DNA of 64,000 nt from an uncultured Collinsella sp. (GCA_900545745.1 URAD01000001.1:12611-76610); one strand, 5' to 3'. Counted from the first letter of the stretch, positions 1 through 64,000 are shown. Notes: generated by a model not told the origin, from the sequence alone. Made by a program: numbers and translations.

Positions 1-454
1 CCTGGGCGTAGTCCTCGTCCATGGTAAAGCGCTCGTTGTCGAAGTCGACGGAGCAGCCCATGCGCTTAATCTGCTCGACAATAATGCCGCCGTACTCGTG
101 GGTCCAATCCCAGCAGGCGTCAACAAACTTGTCGCGACCAATCTCCAGGCGGCTGATGCCCTCGCTCTTGAGCTTCTTGTCGACCTTGGTCTGTGTGGCG
201 ATACCGGCGTGATCGGTGCCCAGCACCCAGCGCGTGGACTTGCCGCGCATGCGGGCCATACGGATGATGGCATCCTGGATGGAGTCGTCGGTGGCATGGC
301 CCATGTGGAGCTTGCCGGTCACGTTGGGAGGCGGAATGGTGACGGTGCAGTCGCCCACGCCCTCACGGCGCTTATAGTAGCCGCCGTCGAGCCACTTCTG
401 CAGGATCGCCGGCTCGTTGGTCGACGGATCGTAGTTCTTGGGCATTTCTTCCAT
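1..454 (-). CDS. valS: valyl-tRNA synthetase, N-terminal fragment (runs off the window edge)
   Basis: Reverse-strand translation from the ATG at 454 reads MEEMPKNYDPSTNEPAILQKW...PPPNVTGKLHMGHA. This is the class I aaRS HIGH motif and a ValS-type N-terminus. The ORF track omits it because it is partial. Confidence 0.85.
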   Translation of the reverse strand, partial: MEEMPKNYDPSTNEPAILQKWLDGGYYKRREGVGDCTVTIPPPNVTGKLHMGHATDDSIQDAIIRMARMRGKSTRWVLGTDHAGIATQTKVDKKLKSEGISRLEIGRDKFVDACWDWTHEYGGIIVEQIKRMGCSVDFDNERFTMDEDYAQ

Positions 455-474
455 ATATCTCTCCCTTGCCCACC

Positions 475-590
475 GGGGAGGAATGTAGGCCCGATTTTCG
501 CTCGGTCAAGTCCTGGGCTCGCTCGAAGACCACATTAAGTGGTCTTCGGCTCGTGCGGAATCTACGAAAATCGGGCCTACATTCCTCCCC
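475..590 (-). promoter_or_regulatory. 5' leader of valS with a perfect 26-bp inverted repeat (ggggaggaatgtaggcccgattttcg / cgaaaatcgggcctacattcctcccc) enclosing a smaller nested hairpin
   Basis: Seen directly in sequence. The stem lies immediately upstream of the valS RBS and start. No T-box consensus (AGGGUGGNACCGCG) was found. Confidence 0.4.
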
Positions 591-869
591 TTAGGTATCG
601 ATTACTTCAGTCTGAATTGACTTCGCTGAGGCTTAAACAAAATCACAGAATAGCACAGTACGGTAGCTGCCAACATTTCCGCTTGGCAGGCTCGACAGAA
701 AGCGCGTGCCAAGGCCGGATGACGCACGCCGACCCCTCCGCAAAAGGTTCGTGTTTCACGTAACCAGAAACGGAAAAGAGGCCTCAATACGGCAGGCACG
801 AACCCTCAACATATCTGAGAGCTCGGCGAGGCATTCAATTAGACCTAGATAAAAGCTGCTACAATACTT

Positions 870-883
870 GTATACGCGTATAC
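870..883. promoter_or_regulatory. perfect 14-bp palindrome gtatacgcgtatac just upstream of the antitoxin gene; candidate toxin-antitoxin autoregulatory operator
   Basis: Seen directly in sequence, about 50 bp upstream of the 933 start. Confidence 0.35.
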
Positions 884-932
884 TAAATACGCGTTGCGGC
901 AATCAGGCAACCAAGGTGGATGGGAGGCATCA

Positions 933-1229
933 ATGGCAACTGCAATCGTGTCGGGCCGTGTCGACGAGGTGGTAAAAGAGCGTGCAGGCGCCTATATAAA
1001 GGCGGCAGGCCTCACCGTGGGCGACGTCATTAACATCGTGTGGACCAACATCGCGAATACGGGCAGCACCCCTACGATAGAGAACGCAGGCGCCGAAGAG
1101 CCTATCGACCCCTTTGAGCGCTTCATGGCATTCCGGGAAACATTTAATTCCGCACCCATCGACGAACGCTATACATCAATGACAGACGAGGAAATCCTCA
1201 TGGAGCATCTGGTGGAAAAATATGGCTGA
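933..1229 (+). CDS. RelB/DinJ-family type II antitoxin
   Basis: MATAIVSGRVDEVVKERAGAYIKAAGLTVGDVINIVW is an RHH/DinJ-like N-terminus. A GGGAGG RBS sits upstream of the ATG at 933. The gene overlaps the downstream PIN gene by 8 nt. Confidence 0.55.
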   Translation: MATAIVSGRVDEVVKERAGAYIKAAGLTVGDVINIVWTNIANTGSTPTIENAGAEEPIDPFERFMAFRETFNSAPIDERYTSMTDEEILMEHLVEKYG

Positions 1230-1707
1230 GCGTAACACCTATCACAACCTGCGTGACTACAACAGCAGGCGAGTATTTTTCGATACCAATGCCCTGCTAG
1301 ATGCCGTCGATGAGCGGCGGCCTGGCAGTGAAGCAGCATGCAAGGCGCTTCAATACTGCAATGGCGGGGGCGACATGGGGCTCGTCGCACCCATGTCCCT
1401 CAAGGACGTCTACTACATCTTAGGCAAGCAGCGTGGCGAGGCGTTAGCGCGAGATGCGATCAATTACCTCATGGGCCTTCTCATCGTCGCGCCTTTTGGA
1501 GCAGCCGACTGCATGAAATCCATCAAGTCAGACGAACCCGACTTTGAAGATGGCCTCATTCGCGCCTGTGCCGAGCTCAACGAGGCGACCTTCATTCTCA
1601 CGCGCGATAAAAACGCATTCCGCCACAGCACCGTACGTTCGCTCACCTGCGAGGAATACACTGAACTCATCGCAGGTGAACTGCCCCCGACGCCATCTTG
1701 GACCTAA
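1222..1707 (+). CDS. PIN-domain toxin (VapC-like)
   Basis: RVFFDTNALLDAV plus downstream acidic positions (DFEDGLIRACAELNEATFILTRDKNAF) match the PIN fold. Its start overlaps the antitoxin stop. Confidence 0.6.
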   Translation: MAERNTYHNLRDYNSRRVFFDTNALLDAVDERRPGSEAACKALQYCNGGGDMGLVAPMSLKDVYYILGKQRGEALARDAINYLMGLLIVAPFGAADCMKSIKSDEPDFEDGLIRACAELNEATFILTRDKNAFRHSTVRSLTCEEYTELIAGELPPTPSWT

Positions 1708-1767
1708 CGCGGTCCACGTGCTTGCCAAGGCGATCCGCATACCGATCTCCACACGCAAAGTCTTGCG

Positions 1768-4974
<3,207 letters not shown>

Positions 4975-5089
4975 GAGTCTTCCCTTTCGTCTCTAACTCT
5001 GGAACCGGGGCACAGCCCCGGGATATACCTTGTGCACGCCATATGCGCGGGGCCGTCTACCGCGACGGCCCCGCGCGCCGCCGACCGGG

Positions 5090-7066
5090 CTACAGTCGAC
5101 GTGCGATGGCGTAACCCTCCTCCACCGCCGCCGCGATCTTGCGCGTCTGGCGGCAATCGCCAATCTCGTAGACCTCTCGCACCAGCGGGCGGAGGTCCTC
5201 CGCAAGCGTCGAAATGGCGCGGTATCCCACGGCAAGCACGACGTAGTCGCAGGCGATATGCTCGTGCGCGCCCTTGTACTCGACCTCGATGCCATTCTCC
5301 GCGATACCCGTGAGACGCGTGGAAGTGTGCACCCGGGCACCCGTCTCGGCCAGCGTGCGCAGCTGGGCGTGGCGCGTCACGTAGCTCGCATCCACCAGCA
5401 CGTCCGGCTGCATCTCAACGAGGTGCACCGTGCAGCCGGCATCCGCGAGCACGCTCGCGGTCTCGGCGCCCACCAGACCGCCGCCGATGATGGCGACCGT
5501 GCCGGACACCTCAAAGGCACCAGAGAGCACGTCGTCCGCCACCACGGCGTGCCCGGCGGCAAGCGCCTCCGCCACACCGGGAACACGGGGGATGATCGGC
5601 GCGGCGCCCGTTGCTACGATCACCACATCGGGATCGAGCGCGCTCACGGTCGCGACCGTAGCCTCCTCGCCCGCGCGCACCGTCACCTCCGACGCCGCGA
5701 GCTCGCCGCGCAGGTAGTCTTGGTAGGCAAGGTACTGACGCTTGTAGCTCGGCGCGGCAACAATCCCCAGCTTGCCACCCACCTGCTGCTCGCGCTCGAT
5801 GAGCGTGACCTCGTGGCCGCGCTCTGCAGCCGTCAACGCCGCCATGACTCCGCCCGGGCCGCCGCCCGCCACCACCACACGTTTGGAGCGCACCGCGCGC
5901 GTGACCTCGCCCTCGTATTCGTGGCCAAACACCGGATTGATAGCGCACTTCGTCTGCTTGCCAAGCCAGAGCGCGTGCAGGCAGTAGTTGCAGCGCAGGC
6001 ACTGACGCGGCATCTCGCCGTGAAGCCAGCGCTCCACCAGATCGGGATTCGCGATCCACATGCGTCCGAGGCTAAAGAAGTCGGCCTCCCCCGCCTCGAG
6101 CATACGCTGCATCTCGGCCGGATCGTCCAGGCGGTTCTCAAAGATGCAGGGCTGCTGCACGCCGGCCTTAAAGCGCGCGAAGTTCTCACGGTAGGGTGTG
6201 TTGTCGTGGTACGCGGAGGGGACGATGCTCTCCTGGTCGTAGTAGTTGCCGATACGCAGCTGGTAGGCGTCCACCAGGCCCTCGTCCTCCAACAGGCGGC
6301 AGACGGCGATCTGCTCGTCCACCGTGATACCGGGGCAGGGCGAAACGCCCTCGGGCAGCAGGTCGTCCATGTTCACGCCAAGGATGACAGGAAAGTTCTC
6401 ACCGCAGGCAGCACGAACAGCGCGAAGCGTCTCCTGCAGAAAGCGCGCGCGGTTCTCCAGGCTGCCGCCGTACTCGTCCGTACGCTGGTTCCACGCCGAC
6501 GAGAGGAATTGGTTGATGAGGTAGCCGCCCTGCCCCATAACGAGGACGGCGTCGAAGCCCGCCGTCTTGAGGCGCGCCGCCGCCTGTGCGAACGTCTCGA
6601 TCATGTGCTGGATCTCGGACCTCTTCATCGCACGCGCCCGGATGCGCGGGTCGTACTGGGTCTCGCAGGCGGACGGCGCGAGCGGCTCGACACCCGACAC
6701 CGGCGTGTCCACGTAGCGGCCCGACCCCATGGTGAGCTCGCAGGCGATCTTGGCTCCCCATACGTGCACCATGTCCGCCGCCTCGGCAAAGTCTTTAATG
6801 CGCTCGTCGCGGTCGAACGTCAGGAACTGCATATCGTGCGGATAGGGCATGATCTCGAGTTCCGCCTGGGTAGCGCAGGTGATGATGAGTCCGCAGCCGC
6901 CCTTGGCGCGCTCCTCGAAGACACGGCTGTGCCGGTGCGTCAGCGTGGAGTCCTCGGCATCGCCCGAGAAGAACTTGAAGTCCATCGGTGCCATGCAGAT
7001 GCGGTTTTTGAGCCGCATCGCTCCGATGCTCGCCGGTTTGAGCAGATCTCCGTAGGTGTTCCACAT
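5090..7066 (-). CDS. NADH:flavin oxidoreductase (Old Yellow Enzyme TIM-barrel) fused to an FAD/NAD(P)-binding domain (2,4-dienoyl-CoA reductase / BaiCD/BaiH-like enoate reductase family)
   Basis: The OYE N-terminus reads MWNTYGDLLKPASIGAMRLKNRICMAPM. The C-terminus has a Rossmann motif VVVAGGGPGGVMAALTAAERGHEVTLIE. Start is placed at 7066 with a GGGGGGAG RBS; the 725-aa track ORF includes an upstream non-coding extension. Confidence 0.8.
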   Translation of the reverse strand: MWNTYGDLLKPASIGAMRLKNRICMAPMDFKFFSGDAEDSTLTHRHSRVFEERAKGGCGLIITCATQAELEIMPYPHDMQFLTFDRDERIKDFAEAADMVHVWGAKIACELTMGSGRYVDTPVSGVEPLAPSACETQYDPRIRARAMKRSEIQHMIETFAQAAARLKTAGFDAVLVMGQGGYLINQFLSSAWNQRTDEYGGSLENRARFLQETLRAVRAACGENFPVILGVNMDDLLPEGVSPCPGITVDEQIAVCRLLEDEGLVDAYQLRIGNYYDQESIVPSAYHDNTPYRENFARFKAGVQQPCIFENRLDDPAEMQRMLEAGEADFFSLGRMWIANPDLVERWLHGEMPRQCLRCNYCLHALWLGKQTKCAINPVFGHEYEGEVTRAVRSKRVVVAGGGPGGVMAALTAAERGHEVTLIEREQQVGGKLGIVAAPSYKRQYLAYQDYLRGELAASEVTVRAGEEATVATVSALDPDVVIVATGAAPIIPRVPGVAEALAAGHAVVADDVLSGAFEVSGTVAIIGGGLVGAETASVLADAGCTVHLVEMQPDVLVDASYVTRHAQLRTLAETGARVHTSTRLTGIAENGIEVEYKGAHEHIACDYVVLAVGYRAISTLAEDLRPLVREVYEIGDCRQTRKIAAAVEEGYAIARRL

Positions 7067-7259
7067 GGTCGGTACTCCCCCCTCGCGCACCCGGTTCTGG
7101 GCGCATCGTTGCCGTTGCTGGCATCTTCGCGTATACGGGGCAGCGGGTTCTGTCGCCTGTGCTACACAAGGGGAGAAAAATCGCAGCGATTTGGCCTCAA
7201 AGCGGCAAAAAGCCACAGGGGCAGATAGAATGTACAGAAGCAACCCGAGAGGATCCACT

Positions 7260-7925
7260 ATGCTCACACCGAGCTATCTCTACCGCAACGACTTCTCGCG
7301 CTTTCGTGAGCTGCTCCTCGCCTACCCGCACGACATGCGCGCGTTTGGAGCCGGCGAACTGCTGTGGCGGCCGGGTGAGTACATCGAGCGCACGTACTTC
7401 ATCGAGCACGGCATCGTGAAGACCGCGTTTGTGAACGAGGACGGCAGCGAGAAGACCATCCACTTCCACGGCGCGGGCTATATCTTTCCCGGCTGCCACG
7501 AGACAAACTTCACCATCGAGCTCTCGCTCGTGTCGTCGGCGCTCACGCCTGTCTCGGCCATCGAATTCCCCATCGACGTGATGCAGCAAGCGCTTCGCGA
7601 GCACACCGACCTCGCCCTCGCCATGCTCGAGAGCTACGCGCGCTACATCAACCTGCTACTATTCGAGAGCGCACACCAGGGGCACTACGAGGCGCTCATC
7701 AAACTCTCGAACCTCATCTACCTACTCGCGCACGACAACGGCGACGCCGGCCGCGTGGACCTCTCGCAGGAGGAGCTTGCCGAGATCCTGGGGATGAACC
7801 GCGTGAGCGTGGCGAGGCTTTTGCGCCAGCTGCGCGACGAGGGCGCCATCGCCTCGCGCCGCGGCGGGCTGACGGTTACAGACGAGGCCGCGTTGCTGCG
7901 ACACTGCACATCCGAGGTGCTATAG
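7260..7925 (+). CDS. Crp/Fnr-family transcriptional regulator
   Basis: A cNMP-binding-like domain is followed by a C-terminal HTH (LSQEELAEILGMNRVSVARLLRQLRDEG). It is divergent from the flavin reductase. Start chosen at MLTPSYL with a GAGAGGA RBS. Confidence 0.75.
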   Translation: MLTPSYLYRNDFSRFRELLLAYPHDMRAFGAGELLWRPGEYIERTYFIEHGIVKTAFVNEDGSEKTIHFHGAGYIFPGCHETNFTIELSLVSSALTPVSAIEFPIDVMQQALREHTDLALAMLESYARYINLLLFESAHQGHYEALIKLSNLIYLLAHDNGDAGRVDLSQEELAEILGMNRVSVARLLRQLRDEGAIASRRGGLTVTDEAALLRHCTSEVL

Positions 7926-8095
7926 GCTCGGCCGCAGACGTGTTTTTTCACTTATATCCCAAAAATTGGCCCGCGAGTTCAGATTTGCGCAATCACATCA
8001 CCCCGACTCGCCTTTAATGCAGGGCGCGTCAACAAATACCCAGATACGATTGGACAGCAGGCCTCAAATCCACTCCCAAACGGCAAATTTATGCG

Positions 8096-8131
8096 TAAAA
8101 AAGCCGGGCCCGCTCGTCGCGGACCCGGCTT
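8096..8131 (-). terminator. rho-independent terminator after clpX: hairpin gccgggcccgc..gcgggtccggc followed by a U-run on the minus strand
   Basis: The GC-rich hairpin at 8103-8129 and the adjacent aaaaaa (T-run on minus) are seen directly in sequence. Confidence 0.5.
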
Positions 8132-8156
8132 AAAACCCAAATTGTACGTAGTGCCC

Positions 8157-9569
8157 TTAAGCTACCGGCACGCGGTGCGGCTGCTCCTCGCCCTTTACGG
8201 AGGCTTCGGTCACGATGACCTTGGCTACGCCTTCCTCGCTGGGGAGGTCGAACATCGTCTGCTGCAGCACGTCCTCGCAGATGGCGCGCAGGCCGCGGGC
8301 GCCGGTCTTGCGGGCGAGCGCCATGCGGGCGATCTCGTGCAACGCCGCGTCCTCAAACTCAAGCTCAACGTCCTCGAGCTGGAACATCTTGCGGTACTGA
8401 CGCACCACGGCGTTCTTGGGCTCGGTCAGGATCGACACCAGGTCGTCCTCGTCGAGCGCCTGCGTCTGGGTGACGACGGGCGTACGACCCACAAACTCGG
8501 GAATCATGCCAAAGGCGTTGAGGTCCTGCGGGAGCACCTGGCGCAGCAGGTCGTTCTCGTCGACCGAGGTGGGGCCGGCGATCTCGGAGTTAAAGCCCAC
8601 ACCCTTGTTGCCCACGCGATCGGCGATGATCTTGTCCAGACCCACAAAGGCACCGCCGCAGATAAACAGGATGTTGGTCGTATCGATCTGCAGCAGCTCC
8701 TGCTGGGGATGCTTGCGGCCGCCGGTGGGCGGAACGCTTGCCACCGTGCCCTCAAGAATCTTAAGCAGCGCCTGCTGAACGCCCTCGCCCGAAACGTCGC
8801 GGGTAATAGAAAGGTTCTCGGCCTTGCGGGCGATCTTATCAATCTCGTCCACGTAGATAATGCCAACCTGCGCGCGCTCAATATCGCCATCGGCAGCGTT
8901 GATGAGCTTGAGCAGGATGTTCTCAACATCCTCGCCCACGTAACCGGCCTCGGTGAGTGCGGTGGCATCGGCGATGGCAAACGGCACCTCGAGGATGCGC
9001 GCGAGCGTCTGGGCCAACAGGGTCTTGCCGGTACCAGTGGGACCGAGCAGCAAGATGTTGGACTTGGCGAGCTCCACCTCGTCCATATCGTTGTCGAACT
9101 GCGAGCCCATGCCGCCGTCAAAAGCGGACACCGCAGCGCCGCCCTCGATCACGCGGCGATAGTGGTTGTACACGGCAACCGACATGGCGCGCTTGGCGTC
9201 CTCCTGGCCCATGACATAGGCCGAAAGCTCGTCATAGATCTCATGCGGCGTCGGCACGTGCGTAATGACCTGACGGGCGTCGTCCTCCAGCTCAAAACCC
9301 TCGGCCTCAGGATCTACAGCAGGCTGACCGGCAGCCTGCCCGTGGTCGTTGAGGAAGCCCGGCAGCTTGCCGTTGCGAGCGGCATCCATAAAGTCCGAAG
9401 CCAGCGACTCCTCAAGGATCTCGGAGCAGGCGGCGACGCACTCGTCACAGATAAAGATGTTGGTCGGGCCCTTTACGAGGCGACGAACCTGCCCCTGCTC
9501 TTTTCCGCAAAAGGAGCAGCGGATGGGGTTGCCGTTCTCGTCAAAGTTGTCCTGCATGTTTCCTGCCAT
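8157..9569 (-). CDS. clpX: ATP-dependent Clp protease ATP-binding subunit ClpX
   Basis: N-terminal zinc-binding CSFCGK...CDEC motif. AAA+ Walker A motif [11 protein letters not shown]. Confidence 0.95.
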
Positions 9570-9570
9570 C

Positions 9571-10221
9571 CTAGGCGTCCTTCGCGGCGAGATCGCGCGA
9601 GGTGACGATACGGTCGATCAGACCGTAGTCGAGGGCCTCGGAAGCGGTCAGGTAGTTGTCGCGCTCGGTATCGGCCTGGACCTTCTCGATGGGCTGGCCC
9701 GAGGCGTCGGACAGGATCTGGTTGAGCTCGCGACGGGTCTTCTTGATCTCCTCGGCAACGATCTCAATCTCGGTCTGCTGACCCTGGGCACCGCCGCTGG
9801 GCTGGTGAATCATGACCTTGGAGTGCGGCAGGCAGAAGCGCTTGCCCTTGGCGCCGGCCGAAAGCAGCACGGCGGCCATAGACGCGGCCATACCGACGCA
9901 AATGGTCGAGACCTGCGGCTTGATGAAGTTCATGGTGTCCAGAATCGCCAGGCCGGAGTAGACCTCGCCACCGGGCGAATTGATGTAGAGCGAGATATCC
10001 TTCTCGGCATCCTGGCTCTCAAGATGCAGCAGCTGGGCAACGACCAGGTTGGCGCTGACGGAGTTGATCTCCTCGCCCAAGAAAATGATGCGGTCGTTGA
10101 GCAGGCGCGAATAGATATCGTAGCTGCGCTCGCCGCGCGGCGTCTGCTCGATAACGTATGGCACGAGGGCGGAATCGAACTTGGCGATCATACGCATCTC
10201 CATTTCTCTCTTGCGGACCAA
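9571..10221 (-). CDS. clpP: ATP-dependent Clp protease proteolytic subunit ClpP
   Basis: [19 protein letters not shown]...YINSPGG...MIHQP reads as a ClpP core. The true start is probably an internal Met (MIAKFD). Confidence 0.9.
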
Positions 10222-10354
10222 ATTGGTTCTAGATAAACGTACGGTGCCCGCATGCTATGCATTGGCTGGCACCGTACGAAGCTACCGGATAACCGGTGTA
10301 TAACTTTACCCCATCACGGGCGCACGCATGCGCTCGCGGGCAAGGTGGCGAGAA

Positions 10355-11668
10355 TTACTCGGCGTCCTTGGCGGTCTCGTCGACCTCGGTCACCTTGGCG
10401 TTCTCGACCAGGTGGTCGACGGCCTTGGAGCGACGGATGGACTCGCGGACGGCAGGCATACGGCCATCGGCGATGAACTCGGCCTTGGAAGCCTCGACGT
10501 CCTTGACGCCAGCCTTCTCGAACTCGGCGTTGATGTCGTCCTCGGTGACCTCGATCTTGAGCTCACGGGCGAGGGCGTCGAGAGCCAGGGACTCACGGGC
10601 AACGTCGTTGGCCTGCTTGTGCAGGTCGCCGATGAACTGCTCCATGGTCAGGCCGGAAGCGGGCAGCCAGGTGTCCAGGGTCATGCCGCGGGCGGCGAGG
10701 TTGGACAGGAAGTTCTGGCCAAGCTCCTCAAAGACGGACTGCTCGTAGTCGGCGTCCATCTCGTCGAGTTGCAGGCGCTCGGCGAGAGCGGAGACGCAAC
10801 GGTTCTCCTTCTCGGCCGGGAGGCGGGAAGCCTTGTCCTGCTCGATCTCAATCTTGATGGCGTCGCGCATAGCGTCGATGCTGTCGAAGCCAAAGTCGGA
10901 CTTGACGAGCTCGTCGGTGAGCTCGGGGGTGTTGCGGACCTTGATGCCCTTGACGGTGACCTCGACGGTGTGGGTCTCGGCCTCCTCGCCCTCCTCGACC
11001 TCGTCGGTCCAGGTGACGGTCTTGACGTCGTCAACGTTAGCGCCGATCAGGGCCTCGTTGAACTCCTTGGGGTTGCTGTCGCTACCGGCGATGAGCATGC
11101 GGCCCTCGGCGGCAAAGTTGTCGGCGTTCTCGACGGCCTTGAGGTCGACGGTGACGTAGTCCTCGGCCTCGACGGCGCGACCCTCGACGTCCTCGAAGGT
11201 GGCGCGGTAGTTGAGGAGCATCTCGACCTGGTTGTTGATCTCGGACTCGGTGACCTCCGCGGGAGGCATCTCGATCTCGACGGCGTCGAAGGAGGAGAGC
11301 TCGGCAGCAGGACGCAGGGAGAACTCGACGGTGTAGGTGTAGTCCTCGTGATCCTTGGCGAGGTCGAGCTCCTTGTAGTCACCGTTCTTGGTGGGGACGA
11401 TGTCCAGCTCGTTGAGGACGGCGGGCTCGTTGGCGGCGATCAGGTCGTTGGTGGCCTGAGCGAGGGTAGCCTCGGCGCCAAGTGCGGAGTCGATGACCGG
11501 ACGGGGAGCCTTGCCGGCGCGGAAGCCCGGGAAGCGGTACTTCTTGGCGGTGTCCTTGTAGGCCTTCTTGATCGCGGCGTCGACGTCGGCGGCCGGGATG
11601 GTGACCGTAGCGGTGAGCTTGGCGTCCTTGACGTCAGAAGCGGTGATGTTCAACACGTTCCTCCTCAT
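10355..11668 (-). CDS. tig: trigger factor
   Basis: MRRNVLNITASDVKDAKLTATVTIPAADVDAAIKKAYKDTAKKYRFPGFRAGKAPRPV matches the trigger-factor N-terminal domain. It follows the clpX-clpP-tig order. Confidence 0.9.
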   Translation of the reverse strand: MRRNVLNITASDVKDAKLTATVTIPAADVDAAIKKAYKDTAKKYRFPGFRAGKAPRPVIDSALGAEATLAQATNDLIAANEPAVLNELDIVPTKNGDYKELDLAKDHEDYTYTVEFSLRPAAELSSFDAVEIEMPPAEVTESEINNQVEMLLNYRATFEDVEGRAVEAEDYVTVDLKAVENADNFAAEGRMLIAGSDSNPKEFNEALIGANVDDVKTVTWTDEVEEGEEAETHTVEVTVKGIKVRNTPELTDELVKSDFGFDSIDAMRDAIKIEIEQDKASRLPAEKENRCVSALAERLQLDEMDADYEQSVFEELGQNFLSNLAARGMTLDTWLPASGLTMEQFIGDLHKQANDVARESLALDALARELKIEVTEDDINAEFEKAGVKDVEASKAEFIADGRMPAVRESIRRSKAVDHLVENAKVTEVDETAKDAE

Positions 11669-11744
11669 ACTGCCCAGCTTATCTGAGGTGCTGGTACCTT
11701 TATGCAACAAAGTGTCGCGACGGCGTGAGCCGACGCAGGTGCGA

Positions 11745-11828
11745 TGGTGCGGGCGAAAGGACTCGAACCTTCACGGGAATCCCACCAGAACCTAAATCTG
11801 GCGCGTCTACCAATTCCGCCACGCCCGC
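11745..11828 (-). tRNA. tRNA-Leu (anticodon TAG), long variable arm
   Basis: The reverse complement reads GCGGGCGTGGCGGAATTGGTAGACGCGCCAGATTTAGGTTCTGG...GGTTCGAGTCCTTTCGCCCGCACCA. The anticodon loop is tTTAGgt. Confidence 0.85.
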
Positions 11829-11945
11829 ATGAGCGCACAGACTAGGAATGATAGCAGATACGAACGACAAGCGCACGCACACCTTTTACAGGCTCACGAC
11901 CTCACCACGAGAGCAAGCCAATAGAGCACGCCACCCCATCTCATA

Positions 11946-12012
11946 AGTTGCGGTGGAATAGGGACTGTTTGGGGCTCCAGTCCTCCAAAACAGTCCCTAT
12001 TCCACCGCAACT
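11946..12012. repeat. palindromic intergenic repeat element, copy 1 (AGTTGCGGTG-arm ... arm-CACCGCAACT)
   Basis: agttgcggtggaatagggactgttt ... aaacagtccctattccaccgcaact. The arms are ~25 bp and perfectly complementary. Confidence 0.8.
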
Positions 12013-12050
12013 TCGGTAGGACTCGGCAGCCTGGCGATGCTGGCCATGCG

Positions 12051-12235
12051 CCGGAAAGCGTGTCCCGGTTTGGGGCCTCGGAATGGGATGCAATTTCCGC
12101 TATAGCCATCAACCGGAAACTGCAACCCGTTTTGAGCCCCTATTCCGGGATGCACTTTCCGCCAAGGCCCTCAAACGGAAACTGCAGCCCACAATTCAGT
12201 TGAAAAGTGGGCTGCAGTTTCCCCGGGCTAGGCAA
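12051..12235. repeat. array of three degenerate ~60-bp tandem units, each forming a hairpin (ggaaactgca ... tgca(a/c)tttcc); the last is a perfect 14-bp stem
   Basis: Seen directly in sequence between the xdh-like operon 3' end and the copy-1 palindrome (ccggaaactgcaaccc...gggatgcactttccg; acggaaactgcagccc...gggctgcagtttcc). Confidence 0.6.
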
Positions 12236-12259
12236 TGAGCGGGTACAGCGCCTCCTCGC

Positions 12260-15091
12260 CTACTCCCCCAGCAGGGCCTTCTCGGGCGTGATCGGCAGTG
12301 AGCGAACCTGATGGCCGGTGGCGTGCGCCACGGCCGAGGCAACGGCAGCGAGCGGCGTGTTGATGACGACCTCGCCGATCGACTTGGCGCCAAACGGGCC
12401 CGTCGGCTCGTAGCTCGGCTCAAAGGCCACGCGGATGCTACCGATATCCAGTCGCGTGGGCAGCTTGTAGCTCATAAAGTTGCCGGTGCGCAGGCGGCCG
12501 CGGTCGTCGTGCTCGACAATCTCGTAGAGCGCGTGACCGATACCCTGGGCAATGCCGCCCTCGGCCTGGACGCGCGCGAGCGCCTCGTTGATCACGGTGC
12601 CGCAGTCAACGGCAGCGGCGTAATCCACCACGGTCACCTTGCCGGTGGCCTTGTCAACCTCGACCTCGGCAATGCCGGCCATAAACGGCGGAGGCGAAAC
12701 GGGCAGGCAGGCAGAGGCATGCGAGGTCAGCGCGTCGCCGCCCGCGATGTTCTTGACGCACAGGTTGGCAAAGTCGCGCAGCGTGAGGTAGCGGTTCTGC
12801 TCGCGCGCGGCACGCTCGTCGGACAGGCGCACATACTGACCATCAAAGACCACATCGGCGGCGTCCACGTCCCACATCTGGGCGGCCTTGGCGCAGATCT
12901 TCTCGCGCAGCTCGGTCGCGGCGTTCTTTGCTGCCAAGCCCGTCACGTACGTGCCCGAACTCGCGTACGAGCCGGCGTCGAACGGCGACACGTCGGTGTC
13001 CACGCCGTGCACCACAATGAGCGAGCTTTCAACGCCCAGCTCCTCGGCGGCAATCTGCGCCAGAATCGTGTCGACGCCCATGCCGTTATCGGTGGCGCCG
13101 GTACCGATGGTAATGAAGCCGTCCTCTTCCAGGCGCATATCGATGCCGGCGATGTCCACGTTAGAGATGCCCGAGCCCTGCATGGTGAGCGCGCAGCCAA
13201 GGGCACGCACGCGGTCGCCCAGGTCGACGGCTAGCGGCTTGTCGCGCCAGCCGATCATGTCCATCGCGCGCAGCAGGCAGCGGTCGAGTGCGCAGGCGTT
13301 GAGCTTCTCGTTGTAGTACTGCGGCATGATCTCGCCCTCGCGCACGATGTTCTTAAGGCGCAGGTCGGCGGGGTCCATGTGCAGCATGTCGGCGAGCTCG
13401 TTGACGGCGCTCTCCACGGCAAACTGACCCTGGGTGGCACCGTAGCCGCGATACGCGCCGCCGCGGTTGGTGTTGGTGTAGACGGCGTCCCAGCTAAAGC
13501 GGCTCGCCTTCACATGGTTGTAGATGGGCAGGCTCTTATGGCCCGAAAGGCCGATTGTCGTGGTAGCGTGCTCGCCGTACGCGCCGGCGTTAGACAGCGT
13601 GTGCAGATCGATGGCCGTGATGGTGCCGTCGTTCATGGCGCCCAGCTTGACGGTCATCTGCATCTGGTGGCGCGAGTTGCCCGCGGTGATGGTCTCCTCA
13701 CGGGTGTAGCAGCAGTAACTCGGACGGCCGGTCTGCTGGGTGACGAACGCCACGAAGATCTCGCAGCAGCCCGTCTGCTTGGAGCCAAAGCCGCCACCGA
13801 TGCGCGGCTTAATGACCTGCACCTGCGACTGCGGAATATCGAGCGACTGCGCGACCATGCGGCGCACGTGGAAGGGCACCTGCGTAGAGGTGGTCACCGA
13901 AATGCGCCCAAACGCGTCGGTCGTCGCGAAGGCTCGGAAGGTCTCCATGGGCGCGGTCTGCGTGGCCTGGCTGGTGTAGGTGCGGGTGAAGACGATGTCG
14001 CTCTGGGCAAAGGCCTCGTCCAAGTCGCCAAAGTCGCTCGTGCCGCTGCATACCAAGTTGCGCGGGACGTCGCCGCCCTGCGGAAACATAAAGGTCACGT
14101 CGCCCTCGGGGTGGACCACGATGTCGTTATCGAGTGCCTGGGTAAAGTCGAGCAGCGGCTCGAGCACCTCGTAGTCGACCTTGATGAGCTTGAGCGCCTT
14201 GTCGGCGGCCTCCTCGGTCTCGGCGGCGACGATCGCCACCTCCTCGTTTTGGTAGCGCACGAGGTTCTCGAGGATCAGGCGGTCGTAGGGACTCGGCTGC
14301 GGATAGCTCTGGCCGGCAATGGTAAAGCGGCGCTTGGGAACGTCCTCGTATGTGTAGACGCCCACGACGCCGGGTACCTTCAGTGCGCGCGACGTATCGA
14401 TGGAACGGATCTTGGCGCGGGCATAGGGGCTGCGCTTGAGCTTGACGATCAGGGCGCCGGCGGGCACCAGGTCGCCCGTGTAGACGGGACGCCCCTCGAG
14501 CAGGGCCTTCGAGTCCTTCTTGGGCTGCTTATGAGTGATCTGCTTATAGGAGACGCCGTCAGAACTGGTGTCGTTGACCGGCAGCTCGGGCATCTCAAAG
14601 CCCACCTGCACGCCGGACTCGTTGAGGAAGCGCACGATGGCGCGCAGCTGGCTCTCGTAGCCGCTGCAACGGCAGAGGTTGCCGGCGAGCTGGCGCGAGA
14701 GCTCCTCGCGCGTGGCGACGAGGCTCGGGTCCTCCTTGGCGGCGCGGGCAAGCGCCAGCACGTTCATGATGAGGCCGGGAGCGCAAAAACCGCACTGCTC
14801 GGCGCCTTCGGCAGCCATTGCGCGGGTCAGCGCCTCAGACTCGGCCTTGAGACCCTCGAGTGTGGTGATGGTATGGCCCTCAACACGGGCGGCGGGAACC
14901 GAGCAGCTCAGCACCGGGTCGCCGTCGAGCCACACCGTGCACAGACCGCAGTTGGTGGTCTCACAGGCACAGCGTACCGACGCGCAGCCCTGCTCGCGCA
15001 GCAGCGCAAAGAGCATGGTGTCGGGGGCAATCTGAACCTTGACCTTACGGCCGTTGAGCGTAAAGGAAAGATCGATGAGTTTGGCAGCCAT
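12260..15091 (-). CDS. xanthine dehydrogenase-family molybdoenzyme, fused [2Fe-2S] + molybdopterin-binding subunit (XdhD/Mop-like)
   Basis: N-terminal 2Fe-2S ferredoxin domain (CGLCTVWLDG, CRCSGY), then aldehyde oxidase/xanthine dehydrogenase a/b hammerhead and Moco-binding domains. 943 aa. Its start overlaps the FAD-subunit stop (TAATG). Confidence 0.85.
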   Translation of the reverse strand: MAAKLIDLSFTLNGRKVKVQIAPDTMLFALLREQGCASVRCACETTNCGLCTVWLDGDPVLSCSVPAARVEGHTITTLEGLKAESEALTRAMAAEGAEQCGFCAPGLIMNVLALARAAKEDPSLVATREELSRQLAGNLCRCSGYESQLRAIVRFLNESGVQVGFEMPELPVNDTSSDGVSYKQITHKQPKKDSKALLEGRPVYTGDLVPAGALIVKLKRSPYARAKIRSIDTSRALKVPGVVGVYTYEDVPKRRFTIAGQSYPQPSPYDRLILENLVRYQNEEVAIVAAETEEAADKALKLIKVDYEVLEPLLDFTQALDNDIVVHPEGDVTFMFPQGGDVPRNLVCSGTSDFGDLDEAFAQSDIVFTRTYTSQATQTAPMETFRAFATTDAFGRISVTTSTQVPFHVRRMVAQSLDIPQSQVQVIKPRIGGGFGSKQTGCCEIFVAFVTQQTGRPSYCCYTREETITAGNSRHQMQMTVKLGAMNDGTITAIDLHTLSNAGAYGEHATTTIGLSGHKSLPIYNHVKASRFSWDAVYTNTNRGGAYRGYGATQGQFAVESAVNELADMLHMDPADLRLKNIVREGEIMPQYYNEKLNACALDRCLLRAMDMIGWRDKPLAVDLGDRVRALGCALTMQGSGISNVDIAGIDMRLEEDGFITIGTGATDNGMGVDTILAQIAAEELGVESSLIVVHGVDTDVSPFDAGSYASSGTYVTGLAAKNAATELREKICAKAAQMWDVDAADVVFDGQYVRLSDERAAREQNRYLTLRDFANLCVKNIAGGDALTSHASACLPVSPPPFMAGIAEVEVDKATGKVTVVDYAAAVDCGTVINEALARVQAEGGIAQGIGHALYEIVEHDDRGRLRTGNFMSYKLPTRLDIGSIRVAFEPSYEPTGPFGAKSIGEVVINTPLAAVASAVAHATGHQVRSLPITPEKALLGE

Positions 15092-16005
15092 TAGCGCACC
15101 TCGCTAGAATCGACGCCGGGCACGCGGCGGCAGGAATACTCATCCGTGGCGAACTTAGGGATCTGCACGGTCTCGAGCTCGCGGGCAAGCGCGGCAGAAA
15201 GCTCGATGCCGGCGGCGCGGCGCACGGCCTGAATCGCCAACGGTGCCGAGATGCGGCGGCGGTAGTCAGCCGAGCCCCACAGGTTGGTGCCATAGCTCAG
15301 TGCGCGTACGGACGCGGCCAGGGCGCGAAGCTCGTCCTCGGAAGGCCGCTCGTTCACCAGGCCACACGACTCGCCCTGCAGCAAGGTCGCGCGCAGCGGG
15401 CGGGCGCCCACGGTGACATGCCAGCTGTTGTCCCACCAGGCGGCGGTGACGTTCAGCGAGGGGAAGTCCGTCGCGGCCTTGCGCACGGCCTCGTAGCTCG
15501 CACGGTAATCGTGCTTGACGACTACGACGTGCTCAATCACGTCACGCACGTAGCCCATGTCCACGAACTCCGCGAGCGGCACGCGGCCGGCGCCCGTCAG
15601 CTCAACATACGAATCGAGCGCCAAAAAGGCCGAGAGCACGTCCGAAAAACCAAAGCGGCCGTAGATGCTGCCGCCCACCGTGGCGGTATTGCGCAGCTGC
15701 ACGCCCACGATGTCGTGGATGGCGAACTCAAAGACATTGTTGACAAGCGCGTTGAGCCCGGCATGACGCTCGAGCTGGCGCAGGGTGCACATGGCACCGA
15801 TGCGAAACTCGGTCTCGGTCTCCTCGATCTGATCGAGTCCGCAGGCCGAAAGGTCAATCGCCGTCGCCACGCGACGCGAACCCAGGCGCATCCAGATGCC
15901 GCCGCCCACAATCTTGTTGTTGCGGTTCTTCTGCAAGAGCTCATAGGCTTCGGCCGCGTTTCCAACACGGACGTAGGTACCGAACTTGAGCACGTTCTCC
16001 CCCAT
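15091..16005 (-). CDS. xanthine dehydrogenase-family FAD-binding subunit (CoxM/XdhB/YgfM-like)
   Basis: FAD-binding PCMH-type domain (KFGTYVRVGNAAEAYELL...KIVGGG). It sits immediately upstream of, and is translationally coupled to, the Fe-S/Moco subunit. Confidence 0.8.
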   Translation of the reverse strand: MGENVLKFGTYVRVGNAAEAYELLQKNRNNKIVGGGIWMRLGSRRVATAIDLSACGLDQIEETETEFRIGAMCTLRQLERHAGLNALVNNVFEFAIHDIVGVQLRNTATVGGSIYGRFGFSDVLSAFLALDSYVELTGAGRVPLAEFVDMGYVRDVIEHVVVVKHDYRASYEAVRKAATDFPSLNVTAAWWDNSWHVTVGARPLRATLLQGESCGLVNERPSEDELRALAASVRALSYGTNLWGSADYRRRISAPLAIQAVRRAAGIELSAALARELETVQIPKFATDEYSCRRVPGVDSSEVR

Positions 16006-16088
16006 CTCTTCACTTGTCCAGTACTTTTAAGTGTACCAAACGAGGAGCCGCACACCGTTTTAGGACAAAATCCACCCACCCATCCATA

Positions 16089-16156
16089 ACTTGCGGTGAT
16101 ATACGGACTGATTAGCCGTTCTGGGACGCTAAACAGTCCGTATATCACCGCAAGTT
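16089..16156. repeat. palindromic intergenic repeat element, copy 2
   Basis: acttgcggtgatatacggactgatt ... aaacagtccgtatatcaccgcaagtt. The arm substitutions are mirrored in the partner arm. Confidence 0.75.
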
Positions 16157-16235
16157 ATGAGGAGTCCTCCGGGATAGAAAAGGCTCCCAGCCGGAATGGC
16201 TGGGAGCCTCATCACATGCTATGTCGAGCGAAGAT

Positions 16236-17591
16236 TTAGCAGACGCCCTGGGCGAGCATGGCGTCGGCGACCTTCAGGAAGCCGGCGATGTTGGCGCCCA
16301 TGACGAAATTGCCCTCCTGGCCATACTCCTTGGCGGTGTCGTCCACGTTGTGGAACATGCCGCGCATGAGCTGCTCGAGCTTGCCGTCGACCTCCTCGAA
16401 GGTCCAGGACAGGTGCTCGGCATTCTGGCTCATCTCCAGGCCGGATACGAGTACGCCGCCGGCGTTGGCAGCCTTGCCGGGCATAAAGGCGACGCCGTTC
16501 TCCTGGAAGTAGGTCGTGGCCTCGATGGTCGTAGGCATGTTCGCGCCCTCGCCGACCACCGTGCAGCCGTTGGCGACGAGCGCCTGGGCGTCCTCGAGCA
16601 GCAGCGTGTTCTCGCGAGCGCAGGGCAGCGCGATGTCGCAGGGAAGCTGCCACACGCCGCGGCCGTCGCCCTCGTGCCACACGGCGCTGGGCCTCTCGTC
16701 AACGTACATAGCGAGCGTAACGCCCTTGTCGTGGCCAGAGCGCTTCTTGTTGTAGATGAGCTCGAGCACGGTGTAGTCGATGCCGTCGGGATCCTCGACC
16801 CAGCCGTGGGTATCGGAGCAGGCGAGCACCTTGCCGCCGAGCTGAGTGACCTTCTGGACCGCGTAGATAGCGACGTTGCCGGAGCCGTGAACGACGACGT
16901 TCTTGCCCTCGAAGGAGTCGCCGCGGCTCTTGAGGTACTCGTCCACAAAGTAGGCCAGACCGTAACCGGTGGCCTCGGTACGGGCGAGCGAGCCGCCAAA
17001 GGAGAGGCCCTTGCCGGTGAGGACGCCGGTCCACTCGTTGGTCAGGCGCTTGTACTGACCGAACAGGTAGGCAACCTCGCGGCCGCCAACGCCCAGGTCG
17101 CCGGCGGGAACGTCGGTGTTGGGACCGATGTGGCGATAGAGCTCGGTCATGAAGGACTGGCAGAAGTGCATGATCTCGTTGTTGGACTTGCCCTTGGGGT
17201 CAAAGTCGGAGCCGCCCTTGCCGCCGCCCATGGGAAGGGTGGTCAGGCTGTTCTTGAGAATCTGCTCCAGACCCAGGAACTTGAGCATGCCCAGGGTGAC
17301 CGTCGGGTTAAAGCGCAGGCCGCCCTTGTAAGGTCCAATGGCAGAGTTGAACTCGACGCGGTAGCCGCGATTGACCTGGACCTTGCCCTGGTCGTCGACC
17401 CAGGGGACACGGAACATGACGATGCGCTCGGGCTCGACGAGGCGCTCAAGCAGGGCGGCCTCCTCGTACTCGGGATGGGCGTCGAGCGCCGGCTGGATGG
17501 TGCCGAGGATCTCGGTCGCGGCCTGGATGAACTCAGGCTGCTCGGGATAGCGGGCCTTGAGCTCGTCGAGAACTTTCTGCGTGTAGCTCAT
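16236..17591 (-). CDS. gdhA: NADP-specific glutamate dehydrogenase
   Basis: Strong GdhA signature (GGGKGGSDFDPKGKS, GVLTGKG). Start at MSYTQKVLDEL with a GGAGGAAG RBS. Confidence 0.9.
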   Translation of the reverse strand: MSYTQKVLDELKARYPEQPEFIQAATEILGTIQPALDAHPEYEEAALLERLVEPERIVMFRVPWVDDQGKVQVNRGYRVEFNSAIGPYKGGLRFNPTVTLGMLKFLGLEQILKNSLTTLPMGGGKGGSDFDPKGKSNNEIMHFCQSFMTELYRHIGPNTDVPAGDLGVGGREVAYLFGQYKRLTNEWTGVLTGKGLSFGGSLARTEATGYGLAYFVDEYLKSRGDSFEGKNVVVHGSGNVAIYAVQKVTQLGGKVLACSDTHGWVEDPDGIDYTVLELIYNKKRSGHDKGVTLAMYVDERPSAVWHEGDGRGVWQLPCDIALPCARENTLLLEDAQALVANGCTVVGEGANMPTTIEATTYFQENGVAFMPGKAANAGGVLVSGLEMSQNAEHLSWTFEEVDGKLEQLMRGMFHNVDDTAKEYGQEGNFVMGANIAGFLKVADAMLAQGVC

Positions 17592-17848
17592 GCTTCCTCC
17601 AATTGATGGAAAAGAAAAGTGTCGTTCGAGGCGCCCCATGCGCCGCGAGCTTTATCGAGTATGGATAATATCGCACTGTTGCAGCAAAGTTTCGCATAAG
17701 CCGACGAGCGGATGTTTCGTTTTGATTACGATGCAGGTAGAAGCGTTTTTGAGTGCCTGACGTGCAAAACCCGTGTTTCAAACCTGTTTCGTCCACGTGT
17801 TCCAAACCACCACATTGGGGACAGGCACCTTTGTGGTGGTGTTGGTGG

Positions 17849-18244
17849 TTAGAGGACGAGCTGGTGGTAGTCGGCGGGGGTTACGCGGCCCTCGGTGGCG
17901 GCGCGGAAGGCGGCGAGGGCATCGCCCGAGAACGGCATGGCCCAGCACAGTCCGCAGCCGGCGGTGATGGAGCCGGGCAGCGGCATGATGCGCCCAGGAA
18001 CACCGGCGGCAAGGCACAGCTGTTCGCATTCCATCACATCGAAGGTGCTGTCGAACGACACGATGATTTTGCGTTCATGGTCGAGAGCATCACCGGACGG
18101 GCCTTCGCGGTGTGCATCGCGATACGCCGCGGCGGCCGCTTCCTCTTCCGCAGTATGTCCACAGCCATCGCAACCGCAGGTACAGGGTTCGGACCCGTCG
18201 CAAGTGCAAGGTTCTCCCGTGTCGGGACAAATATCGTGAGACAT
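17849..18244 (-). CDS. DUF3343-like (putative Se/S carrier) protein with a Cys-rich N-terminal extension
   Basis: The C-terminal ~75 aa (KIIVSFDSTFDVMECEQLCLAAGVPGRIMPLPGSITAGCGLCW) matches the DUF3343 pattern. The N-terminus CPDTGEPCTCDGSEPCTCGCDGCGH is a metal-binding-like Cys cluster. Confidence 0.5.
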   Translation of the reverse strand: MSHDICPDTGEPCTCDGSEPCTCGCDGCGHTAEEEAAAAAYRDAHREGPSGDALDHERKIIVSFDSTFDVMECEQLCLAAGVPGRIMPLPGSITAGCGLCWAMPFSGDALAAFRAATEGRVTPADYHQLVL

Positions 18245-18259
18245 GGCAACTCCAATCGT

Positions 18260-18892
18260 CTAGGCGAGTAACTCGGCCGCCGCAAACTCCTCGGGCGTAT
18301 TGACGTTCTCGAAGCAGAGCGTCGAGCCGGCGGCCTTAACGATCTGCGACTCATCCATATAACCAGCCTGAACGCGATTGATCAGGCAGCGAATGCGCTG
18401 GCGGTCGCAGGCGAGCAGCTCTTGGGCAACCGGCGCACACGCGTCACGGCGCCAGACGGCGCAAAGCGGCTCAATCCCCCGCTCCTCGCGCGGCACGCAC
18501 GCGTCGAGCGCCTCGACCTCAACACGATCCGCAAGAGCGCCGATGAGTTCCGGCGAGACAAACGGCATATCGCAGGCAACGATCGCCACGAGAGGCAGCC
18601 GAGCCGCAGCCAACGAGCTCGCGATGCCGCGCATGGCGCCCGCCGGCCCTTCAAGGTCCGCCACCACACGCGGCACCAGGCCGCCAAACGCGCGCTCTTC
18701 AAGGTGGGCAAGCTCGCAGGGGCGCGACGTCGTGACGACCAGTTCGCCGGCAACTGGCGCCAGCCGACCCAGCACGCGCTCGATGAGCGGCTCGCCGCAA
18801 AACGCCATGCGCGCCTTATCGCAGCCCATACGCGAGGACAACCCGCCCGCTTGAACGACGCAAGAAAGATCGGCCCGTCTTACGGTAGTCAT
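18260..18892 (-). CDS. MobA-like nucleotidyltransferase (molybdenum cofactor guanylyl/cytidylyltransferase MobA/MocA family)
   Basis: LSCVVQAGGLSSRMG.DKA...GEPLIERVL is a MobA-like NTP-transferase motif. Start at MTTVRR (18892). The 5'-extended track ORF (to 19126) reads as Arg/Cys-rich non-coding translation. Confidence 0.65.
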   Translation of the reverse strand: MTTVRRADLSCVVQAGGLSSRMGCDKARMAFCGEPLIERVLGRLAPVAGELVVTTSRPCELAHLEERAFGGLVPRVVADLEGPAGAMRGIASSLAAARLPLVAIVACDMPFVSPELIGALADRVEVEALDACVPREERGIEPLCAVWRRDACAPVAQELLACDRQRIRCLINRVQAGYMDESQIVKAAGSTLCFENVNTPEEFAAAELLA

Positions 18893-19047
18893 ACGGCAAA
18901 CCACCCCCATCGGCATGCTAAAAACCCGGTGCACGAGGCCATGCGCCATCGCCGAAAAAGAAGGCGACACGACAACCCCGCGCCAAAACAAAACAGCGCC
19001 TTTGCGGCACGCAGCAAGACCGCGAGCACAAAAGCGCTGGTAGCGTA

Positions 19048-19144
19048 TGGCGGGAACGTATGTGAATCGAACACATCCAAGACGTTTTGCACGCCTCGCA
19101 ACGGTTTTGAGGACCGCGGAGCCCACCGGAGCCCATCCGTTCCC
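19048..19144 (-). tRNA. selC: tRNA-Sec (selC), anticodon UCA
   Basis: The reverse complement is GGGAACGGATGGGCTCCGGTGGGCTCCGCGGTCCTCAAAACCGTTGCGAGGCGTGCAAAACGTCTTGGATGTGTTCGATTCACATACGTTCCCGCCA (97 nt). It has a long acceptor stem, CTCCGGTG D-arm, UCA anticodon and long variable arm, and is collinear with my recollection of E. coli selC. Confidence 0.8.
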
Positions 19145-19201
19145 AAGTGCGCCGGTATTTTACCAAACCGAAACGGCTCCATCCCAAAAAGACGAGCAAG
19201 A

Positions 19202-19267
19202 AGTTGCGGTGGAATAGTTCCTGTTTTTGCTGCCAAAGCCCCCAACTAGGAACTATTTCACCGCAAC
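19202..19267. repeat. palindromic intergenic repeat element, copy 3
   Basis: agttgcggtggaatagttcctgttt ... actaggaactatttcaccgcaac. The arm variants (gttcc/ggaac) are compensatory. Confidence 0.75.
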
Positions 19268-19293
19268 AGAGGAGACGGGGGCAGGTGACCGGC

Positions 19294-21261
19294 CTAGCGC
19301 AGGGAGCGCAGGCCGCCGGCATCCTTGTCAAGGACTGTGAAGCGTACGGCATCTAGATGCTCAAGGATGCTGATGGCGCGCTTGCGCGACACGCCCAGGG
19401 ACTCGCGTAGCACACTCGTGGTGGCAGCGCCGCCGGCGTCGGTGATGGCAGCAGCGACAAGCTCGCGCGCATGGGCCTCGGCGGTAGCGGACAGGGCAAC
19501 GTCACGTTCGACCTTCACGATGGAACGGTTGAGCGAAAGCTCGCGCAGCGCACGCGTCATGGTGTCGCGATCGAGCTGGAGTTGCTCGCCCACCTCGGGC
19601 AACGTCGGCGCATCGAGGCCGGCTTCGTCCAGCAAGGCAACGATGCGTTCGCTGGCCTCGCGCACCACGCGTGCCGCCGCGGCGGCCGAATGCGGATCGA
19701 ACACCTCGGCGCCCTCGGAGGCGCACACGCCGCGAGAGCAGCCCTCGGAAATCAGGGCTGCGGCAACTGTATCGTCAGCGGTAGGCCAAGCAGCATGGGC
19801 GACGGCGCCGGGCGTAAAGCCCGTCTCCTTGGGGGCAGCCGCGTGCATGGCAGACAGGGTCGCCGCCAGGGCATCCATCGCAGCGTCAAGCACCACGGCG
19901 TCCGCCAAGAGGTCCGTTTCACCCGCGGCAAGTTTGCGAACGGAGCCCTGCGTCACCAACCCGCGCAGCGCGGCATCGACCTGGCCGACACCAAGATCCA
20001 AAGCCTCGGCAACATCAATCACCGTAACCGGCAGCGCCTGCAGCGCAAGCCAAGCGCCCACACCGCCCGCGATATCGCCGGACTCGAGCGCCACATACAG
20101 CGCACGCTCCCCCGCCGAAAGCTCGCGCGAGCGACGGCAGCGCGAAAGCAGCACGCGCCCGCCGCCGATGAGCATGACCGGCGAATAGGACAGCACCACG
20201 GCATGGTCGCCGGCACGCAGCGGCAGCGGTTCCTCCAAGCGCACCTGCACGGTACGGGTCTCGCCCACCGCCATGGGGGCCTCGCCCTCCATGAACATGA
20301 TGCGGCCGACGACCTCGGCCGTACCGGCCATCACGTGCACGCGCGCACCCGACTCGAGCACACGCGGCTTGGCTCCCTCGCGACCCAAAAACGTAAACGC
20401 CATCATAAAGCGCAGCGTCTGGCCAAAGTGACCCTCCACGCCGAGCATCTCACCGCGATCGAGCGCAGCGACGCCATCGCCCACCAGGTTGAGCGCCACG
20501 CGCTGACCGGGCAGCGCCCGCTGCGTGTCGCCATGCACTTGGATCCCGCGTACGCGGCAGGCCGTGCGCGACGGCAGCGCGACGAGCTCATCGCCCACCG
20601 CAACCGGCGCATCGTGCAGCGTTCCCGTCACGACGGTGCCGGCGCCCTTGATCGTAAAGCAGCGGTCAATCGGCAAGCGCGGCGCGGCATCGGTGCGCTC
20701 GGCACGGTCGCGGCAGGTATCCCAGCAGGCATCCACGCACTCATCGAGCGCTGCCAGCAGCGCATCAATCCCCTCGCCCGTCTTAGACGACACAGGCACG
20801 ATCGGCGCGCCCGCAAACACGGTACCCGACAAAAAGTCGTCGACATCGAGCTCGGCAAGCTCGGTCATCTCGGCATCAGCCAAATCGCACATCGTCAGCG
20901 CGACCACCATATGCGTAACGCCCAGCAGTTCCAGCACATGCACGTGCTCGCGGGTCTGCGGCATCACGCCCTCGACGGCAGAGACCACCAACACGGCAAC
21001 ATCAATGCCCGTGGCACCCTGCACCATGGCGCGCAGGTAATGGGCATGCCCGGGCACGTCGACCAGGCCAACGATCTTGCCGCTCGGCAGCGCCAGCTCG
21101 CCAAAGCCCAGCTCCACGGTCATACCGCGACGGCGCTCAACCTCCAGACGGTCGGGATTCTTGCCGGTCAGCGCCTCGATCAGTGCGGACTTACCGTGGT
21201 CGACGTGGCCCGCCGTGCCAACGATAACGGGACACTCCACCAACGCCTGAACCTCACTCAT
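19294..21261 (-). CDS. selB: selenocysteine-specific translation elongation factor SelB
   Basis: N-terminal GTPase (GTAGHVDHGKS, DVPGH) and a long winged-helix C-terminus. It overlaps selA by 4 nt. Confidence 0.9.
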   Translation of the reverse strand: MSEVQALVECPVIVGTAGHVDHGKSALIEALTGKNPDRLEVERRRGMTVELGFGELALPSGKIVGLVDVPGHAHYLRAMVQGATGIDVAVLVVSAVEGVMPQTREHVHVLELLGVTHMVVALTMCDLADAEMTELAELDVDDFLSGTVFAGAPIVPVSSKTGEGIDALLAALDECVDACWDTCRDRAERTDAAPRLPIDRCFTIKGAGTVVTGTLHDAPVAVGDELVALPSRTACRVRGIQVHGDTQRALPGQRVALNLVGDGVAALDRGEMLGVEGHFGQTLRFMMAFTFLGREGAKPRVLESGARVHVMAGTAEVVGRIMFMEGEAPMAVGETRTVQVRLEEPLPLRAGDHAVVLSYSPVMLIGGGRVLLSRCRRSRELSAGERALYVALESGDIAGGVGAWLALQALPVTVIDVAEALDLGVGQVDAALRGLVTQGSVRKLAAGETDLLADAVVLDAAMDALAATLSAMHAAAPKETGFTPGAVAHAAWPTADDTVAAALISEGCSRGVCASEGAEVFDPHSAAAAARVVREASERIVALLDEAGLDAPTLPEVGEQLQLDRDTMTRALRELSLNRSIVKVERDVALSATAEAHARELVAAAITDAGGAATTSVLRESLGVSRKRAISILEHLDAVRFTVLDKDAGGLRSLR

Positions 21262-22715
21262 CGAGCAATCGCCTTCTTAACGCACGCGACGAGCGTCGTT
21301 GCCGCCGTCTCGATATCGCGGTCACCCACGAGCGTGCGCACGTCAAACAAAATGCGATCGTGCGAGGTTCGTGTGACGACCGGCGTGTCGAAGTCCTGGA
21401 CAAGCGAGCGCTTAAGCGCGTCGACCGTCAGGCGCTCGTCAACAAGGCGCACGGCAACGCACATCGTGGGTAGCTCCATGGTAGGCAGCGAACCGCCACC
21501 GGGTGTCGAGGACTCCTCGACAATCTCCAACTCAACGGCGCACGGGCAACCGGCCTTATCGAGCCCGGCGACCATACAATCGCGCAGCTTACGGGCACGA
21601 CGCTCCAGATGAGCCTGCGGAAGCGTGAGCATGCTGAGCACCGGCACCTCGCGATGGGCAACATCGGCACCGTCCATGTAGATGCGAAGCGTGGCCTCAA
21701 GCGCCGTGAGCGCCAACTTGCCCGGACGCAGAGCACGCATAAGCGGATGCGACCCGCAGGCCTGGACCAGATCGCGACGACCCATGATAATGCCCGCCTG
21801 TGCGGCACCGAGCAGCTTATCGCCCGAACACGACACGATATCAAGCCCCGCCGCGACCGAGGTCGGCGTGGTCTCCTCGCCGCCGCGAACCAGGATATCG
21901 TCGGGCAGCAGCGCGCCAGACCCCTGGTCCTCGTAGAACAGCAGACCATGCTTGTGGGCCAGGGCGGCAAGCTCCCGAGAGCTCACTTCCTCGTGAAAAC
22001 CCTCGATGCGATAGTTGGAAGGATGGACCTTGAGGATCATGGCCGTTTCGGGCGTGATGGCGCGCTCGTAGTCGCTCAAATGCGTGCGGTTGGTGGCCCC
22101 GACCTCAACGAGCTTGGCACCCGAGGCCTCCATAACATCGGGGATACGGAAGCTGCCGCCGATCTCGACAAGCTCGCCGCGGCTGACGATAACCTCCTTG
22201 CCCGCAGCGTGAGTCGCCAGTACCAGCAGCACCGCGGCGGCATTGTTGTTGACCACGAGCGCGTCCTCGGCACCGGTGAGAGAGCGAATCAGCTGGGCAG
22301 CGTGCTCCTTGCGCGACCCACGCGAGCAGGTGTCCACGCTGTACTCGAGCGTGCTGTACCCGCGCGCGACCTCGGCCACGGCCTTGGCGGCCGACTCCGC
22401 GAGCGGGGCGCGACCCAAGTTGGTATGGATGACCACGCCCGTAGCGTTGACGGCGGGACGCAGGCTCGGCAGCGCGGAGCGGTGAGCACGCCACTCGATG
22501 GCCGAAGCCAGGTCGCGCTTAGAGCGCGGGGCGGCACCGGCGCGAATGGCGGCGCGCTCCTCGTCGAGCTCGGCCGTGACGGCGGCATGCACCACCGCGT
22601 CGCAGGTCTCCCCCGCCGCCTTCACCACCGGCCACTCGGCAAGCAGCTCGTTGACGGAAGGAATAGCGCGCAGGCGGGCGCGTACCTCATCAGACATGTT
22701 CTGGCTATCGCTCAT
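21258..22715 (-). CDS. selA: L-seryl-tRNA(Sec) selenium transferase SelA
   Basis: PLP-lysine region SGDKLLGAAQAGIIMGRRDLV. 485 aa. Sits upstream of selB. Confidence 0.9.
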   Translation of the reverse strand: MSDSQNMSDEVRARLRAIPSVNELLAEWPVVKAAGETCDAVVHAAVTAELDEERAAIRAGAAPRSKRDLASAIEWRAHRSALPSLRPAVNATGVVIHTNLGRAPLAESAAKAVAEVARGYSTLEYSVDTCSRGSRKEHAAQLIRSLTGAEDALVVNNNAAAVLLVLATHAAGKEVIVSRGELVEIGGSFRIPDVMEASGAKLVEVGATNRTHLSDYERAITPETAMILKVHPSNYRIEGFHEEVSSRELAALAHKHGLLFYEDQGSGALLPDDILVRGGEETTPTSVAAGLDIVSCSGDKLLGAAQAGIIMGRRDLVQACGSHPLMRALRPGKLALTALEATLRIYMDGADVAHREVPVLSMLTLPQAHLERRARKLRDCMVAGLDKAGCPCAVELEIVEESSTPGGGSLPTMELPTMCVAVRLVDERLTVDALKRSLVQDFDTPVVTRTSHDRILFDVRTLVGDRDIETAATTLVACVKKAIAR

Positions 22716-22767
22716 GTGCAGCCTTTCAAAAGAAACGTGGATCAGTCGAATACATCAGCTGAGTCAA

Positions 22768-24885
22768 TTACTCGTCATTATCCTCGCGCGCGACAATCTT
22801 TTCCACGCGAACGGCGTTTTCCTGGGTGAGCGCGGCGCCCGTCAACGGGTCCCAGCGCAGCGGCGTGTGGTCGAGCGGGCCAACGCCCAAGGCCTGCCGG
22901 CCACCAACCTCAGCACCGAATGCGCGTCCGCCGGGAGCGGCCGAGGTGAAGATGCACGCCGGATGCAGATAGGGCGTCGTCTCCACGCGCACGCGGTCGC
23001 GGCCCATGTCGCTCACAAGCTCGACGATCTCCCCGTCGGCGATGCCCATGCGCGCAGCAGCATCGGCATTCATCTGCACGGCATCCAGGTCCGATCCAGC
23101 CTCGGCGGCACCCTGGGCCGCAAGCCTGCGCGAGGTGTGCGACTCAAAGGGACGGTTACCGCTAATGAGGCGAAACATCCCCGGGCCAGGCTCCACCATG
23201 GGAGCGATCCAGTTGGGTACACGACCCATGCCGGCTCGTTCCCATACGTCGCTTGCCAGCGCAATCTTGCCGCCGGCAAGCGGAATCACCGGCTCACCCG
23301 TGCGCGTCGGCAGCGTTATGCCCGTATCGGCCCAGCCGCACTCCATGAGCTCGTCCAGATTGATCCCAAAAGGCGCCACCTGGGCAGCCGCCAGATCGTC
23401 AGACGTAAACTGGAAGTACTCGCCCACGCCACACGCCTGCGCCAGACCGGCAAAAATCTCCCGACCGGGACGTGTGTCGTCATGCTGCACAGGCAGCACG
23501 GCGTTGCGGTAGAACACGCGCGAATCGTTGGCGCCCACGACCATTCCCACGCCGCGGTCGGCCTCCAGATACGTCACGTCGGGCAGCACGAAGTCGGAAG
23601 CGCGCGCCGTCTCGGACCAGCGAATATCAATCGTCACGAGCAAGTCGAGCTGCTGCAAGATGCCCAACCAAGCCTGCGCATTGCCATAGCCCGCACCGGG
23701 GTTACTGGCATAGACGATGAGCCCACGCAAATCGCCGGCAAGAATCGACTGGCCGATGGTCGTGCACAGACCGCGCTCGGGGTCGACGAGCGGATAACGT
23801 TCGGACCCCAACTTGGGCTCACGTGGCATCGACGGCGTCGCGAAACGCGCAGGGTCCAAATCGCCCAACGCAAGCGGTGTGGGCGGGTTGAGGGCACCGC
23901 CCGCATGTCCGATGCAGCCCAGCAGCACATCGACCAAACAGATAGCGCGCGCGGTCTGGGTGCTATTGGCATACGCGATGCCGATGCCACCATGAAAGCC
24001 TGCATCCACCACAGCGGCAGGCGCGGCGGCAGCTAGCTCGCGCGCCGTGGCGACAATCTCTGCGGCCGGCACGTCGCACATCGACTCGGCCCACTCGGGC
24101 GTCCAAGCACTGGCCGCCTGCGCCAGCTCGTCAAACCCCGTGGTATAGCGGGCAACAAACTCGTGATCGTACAGGTCCTCGGCAATCAACACGTGGACAA
24201 TACCCAACAGCAGCGCCAAGTCGCAGCCCGGGCGCACGCGGAGCCAGCGATCGGCAATAGCGGCCGAACCGCTGCGCCGGGGGTCGACCACGATAATCTT
24301 AGCCCCACGTCGACGGGCATCGTTGAGCGCATCAACGGCCCCCATCGTCGACGAATCGACAATGGAACGCCCCAAATACATGATGCAATCGGTATGCGCC
24401 AGGTCGGAGGCGGGACTATAGCCCAAGCTATGCTCCCAACCGGTGAGACGGCTTACCTCGCAGGCACCATCGGCGCCGTACACGTTGGGCGAACCCAGCG
24501 CGTGCATAAGACGATAGGCCCAGTAGCGGTCGAACGAGGGCACGCCGAGTGTCATGCCCAGCGCACGAGGCCCGCACTCGTCAACAATCCCCAAAAGACG
24601 CTCGGCAATCTGAGCAAACGCCTCGTCCCAGGTAATCGCATCGAACCCCGAGCCATCAGCTCGTCGGCGCATGGGGTGCAAAATCCGGTCGCGCTCGTCA
24701 AACGGCATTGCCAGGCGATGCCGTCCGCGGGCGCACAGGGCACGCGCCGCGCACGGATGCCCCGGCACCGGCAACTCGGCCACCACGCGACCGTCCTCAA
24801 CGCGTGCCGCAAAGGCGCAATCGGCATAACATCCCCCGCATGTGGTCACCACGGCGCGACCGTCACGCTTCACAGCAGATGCCAT
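22768..24885 (-). CDS. molybdopterin (bis-MGD) oxidoreductase, Fdh/Nap-like, Cys-type, no Tat signal
   Basis: N-terminal C-x2-C-x3-C Fe-S motif (TCGGCYADC), MopB-family domains and a candidate Mo-ligand Cys (GADGACEVS). No in-frame TGA. Start at MASAVKRDG (24885). Confidence 0.7.
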   Translation of the reverse strand: MASAVKRDGRAVVTTCGGCYADCAFAARVEDGRVVAELPVPGHPCAARALCARGRHRLAMPFDERDRILHPMRRRADGSGFDAITWDEAFAQIAERLLGIVDECGPRALGMTLGVPSFDRYWAYRLMHALGSPNVYGADGACEVSRLTGWEHSLGYSPASDLAHTDCIMYLGRSIVDSSTMGAVDALNDARRRGAKIIVVDPRRSGSAAIADRWLRVRPGCDLALLLGIVHVLIAEDLYDHEFVARYTTGFDELAQAASAWTPEWAESMCDVPAAEIVATARELAAAAPAAVVDAGFHGGIGIAYANSTQTARAICLVDVLLGCIGHAGGALNPPTPLALGDLDPARFATPSMPREPKLGSERYPLVDPERGLCTTIGQSILAGDLRGLIVYASNPGAGYGNAQAWLGILQQLDLLVTIDIRWSETARASDFVLPDVTYLEADRGVGMVVGANDSRVFYRNAVLPVQHDDTRPGREIFAGLAQACGVGEYFQFTSDDLAAAQVAPFGINLDELMECGWADTGITLPTRTGEPVIPLAGGKIALASDVWERAGMGRVPNWIAPMVEPGPGMFRLISGNRPFESHTSRRLAAQGAAEAGSDLDAVQMNADAAARMGIADGEIVELVSDMGRDRVRVETTPYLHPACIFTSAAPGGRAFGAEVGGRQALGVGPLDHTPLRWDPLTGAALTQENAVRVEKIVAREDNDE

Positions 24886-25007
24886 CTCGATTACCCCTTT
24901 CATCAGCCAAACACAACAGACCAAAAGCCCGGCAACGAGCCCCAGACCCAAAAAGCCTCCCGCACGGCAACGCCCCGCGGGAGGCCCAACGTCAAACAGA
25001 CGGTACT

Positions 25008-25847
25008 TTACGCCTCGGACTTCTTGGCGTAGATAAACCAGTAGCCGAGCGCGATCAGAACAGCACCGCCCACAATGTTGCCCAGCGTGGCGGCGGACAG
25101 ATTAAACGCAATACCCGCGACGTTGAGCGAATCGGCCCCGGCAACCTTGGCACCATAGCCGCATGCATGCATCACGGCACCCATGGGCAAAAAGTACATG
25201 TTGGCAACGCAGTGCTCAAAACCGCAGGCCACAAAGGCGGCGATGGGCAGCAAAATGCCCACAACCTTATCGACCACGGTCTTGCCCGCAGTACCGATCC
25301 ACACGGCCAGGCACACAAAGATGTTGCACAGGATGCCGCGGAAGAAGATCGTCACCCAGTCGATCGTCACCTTGCCGGCGGCGACGCTCACCATGGAATT
25401 GGCGACCGCCTCGCCGTTGAGCTTGTAAATGCCGGCCATGTACACCAAAAAGACGATGAACAGAGCACCGACAAAGTTACCGACCCATACGACGACCCAA
25501 GCCTTGAGCATCTGGACCAGGGTGATCTTTTTGCTCTTGAGCGCGCAGACCATAAGTGAGTTGCCGGTGAACAACTCGGCGCCACACACCAGTACCAGCA
25601 CCAGGCCCAGGCAAAAGCACAGGCCGCCCACGACGCGCTGGGCGCCCCAGCCCAGCGTGCTATCGCTCAAAAACACGGTAAAGAACAGACCGCCGAAGGC
25701 GATAAACGCGCCGGCGAACATTGCCAACAGAAAGGCCTTTGCGACCGGCAGTTTGGCCTTGGTCACGCCGGCGGCCTCGGTCTTGGCCTCGATCGCGGCG
25801 GGCGTCAGGCAATCGGGAGCGGGATATTCTGCCTTGGAATCTGCCAT
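25008..25847 (-). CDS. focA: formate/nitrite transporter family channel (FocA-like)
   Basis: FNT family: LAMFAGAFIAFGGLFF plus multiple TM segments. It lies between the FHL operon and the bis-MGD enzyme. Confidence 0.75.
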   Translation of the reverse strand: MADSKAEYPAPDCLTPAAIEAKTEAAGVTKAKLPVAKAFLLAMFAGAFIAFGGLFFTVFLSDSTLGWGAQRVVGGLCFCLGLVLVLVCGAELFTGNSLMVCALKSKKITLVQMLKAWVVVWVGNFVGALFIVFLVYMAGIYKLNGEAVANSMVSVAAGKVTIDWVTIFFRGILCNIFVCLAVWIGTAGKTVVDKVVGILLPIAAFVACGFEHCVANMYFLPMGAVMHACGYGAKVAGADSLNVAGIAFNLSAATLGNIVGGAVLIALGYWFIYAKKSEA

Positions 25848-25886
25848 GTCAATCACTTCTTTCCTAATCAGCAGGGGCAAGCGCTG

Positions 25887-26390
25887 TTACAGCTCCTGCC
25901 CCAAGCGGACAAAGCGGGAAAAGTCGTTGGCGGCCACGGCGTCGTACACGGCGTCGACGGCCTCAAAGACCTCCGGGGACATAGGGTTGTAAAACTCCGT
26001 ATCGCCCGGCTGAATCCCTATGAAGACGATATCTTCGCACGATTGCTCGATTTCCTCGATCAGAATCGACAAAGGGAGCGAATGCGTGGTGAACATCGAC
26101 TTGCGGGCCACATCGCGCTTATCGAGCAGGCGGATAGACCCAACGGGCAGCGCCATGTCGGCGGCATCGACCAAAACCAAACGCGGCGGACGCTCGCGCT
26201 TGACCTCGATGATGTCGTCCTCGGGCGTTTGCCCGCCGTCGATGGTGTACCAACCGGCGATGGGCGCGTCCTCCATCTTTTTGGAGAGCACGGGGCCGGC
26301 GGCATCGTCGGCACGCAGCACGCTTCCCGCCGTGAGCACAATGCCCGCAAAGGGAGCACCGTACACGCGGCCATCCACAACGCGACCCAT
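25887..26390 (-). CDS. hycI: hydrogenase maturation endopeptidase (HycI/HyaD family)
   Basis: GIVLTAGSVLRADDAAGPVL...LVLVDAADM matches the HycI-type protease pattern. It is the last gene of the FHL operon. Confidence 0.7.
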   Translation of the reverse strand: MGRVVDGRVYGAPFAGIVLTAGSVLRADDAAGPVLSKKMEDAPIAGWYTIDGGQTPEDDIIEVKRERPPRLVLVDAADMALPVGSIRLLDKRDVARKSMFTTHSLPLSILIEEIEQSCEDIVFIGIQPGDTEFYNPMSPEVFEAVDAVYDAVAANDFSRFVRLGQEL

Positions 26391-26971
26391 TACTGCAACC
26401 TTCCCGTCAGATACACGCCCGACACATCGCGCACGCGCTCAACCAGATTGCGGAACTTCATCAGAAACGCGACCTGCTGGGCATGCAGGCCAAAGTCGTC
26501 GTCGAACACCGAGATGCCGGCCTTGGCAGAACCGCGAAAACCGCGCTCGTCGAGCAGTGCATCGCAGGCCTCGAGCAGCGACGGCACCGCCGCCTTGTCG
26601 AGCTGGCACTCGCCAAAGGAGCGGATGGCCTCGAACTTGGTCTTGGCCTCCCCCTCCGGCAGCGCGTCGACGAGCGAATAGAAGACATCCACCGGCACCG
26701 ACAGGCGCGGCTCAAAGCAGTCGAGCACGCCGGTGTGGTGGCCCACGGCGAGCGTGTAGTACAGCACGTCGCAGGCCTCCTGGGGAACGTCTTCCTCGGT
26801 CTCCACAAACTTGCGCGTGAGCTCATAGAAGACCACCTGGTCGGGCGCATGGCCCAGGCAGGGGTCGGCGACGCCCTCGGCGGCCTCGTCGCTTGCGCGC
26901 AAGGCATCGCCAAAGGAGCCGCCGAGCATGCCGGGACCCGCAAAGTAACCAGAGCGGTCCGTGAGTTCCAT
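26390..26971 (-). CDS. hycH: formate hydrogenlyase maturation protein HycH/HyfJ
   Basis: VVFYELTRKFVETEEDVPQEACDVLYYTLAVGHHTGVLDCFE is collinear with E. coli HycH (VVFSQLSRKFIDE...VVYYSLAIGHHLGVIDCLE). Confidence 0.7.
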   Translation of the reverse strand: MELTDRSGYFAGPGMLGGSFGDALRASDEAAEGVADPCLGHAPDQVVFYELTRKFVETEEDVPQEACDVLYYTLAVGHHTGVLDCFEPRLSVPVDVFYSLVDALPEGEAKTKFEAIRSFGECQLDKAAVPSLLEACDALLDERGFRGSAKAGISVFDDDFGLHAQQVAFLMKFRNLVERVRDVSGVYLTGRLQ

Positions 26972-27754
26972 CTAGCGACCTCCGGCCAGCACCAGATCCT
27001 GCAGCGCCGAGTAGACCTCAACGCGGCGCGGATCTTCCTGCTTGTCGATGAGCAGCGCCATGGCACCGCGGATATCGCCCTTGGGTGCACCCTCGAGCGT
27101 ATCCATAAACTCATTGGCCAAATCGCGGCCATAACGGTAGCCGCTCATGGCGCGAGCCTCGCGCTCGATGGCAACGCGCAGCTTGTACGGCACGCCGGGG
27201 TGCAGGATATCGGCCTGCTCGCCGGCGGCCTCCACCGTGGTCTCGGCATGGAGCTTTTGGTCCAGCAGACCGAGCGCCATGGCAAAGCCGTAGATGGTCT
27301 GCGCGGGGCTGGGCGGGCAGCCGGGGATGTAGACATCGACCGGCAGAATCTTGTCCGTGCCGCCCCAGACGCAGTAGTTGTCGTAGAAGATGCCGCCGGT
27401 GCAGCCGCACGCGCCATAGGACACCACGATCTTGGGATCGGGTGCAGCCTCAAAGGCGCGCAGGGCCGGCATGCGCATGGCACGCGTCACGGCGCCGGTG
27501 TACAGCAGCACATCGGCGTGACGGGGCGAGGGCACGACCTTGATGCCAAAGCGCTCGACGTCGAAGACGGGCGTGATGGAACCGAAGATCTCGATCTCGC
27601 AGCCGTTGCAGCCACCGCAGTCAACACGGTAGACGTACACCGAGCGCTTGATCTTCTTAAGAAGGGTCGCCTTGGCCTTCTCGATGCTCTCGTCGAGCTC
27701 GATCTTGGTCGGGCGGTACTGGAGCCGCTCGGGCAAAAGCGTGGGTTCGGCCAT
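26972..27754 (-). CDS. hycG: [NiFe] hydrogenase small subunit, NuoB-like (HycG/HyfI)
   Basis: [12 protein letters not shown]...[10 protein letters not shown]...PGCPP are the NuoB-type 4Fe-4S ligands. Confidence 0.9.
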
Positions 27755-27756
27755 GG

Positions 27757-28473
27757 TTACTCCTCCTTCGTTTCAAAATCCATGATGATGCCCTCGACCG
27801 GCGCCGGGCCGGCGGGAATCTCGGGCGCATCGGGGTTGAGCTCGCGGTCGATATACTCCGGGTTCACGCCGTGGCCGCCCAGATACTCCATGCCGGGGCC
27901 CTGGGGCTCGCCGGACGCAAGCGTCTCGTTGGCAGCCATGCCGTGCGCGTTACCGGTCTTTACGGCCGAGGCGGCGCGCAGGGCGTCGAGCTCGCGCTTG
28001 CACTCCTGACACATACCGACGGTACGGGCGGCCTGCTCGGCCTCCATTCCGCCGGTCTTTTGCAGCAGGCGCTTGGCGTAGTCGATCTCCTTGTGCGGGG
28101 CAAACGGCTTGCCGCAACGCGAGCAGTGCTCGAGCGTGTAGACGCTCTTGCTGGTGAGGTCGTCCTTGCTCATGACGGCCAGCTCAAACTCCTCGGTGAG
28201 CTTGATGGCCTCCATGGGGCAGGCTTCCTCGCAACGGCCGCAAAAGATGCAGCGGCCGTAGTCGATCGACCAGGTGATGGTGTCGGCCGCAAGGTCGGTG
28301 TCCATGCGAATGGCATCGGCCGGGCACGCCACGCCGCAGGCACCGCAGGCGATACAGAGCTCGGCGTTGTGCTCGGGCTTGCCGCGCATGTCCTTGTTGG
28401 TGGGGAACGGCGCAAACGGGTACTTGACCGTCGCGTCGCCGGCCTTGGCGTTAACCTTCCAAAGCTTCAGCAT
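27757..28473 (-). CDS. hycF: formate hydrogenlyase 4Fe-4S subunit, NuoI-like (HycF/HyfH) with C-terminal extension
   Basis: [12 protein letters not shown] and [12 protein letters not shown]. Collinear with E. coli HycF. The start at 28473 overlaps the hycE stop. Confidence 0.85.
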
Positions 28474-28474
28474 A

Positions 28475-30247
28475 TTAGAGCGCCTCCTCATCGAGCGGAG
28501 CGGCCATGGTGCCCTCGCCCGCAAGCGGCGACTTGTCGCGCCAGACGTTCTCGAACTGCTCCTTGTCGAGCACGTGGTCGCGCTTGGCGGCGACATCGGT
28601 CACCGTCACGCGGTCGGTGCAGGAGTAGCACGGGTCGAGCGAGCCGACGATCAGCGCCGCGTCGCCCACGGTGTTGCCGCGGAACATGTAGCGCAGGACC
28701 GGCCAGTTGCTGTACGTGGCGGCCTTGGCGCGCCAGCGGTAGCACTTCTGGTTGTTGCCGAGCATGGCCCAGTGCACGTCCTCGCCGCGCGGCGCCTCGG
28801 TGGCGCCGATAGCGTACTTGTGCGGGGTGTACTCCCAATCCGTGGTGAGGATGGGGCCCGACGGGCAGTTCTCGAGCATGGTCTCGATCATGTCGATCGA
28901 ATCGTAGACCTCCTGGATGCGAACGGCGGTACGGCCGAAGGCATCGCAGGTGTCGGCCGTAGCGGCATGCATCTTTTGGACGTCCGGATCGGCGTAGCCG
29001 TCGAAGGGGTGGTCAAAGCGCACGTCGCGGGCATAGCCCGAGCCACGCATGAGCGGGCCGACCGGCGAGAAGTCGCGTGCGATCTTGCGGTCCAGAATGC
29101 CGATACCGCTCGTACGCTCAATGAAGTTGGGCGTGGAGAGCAAGACGTCGACGAGCTCCTGAACCTCGGAGCGCAGCTGGTGGATGGTCGTGAGCGTGGA
29201 GAGCTTCTGCTCGGCCAAAATGTCGCGACGCACGCCGCCGATCACGTTAAGGCCGTAGGTCTTGCGGTGACCGGAGAGCTTCTCGGCCAGGTCCATGGAC
29301 TTCTCGCGGACGCGGAAGAACTGTTGGAAGCCGGAGTCGAAGCCCGTGTAGTGCGACGCCAGGCCAATGTTGAGCAGATGCGAGTGCAGGCGCTCGACCT
29401 CGAGCATGATAGCGCGGATGTACTGGGCGCGCGGCGGGACATGAATGCCCTGGGCGCGCTCGACGGCCTCGGCGTAGGCCACCGAGTGGGCGCAGCCGCA
29501 GATGCCGCAGATGCGGTCGGCGAGGAACGTCACGGCGTCATAGTTCAGGCGCGTCTCGGCGACCTTCTCCATGCCGCGGTGCACGTAGAACAGACGGTAA
29601 TCGGCGTCGACGATCGTCTCGCCCTCGACGAACAGGCGGAAGTGGCCGGGCTCGTCGGAGGTGATGTGCAGCGGTCCCATGGGGACGAGCGTCGTCTCCT
29701 TGCCCTTGGTATCGGCCAAGAACTCGTAGTTTTCCATGTCGCTCGCGGGAGCGGGACGGAAGCGGTAGTCCATGGAGTCCTTGCGCAGCGGATACAGGCC
29801 GCTGGGCCAATCGTCGGGCAGCACCAGGCGGCGACGATCGGGCAGGCCCTCGGGAATCAGGCCGAACATGTCGCGCAGCTCGCGCTCGCCCCACACGCAG
29901 GCGGGGACGAACGGCGTCACGGACGGGAACGTCATCTTGGCGGGATCGACCTCGGTGCGCACGGTCACCCAGCCGGGGTCCTCCCCCTCCATGGAGATGA
30001 CGTAGTACACGGCGTAGCGACCGCACAGACTGCGCTCGTCGTTGCCGATAATCACGGGAATCCAGCCGTAGCGCTCGTAATACAGGTAATGGACGGCCTC
30101 GGGCAGCTTGTCCTGCTTGACGGTAATCGTCAGCTGGTCCTCGCACTGCCACTCGACCTTCTCGATGCAGCCCGGAACGGCGCGGCGCAGGGCCTCGACA
30201 TGGCTCTCGCAGCGACGGGCATACACCTTGTTCTCAGTTTCAATCAT
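28475..30247 (-). CDS. hycE: [NiFe] hydrogenase large subunit, group 4 (HycE/HyfG; NuoC-NuoD fusion)
   Basis: N-terminal RICGICG... and C-terminal DPCYSCTDR Ni-Fe ligand motifs. A C-terminal tail follows for HycI processing. Confidence 0.9.
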   Translation of the reverse strand: MIETENKVYARRCESHVEALRRAVPGCIEKVEWQCEDQLTITVKQDKLPEAVHYLYYERYGWIPVIIGNDERSLCGRYAVYYVISMEGEDPGWVTVRTEVDPAKMTFPSVTPFVPACVWGERELRDMFGLIPEGLPDRRRLVLPDDWPSGLYPLRKDSMDYRFRPAPASDMENYEFLADTKGKETTLVPMGPLHITSDEPGHFRLFVEGETIVDADYRLFYVHRGMEKVAETRLNYDAVTFLADRICGICGCAHSVAYAEAVERAQGIHVPPRAQYIRAIMLEVERLHSHLLNIGLASHYTGFDSGFQQFFRVREKSMDLAEKLSGHRKTYGLNVIGGVRRDILAEQKLSTLTTIHQLRSEVQELVDVLLSTPNFIERTSGIGILDRKIARDFSPVGPLMRGSGYARDVRFDHPFDGYADPDVQKMHAATADTCDAFGRTAVRIQEVYDSIDMIETMLENCPSGPILTTDWEYTPHKYAIGATEAPRGEDVHWAMLGNNQKCYRWRAKAATYSNWPVLRYMFRGNTVGDAALIVGSLDPCYSCTDRVTVTDVAAKRDHVLDKEQFENVWRDKSPLAGEGTMAAPLDEEAL

Positions 30248-30250
30248 TCG

Positions 30251-31810
30251 TTACTCCACCTCGCTCTGAGCGGTCTCGGTACCGAACACAGCGCGGTACA
30301 TCGGCGTCGCGTGAAGTTCCTCGGTGCTCTGCTCGAGCACGATGCCGGTCGCGGTCTCCACACCGTGCACGAGGGGCAGCGGGGTGGCGATGCCAAACCA
30401 CAAGATCATGACAGCCAGGATGATTTCGGGGATAAGCATGAGCACCGGGGCCTCATGCTTATCCATGCCCTGGGGCGCATGGCCGAATACCGACTTGAGT
30501 GCGATGCGGGTGAGCGCGGAGATGGCCACGGTAAGACCGAGGGCAACCACGACGACCAACCACATGGGACCGGCGGTAACACCGGCGACAAAGGTCAGGA
30601 ACTCGGAGATAAACATGCCAAAGGGCGGGAAGGCACCAAGACCGAGCAGCGCCAGGACGGCGAGCGCGGCGGTTGCGGGGGCAACCTCGACGACGCCCTG
30701 GATCTTGGCCAGGCTACGCGTGCCAAAGGCGTGCTGGATGTTGCCGGACACGCAGAAGGCAAGCGTCTTGGTAAAGCCGTGGAACACGCAGTGCAGCAGG
30801 GCCGCGGCGATACCCAGCGGGCCACCGATACCCAGGCACAGGGCGATAACGCCCACGTTCTCCACAGACGAGTACGCAAAGCGGCGCTTGAGGTCGTCCT
30901 GGCGAAACATCGAAAGTGCCGCCACCAAAATGGACAGCGTGCCGACGATCAGCAGCAAAAGTTGCGGATACTCGGCGCCCACGGCCTGGATGGTAAAGCC
31001 GTAGAAGCGCATGATCACAAGCATGGCGCACTTAAGCAGCACGCCCGAGAGCAGGGCCGAGACAGGGCTCGGGGCCTGGGAGTGGGCATCGGGCAGCCAA
31101 GTGTGCATGGGGAACAGGCCGGCCTTGGTGCCAAAGCCGATCACGACAAACGCAAAGGCGAGGCGCATGAGCGTCGGGTCGAACTGGTCGGCATACGGCA
31201 GCACGCACGACAGGAATGCGGCCTCGTGGGCGTTGGGAATCACGTCGGCGGCGTTGGCGTAGATCAGCAGCGTGCCGAACAGGCCGAAGGCCACGCCGGC
31301 GGTGCAGACCATCGCATACTTCCAAGAAGCCTCGAGGGCCGTCTTGTTCTTGTAGATACCCACGAGGAACACGGTGGAAAGCGTGGTTGCCTCCACGGCG
31401 GCCCACGTGAGGATCATGTTGTTGGACAGGCACGCGAGCAGCATGGTGAACACAAAAAGGCTAAACAGCGCAAAATACTGCTTGGCGCGCTCGGCGGGCA
31501 TGGAGCCCTCCTCGATATCGGCCTTTACATAGGGCAGCGAGAACAGCCCCGTAAGAAAACCGATAAAGCCGATGAGCAGCACAAAGATGGCGCCCAGCGA
31601 ATCGAGGTGGAACCACAGGCCAAGAGCGCTCGCGGTTTCGCCGCTCGTAAGGACGTCACCGGCCGTCATAATCGACAGCACCAGTACGGCTGCGACGGAG
31701 ACCAGGTTGAGACCGGCAAATACGTTATAGGACGTATTCTTGGGCAAAAACGCCATGACCAGCGAGAACACCAAAGGAGTCGCGAGCAGGGCGAGAATCA
31801 ACGTTTCCAT
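30251..31810 (-). CDS. hyfF: hydrogenase-4 membrane subunit F (NuoN/M-like antiporter module)
   Basis: 519-aa polytopic NuoN-like protein. Position and size match E. coli HyfF (526 aa). Confidence 0.8.
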   Translation of the reverse strand: METLILALLATPLVFSLVMAFLPKNTSYNVFAGLNLVSVAAVLVLSIMTAGDVLTSGETASALGLWFHLDSLGAIFVLLIGFIGFLTGLFSLPYVKADIEEGSMPAERAKQYFALFSLFVFTMLLACLSNNMILTWAAVEATTLSTVFLVGIYKNKTALEASWKYAMVCTAGVAFGLFGTLLIYANAADVIPNAHEAAFLSCVLPYADQFDPTLMRLAFAFVVIGFGTKAGLFPMHTWLPDAHSQAPSPVSALLSGVLLKCAMLVIMRFYGFTIQAVGAEYPQLLLLIVGTLSILVAALSMFRQDDLKRRFAYSSVENVGVIALCLGIGGPLGIAAALLHCVFHGFTKTLAFCVSGNIQHAFGTRSLAKIQGVVEVAPATAALAVLALLGLGAFPPFGMFISEFLTFVAGVTAGPMWLVVVVALGLTVAISALTRIALKSVFGHAPQGMDKHEAPVLMLIPEIILAVMILWFGIATPLPLVHGVETATGIVLEQSTEELHATPMYRAVFGTETAQSEVE

Positions 31811-31813
31811 GGA

Positions 31814-32467
31814 CTACCCCCTCAGCTCGGACAGGTCGCGCGCATCGAGCGAGTGGGAGTCGTCCCAAATGCGACGCACGACGATGGACATGATGATGAC
31901 GGCAAAGATGGCGTCGGTGGCGATACCGATCTCGATGATCTCGGGAGCGGTGGGGGCCAAAAGCGCGAGCGTCACATGGCTGCCGTTTTCCATAAGGCAG
32001 TATCCAAAGATCTGCTTCATGATGTTGCGCTGCGAGATGATGCAGGTGAGGCCCACAAAGAAGTGAGCGAAGCTAATAGCGAGCGCAGGCGTTGCGACCT
32101 CGGCCGTGGGCAGGCTGATCTGCGTCACGACGGCAAAGCAGATCGCGACCTCCACGGCGATGATGCAAATGGCCCACGCGGGCTTAAGGCCGGCCTTGAG
32201 CGATGCGTCGCTCGGCTCACCCATCTTCTTGTATGCGCGGTTGAGGATGTAAGGGACCAGGACGACCTTGGTGATAAAGGCAGATCCGGCCCACATAAGC
32301 AGCTCCTGCGCACCGGTAGTGGCACCGAGCGTGGCGAGCAGTCCCACGAGCACCAGCGACTGCACTGCATACCAGCTGATGGCATGCTTGATGTTCTTGG
32401 AGACGACCACCATGGTGGACGTGACGATCAGAAGGCCGCCAAGGATGTTGACGATCGAATAACCCAT
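31814..32467 (-). CDS. hyfE: hydrogenase-4 membrane subunit E
   Basis: 217-aa polytopic protein. Position and size match HyfE (216 aa). Confidence 0.75.
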   Translation of the reverse strand: MGYSIVNILGGLLIVTSTMVVVSKNIKHAISWYAVQSLVLVGLLATLGATTGAQELLMWAGSAFITKVVLVPYILNRAYKKMGEPSDASLKAGLKPAWAICIIAVEVAICFAVVTQISLPTAEVATPALAISFAHFFVGLTCIISQRNIMKQIFGYCLMENGSHVTLALLAPTAPEIIEIGIATDAIFAVIIMSIVVRRIWDDSHSLDARDLSELRG

Positions 32468-32480
32468 GTCGTTCTACCTC

Positions 32481-33938
32481 CTAACCGATCCAGCTGGCCG
32501 AAAGCGGGCCGCTGACGATAACCATGATGATGAGCACGATGAACACGAATGCCATCGCGCGGGGAAGCGGGGCTCCCGCAGCGACCTCGTCGCTCGGCTC
32601 GCCGGGCAGGCAATAGCCCATCCACTTGAGGAACCAGGCGAAGGTGGCGACGGTCTCGGCGACCATAATGCACACGAGAACCAGGATCGCAACGTTGCCG
32701 GCACCCACAGAAAAGCCGCCGGCGATGATCTGGAACTTCGAGAAGAACGTGTTCATGGGCGGCACGCCGGCAATGGCGAGCGCCGCGACACCAAAGCCCA
32801 CGCCCGAGATCGGGTACTTCTTTACGATGCCGCGAAGCTTGGGCAGCATACGCGTGCCGAGGGTAAAGGAGAACGAACCGGCGATCAGGAAGAACAGCGT
32901 CTTGGCGAAGGCGTGGTTAAAGATGTGGCACACGGCGCCATCAAAGGCCAGCTGGCTGCCAAAGACCGAAAGACCCAGACCAAAGAACACATAGGAGAGC
33001 TGGGCGATCGTGGAGAAGGCCAGCAGGCGCTTCATGTCCTTTTGCGGCAGGTACATAAGGAAACCAAAGAGCATGGTGACCATGGCGTCGATAATGGCGA
33101 CCCAGCCCACGATCTCGGGAATCTCGCCGGCAGAGACGAGTGCACGCGCGAACACGCACACGCCGACCTTGACCATCGAGGCGCCATGCAGGTAGGCCGA
33201 AACAGGCGTCGGCGCCTCCATGGCCGAAGGCAGCCACATGTACATGGGAACCTGTGCGGACTTGGCCCAGGCCGCAAACAGCACGAGTAAAAGGACGATA
33301 GCCTTGAGCTTGGCGTCGAGGCCGGCAATCGCGGTAATGGCGAAGGTGCCGGTGTGGGCAAACACGATGGCGGCGCCCAGATACAGGCCAAGCGCACCGA
33401 TATGCGTAATGATCAGGGCCTTCATGCCGGCCTTTTTGGCCGTAGGCGACATGTAGTAGCTAATGAGGCCCCAAGAGCAAGCACCCGTGATCTCAAAGAA
33501 CACAAGCTGGCCCAAAAGGGTCGAGCTGTACACGAGGCCGGCCATGGCGCCGATGAAGGTCGCGAGGTACGCGTAGAAGCGACGACGCGGTGCATCGGGA
33601 TGCTCACGGTTATTCTCGCTCATATAGGGGATCGAATAGATCACGACAAGCAGGCCGATACCCACAAAGGCGGGCGCGAGCAGCGTGCTCATGCGATCGA
33701 AGGTGAATCCCATGACGAGGGTCCGCCCAAACGAGATCAGGGGGACCTGCGTGTCGGGCATGCCGGCGCCAGCGAAATTCGCGGCGAGGGCGATGGTGCA
33801 GACCGTCGAGACGGCGGCACCCAAAACGCTGAACCACTTGGCGTACGGACGGGGGAACAGGGCGACAAGCACCGAGGCCACCATCGGGGCCGCGATAGCG
33901 ACCAAGCCGAGAAGGGACAGACTGACTGCAAATGACAT
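32481..33938 (-). CDS. hyfD: hydrogenase-4 membrane subunit D (NuoL/M-like)
   Basis: 485 aa. Position and size match HyfD (479 aa). Confidence 0.8.
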   Translation of the reverse strand: MSFAVSLSLLGLVAIAAPMVASVLVALFPRPYAKWFSVLGAAVSTVCTIALAANFAGAGMPDTQVPLISFGRTLVMGFTFDRMSTLLAPAFVGIGLLVVIYSIPYMSENNREHPDAPRRRFYAYLATFIGAMAGLVYSSTLLGQLVFFEITGACSWGLISYYMSPTAKKAGMKALIITHIGALGLYLGAAIVFAHTGTFAITAIAGLDAKLKAIVLLLVLFAAWAKSAQVPMYMWLPSAMEAPTPVSAYLHGASMVKVGVCVFARALVSAGEIPEIVGWVAIIDAMVTMLFGFLMYLPQKDMKRLLAFSTIAQLSYVFFGLGLSVFGSQLAFDGAVCHIFNHAFAKTLFFLIAGSFSFTLGTRMLPKLRGIVKKYPISGVGFGVAALAIAGVPPMNTFFSKFQIIAGGFSVGAGNVAILVLVCIMVAETVATFAWFLKWMGYCLPGEPSDEVAAGAPLPRAMAFVFIVLIIMVIVSGPLSASWIG

Positions 33939-33953
33939 TGTTTCTCCCTTCTC

Positions 33954-34880
33954 CTACACGCCAACGACCACGAAAACAAACGCCAGAACGGCGATGCCCA
34001 CAACGGCCCAAGTCTGATTGCCAAGCACCTTAAAACGCGAGCGCGAGCAGGAGTTCTCGATTACGCCGCACACGACAAAGTCGATCAGGCACTTCACCAG
34101 GAAGATAACCGCGCCCAAAACGGCGGCGGCACCCACGGTCGCGGGCTCACCCCAGGGGACAAAGATCGCGCAGAACCAAGCAACGACCAGGACCTGCTTC
34201 ATGGACATGGCGAGCTTGGCCATGGCAAGCGACGGGCCGGAAAGCTCGGCGAGCGGACCTTCCTGAAGCTCCTGCTCGGCCTCGGCCTGATCAAACGGCA
34301 GTTTGCCGAGTTCCATGTAGCAGGCAATCGCAAAGGTGATGCCGGCGAGGATCACGGCGACCGGCGCGTCGATGGCGCCCGTCATGATGTGCTGACCCAT
34401 GGTGGCGATGTCGGTGGAGCCGCAAACCAGGGCAGCGGCAAACAGCGCCAGCAGCATAGACGGCTCGATGAGCACGCTCATGAGCAGCTCGCGGACGCCG
34501 CCGATACCGGCGTAGGCGTTGGACGAATCCACACCGCAGAGGGCGAAGAAGAAGCGGGCGAGCGCCAGGCTGTACATGATGGTGATGGCGTCACCAAAGA
34601 CCGGGATGGGGCTTTGTGCCGTAAAGAGCGGCAGACCCATCGCGAGCATAAAGGCAACGGCGAAGAACAGCGGCGGCATAATGCGCAGCGCAAAGCTCGC
34701 GTCCTCGCTCTGGGACTCGGGGCGCGCAAAGAGCTTGGCCAGGTCGCGGTAGTCCTGCATGATGCTGGGGCCGCGACGGTTGTGCATCTTGGCGCGGATC
34801 ACGCGACCGAGACCGGAGAAGAACGGCGCGACGGCCATAACGACCACGCCCTGCAGAACGGCAAGTACGATGTTGTTCAT
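33954..34880 (-). CDS. hycD: formate hydrogenlyase membrane subunit, NuoH-like (HycD/HyfC)
   Basis: 308-aa NuoH-like protein (GLGRVIRAKMHNRRGP...). Confidence 0.85.
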   Translation of the reverse strand: MNNIVLAVLQGVVVMAVAPFFSGLGRVIRAKMHNRRGPSIMQDYRDLAKLFARPESQSEDASFALRIMPPLFFAVAFMLAMGLPLFTAQSPIPVFGDAITIMYSLALARFFFALCGVDSSNAYAGIGGVRELLMSVLIEPSMLLALFAAALVCGSTDIATMGQHIMTGAIDAPVAVILAGITFAIACYMELGKLPFDQAEAEQELQEGPLAELSGPSLAMAKLAMSMKQVLVVAWFCAIFVPWGEPATVGAAAVLGAVIFLVKCLIDFVVCGVIENSCSRSRFKVLGNQTWAVVGIAVLAFVFVVVGV

Positions 34881-34892
34881 GCTCTCCCCTCC

Positions 34893-36911
34893 TTAACCCA
34901 TTTGCACGGCGAGCACGAGGAACACCACGAGTGCCGCGACGATGTAGCAGATATAGATGCTGTAGTTGCCGCCCTCGAGCTTAGTCGCGAGGTCGGCGAG
35001 CTTCTCGACACCCTTATGCGAGGCATCGACGAGAACCTTGTCGGGTACGGGCTCCACAGCCTCGGCCACACCGGTGAGCTTCTGGAAGAAGTGCGCGATG
35101 GACCAGCAGACGGCCGTGCAGCGGTCGCGCAGCGTGTAGAGCGGCTGCATAAACCAGGACACCTCGGAAGCAAAGGTCGTGGCCACGACGGGCATATGCT
35201 CGTTGGGAGCATAGCCGCACGCCCACGGCTGGGACTTCTGCACCTTGCCGACGGTCTTGAGCTTGCGATAACCGCAGGCAAGGCCGACGAGCACCACGAG
35301 CGCAATGGCGATCGCGGGCGTGGAGGTGGCAGCGCCGGAGTACTGGTTCATGAGCTCCATGCCCTCGGCGGCAAACACGCCACCGTACGGATGCAGCACG
35401 GACGCGGCGACATCGACCAGCACGGGCGCGATCACGGGAGCGCCAATGCCCAGCACGACGCAGATGGCCGCGAGCAGGCCCTGCGCAAACACCATGGGAG
35501 CGGGAACCTCCTTGGCATTGGCCGCGGCCTCGGAGCGGGGCGCGGAGGCAAAGGAGACGCCATAGGCCTTGACGAAGCACGTGACAGCCAGCGCGCCGGT
35601 AATGGCAAGCGCGACGGCAGCGAACACGGCCACGATCATGACGGCCTTGTCGCCCTGCATGGCGGCGTTAAACAGCGACTGGTAGGTAAACCACTCGGAC
35701 ACAAAGCCGTTGAAGGGCGGGATGGCCGAGATGGCAAGCGCGCCAACGAGGAAGCAGATGGCCGTTGCCGGCATACGACGGAACAGGCCGCCCATCTTCT
35801 CCATATTGCGCGTACCCGTGGAGTACAGCAGTGCACCGGCGCCCAAGAACAGCTCGCCCTTAAACATCGCGTGGTTAAACGTGTGGTAGAGGGCGGCCAT
35901 CAGAGCCAGGACGGCGATGCCGACCGAGTTGAGCGCCATAGCGGCCATGGAGGCGCCGACGCCGAGCAGAATGATGCCGATGTTCTCGACGGAGTGATAG
36001 GCCAGCAGGCGCTTGATGTCATGCTCCTGCAGGGCGAAGGCCACGCCGAGGACCGACGAGATCGCACCGAAGACCATGACCATAAGGCCCCACCAGACCT
36101 GAACGCCCGAGGCGGAGAGCAGGTCGAGGCCCACCTTGAGGATGCCGAAGATACCGATCTTGATCATGCCGCCGGACATGAGGGCCGACACGTTGGACGG
36201 CGCCTCGGGATGCGCCTTGGGCAGCCAGCCGTGCAGCGGGATGATACCGGCCTTGGCGCCAAAGCCAAAGAAGGCGAGCACGAAGCACACGGATGCGACC
36301 GCGGGGCTAAACTGCGTGGCGCGGAAATCCGCAAAGGCAAACGAGCCGCCGGCGAAGTTGGTCATGGTGAGGAAGCTCGCCATGATGAGCACGAAGCCCA
36401 CGTGCGCGATCACAAAGTAGAGCCAACCGCCATGGATGGAGTTCTCGTTCTCCTCGATCACGACCAGGAAGTACGAGGTCAGCGACATGAGCTCAAAGGC
36501 GACCAGGAACCAAAACACGTTGTCGGCGGTGATGACGAGCATCATGGACGCCACGAAGGTGTTAAAGAAGAAGCCGGCGCGGCCCTTTTTGCCCGGGTAC
36601 TCATCAAAGTAGTTGAGGCCGTAGATCGAACCGGCAAACGCAAGCACCGAGATGAGCGCCACGAACAGGCCGGACAGCTGATTGAGCAGCAGCTGGAAAT
36701 GGGCAAACGGGAAGAACACGATGGTGTCGACCGACGTGACATCGCCCAGCACGGCCTGGATACCGGCCACAAACGAAAGCACCGCGGCGACGGCGCCGAT
36801 AAGGCAGCCGGCGGTCTTGGCGGCGTTATCGGCCTTGATCAGCAGAACCGAGGCGAGCGCACCGATGCACGAGACGGCAAGCGATGCGATAAACAGCGTC
36901 ATGCTATCCAT
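34893..36911 (-). CDS. hyfB: hydrogenase-4 membrane subunit B (NuoL-like)
   Basis: 672 aa, the same length as E. coli HyfB. Polytopic NuoL-like. Confidence 0.85.
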   Translation of the reverse strand: MDSMTLFIASLAVSCIGALASVLLIKADNAAKTAGCLIGAVAAVLSFVAGIQAVLGDVTSVDTIVFFPFAHFQLLLNQLSGLFVALISVLAFAGSIYGLNYFDEYPGKKGRAGFFFNTFVASMMLVITADNVFWFLVAFELMSLTSYFLVVIEENENSIHGGWLYFVIAHVGFVLIMASFLTMTNFAGGSFAFADFRATQFSPAVASVCFVLAFFGFGAKAGIIPLHGWLPKAHPEAPSNVSALMSGGMIKIGIFGILKVGLDLLSASGVQVWWGLMVMVFGAISSVLGVAFALQEHDIKRLLAYHSVENIGIILLGVGASMAAMALNSVGIAVLALMAALYHTFNHAMFKGELFLGAGALLYSTGTRNMEKMGGLFRRMPATAICFLVGALAISAIPPFNGFVSEWFTYQSLFNAAMQGDKAVMIVAVFAAVALAITGALAVTCFVKAYGVSFASAPRSEAAANAKEVPAPMVFAQGLLAAICVVLGIGAPVIAPVLVDVAASVLHPYGGVFAAEGMELMNQYSGAATSTPAIAIALVVLVGLACGYRKLKTVGKVQKSQPWACGYAPNEHMPVVATTFASEVSWFMQPLYTLRDRCTAVCWSIAHFFQKLTGVAEAVEPVPDKVLVDASHKGVEKLADLATKLEGGNYSIYICYIVAALVVFLVLAVQMG

Positions 36912-37521
36912 TGTTTACGCTCCCTTCTGCTTTCTCGGACAGGCCCTGGGCCACAGCGGTAACGTCGACGACCGGACCGTTTTCGATCGAGCGCAGGCGC
37001 TTGGCCTCGTCGAGCTCGCGATCGGCCGCGCCACCCATGACGGTCAGCGCCTTGGTGGGGCACGCCGCCACACAATGCGGGCCGTCCGGATCGAAGGCGC
37101 ACAGGTCGCACTTGACAGCGCAGGTGTACTGACCAGGAGCCCACGTAAGCAGGCTGCTCAGGGACTTAGGATACGAAGGCGTCGGGTCGCACATGCCTGC
37201 GACACCGGCGATAGACGTGCCATCGGGATGGATGGCTCCGAAGGGGCACGCGATGGCGCACAGCCTGCACCCGATGCACTCCTGCTCCTTGACGTGGATG
37301 CGATCGCCATCGTGCTCGATGGCATTCACCGGGCAAACCTCGGCGCAGGGGGCACCCTCGCAATGGTGGCAGGCAAGGGCGGCCGAAATACCGCCGGTCT
37401 TCACGAGCGCCAGGCGCGGCGTATCCTGAAGACCCTGCATCCGGTGGGCGTCGGCACAGGCGGACTGACATGTTCCGCAGCCGATGCACCTCTCCGGGTT
37501 GATGTCGATGAAGCGGTTCAT
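36904..37521 (-). CDS. hyfA: formate hydrogenlyase 4Fe-4S ferredoxin subunit (HycB/HyfA)
   Basis: Four CxxCxxCxxxCP clusters (CIGCGTCQSAC, CEGAPCAEVCP, CIGCRLCAIACP, CDLC...CVAACP). Confidence 0.85.
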   Translation of the reverse strand: MNRFIDINPERCIGCGTCQSACADAHRMQGLQDTPRLALVKTGGISAALACHHCEGAPCAEVCPVNAIEHDGDRIHVKEQECIGCRLCAIACPFGAIHPDGTSIAGVAGMCDPTPSYPKSLSSLLTWAPGQYTCAVKCDLCAFDPDGPHCVAACPTKALTVMGGAADRELDEAKRLRSIENGPVVDVTAVAQGLSEKAEGSVNNG

Positions 37522-37599
37522 CCCCACTTCCTTTCAAAATAACGGGCCGGACTCCCGAACGTACGGGACGCCCGGCCCAAAAAGCCAACGAGAACGGGA

Positions 37600-39873
37600 C
37601 TACACGATTTGGTTCACGTGCGTCTCGTCGTCGAACTTGGCGGCACCGGGCTCAACGTCCTGGGGAGCGGCGGCGTCCACCAGAGCCTGCTTGAGCTCGG
37701 TGTACTGACGCTCGACCTCGCCCTCGGCCCAGACCTGGTCGGCAATGGCGTCGACCTGGCAGGCGGAAAACTTGTCCTCGGGCGTGTGCGAGACCGGGTC
37801 GACCTTGTGCATGGTCAGCTCGTTGCACTTGCCGATCCACCACTGGTAGGTCATATAGACCGTGCCCTTGTTGATGCGGTCGCTCACGTCGGCGCGGCTG
37901 TATACCTGGCCGCGGCGGCTGTGAATCGAGACGATGTCGCCGTTCTTGATGCCGCGCGCCTGGGCGTCCGCGGGATTCATGCGAACAAAGCCGGGCTCGT
38001 CGGCGAGCAGCGCCAGCGTCTTGCAGTTGCCGGTCATCGAGCGGCAGCTGTAGTGGCCGACCTCGCGGACGGTGCACAGGATGAGCGGGTACTCATCGTC
38101 GGGAAGCTCGGAGGGCGCCTCCCAGTCGTGCGCCATCAGGTTGGCGCGGCCGTCCTTGGTGGTGAACTTGCCACCAGCGAACATGTCGGGCGTACCGTGG
38201 TCGTTCACATCGGTGCTCTTGACCGGCCACTGGGCGTAACCGCCCTCGGGAGCCATCTTCTCGTAGGTCGCGCCCACAAAGTTGGGGCACAGGCTAATGC
38301 ACTCGTTCCAGATCTGCTCGGTGTTGTCGTAGTGCATGGGGTAACCCATGCGCGTGGACAGGTCCGCGAAGATCTCCCAGTCGTGGCGGCACTCGCCCTT
38401 GGGCGGAACAGCCGCGTCAAAGTGCTGGAAGCTACGGTCGGATGCAGTAAAGACACCCTCGTGCTCGCCCCAAGAGGTGGCAGGCAGGATGACGTCGGCG
38501 AGCATGGTCGTCTGCGTCATAAAGATGTCCTGGCAAATGAACAGGTCCAGCTCGGAGAGCGTCTTGCGCATACCGGCCGAATCGGGCTCGGTCTGCACCG
38601 GGTCCTCGCCGTAGTTGTAGAAGCAGTGCACCTTGCCCTCGTCGACCAGGTGGCCCAGGTCGGTGAGCTTGTAGCCCTCCTCGAGCGGGAGCTTTTCCTC
38701 GGGCACGCCCCAAGCCTTGGCAAACTTGGCACGCACTGCCGGGTCGGTGACCTTCTGGTAGCCAGGGTACAGGTTGGGCAGCATGCCCATATCGCAGGAG
38801 CCCTGGACGTTGTTCTGACCGCGCACGGGCGCGAGGCCGGAATTGGGTTTGCCGATCTGGCCGGCAACGCAGGCGATGGAGGCGATGGTGTGCACCGTCT
38901 TCAGGTTCTGCTTCTGCTGGCATACGCCCATACCCCAGCCAATGATGGCAGAGGGCTTCGCCGTGGCGTACATCTCGGCAGCTTGGTGGATCAACGCGGG
39001 CTCGACACCCGTGATGTCCTGTACGGATTCGGGAGTGTAGTTTTTGATGGTCTCCCACCATTCGTCAAAGCCGTTCGTGTGCTCGGCGACGAATTCCTTG
39101 TCGTAGAGGCCATCGTTGACCAAGCAGTTGGCAAAGGCGTTGAGGAACGCAACGTTGCAACCGTTCTTGATCGGAAGGTAGAGATCGGCGATACGCGCGG
39201 TTTCGATATGGCGCGGGTCGGCGACGATGATCTTGCAACCCTTTTCTTTGGCTCGCACGATACGCCTTGCGACGATGGGGTGCGAATCGGCAGGGTTATA
39301 GCCGAAGAGGAAAATGCAGCCCGCATCCTCCATACCGGGGATGGAGCATGACATGCAACCTGAACCAACCGTGTCCATCAGACCGAGGACAGTAGGGCCG
39401 TGTCAAGTACGGGCGCAGTTGTCCACGCTGTGGGTGCCGATGCACGCACGCGTAAACTTCTGCATGACGTAGTTCGCCTCATTGCCGCCGCCTCGCGAAG
39501 AGCCGGTGGTCATGACAGCGTTAGGACCATATTCGTCAATTATGGCCTGCATCTTAGATGCGGTGAAATCCAGTGCCTCGTCCCAGCTTACGCGCTCAAG
39601 ATCCGCGCCCTTAGTGCGGCGGATCATCGGGTGCAGCACGCGAGGAGTCAAGATCTTGGTGTCGTTGATGAAGTCGTAGCCGCTCATGCCCTTAAGGCAC
39701 AGCTCGCTCTGGTTGGTGATGCCGTTGAGCGGTTCGGTACCCACGACCTGGCCGTTTTGGACCAAGAGGTTAAACTGGCAACCGGCGCCGCAATACGGGC
39801 AGATCACTTTATGCTTCTCCATGACACCCTCCTTCCTTTTTCTGCTACCGAATACTCGGTACTTATTTGACAA
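37600..39873 (-). CDS. fdhF: formate dehydrogenase H, selenocysteine-containing; in-frame TGA (Sec) at 39403-39405
   Basis: Two track ORFs (39403..39873 and 37600..39378) are collinear with E. coli FdhF across the stop: ...DNCART-[TGA]-HGPTVLGL... versus E. coli ...CCARV-U-HGPSVAGL.... The sequence right after the TGA (CACGGCCC ... GGUCUG) resembles my recollection of the E. coli fdhF bacterial SECIS. selA, selB, selC and selD are present in this window. Confidence 0.85.
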
Positions 39874-39896
39874 TCATTGGGCCTGTCGCCCGACGC

Positions 39897-40415
39897 TTAC
39901 GCCTCGTTTTCGATGGTGGCGCGGGCACGCTCGGCAGTCAGTTCTGCCAGACGCTCCTCGTCTACCAGGGTGAGGCCCTTGGTCGGGCACGCCTCGGCAC
40001 ACGCCGGACCGCCGGGACGGTCCACGCACAGGTCGCACTTGAGCACGAAGCTCTTAGTCTGCGAACCCACGCGAACGTCACCCATCAAGACGGGGACTTG
40101 CGTGGTCGCCACGCTCACGGCGCCAAAGGGGCATGCCATGACGCAGCTCTTGCAACCGATGCAGTTGTCTTCGTTGACGCCGATGCGATGGTTCTTTGGA
40201 TCAAAGAACAAGGCGCCCGTGGGGCAGGCCTTGGCGCACGGAGCGTCCTCGCAGTGGTGACATGCCACCGGTGCGGAAATCTCGTACGTACGCGTCACAC
40301 GCAGGCGCGGCGCGGCGATGTTGCCGGGAATATCGTGCGCCTCGATGCACGCCGCCATACAGGTTTGGCACCCAATGCAACGTGAGGAATCGGCTACGAC
40401 TCGTTTATTGCCCAT
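39897..40415 (-). CDS. hydN: 4Fe-4S ferredoxin-type electron-transfer protein (HydN/HycB-like) leading the FHL operon
   Basis: CIGCQTCMAAC, CHHCEDAPCAKACP, CIGCKSCVMACP, CDLC...CAEACP. Start at MGNKRVV with a GGAGGGAG RBS. Confidence 0.75.
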   Translation of the reverse strand: MGNKRVVADSSRCIGCQTCMAACIEAHDIPGNIAAPRLRVTRTYEISAPVACHHCEDAPCAKACPTGALFFDPKNHRIGVNEDNCIGCKSCVMACPFGAVSVATTQVPVLMGDVRVGSQTKSFVLKCDLCVDRPGGPACAEACPTKGLTLVDEERLAELTAERARATIENEA

Positions 40416-40593
40416 GTTGTTCACTCCCTCCTGAATCCCATGCCGGAGAGACCCTGTCGACGTTGCCCCGGACCGCCCGTGGTCCGGCATCGGCGTATCG
40501 AGTGCATGCGGCGAAACAGGCACTTCGATAGAATTCCTCCAACGATATACAGGTAAAATATACGCAGTTGCAGGTGGCAAACTTGAGCATACG

Positions 40594-40619
40594 CCCTGCA
40601 ATACGGGTGTATTGCAGGG
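40594..40619. promoter_or_regulatory. 10-bp perfect inverted repeat ccctgcaata-N6-tattgcaggg in an AT-rich region upstream of the hydN-fdhF-hyf operon
   Basis: Seen directly in sequence, about 180 bp upstream of the hydN start, in the only AT-rich stretch of this region. Confidence 0.3.
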
Positions 40620-40777
40620 GTTTTGGCAGGTTGGAATTATTCTCTAGAAGCTATAAAGGTGAGTGTATTACATGCGTACATCCAAGGGAGATTTCACGCT
40701 CGTTTATAAAGGATGTAATACGTTTGATATATATTTCGCGCTCATTTACTTGAGTGCAATAAAGCAGTGGTTATAAG

Positions 40778-40797
40778 ATTGGCTATTATTAGCCAAT
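40778..40797. promoter_or_regulatory. palindrome attggcta-ttat-tagccaat upstream of the second toxin-antitoxin operon; candidate antitoxin operator
   Basis: 8-bp perfect arms, about 45 bp upstream of the 40844 start. Confidence 0.35.
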
Positions 40798-40843
40798 GTT
40801 GTAATTGACCATTCATGTTGCACGCTCATTAAGGGGGCCAGTG

Positions 40844-41167
40844 ATGTCATCGACGCAAAAACGAGCCATCCTGCAGGTGCGCATTCGCGAAGAGGACAAA
40901 CAGCATGCCGAGCGCCTCTACGACGCCATGGGCACATCGCTCGCCGAGGCTGTCCGTCTATTTGTCGTGCAAAGCATTTTGATGCGCAAGCTTCCCTTTC
41001 AGCCGGTCGCCGTGCGCTCAAAGGACGGCACCGCCGCCTATGGATCGCTCAAAGCATATGGGGACCCCAATCGCCGCTCCGAGGAGCGCAATGCCTGGAT
41101 TGAATACCTAGCCACAGAAAGCGATGAGTCGGTTTTGGGTCCCGAGGAAGTAGATATCCATGAGTAG
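40844..41167 (+). CDS. RelB/DinJ-family type II antitoxin (second copy)
   Basis: MSSTQKRAILQVRIREEDKQHAERLYDAMGTSLAEAVRLFVVQSILMRKLPFQP matches the DinJ RHH pattern. AAGGGGG RBS. It overlaps the downstream gene. Confidence 0.6.
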   Translation: MSSTQKRAILQVRIREEDKQHAERLYDAMGTSLAEAVRLFVVQSILMRKLPFQPVAVRSKDGTAAYGSLKAYGDPNRRSEERNAWIEYLATESDESVLGPEEVDIHE

Positions 41168-41636
41168 CACCATCATCGACGAGACCGTCATCCTGCGCTA
41201 CCTGCTTAACGACGACGAGGTCCTGTCACCGCGCGCCGCCAAGGTCATCGCCACGCGCACCGCTCGCGTCTACCCCGAGATCATCACACGCGTCGCCGTT
41301 ACGCTGCGCGACGTCTACAAGGTCCCGCGCGTGGAGATTGCGACGGCCATGACCAAGCTGCTCGATGACGTCATGGTCGACGAGCCCACCGTTATCGCCC
41401 TTGCCATCAAACTCTTTGGCAAGACTCATATGGACTTTACCGACTGCCTCCTCGCAGCCCGAACCGCCATCTATAACGACGACGTCGTGAGCTTTGGCAA
41501 GCCCATCATCCAAGGCATGATCGACTACCGCCGCCAGCGCCAAACCGCCGCCGACGCCCGCGACCGCGCCGCCGAAGCCCGCAGCCGAAGCACCGACTCC
41601 ACCATCGACAAGCTCCGTCACCGCCCCCGCAGCTAA
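41160..41636 (+). CDS. PIN-like toxin partner (degenerate PIN; DTN replaced by DET)
   Basis: IIDETVILRYLLNDD ... MDFTDCLLAARTAIYNDDVVSF. Same size and architecture as the 1222..1707 PIN protein, with translational coupling to the antitoxin. Confidence 0.45.
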   Translation: MSSTIIDETVILRYLLNDDEVLSPRAAKVIATRTARVYPEIITRVAVTLRDVYKVPRVEIATAMTKLLDDVMVDEPTVIALAIKLFGKTHMDFTDCLLAARTAIYNDDVVSFGKPIIQGMIDYRRQRQTAADARDRAAEARSRSTDSTIDKLRHRPRS

Positions 41637-41651
41637 CCCCATCCCCTCCTA

Positions 41652-41718
41652 AGTTGCGGTGAAATACGGACTGTTTTTGCTGGTCAAACCGCAAAACAGT
41701 CCGTATTTCACCGCAACT
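41652..41718. repeat. palindromic intergenic repeat element, copy 4
   Basis: agttgcggtgaaatacggactgttt ... aaacagtccgtatttcaccgcaactt. Confidence 0.8.
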
Positions 41719-41746
41719 TATTGAAGGTTGACCGCGAACGATTTCG

Positions 41747-42769
41747 CTATCGGGAGTCGACGTAGGGTTTTGTTGTCGGAATGCCGTAGCCGCGCATCAT
41801 GGCACCGAACGATTCCACGTCGTAGGTGTCCGAGAGTTTGAAATGAATGACATTGTGGCCCATGGCGCGAAGGTTCGCGTCGCGCATGAGGGCCGCTCGA
41901 TACGTTTTTGCCGCCGCCCGCTCTGGATCATTTTGAGCCTCGTCTTCAAACTTGCCTAGCCCATGCAGCTCTGCCAGCGTCCATGAGCCGTCTGGCATCT
42001 GCCAGCCATAATCTGCTAGATAATAGCCAGCGTTTCCCGGTCGCGTTATCTCAACTTGAAGCTCGGGCGCGGCAACCCCAGCGAGAATCATCGCTGCTCT
42101 CGCCTCAGACTCGCCGCCATTGTCTGACCTGCCGTCCATATACTCAAAAACGTCAAAAGCACGCGCGATGCCATGCAACCCTCGGCAATTTGCCTGCGCG
42201 TATGCTCGCAGTTCTTCGCGTTCGACATCGTACTCACGGGCCAAGCCATCGACATAGCCCAGCGCATAGCGAAAGGCGCTCGTTCGAGCGATATCAACAA
42301 CCGTTCGACACGGATCCGTCAGTGTAAACAGACCTAGCCGCCACACTTCGCCCGCCCGCCAGCGCTTGTATTCAACGAACTCATACGTATCACGCCTTGT
42401 AGACCGTGGCAGCAGTACTTGCACTTTATCCAGAAGCGTATACGCCGAGCCGATGCCGTAGAGCAGCGCTGCCGTCGATCCGCAAAACACAGCATCCGGT
42501 TCAACGACCGCAATAGCGGATGCCAGCTGAAAGATGCGATCTTCAACCCCAAGATTATTCCAATAGACCGGATCCGCATACACATGGTTGTAAAGACGAA
42601 GCATGAGCTCTTCCTGCATAAGCTCGCGCGCACGGCGTTCATCCCAAGGATCAATTGTTATAAGCAGCTGTCCATCTTGATGAATTCCAACGGCCGAGAA
42701 TAGCATTCTTGCATATGACTGCGGAAAATGTTTGCCTTTATCGAGCATGGCCAACCCCATAACCATCAC
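41747..42769 (-). CDS. DUF559 (Vsr/PD-(D/E)xK-like endonuclease-fold) domain protein, hypothetical
   Basis: The C-terminal region GESEARAAMILAGVAAPELQVEITRPGNAGYYLADYGW matches my recollection of the DUF559 motif. The gene is visibly lower in GC than its flanks and is bracketed by repeat copies 4 and 5. Confidence 0.5.
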   Translation of the reverse strand: MMVMGLAMLDKGKHFPQSYARMLFSAVGIHQDGQLLITIDPWDERRARELMQEELMLRLYNHVYADPVYWNNLGVEDRIFQLASAIAVVEPDAVFCGSTAALLYGIGSAYTLLDKVQVLLPRSTRRDTYEFVEYKRWRAGEVWRLGLFTLTDPCRTVVDIARTSAFRYALGYVDGLAREYDVEREELRAYAQANCRGLHGIARAFDVFEYMDGRSDNGGESEARAAMILAGVAAPELQVEITRPGNAGYYLADYGWQMPDGSWTLAELHGLGKFEDEAQNDPERAAAKTYRAALMRDANLRAMGHNVIHFKLSDTYDVESFGAMMRGYGIPTTKPYVDSR

Positions 42770-42923
42770 GGCGGAGAGAATACCATTACGCTATCGCATG
42801 CCTCCGTCCGCAGGCCTTGCCAAAAGCTGACCAAAAACTTGACGCCGCAGGTCAGAGCTTCAAAAAATAATTCCACTCTCGGTAGACGGTCGCTACGACC
42901 CTCCCAACGGCATCAAAATCCAA

Positions 42924-43000
42924 CCTTACAAATAGTTGCGGTGAAATACGGACTACATGGGCCATAAAAGCCGAAAAACAGTCCGTATTTCACCGCAACT
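42924..43000. repeat. palindromic intergenic repeat element, copy 5
   Basis: agttgcggtgaaatacggact ... cagtccgtatttcaccgcaact. The arms are identical to copy 4. Confidence 0.8.
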
Positions 43001-43082
43001 TAGGAGGGGATGTGGGGTCCCCGGCATGTATATGAAAACGGCTCTGGCACCAAAAGGAGCCAAAGCCGTTAAAGATATCCTA

Positions 43083-43156
43083 TGGAGCGGGCGACGGGAA
43101 TCGAACCCGCGTCATCAGCTTGGAAGGCTGGGGTTCTACCATTGAACTACGCCCGC
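43083..43156 (-). tRNA. tRNA-Gly (anticodon TCC)
   Basis: The reverse complement reads GCGGGCGTAGTTCAATGGTAGAACCCCAGCCTTCCAAGCTGATGACGCGGGTTCGATTCCCGTCGCCCGCTCCA. The anticodon loop is cTTCCaa. Confidence 0.8.
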
Positions 43157-43162
43157 AAGATA

Positions 43163-43239
43163 TGGTCGGGACGACAGGATTTGAACCTGCGACATCCTGC
43201 TCCCAAAGCAGGCGCGCTACCAAACTGCGCCACGTCCCG
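43163..43239 (-). tRNA. tRNA-Pro (anticodon TGG)
   Basis: The reverse complement reads CGGGACGTGGCGCAGTTTGGTAGCGCGCCTGCTTTGGGAGCAGGATGTCGCAGGTTCAAATCCTGTCGTCCCGACCA. Confidence 0.85.
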
Positions 43240-43330
43240 AAGGTGTTGAGCAGCTAAGGTCTAAACCTTGCGTGTCCCAAAGCGAAGGAAATTATAGGGG
43301 AGACTCCCCGCCTGTGCAAGCGCAGAAACC

Positions 43331-44689
43331 CTAGCTCCTCGAATGTGCGACAAACTTGCTGTGGAGCAGACCGATCACAAACGCCACCACGGCAACCGGC
43401 GCCCACGCGGCACCGATGTCTGCCAGGGGTAGCGCATCAAACGGCAGCCACGCGCCCGCAAAGAACGCATCGCGGACCGAGGTGATCACGCTCTGCACGG
43501 CAACCACGCCGCCGACCCAGACCCACACCTGCGGATGAGCGTCGCAAAAGCCGTGTACCAAACCCATGAGGACCAGCACGATGGCGACGGGATACAAGGC
43601 GTTGAGCATGGGCACCGAGAACATGAGGATCACGTCGAGGCCCACGTTGGAGAGCACGCACGAAAACGCTGCGAACACAAAGGCGAGAATCGCAAAGGGA
43701 CGGCGCATGGCCTCCTCGGAGGCCTCCGCTCCCCCTTTAACCACATACGTTTCGCAGAAGTAACGCGCGCAGCAGCTGATGAGGCCGATGCACACGTTCA
43801 TGCAGGCGAGGAAGAAGATGGCGAAGACCACGACCGTGCCGGCAAGCCCAAAGTGCATGGAGGCCGAGCGGGCGAGAATGGCGGCGCCGTTGGTGGCGTC
43901 GGACATCACGGTGCCGAGCTGCATACCGGCAAGGGCCAAGCCGCAATAGATGATGGCCATGAGCACGCCGGCGATCACACCGGAACGCGAAATCTCGAAG
44001 GCCACGCGTTTGTCATCGGTAACACCCAACTCGTGGATGGTCTCGGCGATGATGATGCCGAAGGCGAGCGACGCAAGCAGGTCCATGGTCTGGTAGCCGG
44101 TCAAGAAGCCTTGAACCGCAGCGCCGGCATCATAGGGAGCTTGCGGGGCAGCAGCCGGTCCCAGCGGCGAGATCACGGCAGCACCCACGACCAGCACGAT
44201 GAGCGCGATGAGCGCGGGGCCCGTAATGCGACCGAGTACGCGTGTGATGACCCCCGGGCACAGCGTAAGCACAAACGCGACGACAAAGAAGCCGACGGCA
44301 AACACCAGGCGAGCCGTGCCGAGCGAGACGCCCTCGGGCAGCAGCGGCACTAGCATCTCGAACGCCGTAGAGCTTGTGCGCGGAATGGCCAGGCACGGAC
44401 CGATGGCCAGGTAGACCGCCGCAACGAAGAATTCACCAAACTTAGGATGCACGCGCCCGGCCAGCTCGCGGGCCGTGCCGGCGAGCGCGACGGCGATAAA
44501 TCCCATGACGGGCAGACCGATGGCGGCAATCAGAAAGCCGAGCATGGCGACCGGCGTGGCAGAACCTGCCTGGAGCGCCAGCAGCGGCGGAATAATGAGG
44601 TTGCCGGCGCCGAAGAGCATCGAGAACAGGGCGATGCCAACGGTAACGACATGATCGGAGCGTAGACCACGCGGGGCGGATGAGGCCAT
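43331..44689 (-). CDS. brnQ: branched-chain amino acid transport system II carrier (LIVCS family)
   Basis: MLFGAGNLIIPPLLALQAG N-terminal signature and 12 TM helices. Start at MASSAPRG (44689). Confidence 0.85.
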   Translation of the reverse strand: MASSAPRGLRSDHVVTVGIALFSMLFGAGNLIIPPLLALQAGSATPVAMLGFLIAAIGLPVMGFIAVALAGTARELAGRVHPKFGEFFVAAVYLAIGPCLAIPRTSSTAFEMLVPLLPEGVSLGTARLVFAVGFFVVAFVLTLCPGVITRVLGRITGPALIALIVLVVGAAVISPLGPAAAPQAPYDAGAAVQGFLTGYQTMDLLASLAFGIIIAETIHELGVTDDKRVAFEISRSGVIAGVLMAIIYCGLALAGMQLGTVMSDATNGAAILARSASMHFGLAGTVVVFAIFFLACMNVCIGLISCCARYFCETYVVKGGAEASEEAMRRPFAILAFVFAAFSCVLSNVGLDVILMFSVPMLNALYPVAIVLVLMGLVHGFCDAHPQVWVWVGGVVAVQSVITSVRDAFFAGAWLPFDALPLADIGAAWAPVAVVAFVIGLLHSKFVAHSRS

Positions 44690-44766
44690 ATGCACACCTT
44701 TCGGGTCGAAACAAAAACGGGACGGGCAAAAACACCCGTCCCGCAAGTATAAACGGTCTAGCAGCT

Positions 44767-45906
44767 TTAGCAGGCTAAATCGCATAGAGCATCGATAGCC
44801 GTGTCAACTTCTTCGGTAGTGTTGAAATACCCAAACGAGAAGCGAACGATACCCTGGCGCTCGGTCCCCAGCGCGCGGTGCATGAGCGGAGCGCAATGGG
44901 CGCCGGGGCGCGTCGCAATCCCCCACCCTTGCATGAGCGCGTCCGAGATCTCGGCAGAGTCGATATCGCCCACGTTGAGCGACGCAATCGCAGAGCGCAT
45001 CGGCTGGTCAAAGGCACCATAGAGCTTAATCCCCGGAATCTCGCGCACGCCGGCGAGGAAACGCTCGGCAAGCGCGCGCTCACGCGCCGCAATCGCCTCG
45101 GCCCCACCCTGGGCCTCGATAAAGTCGAGACCGGCAGAAAGGCCCGCGATGCCGTGACCGTTGAGCGTGCCCGCCTCAAGGCGCGTGGGCCACTCAAGCG
45201 GCTGCAGCGCATCGAAGCTGTGCACGCCCGTGCCGCCCATGGCCCAGGGCGCCACGTCGACACCCTCCGCCACGGCCAGACCGCCGGTGCCCTGCGGGCC
45301 CATCAATCCCTTGTGGCCGGTAAAGCACACGACGTCGAGCCCCATGGCCTGCATGTCGATCTTCGCCGTACCGGCAGACTGGGAGGCGTCGACGATCACC
45401 AGCGCACCGGCAGCATGAGCCATGGCCGCCACGCGCGCAATGTCGACCGCGTTGCCGGTCACATTGGAGGCGTGCGTCACCACCACAGCACGCGTGCCCA
45501 GCGTGACCAACCGCTCGAGCTCGTCGTAGTCGAGCACGCCGCTCGCATCGCAGCCCGCATGCTCAACGGTCACACCCTGCTCTGCCGCAAGGCGGTTAAG
45601 CGGACGCAGCACGGAGTTGTGCTCGAGCACCGTTGTGACCACACGGTCGCCGGGGCGCACCACGCCGTTTATGGCAGTGTTGAGCGCCGCCGTGGAGTTG
45701 GGCGTAAAGCACACATGGTCCGCCCTCGGGCAACCCAAAAGGCGCGCGAGCTTGGCACGGCAAACGTGAATCGTACGAGCGGCATCGAGGGCACCCGACG
45801 TGGCGCCGCGCCCGGCATTGCCGAGCGAGCACATCGCCTGCGTCACGGCATCGATGACCGTCTGCGGCTTGTGCATGGTCGTCGCCGCGTTATCCAGATA
45901 GATCAT
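44767..45906 (-). CDS. class V aminotransferase-fold cysteine desulfurase / selenocysteine lyase-like enzyme
   Basis: YLDNAATT ... PLP-lysine motif (FTGHKGLMGPQGTGGL). It is adjacent to DUF3343, yedF and selD. Confidence 0.8.
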   Translation of the reverse strand: MIYLDNAATTMHKPQTVIDAVTQAMCSLGNAGRGATSGALDAARTIHVCRAKLARLLGCPRADHVCFTPNSTAALNTAINGVVRPGDRVVTTVLEHNSVLRPLNRLAAEQGVTVEHAGCDASGVLDYDELERLVTLGTRAVVVTHASNVTGNAVDIARVAAMAHAAGALVIVDASQSAGTAKIDMQAMGLDVVCFTGHKGLMGPQGTGGLAVAEGVDVAPWAMGGTGVHSFDALQPLEWPTRLEAGTLNGHGIAGLSAGLDFIEAQGGAEAIAARERALAERFLAGVREIPGIKLYGAFDQPMRSAIASLNVGDIDSAEISDALMQGWGIATRPGAHCAPLMHRALGTERQGIVRFSFGYFNTTEEVDTAIDALCDLAC

Positions 45907-46154
45907 CGCACGACCTCCCACATATCAATCACGGTATAGCCCTCGGTGGGAACACCCGCCTCGGCGAGTTCGCCGCGCAGCAGTTCCTCATCGGCAGGCA
46001 ACGCCTTCCACGCCAGACCGCAGCCGGCAGCGACCTCCCCGGGCACGGGAATCGTTCGCCCGGGAAGGCCGCGCTCAATGCACAGGGACTCGCAGCCCAT
46101 GGCGGCCGCCGTGGTGGGAAACGTGATGACAAGCGCCGGGCGCTTCTCCCTCAT
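45903..46154 (-). CDS. DUF3343 (putative Se/S carrier protein-like)
   Basis: MREKRPALVITFPTTAAAMGCESLCIERGLPGRTIPVPGEVAAGCGLAW. Its stop overlaps the start of the downstream desulfurase. Confidence 0.6.
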   Translation of the reverse strand: MREKRPALVITFPTTAAAMGCESLCIERGLPGRTIPVPGEVAAGCGLAWKALPADEELLRGELAEAGVPTEGYTVIDMWEVVR

Positions 46155-46173
46155 GGCAACTCCAACCAATACG

Positions 46174-46800
46174 CTACGGGCGCACGACGCGCACGGCCTG
46201 CTCCATCTTCTCCACAATCACGTACATATTCGTGACCTCGCCCACCGCGAGCTGGTCCTTAATGCCATAGTGATCGAGGCAGGTACCGCAGGTGAGAATC
46301 TCGACACCCTGCTCGGCCAGACCCTTCAGGTCGTCGAGCACCGGCGAGCCCTCGACGGTGAGCTTGGCGCCGCCGTTGTAGAACAGCATGGTCGCGGGCA
46401 GCTCCTCCTGCTGCGTCACGGCAAAGATAAACGCCTTCATGAGCTTGTGGCCCAGCTCGTCGTCGCCACGGCCCATGCAGTCGGTGTAGACGGAAATGAC
46501 GAGCTTGCCCTTGCCGGCGCTGGCATCACAGAAGGCAGCGCCATCCTGCTCGGGATCGGCCACGGCAACGGCGCCAGAGGTCGCCACGGTCACGTGCCAC
46601 TCGGCGTCAGAAACCTTCTCGACCGAGGCCGTGCAGCCTTTCTCCTGCGCCATCTTGGAAATGTTCTTGACGGCGGTCTCATTATCGACCGAGGTCACGA
46701 CGGCGCCCTCGCCATCGAGCTGCTTCAGGGCTTTGAGCGTCTTGACGACGGGCAGCGGGCAGGCATCGCCCATGGCATTGACTTCAATTTTGGTAGACAT
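46174..46800 (-). CDS. yedF: selenium metabolism protein YedF (TusA-like N-domain + DsrE-like C-domain)
   Basis: MGDACPLPVVKTLKALKQL is a TusA CPxP motif. The C-terminal half is DsrE/DsrF-like. About 200 aa. Confidence 0.7.
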   Translation of the reverse strand: MSTKIEVNAMGDACPLPVVKTLKALKQLDGEGAVVTSVDNETAVKNISKMAQEKGCTASVEKVSDAEWHVTVATSGAVAVADPEQDGAAFCDASAGKGKLVISVYTDCMGRGDDELGHKLMKAFIFAVTQQEELPATMLFYNGGAKLTVEGSPVLDDLKGLAEQGVEILTCGTCLDHYGIKDQLAVGEVTNMYVIVEKMEQAVRVVRP

Positions 46801-46860
46801 AGCTTTTCCTTTCGAAAGAACCGTTCTAGAGAACGGTAAACAGTTACATAAACGTGCGGG

Positions 46861-47910
46861 CTAGCGAACAACGTGGACGGCAGGACCGCCTGGCACCGAC
46901 TCGCACACGCGACCGACGACGGCGGCAATACGTCCTTCGGCATGCAGACGGCGCGCAAGCTCATCCACATCGGCAGCAGGTGCCGCGATAAGCAGGCCAC
47001 CAGACGTCTGCGGGTCGTACAGCGCGTCGAGCATGCCCGGCTCAAGGTCCTCGTCGGCCGTCACGCGCGGGCCAAAGAAGTCCTGGTTGCGGTAGGAGCC
47101 CGCGGGGATAATGCCCAAACGCGCCATGTCGAGCACCTGGTCAAAGAGCGGCACCGCCCCCGACGCAAGCTCAATCTGCACGCCCGAGCCCTCGGCCATC
47201 TCGCACGCATGCCCGATCAGGCCAAAGCCCGTGATGTCGGTGCAGCCGTGAAGCTCAAGTCCCTCGGCCAGACGAATCGGAGCCTCGTTGAGGGTGCGCA
47301 TCGAGTCAAACATGGCTGCGGCCTCGTCCTGCTCGATGAGCTCGCCCTTAATGGCCGTGGTGATGATGCCCGAGCCAACCGCCTTGGTCAGCAGTAACGC
47401 ATCGCCCACGCGCGCGCCGCTGTTGGCGAGCATGCGGTCGAGCGCGACAAACCCGCTCACGGACAGGCCGTACTTGGGCTCGTCGTCGTTGATGGTGTGA
47501 CCGCCCGCGATGGAGCAACCCGCCTCGACGCACTTGTCGGCGCCGCCCGCCAGAATCTGACCGGCAACCTCAACGCCCAGACAGCTCGGGATGCACAGCA
47601 AGTTCATGGCATGGCTCGGCCGCCCGCCCATGGCGTAGATGTCCGACAGCGAGTTTGCCGCGGCGATCTGGCCAAACAAAAACGGGTCGTCGACCATCGG
47701 TGGGAAGAAGTCGATGGACTGCACGAGACCCAAGTTATCGCCAACGCGAAAGACGCTCGCATCGTCGGAGGTATCGAACCCCACGAGCAAGTTGTCGTTA
47801 TGCACATTGGGTAAATCGCCCAGGACCTGGGCGAGGGCTCCAGGAGCCAACTTAGCGGCTCAACCGCTCGCGGCCGTCATAGACGTGAGCCTCATGGTGT
47901 CCTTAGCCAT
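46861..47910 (-). CDS. selD: selenide, water dikinase SelD, selenocysteine-containing; in-frame TGA at 47860-47862 (codon 17)
   Basis: The track ORF (46861..47850) lacks the catalytic N-terminus. Reading upstream through the TGA gives MAKDTMRLTSMTAASG-U-AAKLAPGALAQVL..., with a GGAAGGGAGG RBS before the ATG at 47910. The Sec is at the same position as the Cys/Sec in known SelD proteins. Confidence 0.85.
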
Positions 47911-49121
47911 ACGAACCTCCCTTCCAACAAATCAACGACTTTAAGTATACGCGCCAGGCACGCTTCCCAAGAGACCGCCGACGGCTCGAACGTCGAAGGC
48001 GGAGCCGCAAGCGCCTGCGCGATAGCATCTGCCAGTGCGCGCTCAAACAACGGAAGGTCGGCCGCCACGGGCGTGTCGACATCCGTCATACGCGGCGACG
48101 CCACCCACGTCACGGGAGCACCGGGAAGCATCGCCTCCATCCAGGGACGAACGCCGGGCAAATCAGTCGCCACAACTTTGCAGCCGCACGCGAGGGCCTC
48201 AATCGTCACGAGCGGCAGACCCTCGTAAAACGAAGGCAGCACAAAAACGTCGGAACTGCGGTAGGCACGCACGAGCTCATCGCTATCCAGGCGCCCCGCC
48301 AGCGTCACCGGCGCATCCGAGGCCGCGGTCAAGCGCTCGATACGCGCGTACTCGGCATCGTCCCCGCGGCCGCCCACAAGTACCAAGCCAGATGGGCGGA
48401 CGCCATCGTCAATCGGCAATGACACGGCTCGAACCAGCGACTCGACGCCCTTTTTAAAGCAAATCTTGCCCACGTACACAAGCGATCCCGGCTGCCTCGC
48501 CACGCTTGCGTCGCGACAGAAGACGCGATGGTCGTAGCCCGTCCCAATCACGTGGATGCGATCGGTATCGACGCCGCACACCAGGCTAATCTGCTCAGCC
48601 TGCTCAGCATGGAGCGCAAAGACGGCATCGAGCCGACGAACCGCACTTACGATGCGATCGCGCTCGAGCGCATGCGAACGCAGCTGGCGCAGGTCGGTCG
48701 AATGGCACACTGCAACAACTGGCACGCCCCGGACACACTCGCGCGCCAATGCGGTCACCAGATACAGGTGATGGCAGAGCACCAGATCGGGCCGAAACTC
48801 AGCCACCGCCCGATCGATTGCAGCAGCAAATGCCCGCTCAAATGCCTTGAGCATCGAAGGCGTCAGATCACGATAGCGTGTAGAGGGATAGGGCATGACA
48901 TCGGACATACCGCAGATGGGAAACGGCAGCTCGGGCGACTCGAACGGTACGGCAAACACGGCAGCACGTCGGTCCAGCTCGCCTTGGGTATCACCCGGAG
49001 CCGCGCCGCAAAGCACGGCGGCGCGATGCCCCGTCTCGATCTGTTCGCGCACGAGCGCGGCAAGGTAGGTGCCGCTGCCGGTGCTATCTGGTTTTTGTGC
49101 CGAGATATTGAGGATGCGCAT
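47892..49121 (-). CDS. glycosyltransferase family 4 (GT-B fold)
   Basis: The C-terminal EGLPLVTIEALACGCKVVATD motif (E-x7-E) is typical of GT4. Start at MRILNISAQ (49121). Its 3' end overlaps the selD start region. Confidence 0.7.
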   Translation of the reverse strand: MRILNISAQKPDSTGSGTYLAALVREQIETGHRAAVLCGAAPGDTQGELDRRAAVFAVPFESPELPFPICGMSDVMPYPSTRYRDLTPSMLKAFERAFAAAIDRAVAEFRPDLVLCHHLYLVTALARECVRGVPVVAVCHSTDLRQLRSHALERDRIVSAVRRLDAVFALHAEQAEQISLVCGVDTDRIHVIGTGYDHRVFCRDASVARQPGSLVYVGKICFKKGVESLVRAVSLPIDDGVRPSGLVLVGGRGDDAEYARIERLTAASDAPVTLAGRLDSDELVRAYRSSDVFVLPSFYEGLPLVTIEALACGCKVVATDLPGVRPWMEAMLPGAPVTWVASPRMTDVDTPVAADLPLFERALADAIAQALAAPPSTFEPSAVSWEACLARILKVVDLLEGRFVWLRTP

Positions 49122-49135
49122 GTCGCGGTACACCC

Positions 49136-49900
49136 CTAGGCCAAGGCGGCGGCGCGAATCGCCGCGCCGATGGCGCCGGCAAAGCGGGCCGTGGGCGAGG
49201 TGGTCACCGGAGACCCCAGCAGCGCGCCCAACCGTTCCACAACGTAAGCGTTCTCGCACAAGCCGCCGGTCAGGTAGTACGGAGCACCCGCTGCCTGCGA
49301 GGCCATAGTCGCCACGCGCGATACGACGCTCTCGATCACGCCACGCGCGATGTTCTCGCGCGGCTCGCCGCGGCCGATGAGGCTAATGACTTCACTTTCG
49401 GCAAAGACCGTGCACATGCTGCTGATCTTGGTGGGCTCGCCGGAGCGAGCCAACTCTGCCATCTGCTGCTGAGAAATGCCCAAGCGGTCGGCCATGATCT
49501 CCAGAAAGCGTCCCGTACCGGCAGCGCACTTGTCGTTCATGGCGAACTTGGCCACGCGCCCGCCTTTGAGCTGGATGACCTTGGTGTCCTGGCCGCCCAC
49601 GTCAATCACCGTGCCGTGGTCGCCAAAAAGCGCTACGGCACCGGCGCCGTGGCAGGTGATCTCAGTCACGACCTTGTGCGCAAAGGGCACGGCAACGCGG
49701 CCGTAGCCGGTCGCGATAACGCGCACATCGTCGGCTGCCACGTCGTAGCCGGACGCAGCAAGCTCGCCGCGCAGGCGCTCGGCCGCATCGACCGAGGAGA
49801 ACCCGGTTGGCTGCACACACGTCCACGCCACCGAACCCTCCCCGTCGACCACAGCAGCCTTAGCCGCCGTAGACCCGATATCGATCCCGATCCCTATCAT
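49136..49900 (-). CDS. acyl-CoA dehydratase activase (BadF/BadG/BcrA/BcrD/HgdC ATPase family)
   Basis: MIGIGIDIGSTAAKAAVV..., an ASKHA fold with Cys residues for a bridging [4Fe-4S] cluster. 254 aa. Confidence 0.8.
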   Translation of the reverse strand: MIGIGIDIGSTAAKAAVVDGEGSVAWTCVQPTGFSSVDAAERLRGELAASGYDVAADDVRVIATGYGRVAVPFAHKVVTEITCHGAGAVALFGDHGTVIDVGGQDTKVIQLKGGRVAKFAMNDKCAAGTGRFLEIMADRLGISQQQMAELARSGEPTKISSMCTVFAESEVISLIGRGEPRENIARGVIESVVSRVATMASQAAGAPYYLTGGLCENAYVVERLGALLGSPVTTSPTARFAGAIGAAIRAAALA

Positions 49901-49924
49901 GGCTCTCTTCCAATCTAAACATCA

Positions 49925-50052
49925 AAGGTAGCGGCGCGTTCAGGCGCCTTAGCTCTAGGTTTCTCAGGTGCCGGAGATTGCCCCGAAAGAGGAGCGCAGC
50001 GTACTTTGGGTACGCAAGCGACAGTTTGAGGGGCAAGATCCGGTGCCTGAGG
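49925..50052 (-). ncRNA. conserved structured intercistronic RNA element A (long imperfect hairpin plus a small GC hairpin) between the dehydratase-B-like gene and the activase
   Basis: The minus-strand RNA CCUCAGGCACCGGAUCUUGCCCC...GGGGCAAUCUCCGGCACCUGAG encloses a conserved apical region. It is a paralog of element B, with compensatory changes. Confidence 0.5.
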
Positions 50053-50055
50053 AAG

Positions 50056-51219
50056 CTAGAGGGTTTCGATGAAGGCGGCGATGCGCGTCTCGATCTGGCC
50101 CATGTCACCGTTGCTGTAGTCGGTCTCGATCTTCATATACGGAATACCCGCACCCTCGACGGCCTCCTGCATGCGCGCGCTCTCAACGTTGAAGGTGTGG
50201 CAGGCCTGTAGCACGCTCTCTACCACGCCATCGACATGGTACTTCTCGCACATGGCCAGCGTGTTCTCCATGCGGCCGTCGTTAGGCGTCATGACCGAGC
50301 AGTTGATATCCAGGTAGCGGTCGGCGATGGCGCGCAGAATGTCGGGCGCGTCCGGGTCGATCATCATAGCCGCCGTGCGCTCACCCGAGCAGTCGTCCAT
50401 GCACACGACCACGCCGCCGTTGGACTCGATGGTGCGGCCGATCTTGTTAATCACACCGCCCACCGGGCAACCGGTGATCAGAATGCGCTTGGCGTCCGCC
50501 GCAACCGGGCGCTCGCCCGCGTCGTAGGCCTCGCGCAGCTTGGCGACCTTTTGCTCCAGCTGCTGCGTATAGGCCTCGATATCAAAGCTGAACGTACCGG
50601 CAAACATAGTGCTCATCAGGTCGACGCCGCTCATGGCCGCCGGCTGGTTGGCCTGCAGCGCAAACATCTTGAGCTGAGCCGCACGCAAGCGGTTGCGACG
50701 ACGGACGGCAGCACGCAGGTCATCGTCGGTAATCGTGATGCCGTAGAAGCCCTCGAGCTCCTCCTTGAGCAGGCGGCACTCCTCGTACCAGCCTTCACGC
50801 TCGTAGGCGCGATCGCGACCCTGCGGAAGATGCAGAATGTGCGTGCGCTTGAGCTCGTTGAGTAGCTCGTACATCTTCTTCTTGCCGTCGCAGGTGGTCT
50901 CGCCGATGATCATGTCGCTAAAGTACGTAAACGGGCACTTTTGCGAATAGGCAAAACCATACGTAGACTTGATGAGCGGGCACAGGTTTGCCGGCAGCAC
51001 CTTCTCGGCCTCGGGAATCACCTCGTCGGACGTGCCGCACAGCGCCACGCTCGCAGCCCCCGCGGCATCGATAATCTCGAGCGGCGTGTAGCTGCACAGA
51101 AAACCGACCAGGCGATTACCCGCCTGCTTATAATCCTTGACGCGAATAAACGCCGCCTTGCGTTGCTCGTTGAACTCCTCAAACGTGGACGGCAACGGCT
51201 GCTCAATATTTTCCGACAT
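50056..51219 (-). CDS. 2-hydroxyacyl-CoA dehydratase family protein (HgdB/BcrB-like; possible double-cubane-cluster protein)
   Basis: Conserved Cys-containing regions ([25 protein letters not shown]). Start at MSENIEQ with an AAGGAG RBS. It is a paralog of the upstream gene (~50% identity at the C-terminus). Confidence 0.7.
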
Positions 51220-51249
51220 ATAACTCCTTAACAAACCTTTTAACCAACC

Positions 51250-51352
51250 AAGGAAACGGCTTTCCCAGGTGCCCGAGGTTGCCGTGAAAGATGAGCGCCG
51301 CATACTTTGGTAGCAAGCGATGGTTTGAACGGCAAGATCGGGTGCCTGGGGA
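51250..51352 (-). ncRNA. conserved structured intercistronic RNA element B (paralog of element A) between the two dehydratase-like genes
   Basis: The minus-strand RNA CCCCAGGCACCCGAUCUUGCCG...CGGCAACCUCGGGCACCUGGG has base pairs that covary relative to element A (CUCAGG/CCUGAG to CCCAGG/CCUGGG; CCGGA/UCCGG to CCCGA/UCGGG). The ~45-nt apical region is about 85% identical. Confidence 0.5.
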
Positions 51353-51372
51353 AGCCGCTGGACCGGATAGCC

Positions 51373-52656
51373 CTAAATGGTTTCCAAGAAAGCCTCAATC
51401 CTGGTTTGCAGTTGGCCTGCATCCTCGCCGGCGTAGTCGGTCGTGATGTGCATAAACGGAATGCCGGCCTCCTCGGCGGCCTCCCCCACGGCAAACGACT
51501 CCATCTCGTAGAGCGTGCAGAACTGCAGGGCCACGTCGACGATACCGTCGGCATGCAGGTCCTTGGTCATCTGGACAATGTCCTTCATACGCTGGTCGTT
51601 GGGCGTAAAGACGGCACAGTTGATCTTAAAGTAGCGCTCCGCGATGGCGTCGAGCATCTCGTCGACCGTCTCGCCGGACTCGTCGACCAGGTCCTTGTAG
51701 TAGCGCGAGCCCGTGCAGGACTCCTCGCCCACCACGACGCCACCGGCCTTCTCGATCAGGTTGAACAGCTTCCAGTTGGGCACGGCCATGGGCGTACCGG
51801 TGTACAGGATGCGCTTGGTCCCCTTGGGCGCCACGCCCTCGCCAGCCTCGACACGCTGCTCGCACTCAGCCGCCATATCGTTGATGGCTCCGGTCAGACG
51901 CGGCGTGTCGTCCATAAAGGCGGCTTGAACGGTCAGCAGGCTGTCGAGACCGCTGATGGGCGCCGGGTCGGCAGCGCGCGTGGCAGCGAGGCGCTGCAGG
52001 GCACGGCGCTTCTCATTGACGGCGTGGATGGCGGCCTTCAGACGCTCAGGCGTAATCTTGACGCCGCACTCGTCCTCGATCTTGGCGGCGAGCTTCTTGA
52101 CCTCGGCCTTCCAGGTCACGAGCGTCGACTCGTCGTGTACGTTGGGAATATCCATGACGTACATGTTCTTTTGCGTGGCAAAAAACTCATAAGCCTTCTT
52201 CTTGCCATCGCAGGTGTTCTCGCCCACCACCAGGTCACTCGACTCAATGTAGGGGCAGACCTCGCCCAGCTTAAAGCCGACAAAGCTCTTGATAAGCGGG
52301 CAGGTATTGCGCGGCAGGTGCTCCTCGACCTTATCGGTTGCCCAATCGGCACCCGAGCACAGACCCACAGGGATACCGTCGCAGGCGAGCACAATTTCCT
52401 CGGGCACGTAGACGCAGAACGAACCGACGATCTTGGTGGCCTCGCTGGCCTCCTTCTTGTCGAGCATCTCCTTAATACGGCCGCTGTGGATGTTGGTGGC
52501 CACAAAGTCCAGGTAGGACGTGGCCTTGGGGCGATTGTTCTGCGTCAGGAACATATCGCCGTACATCTGGCCCACGGCGCCCAGCAGCATGTCGTGGTCG
52601 GCAAGATTCATGCCGAGGCTCTCCCACATCGGATGAAAATCGAATTCTTCAGCCAT
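51373..52656 (-). CDS. 2-hydroxyacyl-CoA dehydratase family protein (HgdA/BcrC-like)
   Basis: 427 aa. Conserved Cys motifs (GSFCVYVP, GENTCDGKKK, YTGTPMA, EESCTGSRYY). Confidence 0.7.
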   Translation of the reverse strand: MAEEFDFHPMWESLGMNLADHDMLLGAVGQMYGDMFLTQNNRPKATSYLDFVATNIHSGRIKEMLDKKEASEATKIVGSFCVYVPEEIVLACDGIPVGLCSGADWATDKVEEHLPRNTCPLIKSFVGFKLGEVCPYIESSDLVVGENTCDGKKKAYEFFATQKNMYVMDIPNVHDESTLVTWKAEVKKLAAKIEDECGVKITPERLKAAIHAVNEKRRALQRLAATRAADPAPISGLDSLLTVQAAFMDDTPRLTGAINDMAAECEQRVEAGEGVAPKGTKRILYTGTPMAVPNWKLFNLIEKAGGVVVGEESCTGSRYYKDLVDESGETVDEMLDAIAERYFKINCAVFTPNDQRMKDIVQMTKDLHADGIVDVALQFCTLYEMESFAVGEAAEEAGIPFMHITTDYAGEDAGQLQTRIEAFLETI

Positions 52657-53039
52657 GACGGTTCCCCTCTCGAACCAAAAATGAATAGCTACGGTATTGC
52701 TGCACGGTGGGTGGCGAAAACCCAGCCGCGCCTAAACCCGGAATTTTGGGGAACCTGCTTTGCGGTCGATTATTTAGTTGTGCGTCGTCTCTCCCGGAGC
52801 CGTGAACATACCCGCTCATATGCGACTCCGAGCCATATACAGGGCGCGCGCGGCAACGCGGCGAATGTATGTCGTCTGCGGCATGTGCGCACCCTCCTTT
52901 ACAAGTTGAGGTCAACTATATCAACGGTCATCGACTATGCGAACACCGTTGACATTCGTACGACAGAGGTACCCGTTGCCTTTTAATAATTTATTATCTT
53001 GCTTGATAATTAATCACCATTCTACATTCGGCGAACGGT

Positions 53040-53085
53040 AGGGAACGAAACGGCGGGCTGCCGAGAATCCTCGACAGCCCGCCCT
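53040..53085 (-). terminator. GC-rich hairpin (ggcgggctg...cagcccgcc) downstream of modC
   Basis: Seen directly in sequence, followed by a U/C-rich tract on the minus strand. Confidence 0.4.
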
Positions 53086-53090
53086 CTGCC

Positions 53091-54161
53091 CTACCGACAA
53101 ACCAGATGAATCCTGCTGGCATCAAAATGCATGCGCAGCGTCTCGCCTGCTTGTGGCAGCTCGTCGACAGGCATGCCCACTTTATTGACCTTCCACTGCA
53201 GACGCGTGGGCGCATCGGCACGCGGCACGTCCAATAGCACCAAGCGCTCAAAGCGCGAATCACTCACACGGGCCACGTGCAAGTCATAGCTGTTGCGGCC
53301 CCGCTCAGCGCGATTGTCAACATGGAAGTAGCTTGCGCGAATGCCCAGGTACGCCACATTATCGGGAACCTCGCGACCCACGTTAAAGGTCATACCCCAG
53401 TCGAGGGCCTCAACTTCTTCGTCACCGATCTTACGCGCCCGGCTTGTGTTCTTGCAGCCCGTCAGGCGCAGTGCCGCCAGCGTCTGCGGACGGCGGACCA
53501 CGTCCTCGACGGAGCCGATCTCCTCAACATGCCCGTCGTGCATCACGCAGATGCGCCCGCACAGGCGGCACGCTTCGTCGATGTCGTGGCTCACGTAGAG
53601 CACGGTGCGGTTGCATACATCGAACAGGTCGAGCATGTTCTGTTCGAGGGCGCTCTTAAGATAGGAATCGAGTGCGCTCATGGGCTCGTCGAACATAAAG
53701 ATGCCCGGATGCGCCGCCACCATGCGCGCGAGCGCCACACGTTGCTGCTGACCGCCCGAGAGGCGCGCGGGATAGCGGTCGGCAAAATCGGCCAGACCGA
53801 AAATGCTCAAATAGCACTCGGCGAGCTTTTTGCGCGCGGCGGCGTCGCCCGCATCCTTTACGCCGGCGCACACGTTATCGGCCACCGTCATGTTAGGAAA
53901 CAGCTGATAGTTTTGGAACAGCAGGGCGCATTTTCGCTCCTGGGGCGACAGGTTGATGCCCGCCGCCGAGTCAAAAAAGGTCACGCCGTTGACGACAATC
54001 TTGCCCTCGTCGGGCGTCTCCACGCCGGCAATGCAGCGCAGTGTACAGCTCTTGCCGCAGCCTGAGGCACCGAGCAGCGCCACGCGCTCCTCACCGGCCT
54101 CAAGTTGCATGTCGAGCACAAACCCGGGATAACGTTTTTTAATATCCAAAACGAGCGACAT
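53091..54161 (-). CDS. modC: molybdate ABC transporter ATP-binding protein with C-terminal TOBE domain
   Basis: Walker A GASGCGKS, LSGGQQQRVALAR, and a C-terminal Mo-binding TOBE-like extension. It sits downstream of modB. Confidence 0.85.
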   Translation of the reverse strand: MSLVLDIKKRYPGFVLDMQLEAGEERVALLGASGCGKSCTLRCIAGVETPDEGKIVVNGVTFFDSAAGINLSPQERKCALLFQNYQLFPNMTVADNVCAGVKDAGDAAARKKLAECYLSIFGLADFADRYPARLSGGQQQRVALARMVAAHPGIFMFDEPMSALDSYLKSALEQNMLDLFDVCNRTVLYVSHDIDEACRLCGRICVMHDGHVEEIGSVEDVVRRPQTLAALRLTGCKNTSRARKIGDEEVEALDWGMTFNVGREVPDNVAYLGIRASYFHVDNRAERGRNSYDLHVARVSDSRFERLVLLDVPRADAPTRLQWKVNKVGMPVDELPQAGETLRMHFDASRIHLVCR

Positions 54162-54164
54162 AGC

Positions 54165-55607
54165 TTATCGACCTCCCTGCAAAGCGGCATCATCGCGCAT
54201 GAGCTCGGCCAGCGCCTCGCGATCGATACGCAGCGCATCGCCGCCGACTGGGTCGAGCGAATCGGTCTGGCCGCCCAGCTGCTTGACCTGCTTGCGCTCC
54301 GCACGGGAAAGACCCCGCTCGCGATACTTTTGCGAATGAGCGGTGTACATGTTGATGAACAGGATGACTAGGAAACTAAACGCGATCACGACGACGACCC
54401 AAAAGAGGGCCACCGACGTGTTGCCGCCCATCCACTCAAAGTAGATGGCGATGGGGATGGTCTGCGTAATGCCGGCGTAGTTGCCCGCAAAGAACAGGGT
54501 GCAGCCAAACTCGCCCATGGCACGCGCGAAGGCGAGCACCGTGCCGGCGGCGATGGAGGGCCAGCCGAGCGGCATCATAAGCTTGGTGAAGATGCGACGC
54601 TCGGACCAGCCCAGCGTGCGCGCCGCATCGAGCATCTGCGTGTCGAGGCTCTCGAAGGCTCCGAGCGCCGTACGGTAGACCAGGGGAAACGACACCACGA
54701 CGGCCGAAATGACCGCCGCGGGCCAGGTAAAGACGATCGAGACGCCGTGCGCGATGAGCCACTGGCCCACCCCGGTCGAGCGGCCAAACAGCATGAGGAG
54801 CAGAAAGCCGCAGACCGTGGGCGGCAGCACCATAGGGATGGTAAAGACCGAGTCGAGCAGACCCTTGATGCGACTCGAGGTACCCATAGTCTTCCACGCG
54901 GCGAGCAGGCCCAGCGCAAAGGAGATCAACAGGGCAAGGCCGCTCGTTTTTATGGACACCCAAAACGGTCGATAGTCGATGTCGCCTAAAAAGGAGGCCA
55001 GTGAGGTCAAGGGCCCCTGCTCATTCCGCAACACGACAGACGATGCTTCTACCATTTGAGCGCTATCAAGCCAACGCGCGCCGCCCTTGGCATCACCCGA
55101 GGCTGATGCAATCACCACATAGCGGTCCCCATCCGCACCGCGCTCGTCAAAGCCATAGGTATACCCACCGGCATCAAACGTTGTTTCCGCCGTGACATAC
55201 CAAGGAAGATCCACGTCCCCTAACTGCGCACCCCCCATGCAGTTTGCGCTGTCGAGCTTACAGACGAGGGCCTTGAGACCCGATACGCACTCGTTGTCCT
55301 GCGGATCCAATCCATACTTCTCGACCGCCTTGGGCGATATCCACACCACAACGCGATCGGCAGCAGGCGCCACTACAAGGTCCACGTCCTCGTCAACGGG
55401 AAACCGGTAGCCTTCAGGCTGGCCCTCCATGGTACGGGCGGTCCCCTTGGCCAACCGCTCAAAACCCTCGATCCCATAGGAAAGCCCATGAGCGGTCGCA
55501 GCAACCTGGGCTCCATCCTCAGCGTCTCCAGCAAACGCAAATCCCGGCACCCAGCAAAGCGTGAAGGTTAAAGCACAGGCGACAAGGATGCGGAATCTAT
55601 TAAGCAC
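54165..55607 (-). CDS. modB: molybdate ABC transporter permease ModB fused to an N-terminal secreted ~230-aa domain of unknown function
   Basis: The C-terminal half is a typical ModB (EAA-loop region LDAARTLGWSERRIFTKLMMP). The N-terminus has a signal peptide (MLNRFRILVACALTFTLCWVPGFAFA) from a GTG start with a GGAG RBS, then an extracytoplasmic domain. Confidence 0.7.
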   Translation of the reverse strand: MLNRFRILVACALTFTLCWVPGFAFAGDAEDGAQVAATAHGLSYGIEGFERLAKGTARTMEGQPEGYRFPVDEDVDLVVAPAADRVVVWISPKAVEKYGLDPQDNECVSGLKALVCKLDSANCMGGAQLGDVDLPWYVTAETTFDAGGYTYGFDERGADGDRYVVIASASGDAKGGARWLDSAQMVEASSVVLRNEQGPLTSLASFLGDIDYRPFWVSIKTSGLALLISFALGLLAAWKTMGTSSRIKGLLDSVFTIPMVLPPTVCGFLLLMLFGRSTGVGQWLIAHGVSIVFTWPAAVISAVVVSFPLVYRTALGAFESLDTQMLDAARTLGWSERRIFTKLMMPLGWPSIAAGTVLAFARAMGEFGCTLFFAGNYAGITQTIPIAIYFEWMGGNTSVALFWVVVVIAFSFLVILFINMYTAHSQKYRERGLSRAERKQVKQLGGQTDSLDPVGGDALRIDREALAELMRDDAALQGGR

Positions 55608-55675
55608 GAAAAGCTCCAAGCGAATACGAGGACGGAGTGAAACACAAAACGATGGAATTATCGCGCCAAGCCGCA

Positions 55676-56548
55676 CTACGCGGAAAGCTCAAAGCCGTAC
55701 TTAGCCCAAATCTTCTGAGCCTTCTTGTTGGACAGGCAAAAGTCGATGAACGCCTTGGCTTCGTCGGCATGCTCGGAGCTCTCGGCAACGGCACCCGGGT
55801 ACACGATGGGCTTGTGCGAATCCTCGGGGCACACGAAGGCCTCCTCGATGCCGTCGTAGCGGAAGATATCGGAGCTGTAGACAAAACCGGCTACGCAGTC
55901 GCCCGTAGAGACGTAAGACGCAGCGGTGCCGACCTTATCGGCCAGGGCCACCTTGTCGGCGAGTTCGGGCGCATACTCGCCGTCGTCACCCTCGGTGCCG
56001 GTGTAGAGGCCCACGGAGGCCAGGGCCTGGTTGGCGTACTTGCCGGCAGGAACGGTCTTGGCGTCGCCAATGGCGATCTTGCCGTCCAGATTCGCGACGT
56101 CGGCGATGGCCTCGACCTTGGTGTCGGAGCCCTCGGCGCGAATGATCACGAGGTCGTTGACGAACATGTCCTCACGCGTATCGGCGTCGACGAGTTCGGC
56201 GGTCTCAGCGTCATCCATGGTGCCCTTGGAAGCGGTGATAAGCACGTCGACGGCGGCACCGGCACGCATCTGCTCAACGAGGTCGCCGGAGGCCTTAAAC
56301 TGCGTGTCGGCAAAGGTGGTGCCGGTCTGGTCGGTGTAGAGCTCCTGGACCTCGGGCAAAGCCTTCTCGAGCGAGTTGGCGGCAAAGACCTGCAGCTCGA
56401 CAGCTTTCTTAGAAGACGCCTCAGCAGAACCGGCATCGAATCCGGCCGGCTCAGACGTCTTGCTACCCGAGCAGCCGGCAAGACCAAGGCTGGTAGCGGC
56501 GACAGCAGAAAGCGAGACGAATCCGCAGCGAGAAACCATATCGAACAT
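55676..56548 (-). CDS. modA: molybdate ABC transporter substrate-binding lipoprotein
   Basis: Lipobox SLGLAGCSG. Periplasmic-binding-protein fold. First gene of modABC. Confidence 0.85.
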   Translation of the reverse strand: MFDMVSRCGFVSLSAVAATSLGLAGCSGSKTSEPAGFDAGSAEASSKKAVELQVFAANSLEKALPEVQELYTDQTGTTFADTQFKASGDLVEQMRAGAAVDVLITASKGTMDDAETAELVDADTREDMFVNDLVIIRAEGSDTKVEAIADVANLDGKIAIGDAKTVPAGKYANQALASVGLYTGTEGDDGEYAPELADKVALADKVGTAASYVSTGDCVAGFVYSSDIFRYDGIEEAFVCPEDSHKPIVYPGAVAESSEHADEAKAFIDFCLSNKKAQKIWAKYGFELSA

Positions 56549-56592
56549 ATTCAACCCTTTCGGACCTTGTGCCCGGGTACCCCACCGCGGGC

Positions 56593-56614
56593 TATAATCT
56601 GCAATCAGATTATA
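56593..56614. promoter_or_regulatory. palindrome tataatctg-caat-cagattata in the modA leader; candidate ModE-type operator (and -10-like TATAAT)
   Basis: 9-bp perfect arms, about 45 bp upstream of the modA start, inside the 200-nt mogA-modA intergenic region. Confidence 0.35.
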
Positions 56615-56751
56615 CTTTTGCGCGAATAATGATAGTGAGAAATTATTCTCGTCAGAGAATATAGTTTTGAGTTAGCGTGCACCTCGGCGTCGCTTCGGTG
56701 GAAAACAAAAGCGGAGCAGCCGTTCAGGTCGCCCCGCCGCAGGTAAACCGC

Positions 56752-57231
56752 TTAGTTGGTATGTCCGCCGCCCGCTGTCATCTGAGCCGCATGCTCCAGC
56801 TGGTCCGCTATGGCCTCCCAGCTTTCGCGGGCGGCCTTTGTAGAACCGGGAAAGTTCACGACAAGTGTATGACCTCGTTGCATGCAAATAGCGCGCGAGA
56901 GCATGGCGCGGCGCGTCTTGGTCATCGAGTACGCACGGATTGCCTCTGCAATACCCGGCACATCGCGGTCGCAGACGGCACGCGTCGCCTCGGGCGTCAC
57001 ATCGCGCATCGAAAGCCCCGTGCCGCCGCAGGTGAGCACGACATTGGCGTGACACTCATCGGCGGCTTCCACAATGGCATCACCAATCTCGCTGACGTCG
57101 TCGCGCACGACCACATGCGAGGCGACCGTCCAGCCCTGCGCCCCGATAAGTTCCTCGAGTGCGGCTCCAGCCTCGTCCTGAGCAAGATCGCGCGTGTCCG
57201 AACACGTCACGATCGATATCTTCAACTCCAT
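56752..57231 (-). CDS. mogA: molybdenum cofactor biosynthesis protein MogA/MoaB family
   Basis: ISIVTCSDTRDLAQDEAG...VVLTCGGTG...D.TPEAT. Start at MELKISIV with an AGGAGGAAG RBS. Confidence 0.75.
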   Translation of the reverse strand: MELKISIVTCSDTRDLAQDEAGAALEELIGAQGWTVASHVVVRDDVSEIGDAIVEAADECHANVVLTCGGTGLSMRDVTPEATRAVCDRDVPGIAEAIRAYSMTKTRRAMLSRAICMQRGHTLVVNFPGSTKAARESWEAIADQLEHAAQMTAGGGHTN

Positions 57232-57241
57232 AGTCTTCCTC

Positions 57242-58504
57242 CTACAACACCGTTCCCTCGGGCAGGTCGACGCGAACAACGTCCACGACATCTCCCGCCG
57301 CAAACTCGCACGGTCCTTCGTCAATACGCAGTAGGCAGTTGGCCCGCTGCATCGTGCCGAGCAGCGCCGAATTCTGCGTCTTGGCCTCGGTCACCAACAG
57401 CTCACCGGTCTCGGGGTCGCGCAAAACCGCGGCGCGATCGAAGAAGCGGCGATGCTGTCGCTTTTTCACGCTGTGCGTGAGCGTCGCCTGCTGCACGGGA
57501 CGCTCACCCTCGGCAAAGCCGCGCATCTTGCGAATCGCCGGACGGGCGAGCATCTCAAAGCCCACATACGCCGCGGCCGGATTGCCTGAAAGCCCCAGGT
57601 AGGGCTTGCCCCCGAGCAAGCCAAACGTGATGGCCTTGCCCGGACGCATCGAGATGCGATCGAACAGCACCTCGCCCTCACGCCGGACGAGCGCCGTCAC
57701 GTAGTCGTAATCGCCCGCCGAGGCGCCACCGCTCGTAATGACAAAATCACACTCCTGCACGGCGCGATGCACCAGCTCGGCAATCGCCTGCTCATCGTCG
57801 GGCGCAATGCCGTAAAACACGGGCTCGGCTCCCGCATCGAGCGCCTCGGCCATCAACGCCGAGGAGTTGGAATCACGAATCTGCCCACGCGCCGGCACGT
57901 TACTCGGTGCGACCAGCTCCGTGCCCAGCGAGATGATGCCCACACGCGGGGCGGCGTGCACCTTCACGCGAGCGTATCCGGCGCTTGCCAGCAGACCCGC
58001 GCCCGCCGGAGCCACGACCTCGCCGGCGTGCATCACAACATCGCCAGCATGGGCCTCCTCGGCGGCAGAGCGAACGTTCTCCCCTACCTTGGTAGGCGCC
58101 GAGAAACGAACGTGCGAGCCCTCGTTGCCGTCGCCATCGAGCACGTCGACGATCTCGTATTTCACTACGGCGTCGGCACCTTCGGGCGCCGGCGCACCTG
58201 TCATGATGCGGACCGTCTCGCCCACTCCGATTGTGCCCTCAAACACATGGCCCGCGGCCTCATGTCCGATAACATCGAGCGTCACCGGTGCCTCGCCAGA
58301 TGCCTGCGCCAAGTCCGCCGAGCGCACGGCATATCCGTCCATAGCGCTGTTGGCAAACGGCGAGATGTCGATATCGGCCACCGCGTCCTCGGCCAAGGGA
58401 AGACCGGCGGCCTGCCACACGGGAATCTCGACGAGATCGGTCGGAGCAACGTGCGACAGGACAATCGACTGCGCGTCCTCCAGCGGAATGAGTCTCTCTG
58501 CCAT
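57242..58504 (-). CDS. moeA: molybdopterin molybdenumtransferase MoeA
   Basis: PFANSAMDGYAV, GAPAPEGADAVV, ITSGGASAGDYDY. Start at MAERLIPLE (58504) with an AAGAGGTG RBS. Confidence 0.85.
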   Translation of the reverse strand: MAERLIPLEDAQSIVLSHVAPTDLVEIPVWQAAGLPLAEDAVADIDISPFANSAMDGYAVRSADLAQASGEAPVTLDVIGHEAAGHVFEGTIGVGETVRIMTGAPAPEGADAVVKYEIVDVLDGDGNEGSHVRFSAPTKVGENVRSAAEEAHAGDVVMHAGEVVAPAGAGLLASAGYARVKVHAAPRVGIISLGTELVAPSNVPARGQIRDSNSSALMAEALDAGAEPVFYGIAPDDEQAIAELVHRAVQECDFVITSGGASAGDYDYVTALVRREGEVLFDRISMRPGKAITFGLLGGKPYLGLSGNPAAAYVGFEMLARPAIRKMRGFAEGERPVQQATLTHSVKKRQHRRFFDRAAVLRDPETGELLVTEAKTQNSALLGTMQRANCLLRIDEGPCEFAAGDVVDVVRVDLPEGTVL

Positions 58505-58714
58505 ATGCACCTCTTAATGCCACGGCGCACAACAGGGGCGCCGATTCTTTATGCTTATCTCAGTATAATCCCCCGCCGCACTACCGCGACTTGGCCTGTA
58601 CCCGCAAATACACCTGTCGGTTGCAGGCCGCGAAACAGAATGGAAACCAACCCACCGGCTCGTCGCGTTTACCGCGTTTTATAATGCTTGCGTTGCAACC
58701 TAAAAGAGGAACGT

Positions 58715-60136
58715 ATGGCTCATAACGACAAACCCGAAAGCGCAAACGAAGCGCAGGATCATTCCCAGCCGCTCGACGAAGGCGGTTTTTTCTCCCTGAA
58801 CGACGTCATCACGGCAGGCAGGCATCAGCTCACCCGCTCTGAGCATCTCTTGGCTGCCGACACGCGCCGCAACGCCCGCAACCTACTCGCGAGCACCAAG
58901 TTGCTCGCACTCGTCGTCATCGTCTCGCTCGCCATGGGCGTTGCCGCTTGGGCGTTTTTGGCCTCGCTGAATATCGCGACCGACTATCGCGAGCACCATG
59001 CGTGGGTCTACGCCTTGCTTCCCGTTGTGGGCATGGCCACCGCATGGGTCTACAAGAACCACGGTCTCGCCGCAAAGCGTGGCAACAACCTGGTCATCGA
59101 CTCCGCTCTGGGCACACGCCTCATCCATATGCGCATGGCCGTCCTCACGTTTGTGTGCTCCACGCTCACGCACCTAACGGGCGGATCGGCCGGTCGCGAG
59201 GGGGCCGCGGTGCAGATTGGCGGCACCATCGCCAGCAACATCTCGAGCCTCGCCCACCTCAAAAAGCATGACCACCACGACCTCATGCTCGCCGGCATCT
59301 CGTCGGCCTTTGGTGCCGTATTCGGTTCGCCCCTTGCCGGAGCTTTCTTTGGCATGGAGATGTGCTTTATCGGCAAGATTGACTACACCGCGGGCATTTA
59401 CTGCCTGGTCGCCTCGTTTACCGGCTACTTTACATCAATCGCCCTGGGTACCGAGTACGAAGCGAATGTCATCGCCAGCGTTCCCGCCATGACGCCCAAA
59501 ACGGTCGTCATCGTTGTTATCAACGCCATCATCTTCGGTCTGACGGCACGCCTCTTTGCGTGGTCGGTTCGAACCGTCAAGAGCCTGTACGGTCGCTTTA
59601 TCACCAATTACCTCGTTCGCGCACTTATAGGAGCACTCGTGGTTTTGGCCGCGTATGCCCTCCTCGACGCCTGGGACTACGCCGGCCTTTCCACATGGCT
59701 TTCCGGCGCCGGATTTGCCGGCAACACCACCCTGGCGGACGCAGCCATCAAGTTGGTCGTCACAGCGCTTACCCTGGGCGCGGGCTTCCAAGGCGGCGAG
59801 GTCACGCCCCTGTTTGGCATCGGCGCGGCACTCGGTGGCTGGATCGGTTGCCTTACCGGGCTCGACCCCAGTTTTCTGGCGGCTCTCGGCATGCTCGGCG
59901 TGTTCTGCGCCGGCCTCAACGTGCCCATCACCACCTGCATGATGGCCATCGACCTGTTCCACGGCACGGCCGCCGGGTTCTTTGTCATCGTGGCCTTTAT
60001 CAGCTACCTAACCGGCGGACACCGCGGCGTGTACCCCGCCCAGCGCATCATCTCGCCCAAGCGCCGTTCGCTTATTGTGGATGAGGGCGGTACGGTAGCG
60101 GATGCTATCGAGCGCCACAACGACCTGATAGAGTAG
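58715..60136 (+). CDS. CLC-family channel/antiporter with non-canonical selectivity-filter motifs (GNNLV, GREGA, GEVTP); CLC-F (fluoride/proton antiporter)-like
   Basis: GNNLV in place of GSGIP, GREGAAVQIG, and GEVTP in place of GxFxP. Polytopic, 473 aa from MAHNDK. Confidence 0.7.
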   Translation: MAHNDKPESANEAQDHSQPLDEGGFFSLNDVITAGRHQLTRSEHLLAADTRRNARNLLASTKLLALVVIVSLAMGVAAWAFLASLNIATDYREHHAWVYALLPVVGMATAWVYKNHGLAAKRGNNLVIDSALGTRLIHMRMAVLTFVCSTLTHLTGGSAGREGAAVQIGGTIASNISSLAHLKKHDHHDLMLAGISSAFGAVFGSPLAGAFFGMEMCFIGKIDYTAGIYCLVASFTGYFTSIALGTEYEANVIASVPAMTPKTVVIVVINAIIFGLTARLFAWSVRTVKSLYGRFITNYLVRALIGALVVLAAYALLDAWDYAGLSTWLSGAGFAGNTTLADAAIKLVVTALTLGAGFQGGEVTPLFGIGAALGGWIGCLTGLDPSFLAALGMLGVFCAGLNVPITTCMMAIDLFHGTAAGFFVIVAFISYLTGGHRGVYPAQRIISPKRRSLIVDEGGTVADAIERHNDLIE

Positions 60137-60222
60137 ATGTAATAATCGCCGTGCAGCCACAATCGGGGTCAATTCGACCTGAGCGCGACCGCACTGTCAT
60201 GTCACACGCCGGGAGTCGCCCC

Positions 60223-61185
60223 ATGCACGCAACTGATTTTGGCCGCACGCTCATTATCGCCAACCCAGCCGCCCAGTCGGGTGCGGCGCGCGAAGTTGCC
60301 GAGCGCCTGCAACGCTTTTTGGACATGACCGCACGCGCATCCCATTTTGACCTGGTGCTGACCGAGCGCATGGGACACGCCAAGGAGCTGGCCGCACAGG
60401 CTCAGGGCTATCGCACCGTTATCGCCCTTGGCGGCGACGGCGTGATTCACGAGGTCGTCAACGGACTTATGACGCAAGAGCAGGACGCCCGCCCCGCTCT
60501 TGCCATCCTACCTGTGGGCTCCGGCAACGATTTTGCCCAGACGCTCGACATCGACGATTTCTCCGGCAAGGATTTTGGCGCGCTGCTCACCTGCGAGCTG
60601 CAGCGTCAGGACGTCGGGCGCATTCGCTCATGGAACCCCGCAAACGGTAGCGGCAAGGCTTCCGTTGAGTACTACGACCAGACGCTTTCGATCGGCATCG
60701 ATGCCGCCATCGGCCTTGGCACCACCGAACTGCGAAAAAAGACCGGCTTGACGGGCGCTCCGCTCTACACCCTCTCGGGACTTGAGCAGTTTGGCCTGCG
60801 CTATCGCAACTACCCCATGACAGCCAGCTTTGATCGCGCGCCCGCCGAGCGCGTGAGGGCGATCATCATGGCGATTCAGCTGGGTCCTACCTATGGCTCG
60901 GGCTATCGCATCTGTCCCGACGCCGACCCCTGTGACGGTATATTCGACGTCTGCTACGCCTGCGGCCCCGTTCCGCGCGCGGTCGCGCTTCCCATGTTCC
61001 TTTCGGCCAAAGATGGCCACCATACCAAGTTGCCGCCGGTTCGCATGCGCCGCTGCCGCCATGCCGAGCTTACCTTTGAGGAGCCCGACTACCCCATCCA
61101 GGCCGACGGCGAGCCCGTTGTCGCCTCACGCATCGAGGTCGACATCCTCGCCGGCGCCCTCGAGGTCTGGCACCCCACCCGCTAA
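60223..61185 (+). CDS. diacylglycerol kinase catalytic domain lipid kinase (YegS/DagK family)
   Basis: LIIANPAAQSG ... ALGGDGVIHEVVNGL ... VGSGNDFA. Confidence 0.75.
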   Translation: MHATDFGRTLIIANPAAQSGAAREVAERLQRFLDMTARASHFDLVLTERMGHAKELAAQAQGYRTVIALGGDGVIHEVVNGLMTQEQDARPALAILPVGSGNDFAQTLDIDDFSGKDFGALLTCELQRQDVGRIRSWNPANGSGKASVEYYDQTLSIGIDAAIGLGTTELRKKTGLTGAPLYTLSGLEQFGLRYRNYPMTASFDRAPAERVRAIIMAIQLGPTYGSGYRICPDADPCDGIFDVCYACGPVPRAVALPMFLSAKDGHHTKLPPVRMRRCRHAELTFEEPDYPIQADGEPVVASRIEVDILAGALEVWHPTR

Positions 61186-61194
61186 CCCCACCTA

Positions 61195-61261
61195 AGTTGC
61201 GGTGAAATAGGGACTGTTTATGCAGCAAAAGCCGCAAAACAGTCCCTATTTCACCGCAACT
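61195..61261. repeat. palindromic intergenic repeat element, copy 6
   Basis: agttgcggtgaaatagggactgttt ... aaacagtccctatttcaccgcaactt, between convergent gene ends. Confidence 0.8.
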
Positions 61262-61271
61262 TATGAGGAGG

Positions 61272-61652
61272 CTATTCGTCGCTGCCCGGTTTGCGACGGT
61301 TGGCCTTTTTAATGGCGTTGAAGTGCTTGTCATTAAGCCTGCGCTGGCGTGAGCGCTGAGGCACCTTGGTCTTTACGCGTCGGCGCGGTGGACGCCCGCG
61401 ACGCTCAAGCTCAGCGCGCAGCTTACGCAGGCAGCTGCTACGGTTTTGGAACTGACTGCGGCTCTCGCGCGCTGTCACGGTAATCCCCGAAGGGATATGT
61501 TTCATGCGTACCGCCGAGTCCGTCGTGTTCACGCCCTGTCCGCCCGGACCCGTCGCGCGAAATACCTGCACCTCGCAATCGCGCGCCAAATCCTCGACCG
61601 ACATCTCGGCATAGCGCGCATACTCGCGCCATCCCATCTTGTTCTCATCCAT
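61272..61652 (-). CDS. arfB: GGQ-motif peptidyl-tRNA hydrolase domain protein (ArfB/YaeJ-like ribosome rescue factor)
   Basis: [20 protein letters not shown], then a basic C-terminal tail ([26 protein letters not shown]). Confidence 0.6.
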
Positions 61653-61736
61653 ATCAACACCTCCCCTCATACAAAAAAATGTGACAAAGGGAAAGCCCCT
61701 TTGTCACATCGCATACCAATCGCTTATGTCGCGCGC

Positions 61737-62315
61737 TTAGGCGAAGGTGATCTCGCCGGTCTCACAGTCCATATCGGCGATACGGGCCAGGCTCTCGACG
61801 CGGAAGCCACGCTCGCGGAGCTTATCGCCACCGCCCTGGAAGCCCTTCTCCACCGCAATGCCAATACCGGACACCTCGGCACCCGCAGCCTCGCAGATCT
61901 TGATAAGACCCTCGAGCGCGCAGCCGTTGGCCAAAAAGTCGTCGATGATCAGGACCTTGTCGCCCTCGGACAGGAAGCGCTTGCCGACGATGACCGGGTA
62001 CTCCTTCTGCTTGGTAAAGGAGTAGATGGTCGTGGCATACTGCTCGCCGTCAAGGTTGATGGACTGGGCCTTCTTGGCAAAAACCACCGGCACGCCGCCA
62101 AAATGCTGGGCTGCAATGCAAGCCATGCCAATGCCCGAAGCCTCGATCGTCAGGATCTTGTTGATCTCGACGCCCTCGAACAGACGGGCCCATTCGGCGC
62201 CCATGTGGTCGAACAGCTCAACGTCGCACTGGTGGTTGAGGAAAGCATCAACCTTAAGGACGTTACCGGCCTTTACGATGCCGTCATGGCGAATACGATC
62301 CTCAAGCTCCTGCAT
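61737..62315 (-). CDS. xpt: xanthine phosphoribosyltransferase
   Basis: 192 aa. [13 protein letters not shown] is a PRPP-binding motif. The N-terminus is Xpt-like ([14 protein letters not shown]). Confidence 0.85.
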
Positions 62316-62472
62316 GGCGCAACCCCTTCTCGCGGCAACGATACCGCGCGATTAATAAACGTTGTTCGATAGTCTACCACGGACCGACCCCCGCCCGCCC
62401 CACAAGCCCCATCGCACCACAAACCAGTCTTTTTGGGACGGCGCGAATCGTGGCAGACAGCCTCCCAACGCG

Positions 62473-63777
62473 CTAATGGCGGGCGCGCGTCCTCACCAAA
62501 CGTACCAATGTGAGCGCAAAGCCCACGGTAGCAACGGCCATCAACACGTAGAATACCAAACGGAAGCCAAAGAGGAACACGTCCGGACGACCCGCCACAT
62601 AGCTCGTGACCGTCTTGCCCATCGCCGCGCTCGTCTGTCCATACAGGATGCGCGACGCCGCATTAATACCCAGCGCTATGCCCGCATAGCGCGCCAAGCT
62701 GCTCAAGCTGCCCGCAAAGCCAAGCGCCTCACGCGGAGCCGAACCCATATACAGCGAATTATTGGGACTCTGGAAGATCGACGTGCCGCACGACATAAAC
62801 GCGACGCAGCACACAATCATCAAGATGGAAGAGTGCTCGTCAAGCGTGCTCACCGCAAAGAGACCGCACACGTACACGCCCAGGCCAACGGCCGTGGGCG
62901 CTTCACAACCAACACGGTCGGACACCGAGCCCGAAAGCGGGCCCACAAAGGCATTCACGACCGGCATCGCCAAAAACAACAGGCCGGAGATATCGGAGCT
63001 AAAGCCGTGGGCGTCCTGAAAATAGAACGGCAGGATAAACTCGGAGGCACCGATACCCACGAACACGATAAGCATGCAAGCCAGGTTAATCGTGAAAGCC
63101 GAGCTCGCAAAGCAGCGACGCGCCGCCTCTGTCAACGGCATAGGGCGTTCGCCAGCCTCCGGCTTGACATGCGGCAGCGTGTAGAGTCCCACGATAAACG
63201 AGATGACGCCAATGGGAAGGTTGATGAGGAAGATGCTCTCCCAGGGAAAGCTCGCCACCAGCACGCCGCCGAGCACGGGGCCGCACATCATGCCAAGAGC
63301 CACAAAGGTCGCCAGAATGCCCATGGCACGACCGCGCTCACGCGCCGGAAACGACTCGGTGATGATGCCCATATTGTTGGCCATCGCGGCGGCACAGCCA
63401 ATGCCCTGCACGAAACGCGCCAAGATAAGCACCTCGAGCGAAGCCGAAAGCCCGCAAAGCAACGAGCCACCCGTAAAGACGATCACACCAAGCTGGAACA
63501 CATTCACCTTGCCGCGCACATCGCCCAAGCGGCCAAACGGCAGCATGGCGACACACGTCGCGAGCAGATACATCGAGCTCACGAGCTGAATGCGGTCGAG
63601 ACCCACCCCCAGCTCCTTTTGCATCACTGGGAGCGCCACCGTCACGATGCTCGCATCCAGACACGCCATAAAGGTCATGACGAGCACGGTGAACAGAATC
63701 GCCCATTTATTCTTACCGTGGGTGTCGCCCTCCAGGGCAATGTGTTCGCGGCGCAGCTGCTCGGCAGTTTTCTCCAT
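62473..63777 (-). CDS. MFS transporter (DHA2-like drug:H+ antiporter family)
   Basis: 14-TM MFS with GRLGDVRGKV-type motifs. Start at MEKTAEQL with an AAAGGA RBS. Confidence 0.8.
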   Translation of the reverse strand: MEKTAEQLRREHIALEGDTHGKNKWAILFTVLVMTFMACLDASIVTVALPVMQKELGVGLDRIQLVSSMYLLATCVAMLPFGRLGDVRGKVNVFQLGVIVFTGGSLLCGLSASLEVLILARFVQGIGCAAAMANNMGIITESFPARERGRAMGILATFVALGMMCGPVLGGVLVASFPWESIFLINLPIGVISFIVGLYTLPHVKPEAGERPMPLTEAARRCFASSAFTINLACMLIVFVGIGASEFILPFYFQDAHGFSSDISGLLFLAMPVVNAFVGPLSGSVSDRVGCEAPTAVGLGVYVCGLFAVSTLDEHSSILMIVCCVAFMSCGTSIFQSPNNSLYMGSAPREALGFAGSLSSLARYAGIALGINAASRILYGQTSAAMGKTVTSYVAGRPDVFLFGFRLVFYVLMAVATVGFALTLVRLVRTRARH

Positions 63778-63918
63778 GTATATCCTTTCTATCGTGCAAC
63801 GCAAAAACGGGACCCCAATCGCCTACAAACGGTCACGATCGGGGTCCCGCCTACGGAATCGGAACTATGAGGACGTCGTCAGCCGAAAAGCCGTCCCACG
63901 CCTCGCACGCACGCTAGC

Positions 63919-64000
63919 CTAGCACTGCTCGAGCGCCTGCTCAAGGTCGGCAATCAGATCGGCCGTGTCCTCGAGGCCGCACGACAGGCGCACCATGTCG
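63919..64000 (-). CDS. C-terminal fragment of a PLP-dependent Cys/Met-metabolism enzyme (cystathionine gamma-synthase / O-acetylhomoserine sulfhydrylase family)
   Basis: The reverse-strand tail reads ...DMVRLSCGLEDTADLIADLEQALEQC*. RLSVGLED is a characteristic motif. The gene runs off the window. Confidence 0.4.
   Translation of the reverse strand, partial: DMVRLSCGLEDTADLIADLEQALEQC

Follow-up and report, generated by a model that had tools for sequence, protein, structure and literature searches.

Double-cubane-cluster protein genes in a predicted selenium-supply operon of Collinsella

The window, a 64,000-nucleotide stretch of a Collinsella aerofaciens-type genome from a gut bacterium, is a dense selenium/molybdenum/formate island with many closely packed cofactor genes. 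Within it lies a genuine cluster of nine genes, all of which were found on the minus strand, as are the promoter, hairpin and terminator signals described below. They encode two double-cubane-cluster proteins (DCCP1 and DCCP2), a DCCP reductase (activase), a GT4 glycosyltransferase, SelD, YedF, a DUF3343 protein, a cysteine desulfurase-like enzyme (csd) and BrnQ, and the cluster is present in all 80 of the Collinsella species-level genomes sampled. Candidate clients for selenium are encoded in the same window: SelA, SelB and tRNA-Sec, the selenocysteine protein FdhF of formate hydrogenlyase, and perhaps a Mo hydroxylase.

DCCP1 (51373..52656; 427 aa; class-I-like) and the shorter, class-II-like DCCP2 (50056..51219; 387 aa) score 490.4 and 495.5 bits against NF040772, both above the curated NCBIfam cut-off of 350 bits, and 'double-cubane-type', the initial annotation's guess for the dehydratase-like set, is borne out. 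The two are paralogues with 39% identity, the N-terminus of DCCP2 being about 40 residues shorter. The alignment of DCCP1 with PDB entries 6ENO and 7YYL (E=1e-127 to 2e-127) spans the whole protein and takes in the N-terminal extension. The seven-cysteine motif comprises C81, C100, C119, C149, C314, C347 and C380 in DCCP1 and C42, C61, C80, C110, C277 (or C273), C307 and C340 in DCCP2, with spacings that deviate by at most 1-3 residues from the published motif (C-x18/19-C-x18/19-C-x29-C-x~165-C-x~32-C-x32-C); all seven motif cysteines of DCCP2 are invariant in alignment A2. The DCCP2 reading frame can be followed back to 51303, but this extension falls within a hairpin; the ATG at 51219 has an AAGGAG Shine-Dalgarno sequence on its 5' side. 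The third gene (49136..49900; 254 aa) encodes a BcrAD/BadFG-type ATPase of the kind termed activase or archerase (TIGR00241, 229 bits; PF01869), with both of the cluster-bridging cysteine motifs, NDKC125 and SMC163, and shares the predicted operon with the DCCP genes. From these scores and motifs both HGD-D genes are predicted to encode true DCCPs with their cognate reductase.

Other members of the superfamily were considered and rejected. The dehydratase-A-like and dehydratase-B-like (HgdAB) pair of the initial annotation is not what these genes encode: an HgdA/HgdB-type alpha/beta heterodimer is at odds with two beta-type DCCP paralogues that match NF040772 at 490–495 bits. For a HadBC-type dehydratase, HadC gave 104 and 89 bits (cut-off 700) and HadB no match and 19 bits (cut-off 750); for a class I benzoyl-CoA reductase, BzdN gave 84 and 77 bits and BcrC 66 bits (cut-offs 421–454). 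The cluster has one ATPase gene, and the second ATPase subunit of a BcrBC/BzdNO-type reductase is absent from it.

Four selenium-associated genes lie farther downstream. The selD gene (46861..47910), for selenophosphate synthetase, has an in-frame TGA (47860-47862) that places Sec at codon 17, in the context ASG-U-AAKL of the N-terminal glycine-rich loop, and scores 362 bits on TIGR00476 with U replaced by C (cut-off 125). It is followed after 60 nt by a long-form yedF (46174..46800; TIGR03527, 214 bits, cut-off 110) with TusA-like (PF01206) and DsrE-like (PF02635) domains, and after a further 19 nt by a gene for a small DUF3343/Se_S_carrier cysteine protein (45903..46154; PF11823, 67.6 bits, cut-off 25, E=7e-19), which meets csd (44767..45906) in an ATGA overlap. 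The csd product is an EF2568-type class-V PLP cysteine desulfurase/Sec-lyase-like enzyme (TIGR01977, 410 bits, cut-off 377); it is related to characterised SclA but stands outside that subgroup (NF040779, 343 bits, below the cut-off of 525). With all families above their cut-offs, the selD-yedF-DUF3343-desulfurase cassette had been correctly recognised; the genes most often found to overlap selD include yedF and duf3343.

Between the activase gene, 14 nt away, and selD lies the gene for a GT4-family retaining glycosyltransferase (47892..49121; 409 aa; PF13439, PF13579, PF00534, PF13692). It has the Glyco_transf_4 N-domain, the Glycos_transf_1 C-domain and the E-x7-E motif of retaining GT4 enzymes with a GT-B fold, the motif residues E300-E308 being invariant in alignment A1. 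An AF2 model shows two Rossmann domains (pLDDT 90), and the closest folds in Foldseek are an MshA-like mannosyltransferase, GlgM, MshA, SPS and BshA. The GT4 and selD reading frames overlap by 19 nt, as had been pointed out for this sequence; the overlap is nonetheless confined to the 409-aa variant, and in most Collinsella a 405-aa GT4 stops 7 nt before selD. SenB, a selenosugar synthase whose gene overlaps that of the SelD homologue SenC, was discovered through gene overlap with selD. GT4 was rejected as a SenB, since TIGR04348 gives 22.5 bits over residues 250–370 only (cut-off 300); SenB is absent from its PDB sequence matches and Foldseek matches, and no SenA (EgtB-like) gene was found in the window. 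A tie of GT4 to selenium is weaker than the initial annotation implied, as the gene adjoins selenium or Mo-cofactor genes in seven of the 11 contexts sampled and does not do so in Olsenella. GT4 is best explained as a lineage-specific Coriobacteriia accessory with a putative small-molecule acceptor.

Predicted signals bound the cluster at both ends. Upstream, a modABC unit, in which modA and modB exceed their NCBIfam cut-offs, ends in an intrinsic-terminator-like hairpin (53052..53083; 14-bp stem, 11 GC pairs, T-rich tail) directly 3' of the modC stop at 53091. A candidate sigma-70-like promoter (52915..52943; TTCGCA-17-TATAGT with extended TG), identified by consensus match alone at 9/12 positions, adjoins an AT-rich stretch and precedes the ATG of DCCP1 by about 260 nt. 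Downstream, an intrinsic terminator (44717..44744; 12-bp stem with 8 GC pairs, then TTTTGTTT) lies ahead of the ATG of brnQ, 23 nt past the stop codon of csd. The two gaps that flank DCCP2, of about 155 nt each, hold one hairpin of about 100 nt apiece, copy B at 51255..51360 (dG -61.5 kcal/mol, z -3.9) and copy A at 49950..50055 (dG -65.4 kcal/mol, z -3.9). The copies are paralogous, with compensatory stem changes, and copy A is kept at the same site in 53 Collinsella loci. Neither has a T tract, and copy B is therefore not terminator-like.

Together, the terminator that follows modC, the promoter-like site, the junctions, which are short or overlapping, the lack of T tracts in the internal hairpins and the strong terminator behind csd would, as sequence signals, fit one promoter, no internal terminator and one terminal terminator. 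They point to one unit, DCCP1-DCCP2-activase-GT4-selD(Sec)-yedF-DUF3343-csd, from 52656 to 44767. The single co-oriented unit proposed at the outset is predicted to run from DCCP1 to csd; brnQ (43331-44692), which had been included in it, probably lies outside because the strong terminator at 44744-44717 intervenes after csd. We consider the unit to be best explained as a single, putative selenium-supply operon of roughly 8 kb.

The initial annotation had described the joining of a double-cubane-type system to selenium genes as an unfamiliar pairing, which is so only in part, as the literature does hint at it. Haft & Gwadz (bioRxiv 10.1101/2022.07.06.499078) found that 955 of 970 DCCPs come from SelD-positive genomes, and the STRING partners of YedE/YedF/DUF3343 in Slackia heliotrinireducens that Lin et al. 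2015 (PMC5322559, Table 1) list include a glycosyltransferase, the activase and two HGD-D proteins. The check proposed with the initial annotation, conservation of the neighbourhood, gave a positive result. The pairing is not local to Collinsella: Se/S-trafficking genes accompany the module in Thermophilibacter, in Intestinibacter and, among 80 diverse DCCP loci of metagenomic origin (29–64% GC), in 36, where DUF3343, an EF2568-type desulfurase, YedF, YedE/TusA or SelD adjoins DCCP and activase. Dereplicated at 80% identity, the loci fall into 39 clusters, 18 of them positive; among the 23 loci that have 3 kb or more of flanking sequence on each side, 13 are positive.

When every neighbouring ORF of the 80 loci was clustered without bias, the top three recurrent neighbour families, directly behind DCCP and activase, were DUF3343 (in 19 loci), the desulfurase TIGR01977 (in 16) and YedF TIGR03527 (in 12); family assignments that were checked were above cut-off in 4/4 and 4/4 cases, and no comparably recurrent catabolic enzyme family was found among these neighbours. 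Se/S gene density within 2 kb of the module is 9-fold that at 2–10 kb, and positive loci occur in nearly all clades of the DCCP tree. No Se/S gene is seen at 44 of the 80 loci, many of them short contigs; L084, L086, L135, L143 and L144 have none despite long clean flanks, and Thermoleophilia and other contigs have DCCP and activase without Se/S genes. The commonest architecture, csd-DCCP-DUF3343-activase, with the carrier gene between enzyme and reductase, is that of Intestinibacter bartlettii. In Thermophilibacter, YedE-TusA-DUF3343-DCCP-DCCP-ABC-activase lies upstream of the sel cluster (selD-selA-selB-yedF-DUF3343-GT4-csd), about 17 kb from its GT4 gene. YedE/TusA importer-like pairs, and also selD, adjoin DCCP in several lineages, and the transporter cassettes inside DCCP clusters are strain-variable (Opp-like; NMT1-type ABC with an enolase-superfamily enzyme; SLAC1/TehA-type). 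Across the 80 DCCPs, neither a Sec codon nor any other signature specific to Se was found.

DCCPs reduce small molecules in an ATP-dependent manner, with no physiological role known for them (PMC7317905, PMC9351452). The conserved gene neighbourhood suggests, with a probability that we put at about 0.4, that DCCP is an ATP-driven reductase supplying selenide to the carriers and SelD. By homology, the activase would accept low-potential electrons, and its ATP hydrolysis would drive them into the [8Fe-9S] double-cubane clusters of DCCP1 and DCCP2. Judging from gene neighbourhood, the DCCPs may then reduce a small selenium species that is oxidised or bound – candidate substrates are selenite, elemental or poly-Se and an adduct of selenotrisulfide type – to selenide or perselenide, which would pass to the cysteine carriers DUF3343 and YedF; the EF2568-type PLP enzyme would supply the same carriers from selenocysteine. 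SelD, by family membership, would convert the product to selenophosphate for the clients SelA/SelB/tRNA-Sec, FdhF and possibly the Mo hydroxylase. From standard potentials, the Se(0)/HSe- couple is estimated to lie near -0.7 V at pH 7, where an ATP-boosted reductase is plausible. YedE/TusA importer-like pairs and a selD abutting DCCP are what a supply line leading to SelD would predict. The recurrence of the pairing in many unrelated anaerobes gives the DCCP family a testable role in selenium metabolism.

Several observations run against selenide supply: most SelD-positive organisms do without DCCP, thiol/thioredoxin chemistry being enough elsewhere; the YedE/TusA-like pairs may be thiosulfate (TsuAB-type) systems; the strain-variable ABC and SLAC1/TehA-type cassettes may indicate another imported substrate; 44 of the 80 loci have no Se/S gene; and csd-DCCP-DUF3343-activase also resembles an enzyme with its own, nifS-like S/Se donor. 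Gene context alone would fit DCCP as supplier or as client, and the latter is the main rival, possible though doubtful: desulfurase, DUF3343, YedF and SelD would be a dedicated chalcogen delivery to the DCCP cofactor, inserting the bridging 'ninth' sulfide, or selenide to give a Se-bridged double cubane, and the reductase substrate would be some other small molecule. The most frequent architecture, with its embedded carrier, may be likened to nitrogenase genes with nifS; Haft & Gwadz raise both the almost invariable co-occurrence with SelD and a Se-bridged cluster as a 'formal possibility', and the varying in-cluster transporters suggest a true substrate that varies and is not necessarily selenium. 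However, Carboxydothermus hydrogenoformans DCCP made in E. coli is active with an all-sulfur [8Fe-9S] cluster, Se-specific signatures were seen in 0/80 DCCPs, donor genes are missing at many DCCP loci, and YedE-type importers with selD adjacency suit a supply line at least equally.

Co-location could also reflect co-regulation or island structure rather than common chemistry, the DCCPs reducing an unrelated imported compound and sharing anaerobic regulation or a selenoenzyme step with the selenium genes. We regard this as unlikely: the island is packed with cofactor genes, DCCP clusters gain differing transporter cassettes, DCCP and activase do occur by themselves, and Haft & Gwadz favour pathway-level links over new chemistry, but the recurrent neighbours are specifically three Se/S-carrier families, gene-adjacent, in lineages with a GC range of 29 to 64% and throughout the DCCP tree, and catabolic families lack comparable recurrence. 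It is very improbable that the genes encode a 2-hydroxyacyl-CoA dehydratase of HgdAB/FldBC type that serves amino-acid fermentation and is fed by way of brnQ and gdhA. The Pfam HGD-D domain, the activase and the downstream amino-acid carrier would suit it; against it, both proteins are beta-type DCCPs, no alpha subunit, CoA-transferase or dehydrogenase partner gene is present, the HadB/HadC/BcrC/BzdN models reach 19–104 bits against cut-offs of 420–750, and DCCP1 retains the N-terminal helices with which 6ENO shuts off its CoA channel. The suggested tie to gdhA and amino-acid transport dissolves likewise, as brnQ is behind a terminator, gdhA is 27 kb distant and nothing connects either to the cluster.

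The cluster differs from the closest known systems in several respects. The Carboxydothermus hydrogenoformans DCCP/DCCP-R system (6ENO, 7YYL; Jeoung & Dobbek) resembles it in the full-length match and seven-cysteine motif of DCCP1, its class-I N-terminal extension and the cognate ATPase encoded alongside; here, however, there are two paralogues, one long and one short (of YjiM-like length), in a predicted operon shared with selD, yedF, DUF3343, csd and GT4. HgdAB/HadBC and BcrBC/BzdNO with their activases have in common with it the superfamily fold and ATP-driven electron injection, but the Collinsella proteins have a double-cubane motif rather than a single [4Fe-4S] site, form no alpha/beta heterodimer and, in the class-I DCCP form, have a closed CoA channel. 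The SAO locus (Haft & Gwadz 2022) likewise ties the NF040772 family to selenium through comparative genomics, by phylogenetic profiling and because its members adjoin the SaoL/ABC selenoprotein locus of Clostridia and Deltaproteobacteria, whereas the Collinsella partners are Se/S carrier and activation genes and SAO genes are absent. The SenABC selenoneine pathway shares a GT-B-fold glycosyltransferase gene overlapping the selD reading frame, but GT4 here is a retaining type nearest MshA, BshA, GlgM and SPS, with no SenA/EgtB gene. The selD-associated cassette (Lin et al. 2015; Kayrouz et al. 2022) is matched by four families above cut-offs, in genes that are tightly linked and partly translationally coupled; its published descriptions are without the DCCP/activase component that is present here, DCCP and activase figuring there solely among STRING partners that carry no label.

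All of the genes named in the initial annotation are found on the minus strand at the cluster; the observation itself is confirmed with corrections, and its interpretation is partly supported. Two HGD-D genes, DCCP1 (51373-52656) and DCCP2 (open reading frame 50056-51303), are followed by an activase of the acyl-CoA dehydratase activase family (TIGR00241; 49136-49900), a long selenium-type YedF (TIGR03527; 46174-46800) and csd, an EF2568-type class-V desulfurase (TIGR01977; 44767-45906); Pfam and NCBIfam models identify the GT4 glycosyltransferase (47892-49121), SelD (46861-47910), DUF3343/Se_S_carrier (45903-46154) and BrnQ (43331-44692). The activase and GT4 genes are 14 nt apart, the GT4 reading frame runs over the selD start by 19 nt, as had been noted, and gaps of 60 nt (selD/yedF) and 19 nt (yedF/DUF3343) precede an ATGA overlap between DUF3343 and csd. 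Codon 17 of selD is an in-frame TGA in the context MAKDTMRLTSMTAASG-U-AAKL, and no distinctive structure was found in the fold downstream of this UGA (z -1.3).

The first two genes had been read as a dehydratase A/B-like pair in an HgdAB/activase system of double-cubane type. An HgdAB pair is not borne out: they encode two double-cubane-cluster proteins (DCCPs), paralogues that are 39% identical and both beta-type, scoring 490 bits (DCCP1) and 495 bits (DCCP2) with NF040772, the model for double-cubane-cluster-containing anaerobic reductases (cut-off 350). An HgdAB-type dehydratase is rejected on the dehydratase and benzoyl-CoA-reductase subunit models, which give 19-104 bits against cut-offs of 420-750. 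DCCP1 can be aligned from end to end with the DCCP of Carboxydothermus hydrogenoformans whose crystal structure is known (6ENO/7YYL; E=2e-127), the next matches being BzdN, HadC and MbdN at no better than 1e-16 to 1e-20. The double-cubane seven-cysteine motif is present in both proteins, its cysteines showing no variation across an alignment with the structural reference included. The N-terminal extension of 6ENO ('class I'), by which the CoA channel is closed so that narrow tunnels alone remain, is kept in DCCP1, whereas DCCP2, with an N-terminus about 40 residues shorter, resembles the 'class II' YjiM type.

The initial annotation had joined all of these genes, brnQ included, in one apparent unit. 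The signals on the minus strand agree with a predicted transcription unit from DCCP1 through csd; brnQ is probably separate. Behind modC comes a terminator-like hairpin (53083-53052) whose 14-bp stem is GC-rich and whose tail is T-rich. About 260 nt upstream of DCCP1, in an AT-rich spacer, lies a promoter-like site (52943-52915), and a predicted terminator, a 12-bp hairpin then TTTTGTTT, separates the end of csd from the start of brnQ (44744-44717). The unit has two sizeable internal gaps only, DCCP1/DCCP2 and DCCP2/activase, each with an imperfect hairpin of about 100 nt (51255-51360, dG -61 kcal/mol, and 49950-50055, dG -65 kcal/mol; z = -3.9 for both); these are paralogous to each other, show compensatory stem substitutions and have no T tract. 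It is from these terminators, the promoter-like site and the T-less internal hairpins that the extent of the unit is predicted. The internal hairpins could be mRNA-stability elements, processing elements or recombination scars, and in Collinsella strains carrying a gene cassette in one of the two gaps the hairpin is missing at that site. Rfam searches of both hairpins, the 260-nt leader and the selD SECIS region gave no match at gathering or permissive thresholds. Because the terminator hairpin lies only 25 nt before the brnQ ATG, there is no evident promoter for brnQ alone, and read-through or attenuation control is possible; a weak L20-leader match at 44708-44816 on the same strand (E=0.78) is most likely due to chance. 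The leader before DCCP1 contains a 22-codon reading frame, MPQTTYIRRVAARALYMARSRI (52815-52883, minus strand), preceded by a strong Shine-Dalgarno sequence, AAAGGAGGG, which could encode a leader peptide or be a chance ORF.

The neighbourhood is conserved in related genomes. The order DCCP1-DCCP2-activase-GT4-selD-yedF-DUF3343-csd is kept in all 80 of the Collinsella species-level genomes sampled, and in Thermophilibacter immobilis two abutting loci give YedE-TusA-DUF3343-DCCP-DCCP-ABC-activase, then on through grd genes to selD-selA-selB-yedF-DUF3343-GT4-csd. Beyond the Coriobacteriia, metagenome contigs were scanned with a DCCP alignment whose first sequence was that of C. hydrogenoformans, yielding 80 loci at 50-73% identity; in 36 of these, the DCCP/activase module has DUF3343, a class-V desulfurase, YedF, YedE/TusA or SelD beside it. 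Neighbours were detected by tblastn and by an independent all-against-all clustering of neighbouring ORFs, with the Se/S genes recovered in both; the clustering placed DCCP in 79 loci and the activase in 55, followed by DUF3343 (19), desulfurase (16) and YedF (12), and all sampled desulfurases and YedFs pass TIGR01977 and TIGR03527, respectively. Dereplication at 80% identity leaves 39 clusters, 18 of them Se/S-positive, and of the 23 loci flanked by 3 kb or more on each side, 13 are positive. The density of Se/S matches is 9-fold higher within 2 kb of the module than at 2-10 kb (binomial p 5e-13, uncorrected for relatedness). Nearly every clade of the DCCP tree contains positive loci, which rules out a clade-specific explanation, and the positive loci span 29-64% GC; one group is Intestinibacter bartlettii (Bacillota). 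Typical orders are csd>DCCP>DUF3343>activase, DCCP>activase>YedF and YedE>TusA>DCCP>activase, and one locus (L090) nearly matches the Collinsella content, with csd-DUF3343-DCCP-DCCP-activase-yedF-...-selD, the last with a UGA. No Se/S genes were seen by the module in Thermoleophilia and on several long contigs.

Strain-variable cassettes occur within the Collinsella cluster (contig loci L076, 2549-7826; L017, 4116-7893; L028, 8259-9173). The DCCP1/DCCP2 gap may hold either a five-gene Opp/Dpp-like ABC importer, whose SBP matches a TAT signal weakly and below threshold, or an NMT1-type ABC importer with an enolase-superfamily enzyme, and the DCCP2/activase gap a SLAC1/TehA-type anion channel; the equivalent Thermophilibacter cluster contains an NMT1-type ABC system and a SLAC1 gene.

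The window, whose host is Collinsella aerofaciens or close relatives (GT4 identities 91-100%), is a 64-kb Se/Mo/formate island that encloses the predicted operon and also includes an XDH-family Mo hydroxylase, gdhA, mobA, tRNA-Sec, selB, selA, a PhsA/Fdh-like Mo enzyme, focA, hycI, hycH, a formate hydrogenlyase complex, modABC, mog/moaB and moeA. In the formate hydrogenlyase operon, fdhF (37600-39873) is interrupted by an in-frame UGA, which divides it into 39403-39873 and 37600-39378 and would fit a Sec codon. tRNA-Sec, selB and selA lie at 19048-22715 and the Mo hydroxylase at 12260-16005, its best matches being XdhA and Se-linked models, all below cut-off; with fdhF in the same 64 kb, selenium machinery and likely clients are clustered here. 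In the ModB permease (54165-55676, minus strand; TIGR02141 above cut-off) the N-terminus is unusually extended, by about 230 residues without a family match. A 340-aa ORF without a Pfam match (41747-42769, minus strand) adjoins tRNA-Pro/tRNA-Gly (43083-43239) and has an atypically low third-position GC of 0.56 (neighbours about 0.8); across Collinsella it is 96-99% identical in the same orientation, 82-89% identical where inverted, and absent from some genomes.

Judged by gene neighbourhood, the DCCP module probably works with the Se/S carriers, a functional coupling to which we assign a probability of roughly 0.8. By homology, the activase would inject electrons into the double-cubane clusters at the expense of ATP, and the Sec-containing SelD would make selenophosphate. 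As to the direction of the coupling, we tentatively favour, at somewhat below even odds, a supplier role in which DCCP would reduce oxidised or bound selenium species to selenide for the carriers and SelD, because importer-like YedE/TusA pairs and selD itself abut DCCPs, because DCCP channels admit small molecules only, and because the Se(0)/HSe- couple is, by our own estimate, very negative. The 2018 description of DCCPs presents them as nitrogenase-like enzymes that use ATP to reduce small molecules, and the literature continues to give their physiological role as unknown (PMC7317905, PMC9351452).

The main rival reverses the flow, with the carriers and SelD maturing an S- or Se-bridged DCCP cofactor; we consider it doubtful. 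Its strict form, in which the flanking csd, DUF3343, YedF and SelD would install a selenide bridge to give an [8Fe-8S-Se] double cubane, is less probable still, and Sec codons, which would be a direct selenium signature, were found in none of the DCCP genes of 80 loci. If true, [8Fe-8S-Se] would count as a new selenium cofactor, SelD-dependent selenium utilisation would gain a further trait, and the Collinsella operon would encode a Se-bridged enzyme with its complete maturation line. An indirect pathway or a regulatory link between DCCP and selenium genes ranks third and seems unlikely.

The pairing was unfamiliar in the initial annotation. It has been hinted at, although we found no experimental work on DCCP/activase among Se/S carrier genes: Haft & Gwadz, who built NF040772, found 955 of 970 high-scoring DCCPs in SelD-positive assemblies, often adjoining the SAO locus, and proposed Se-compound processing or, as a 'formal possibility', Se-bridged clusters (bioRxiv 10.1101/2022.07.06.499078), and the STRING partners of Slackia heliotrinireducens YedE/YedF/DUF3343 include, uncommented, an activase, two HGD-D proteins and a glycosyltransferase (Lin et al. 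2015, PMC5322559). That DCCP/activase genes are physically embedded among the genes for Se/S carriers and activation is consistent with the Haft & Gwadz link and sharpens it. The predicted Collinsella operon is a new variant of selenium-utilisation cluster, exemplifying a widespread DCCP/Se-carrier module previously only hinted at in the literature. How anaerobes make selenide and channel it to SelD is an unsettled matter, and the same holds for what YedF, DUF3343 and the EF2568-type desulfurase do. Since the csd/DCCP/DUF3343/activase/YedF module recurs across lineages of 29 to 64% GC and is joined with selD in Collinsella, an abundant human-gut genus, both this question and that of the DCCP role become testable, whether DCCP makes selenide or holds selenium within its cluster, with a bearing on competition for selenium between gut bacteria and host.

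The GT4 protein, a canonical retaining GT4 (AF2 model pLDDT 90), belongs to a large family (375 representatives at E<1e-30). Its nearest folds are an MshA-like mannosyltransferase, GlgM, MshA, sucrose-phosphate synthase and BshA, enzymes whose acceptors are small and mostly anionic; a pterin glucosyltransferase is also among the matches. Activase-GT4 'fusion proteins' of close relatives are not signs of functional coupling, P0001 and P0008 being frameshift read-throughs into the overlapping frame and P0013 a deletion chimera. The single scan of genome contigs with a GT4 alignment recovered Collinsella alone, since the genus is finely split in GTDB, and so speaks for conservation within the genus and not for deep conservation; GT4 is absent from all 80 DCCP loci outside the Coriobacteriia. 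In Arabiibacter, Thermophilibacter and Slackia faecicanis the orthologue lies among or next to selenium genes, and so, according to Lin et al. 2015 (PMC5322559), does that of S. heliotrinireducens. Two more distant members (43-45% identical; L168, 3308-9215, and L169, 1296-10438) hint at a molybdenum-cofactor connection: one ends a Moco-biosynthesis operon, modABC-moeA-mog-moaA-moaC-(MoCF+MOSC), and the other comes after an AFOR/Mo-oxidoreductase/NrfD operon, the latter GT4's stop being overlapped by the start of a class-V desulfurase gene. No selenium genes lie within 8-10 kb of the homologues in Olsenella (60% identical), P0106, P0286 and Peptostreptococcus canis, which weakens an obligate selenium link, so that the association with Se/Mo cofactor metabolism (7 of 11 contexts) is suggestive and non-obligatory. 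SenB, the selenosugar synthase, is ruled out as a homologue (TIGR04348 22 bits; no SenB among PDB sequence or Foldseek matches). GT4 is nonetheless like SenB in overlapping selD, the criterion that uncovered SenB (Kayrouz et al. 2022), and a parallel possibility is that it is a second selenosugar-forming enzyme, unrelated to SenB.
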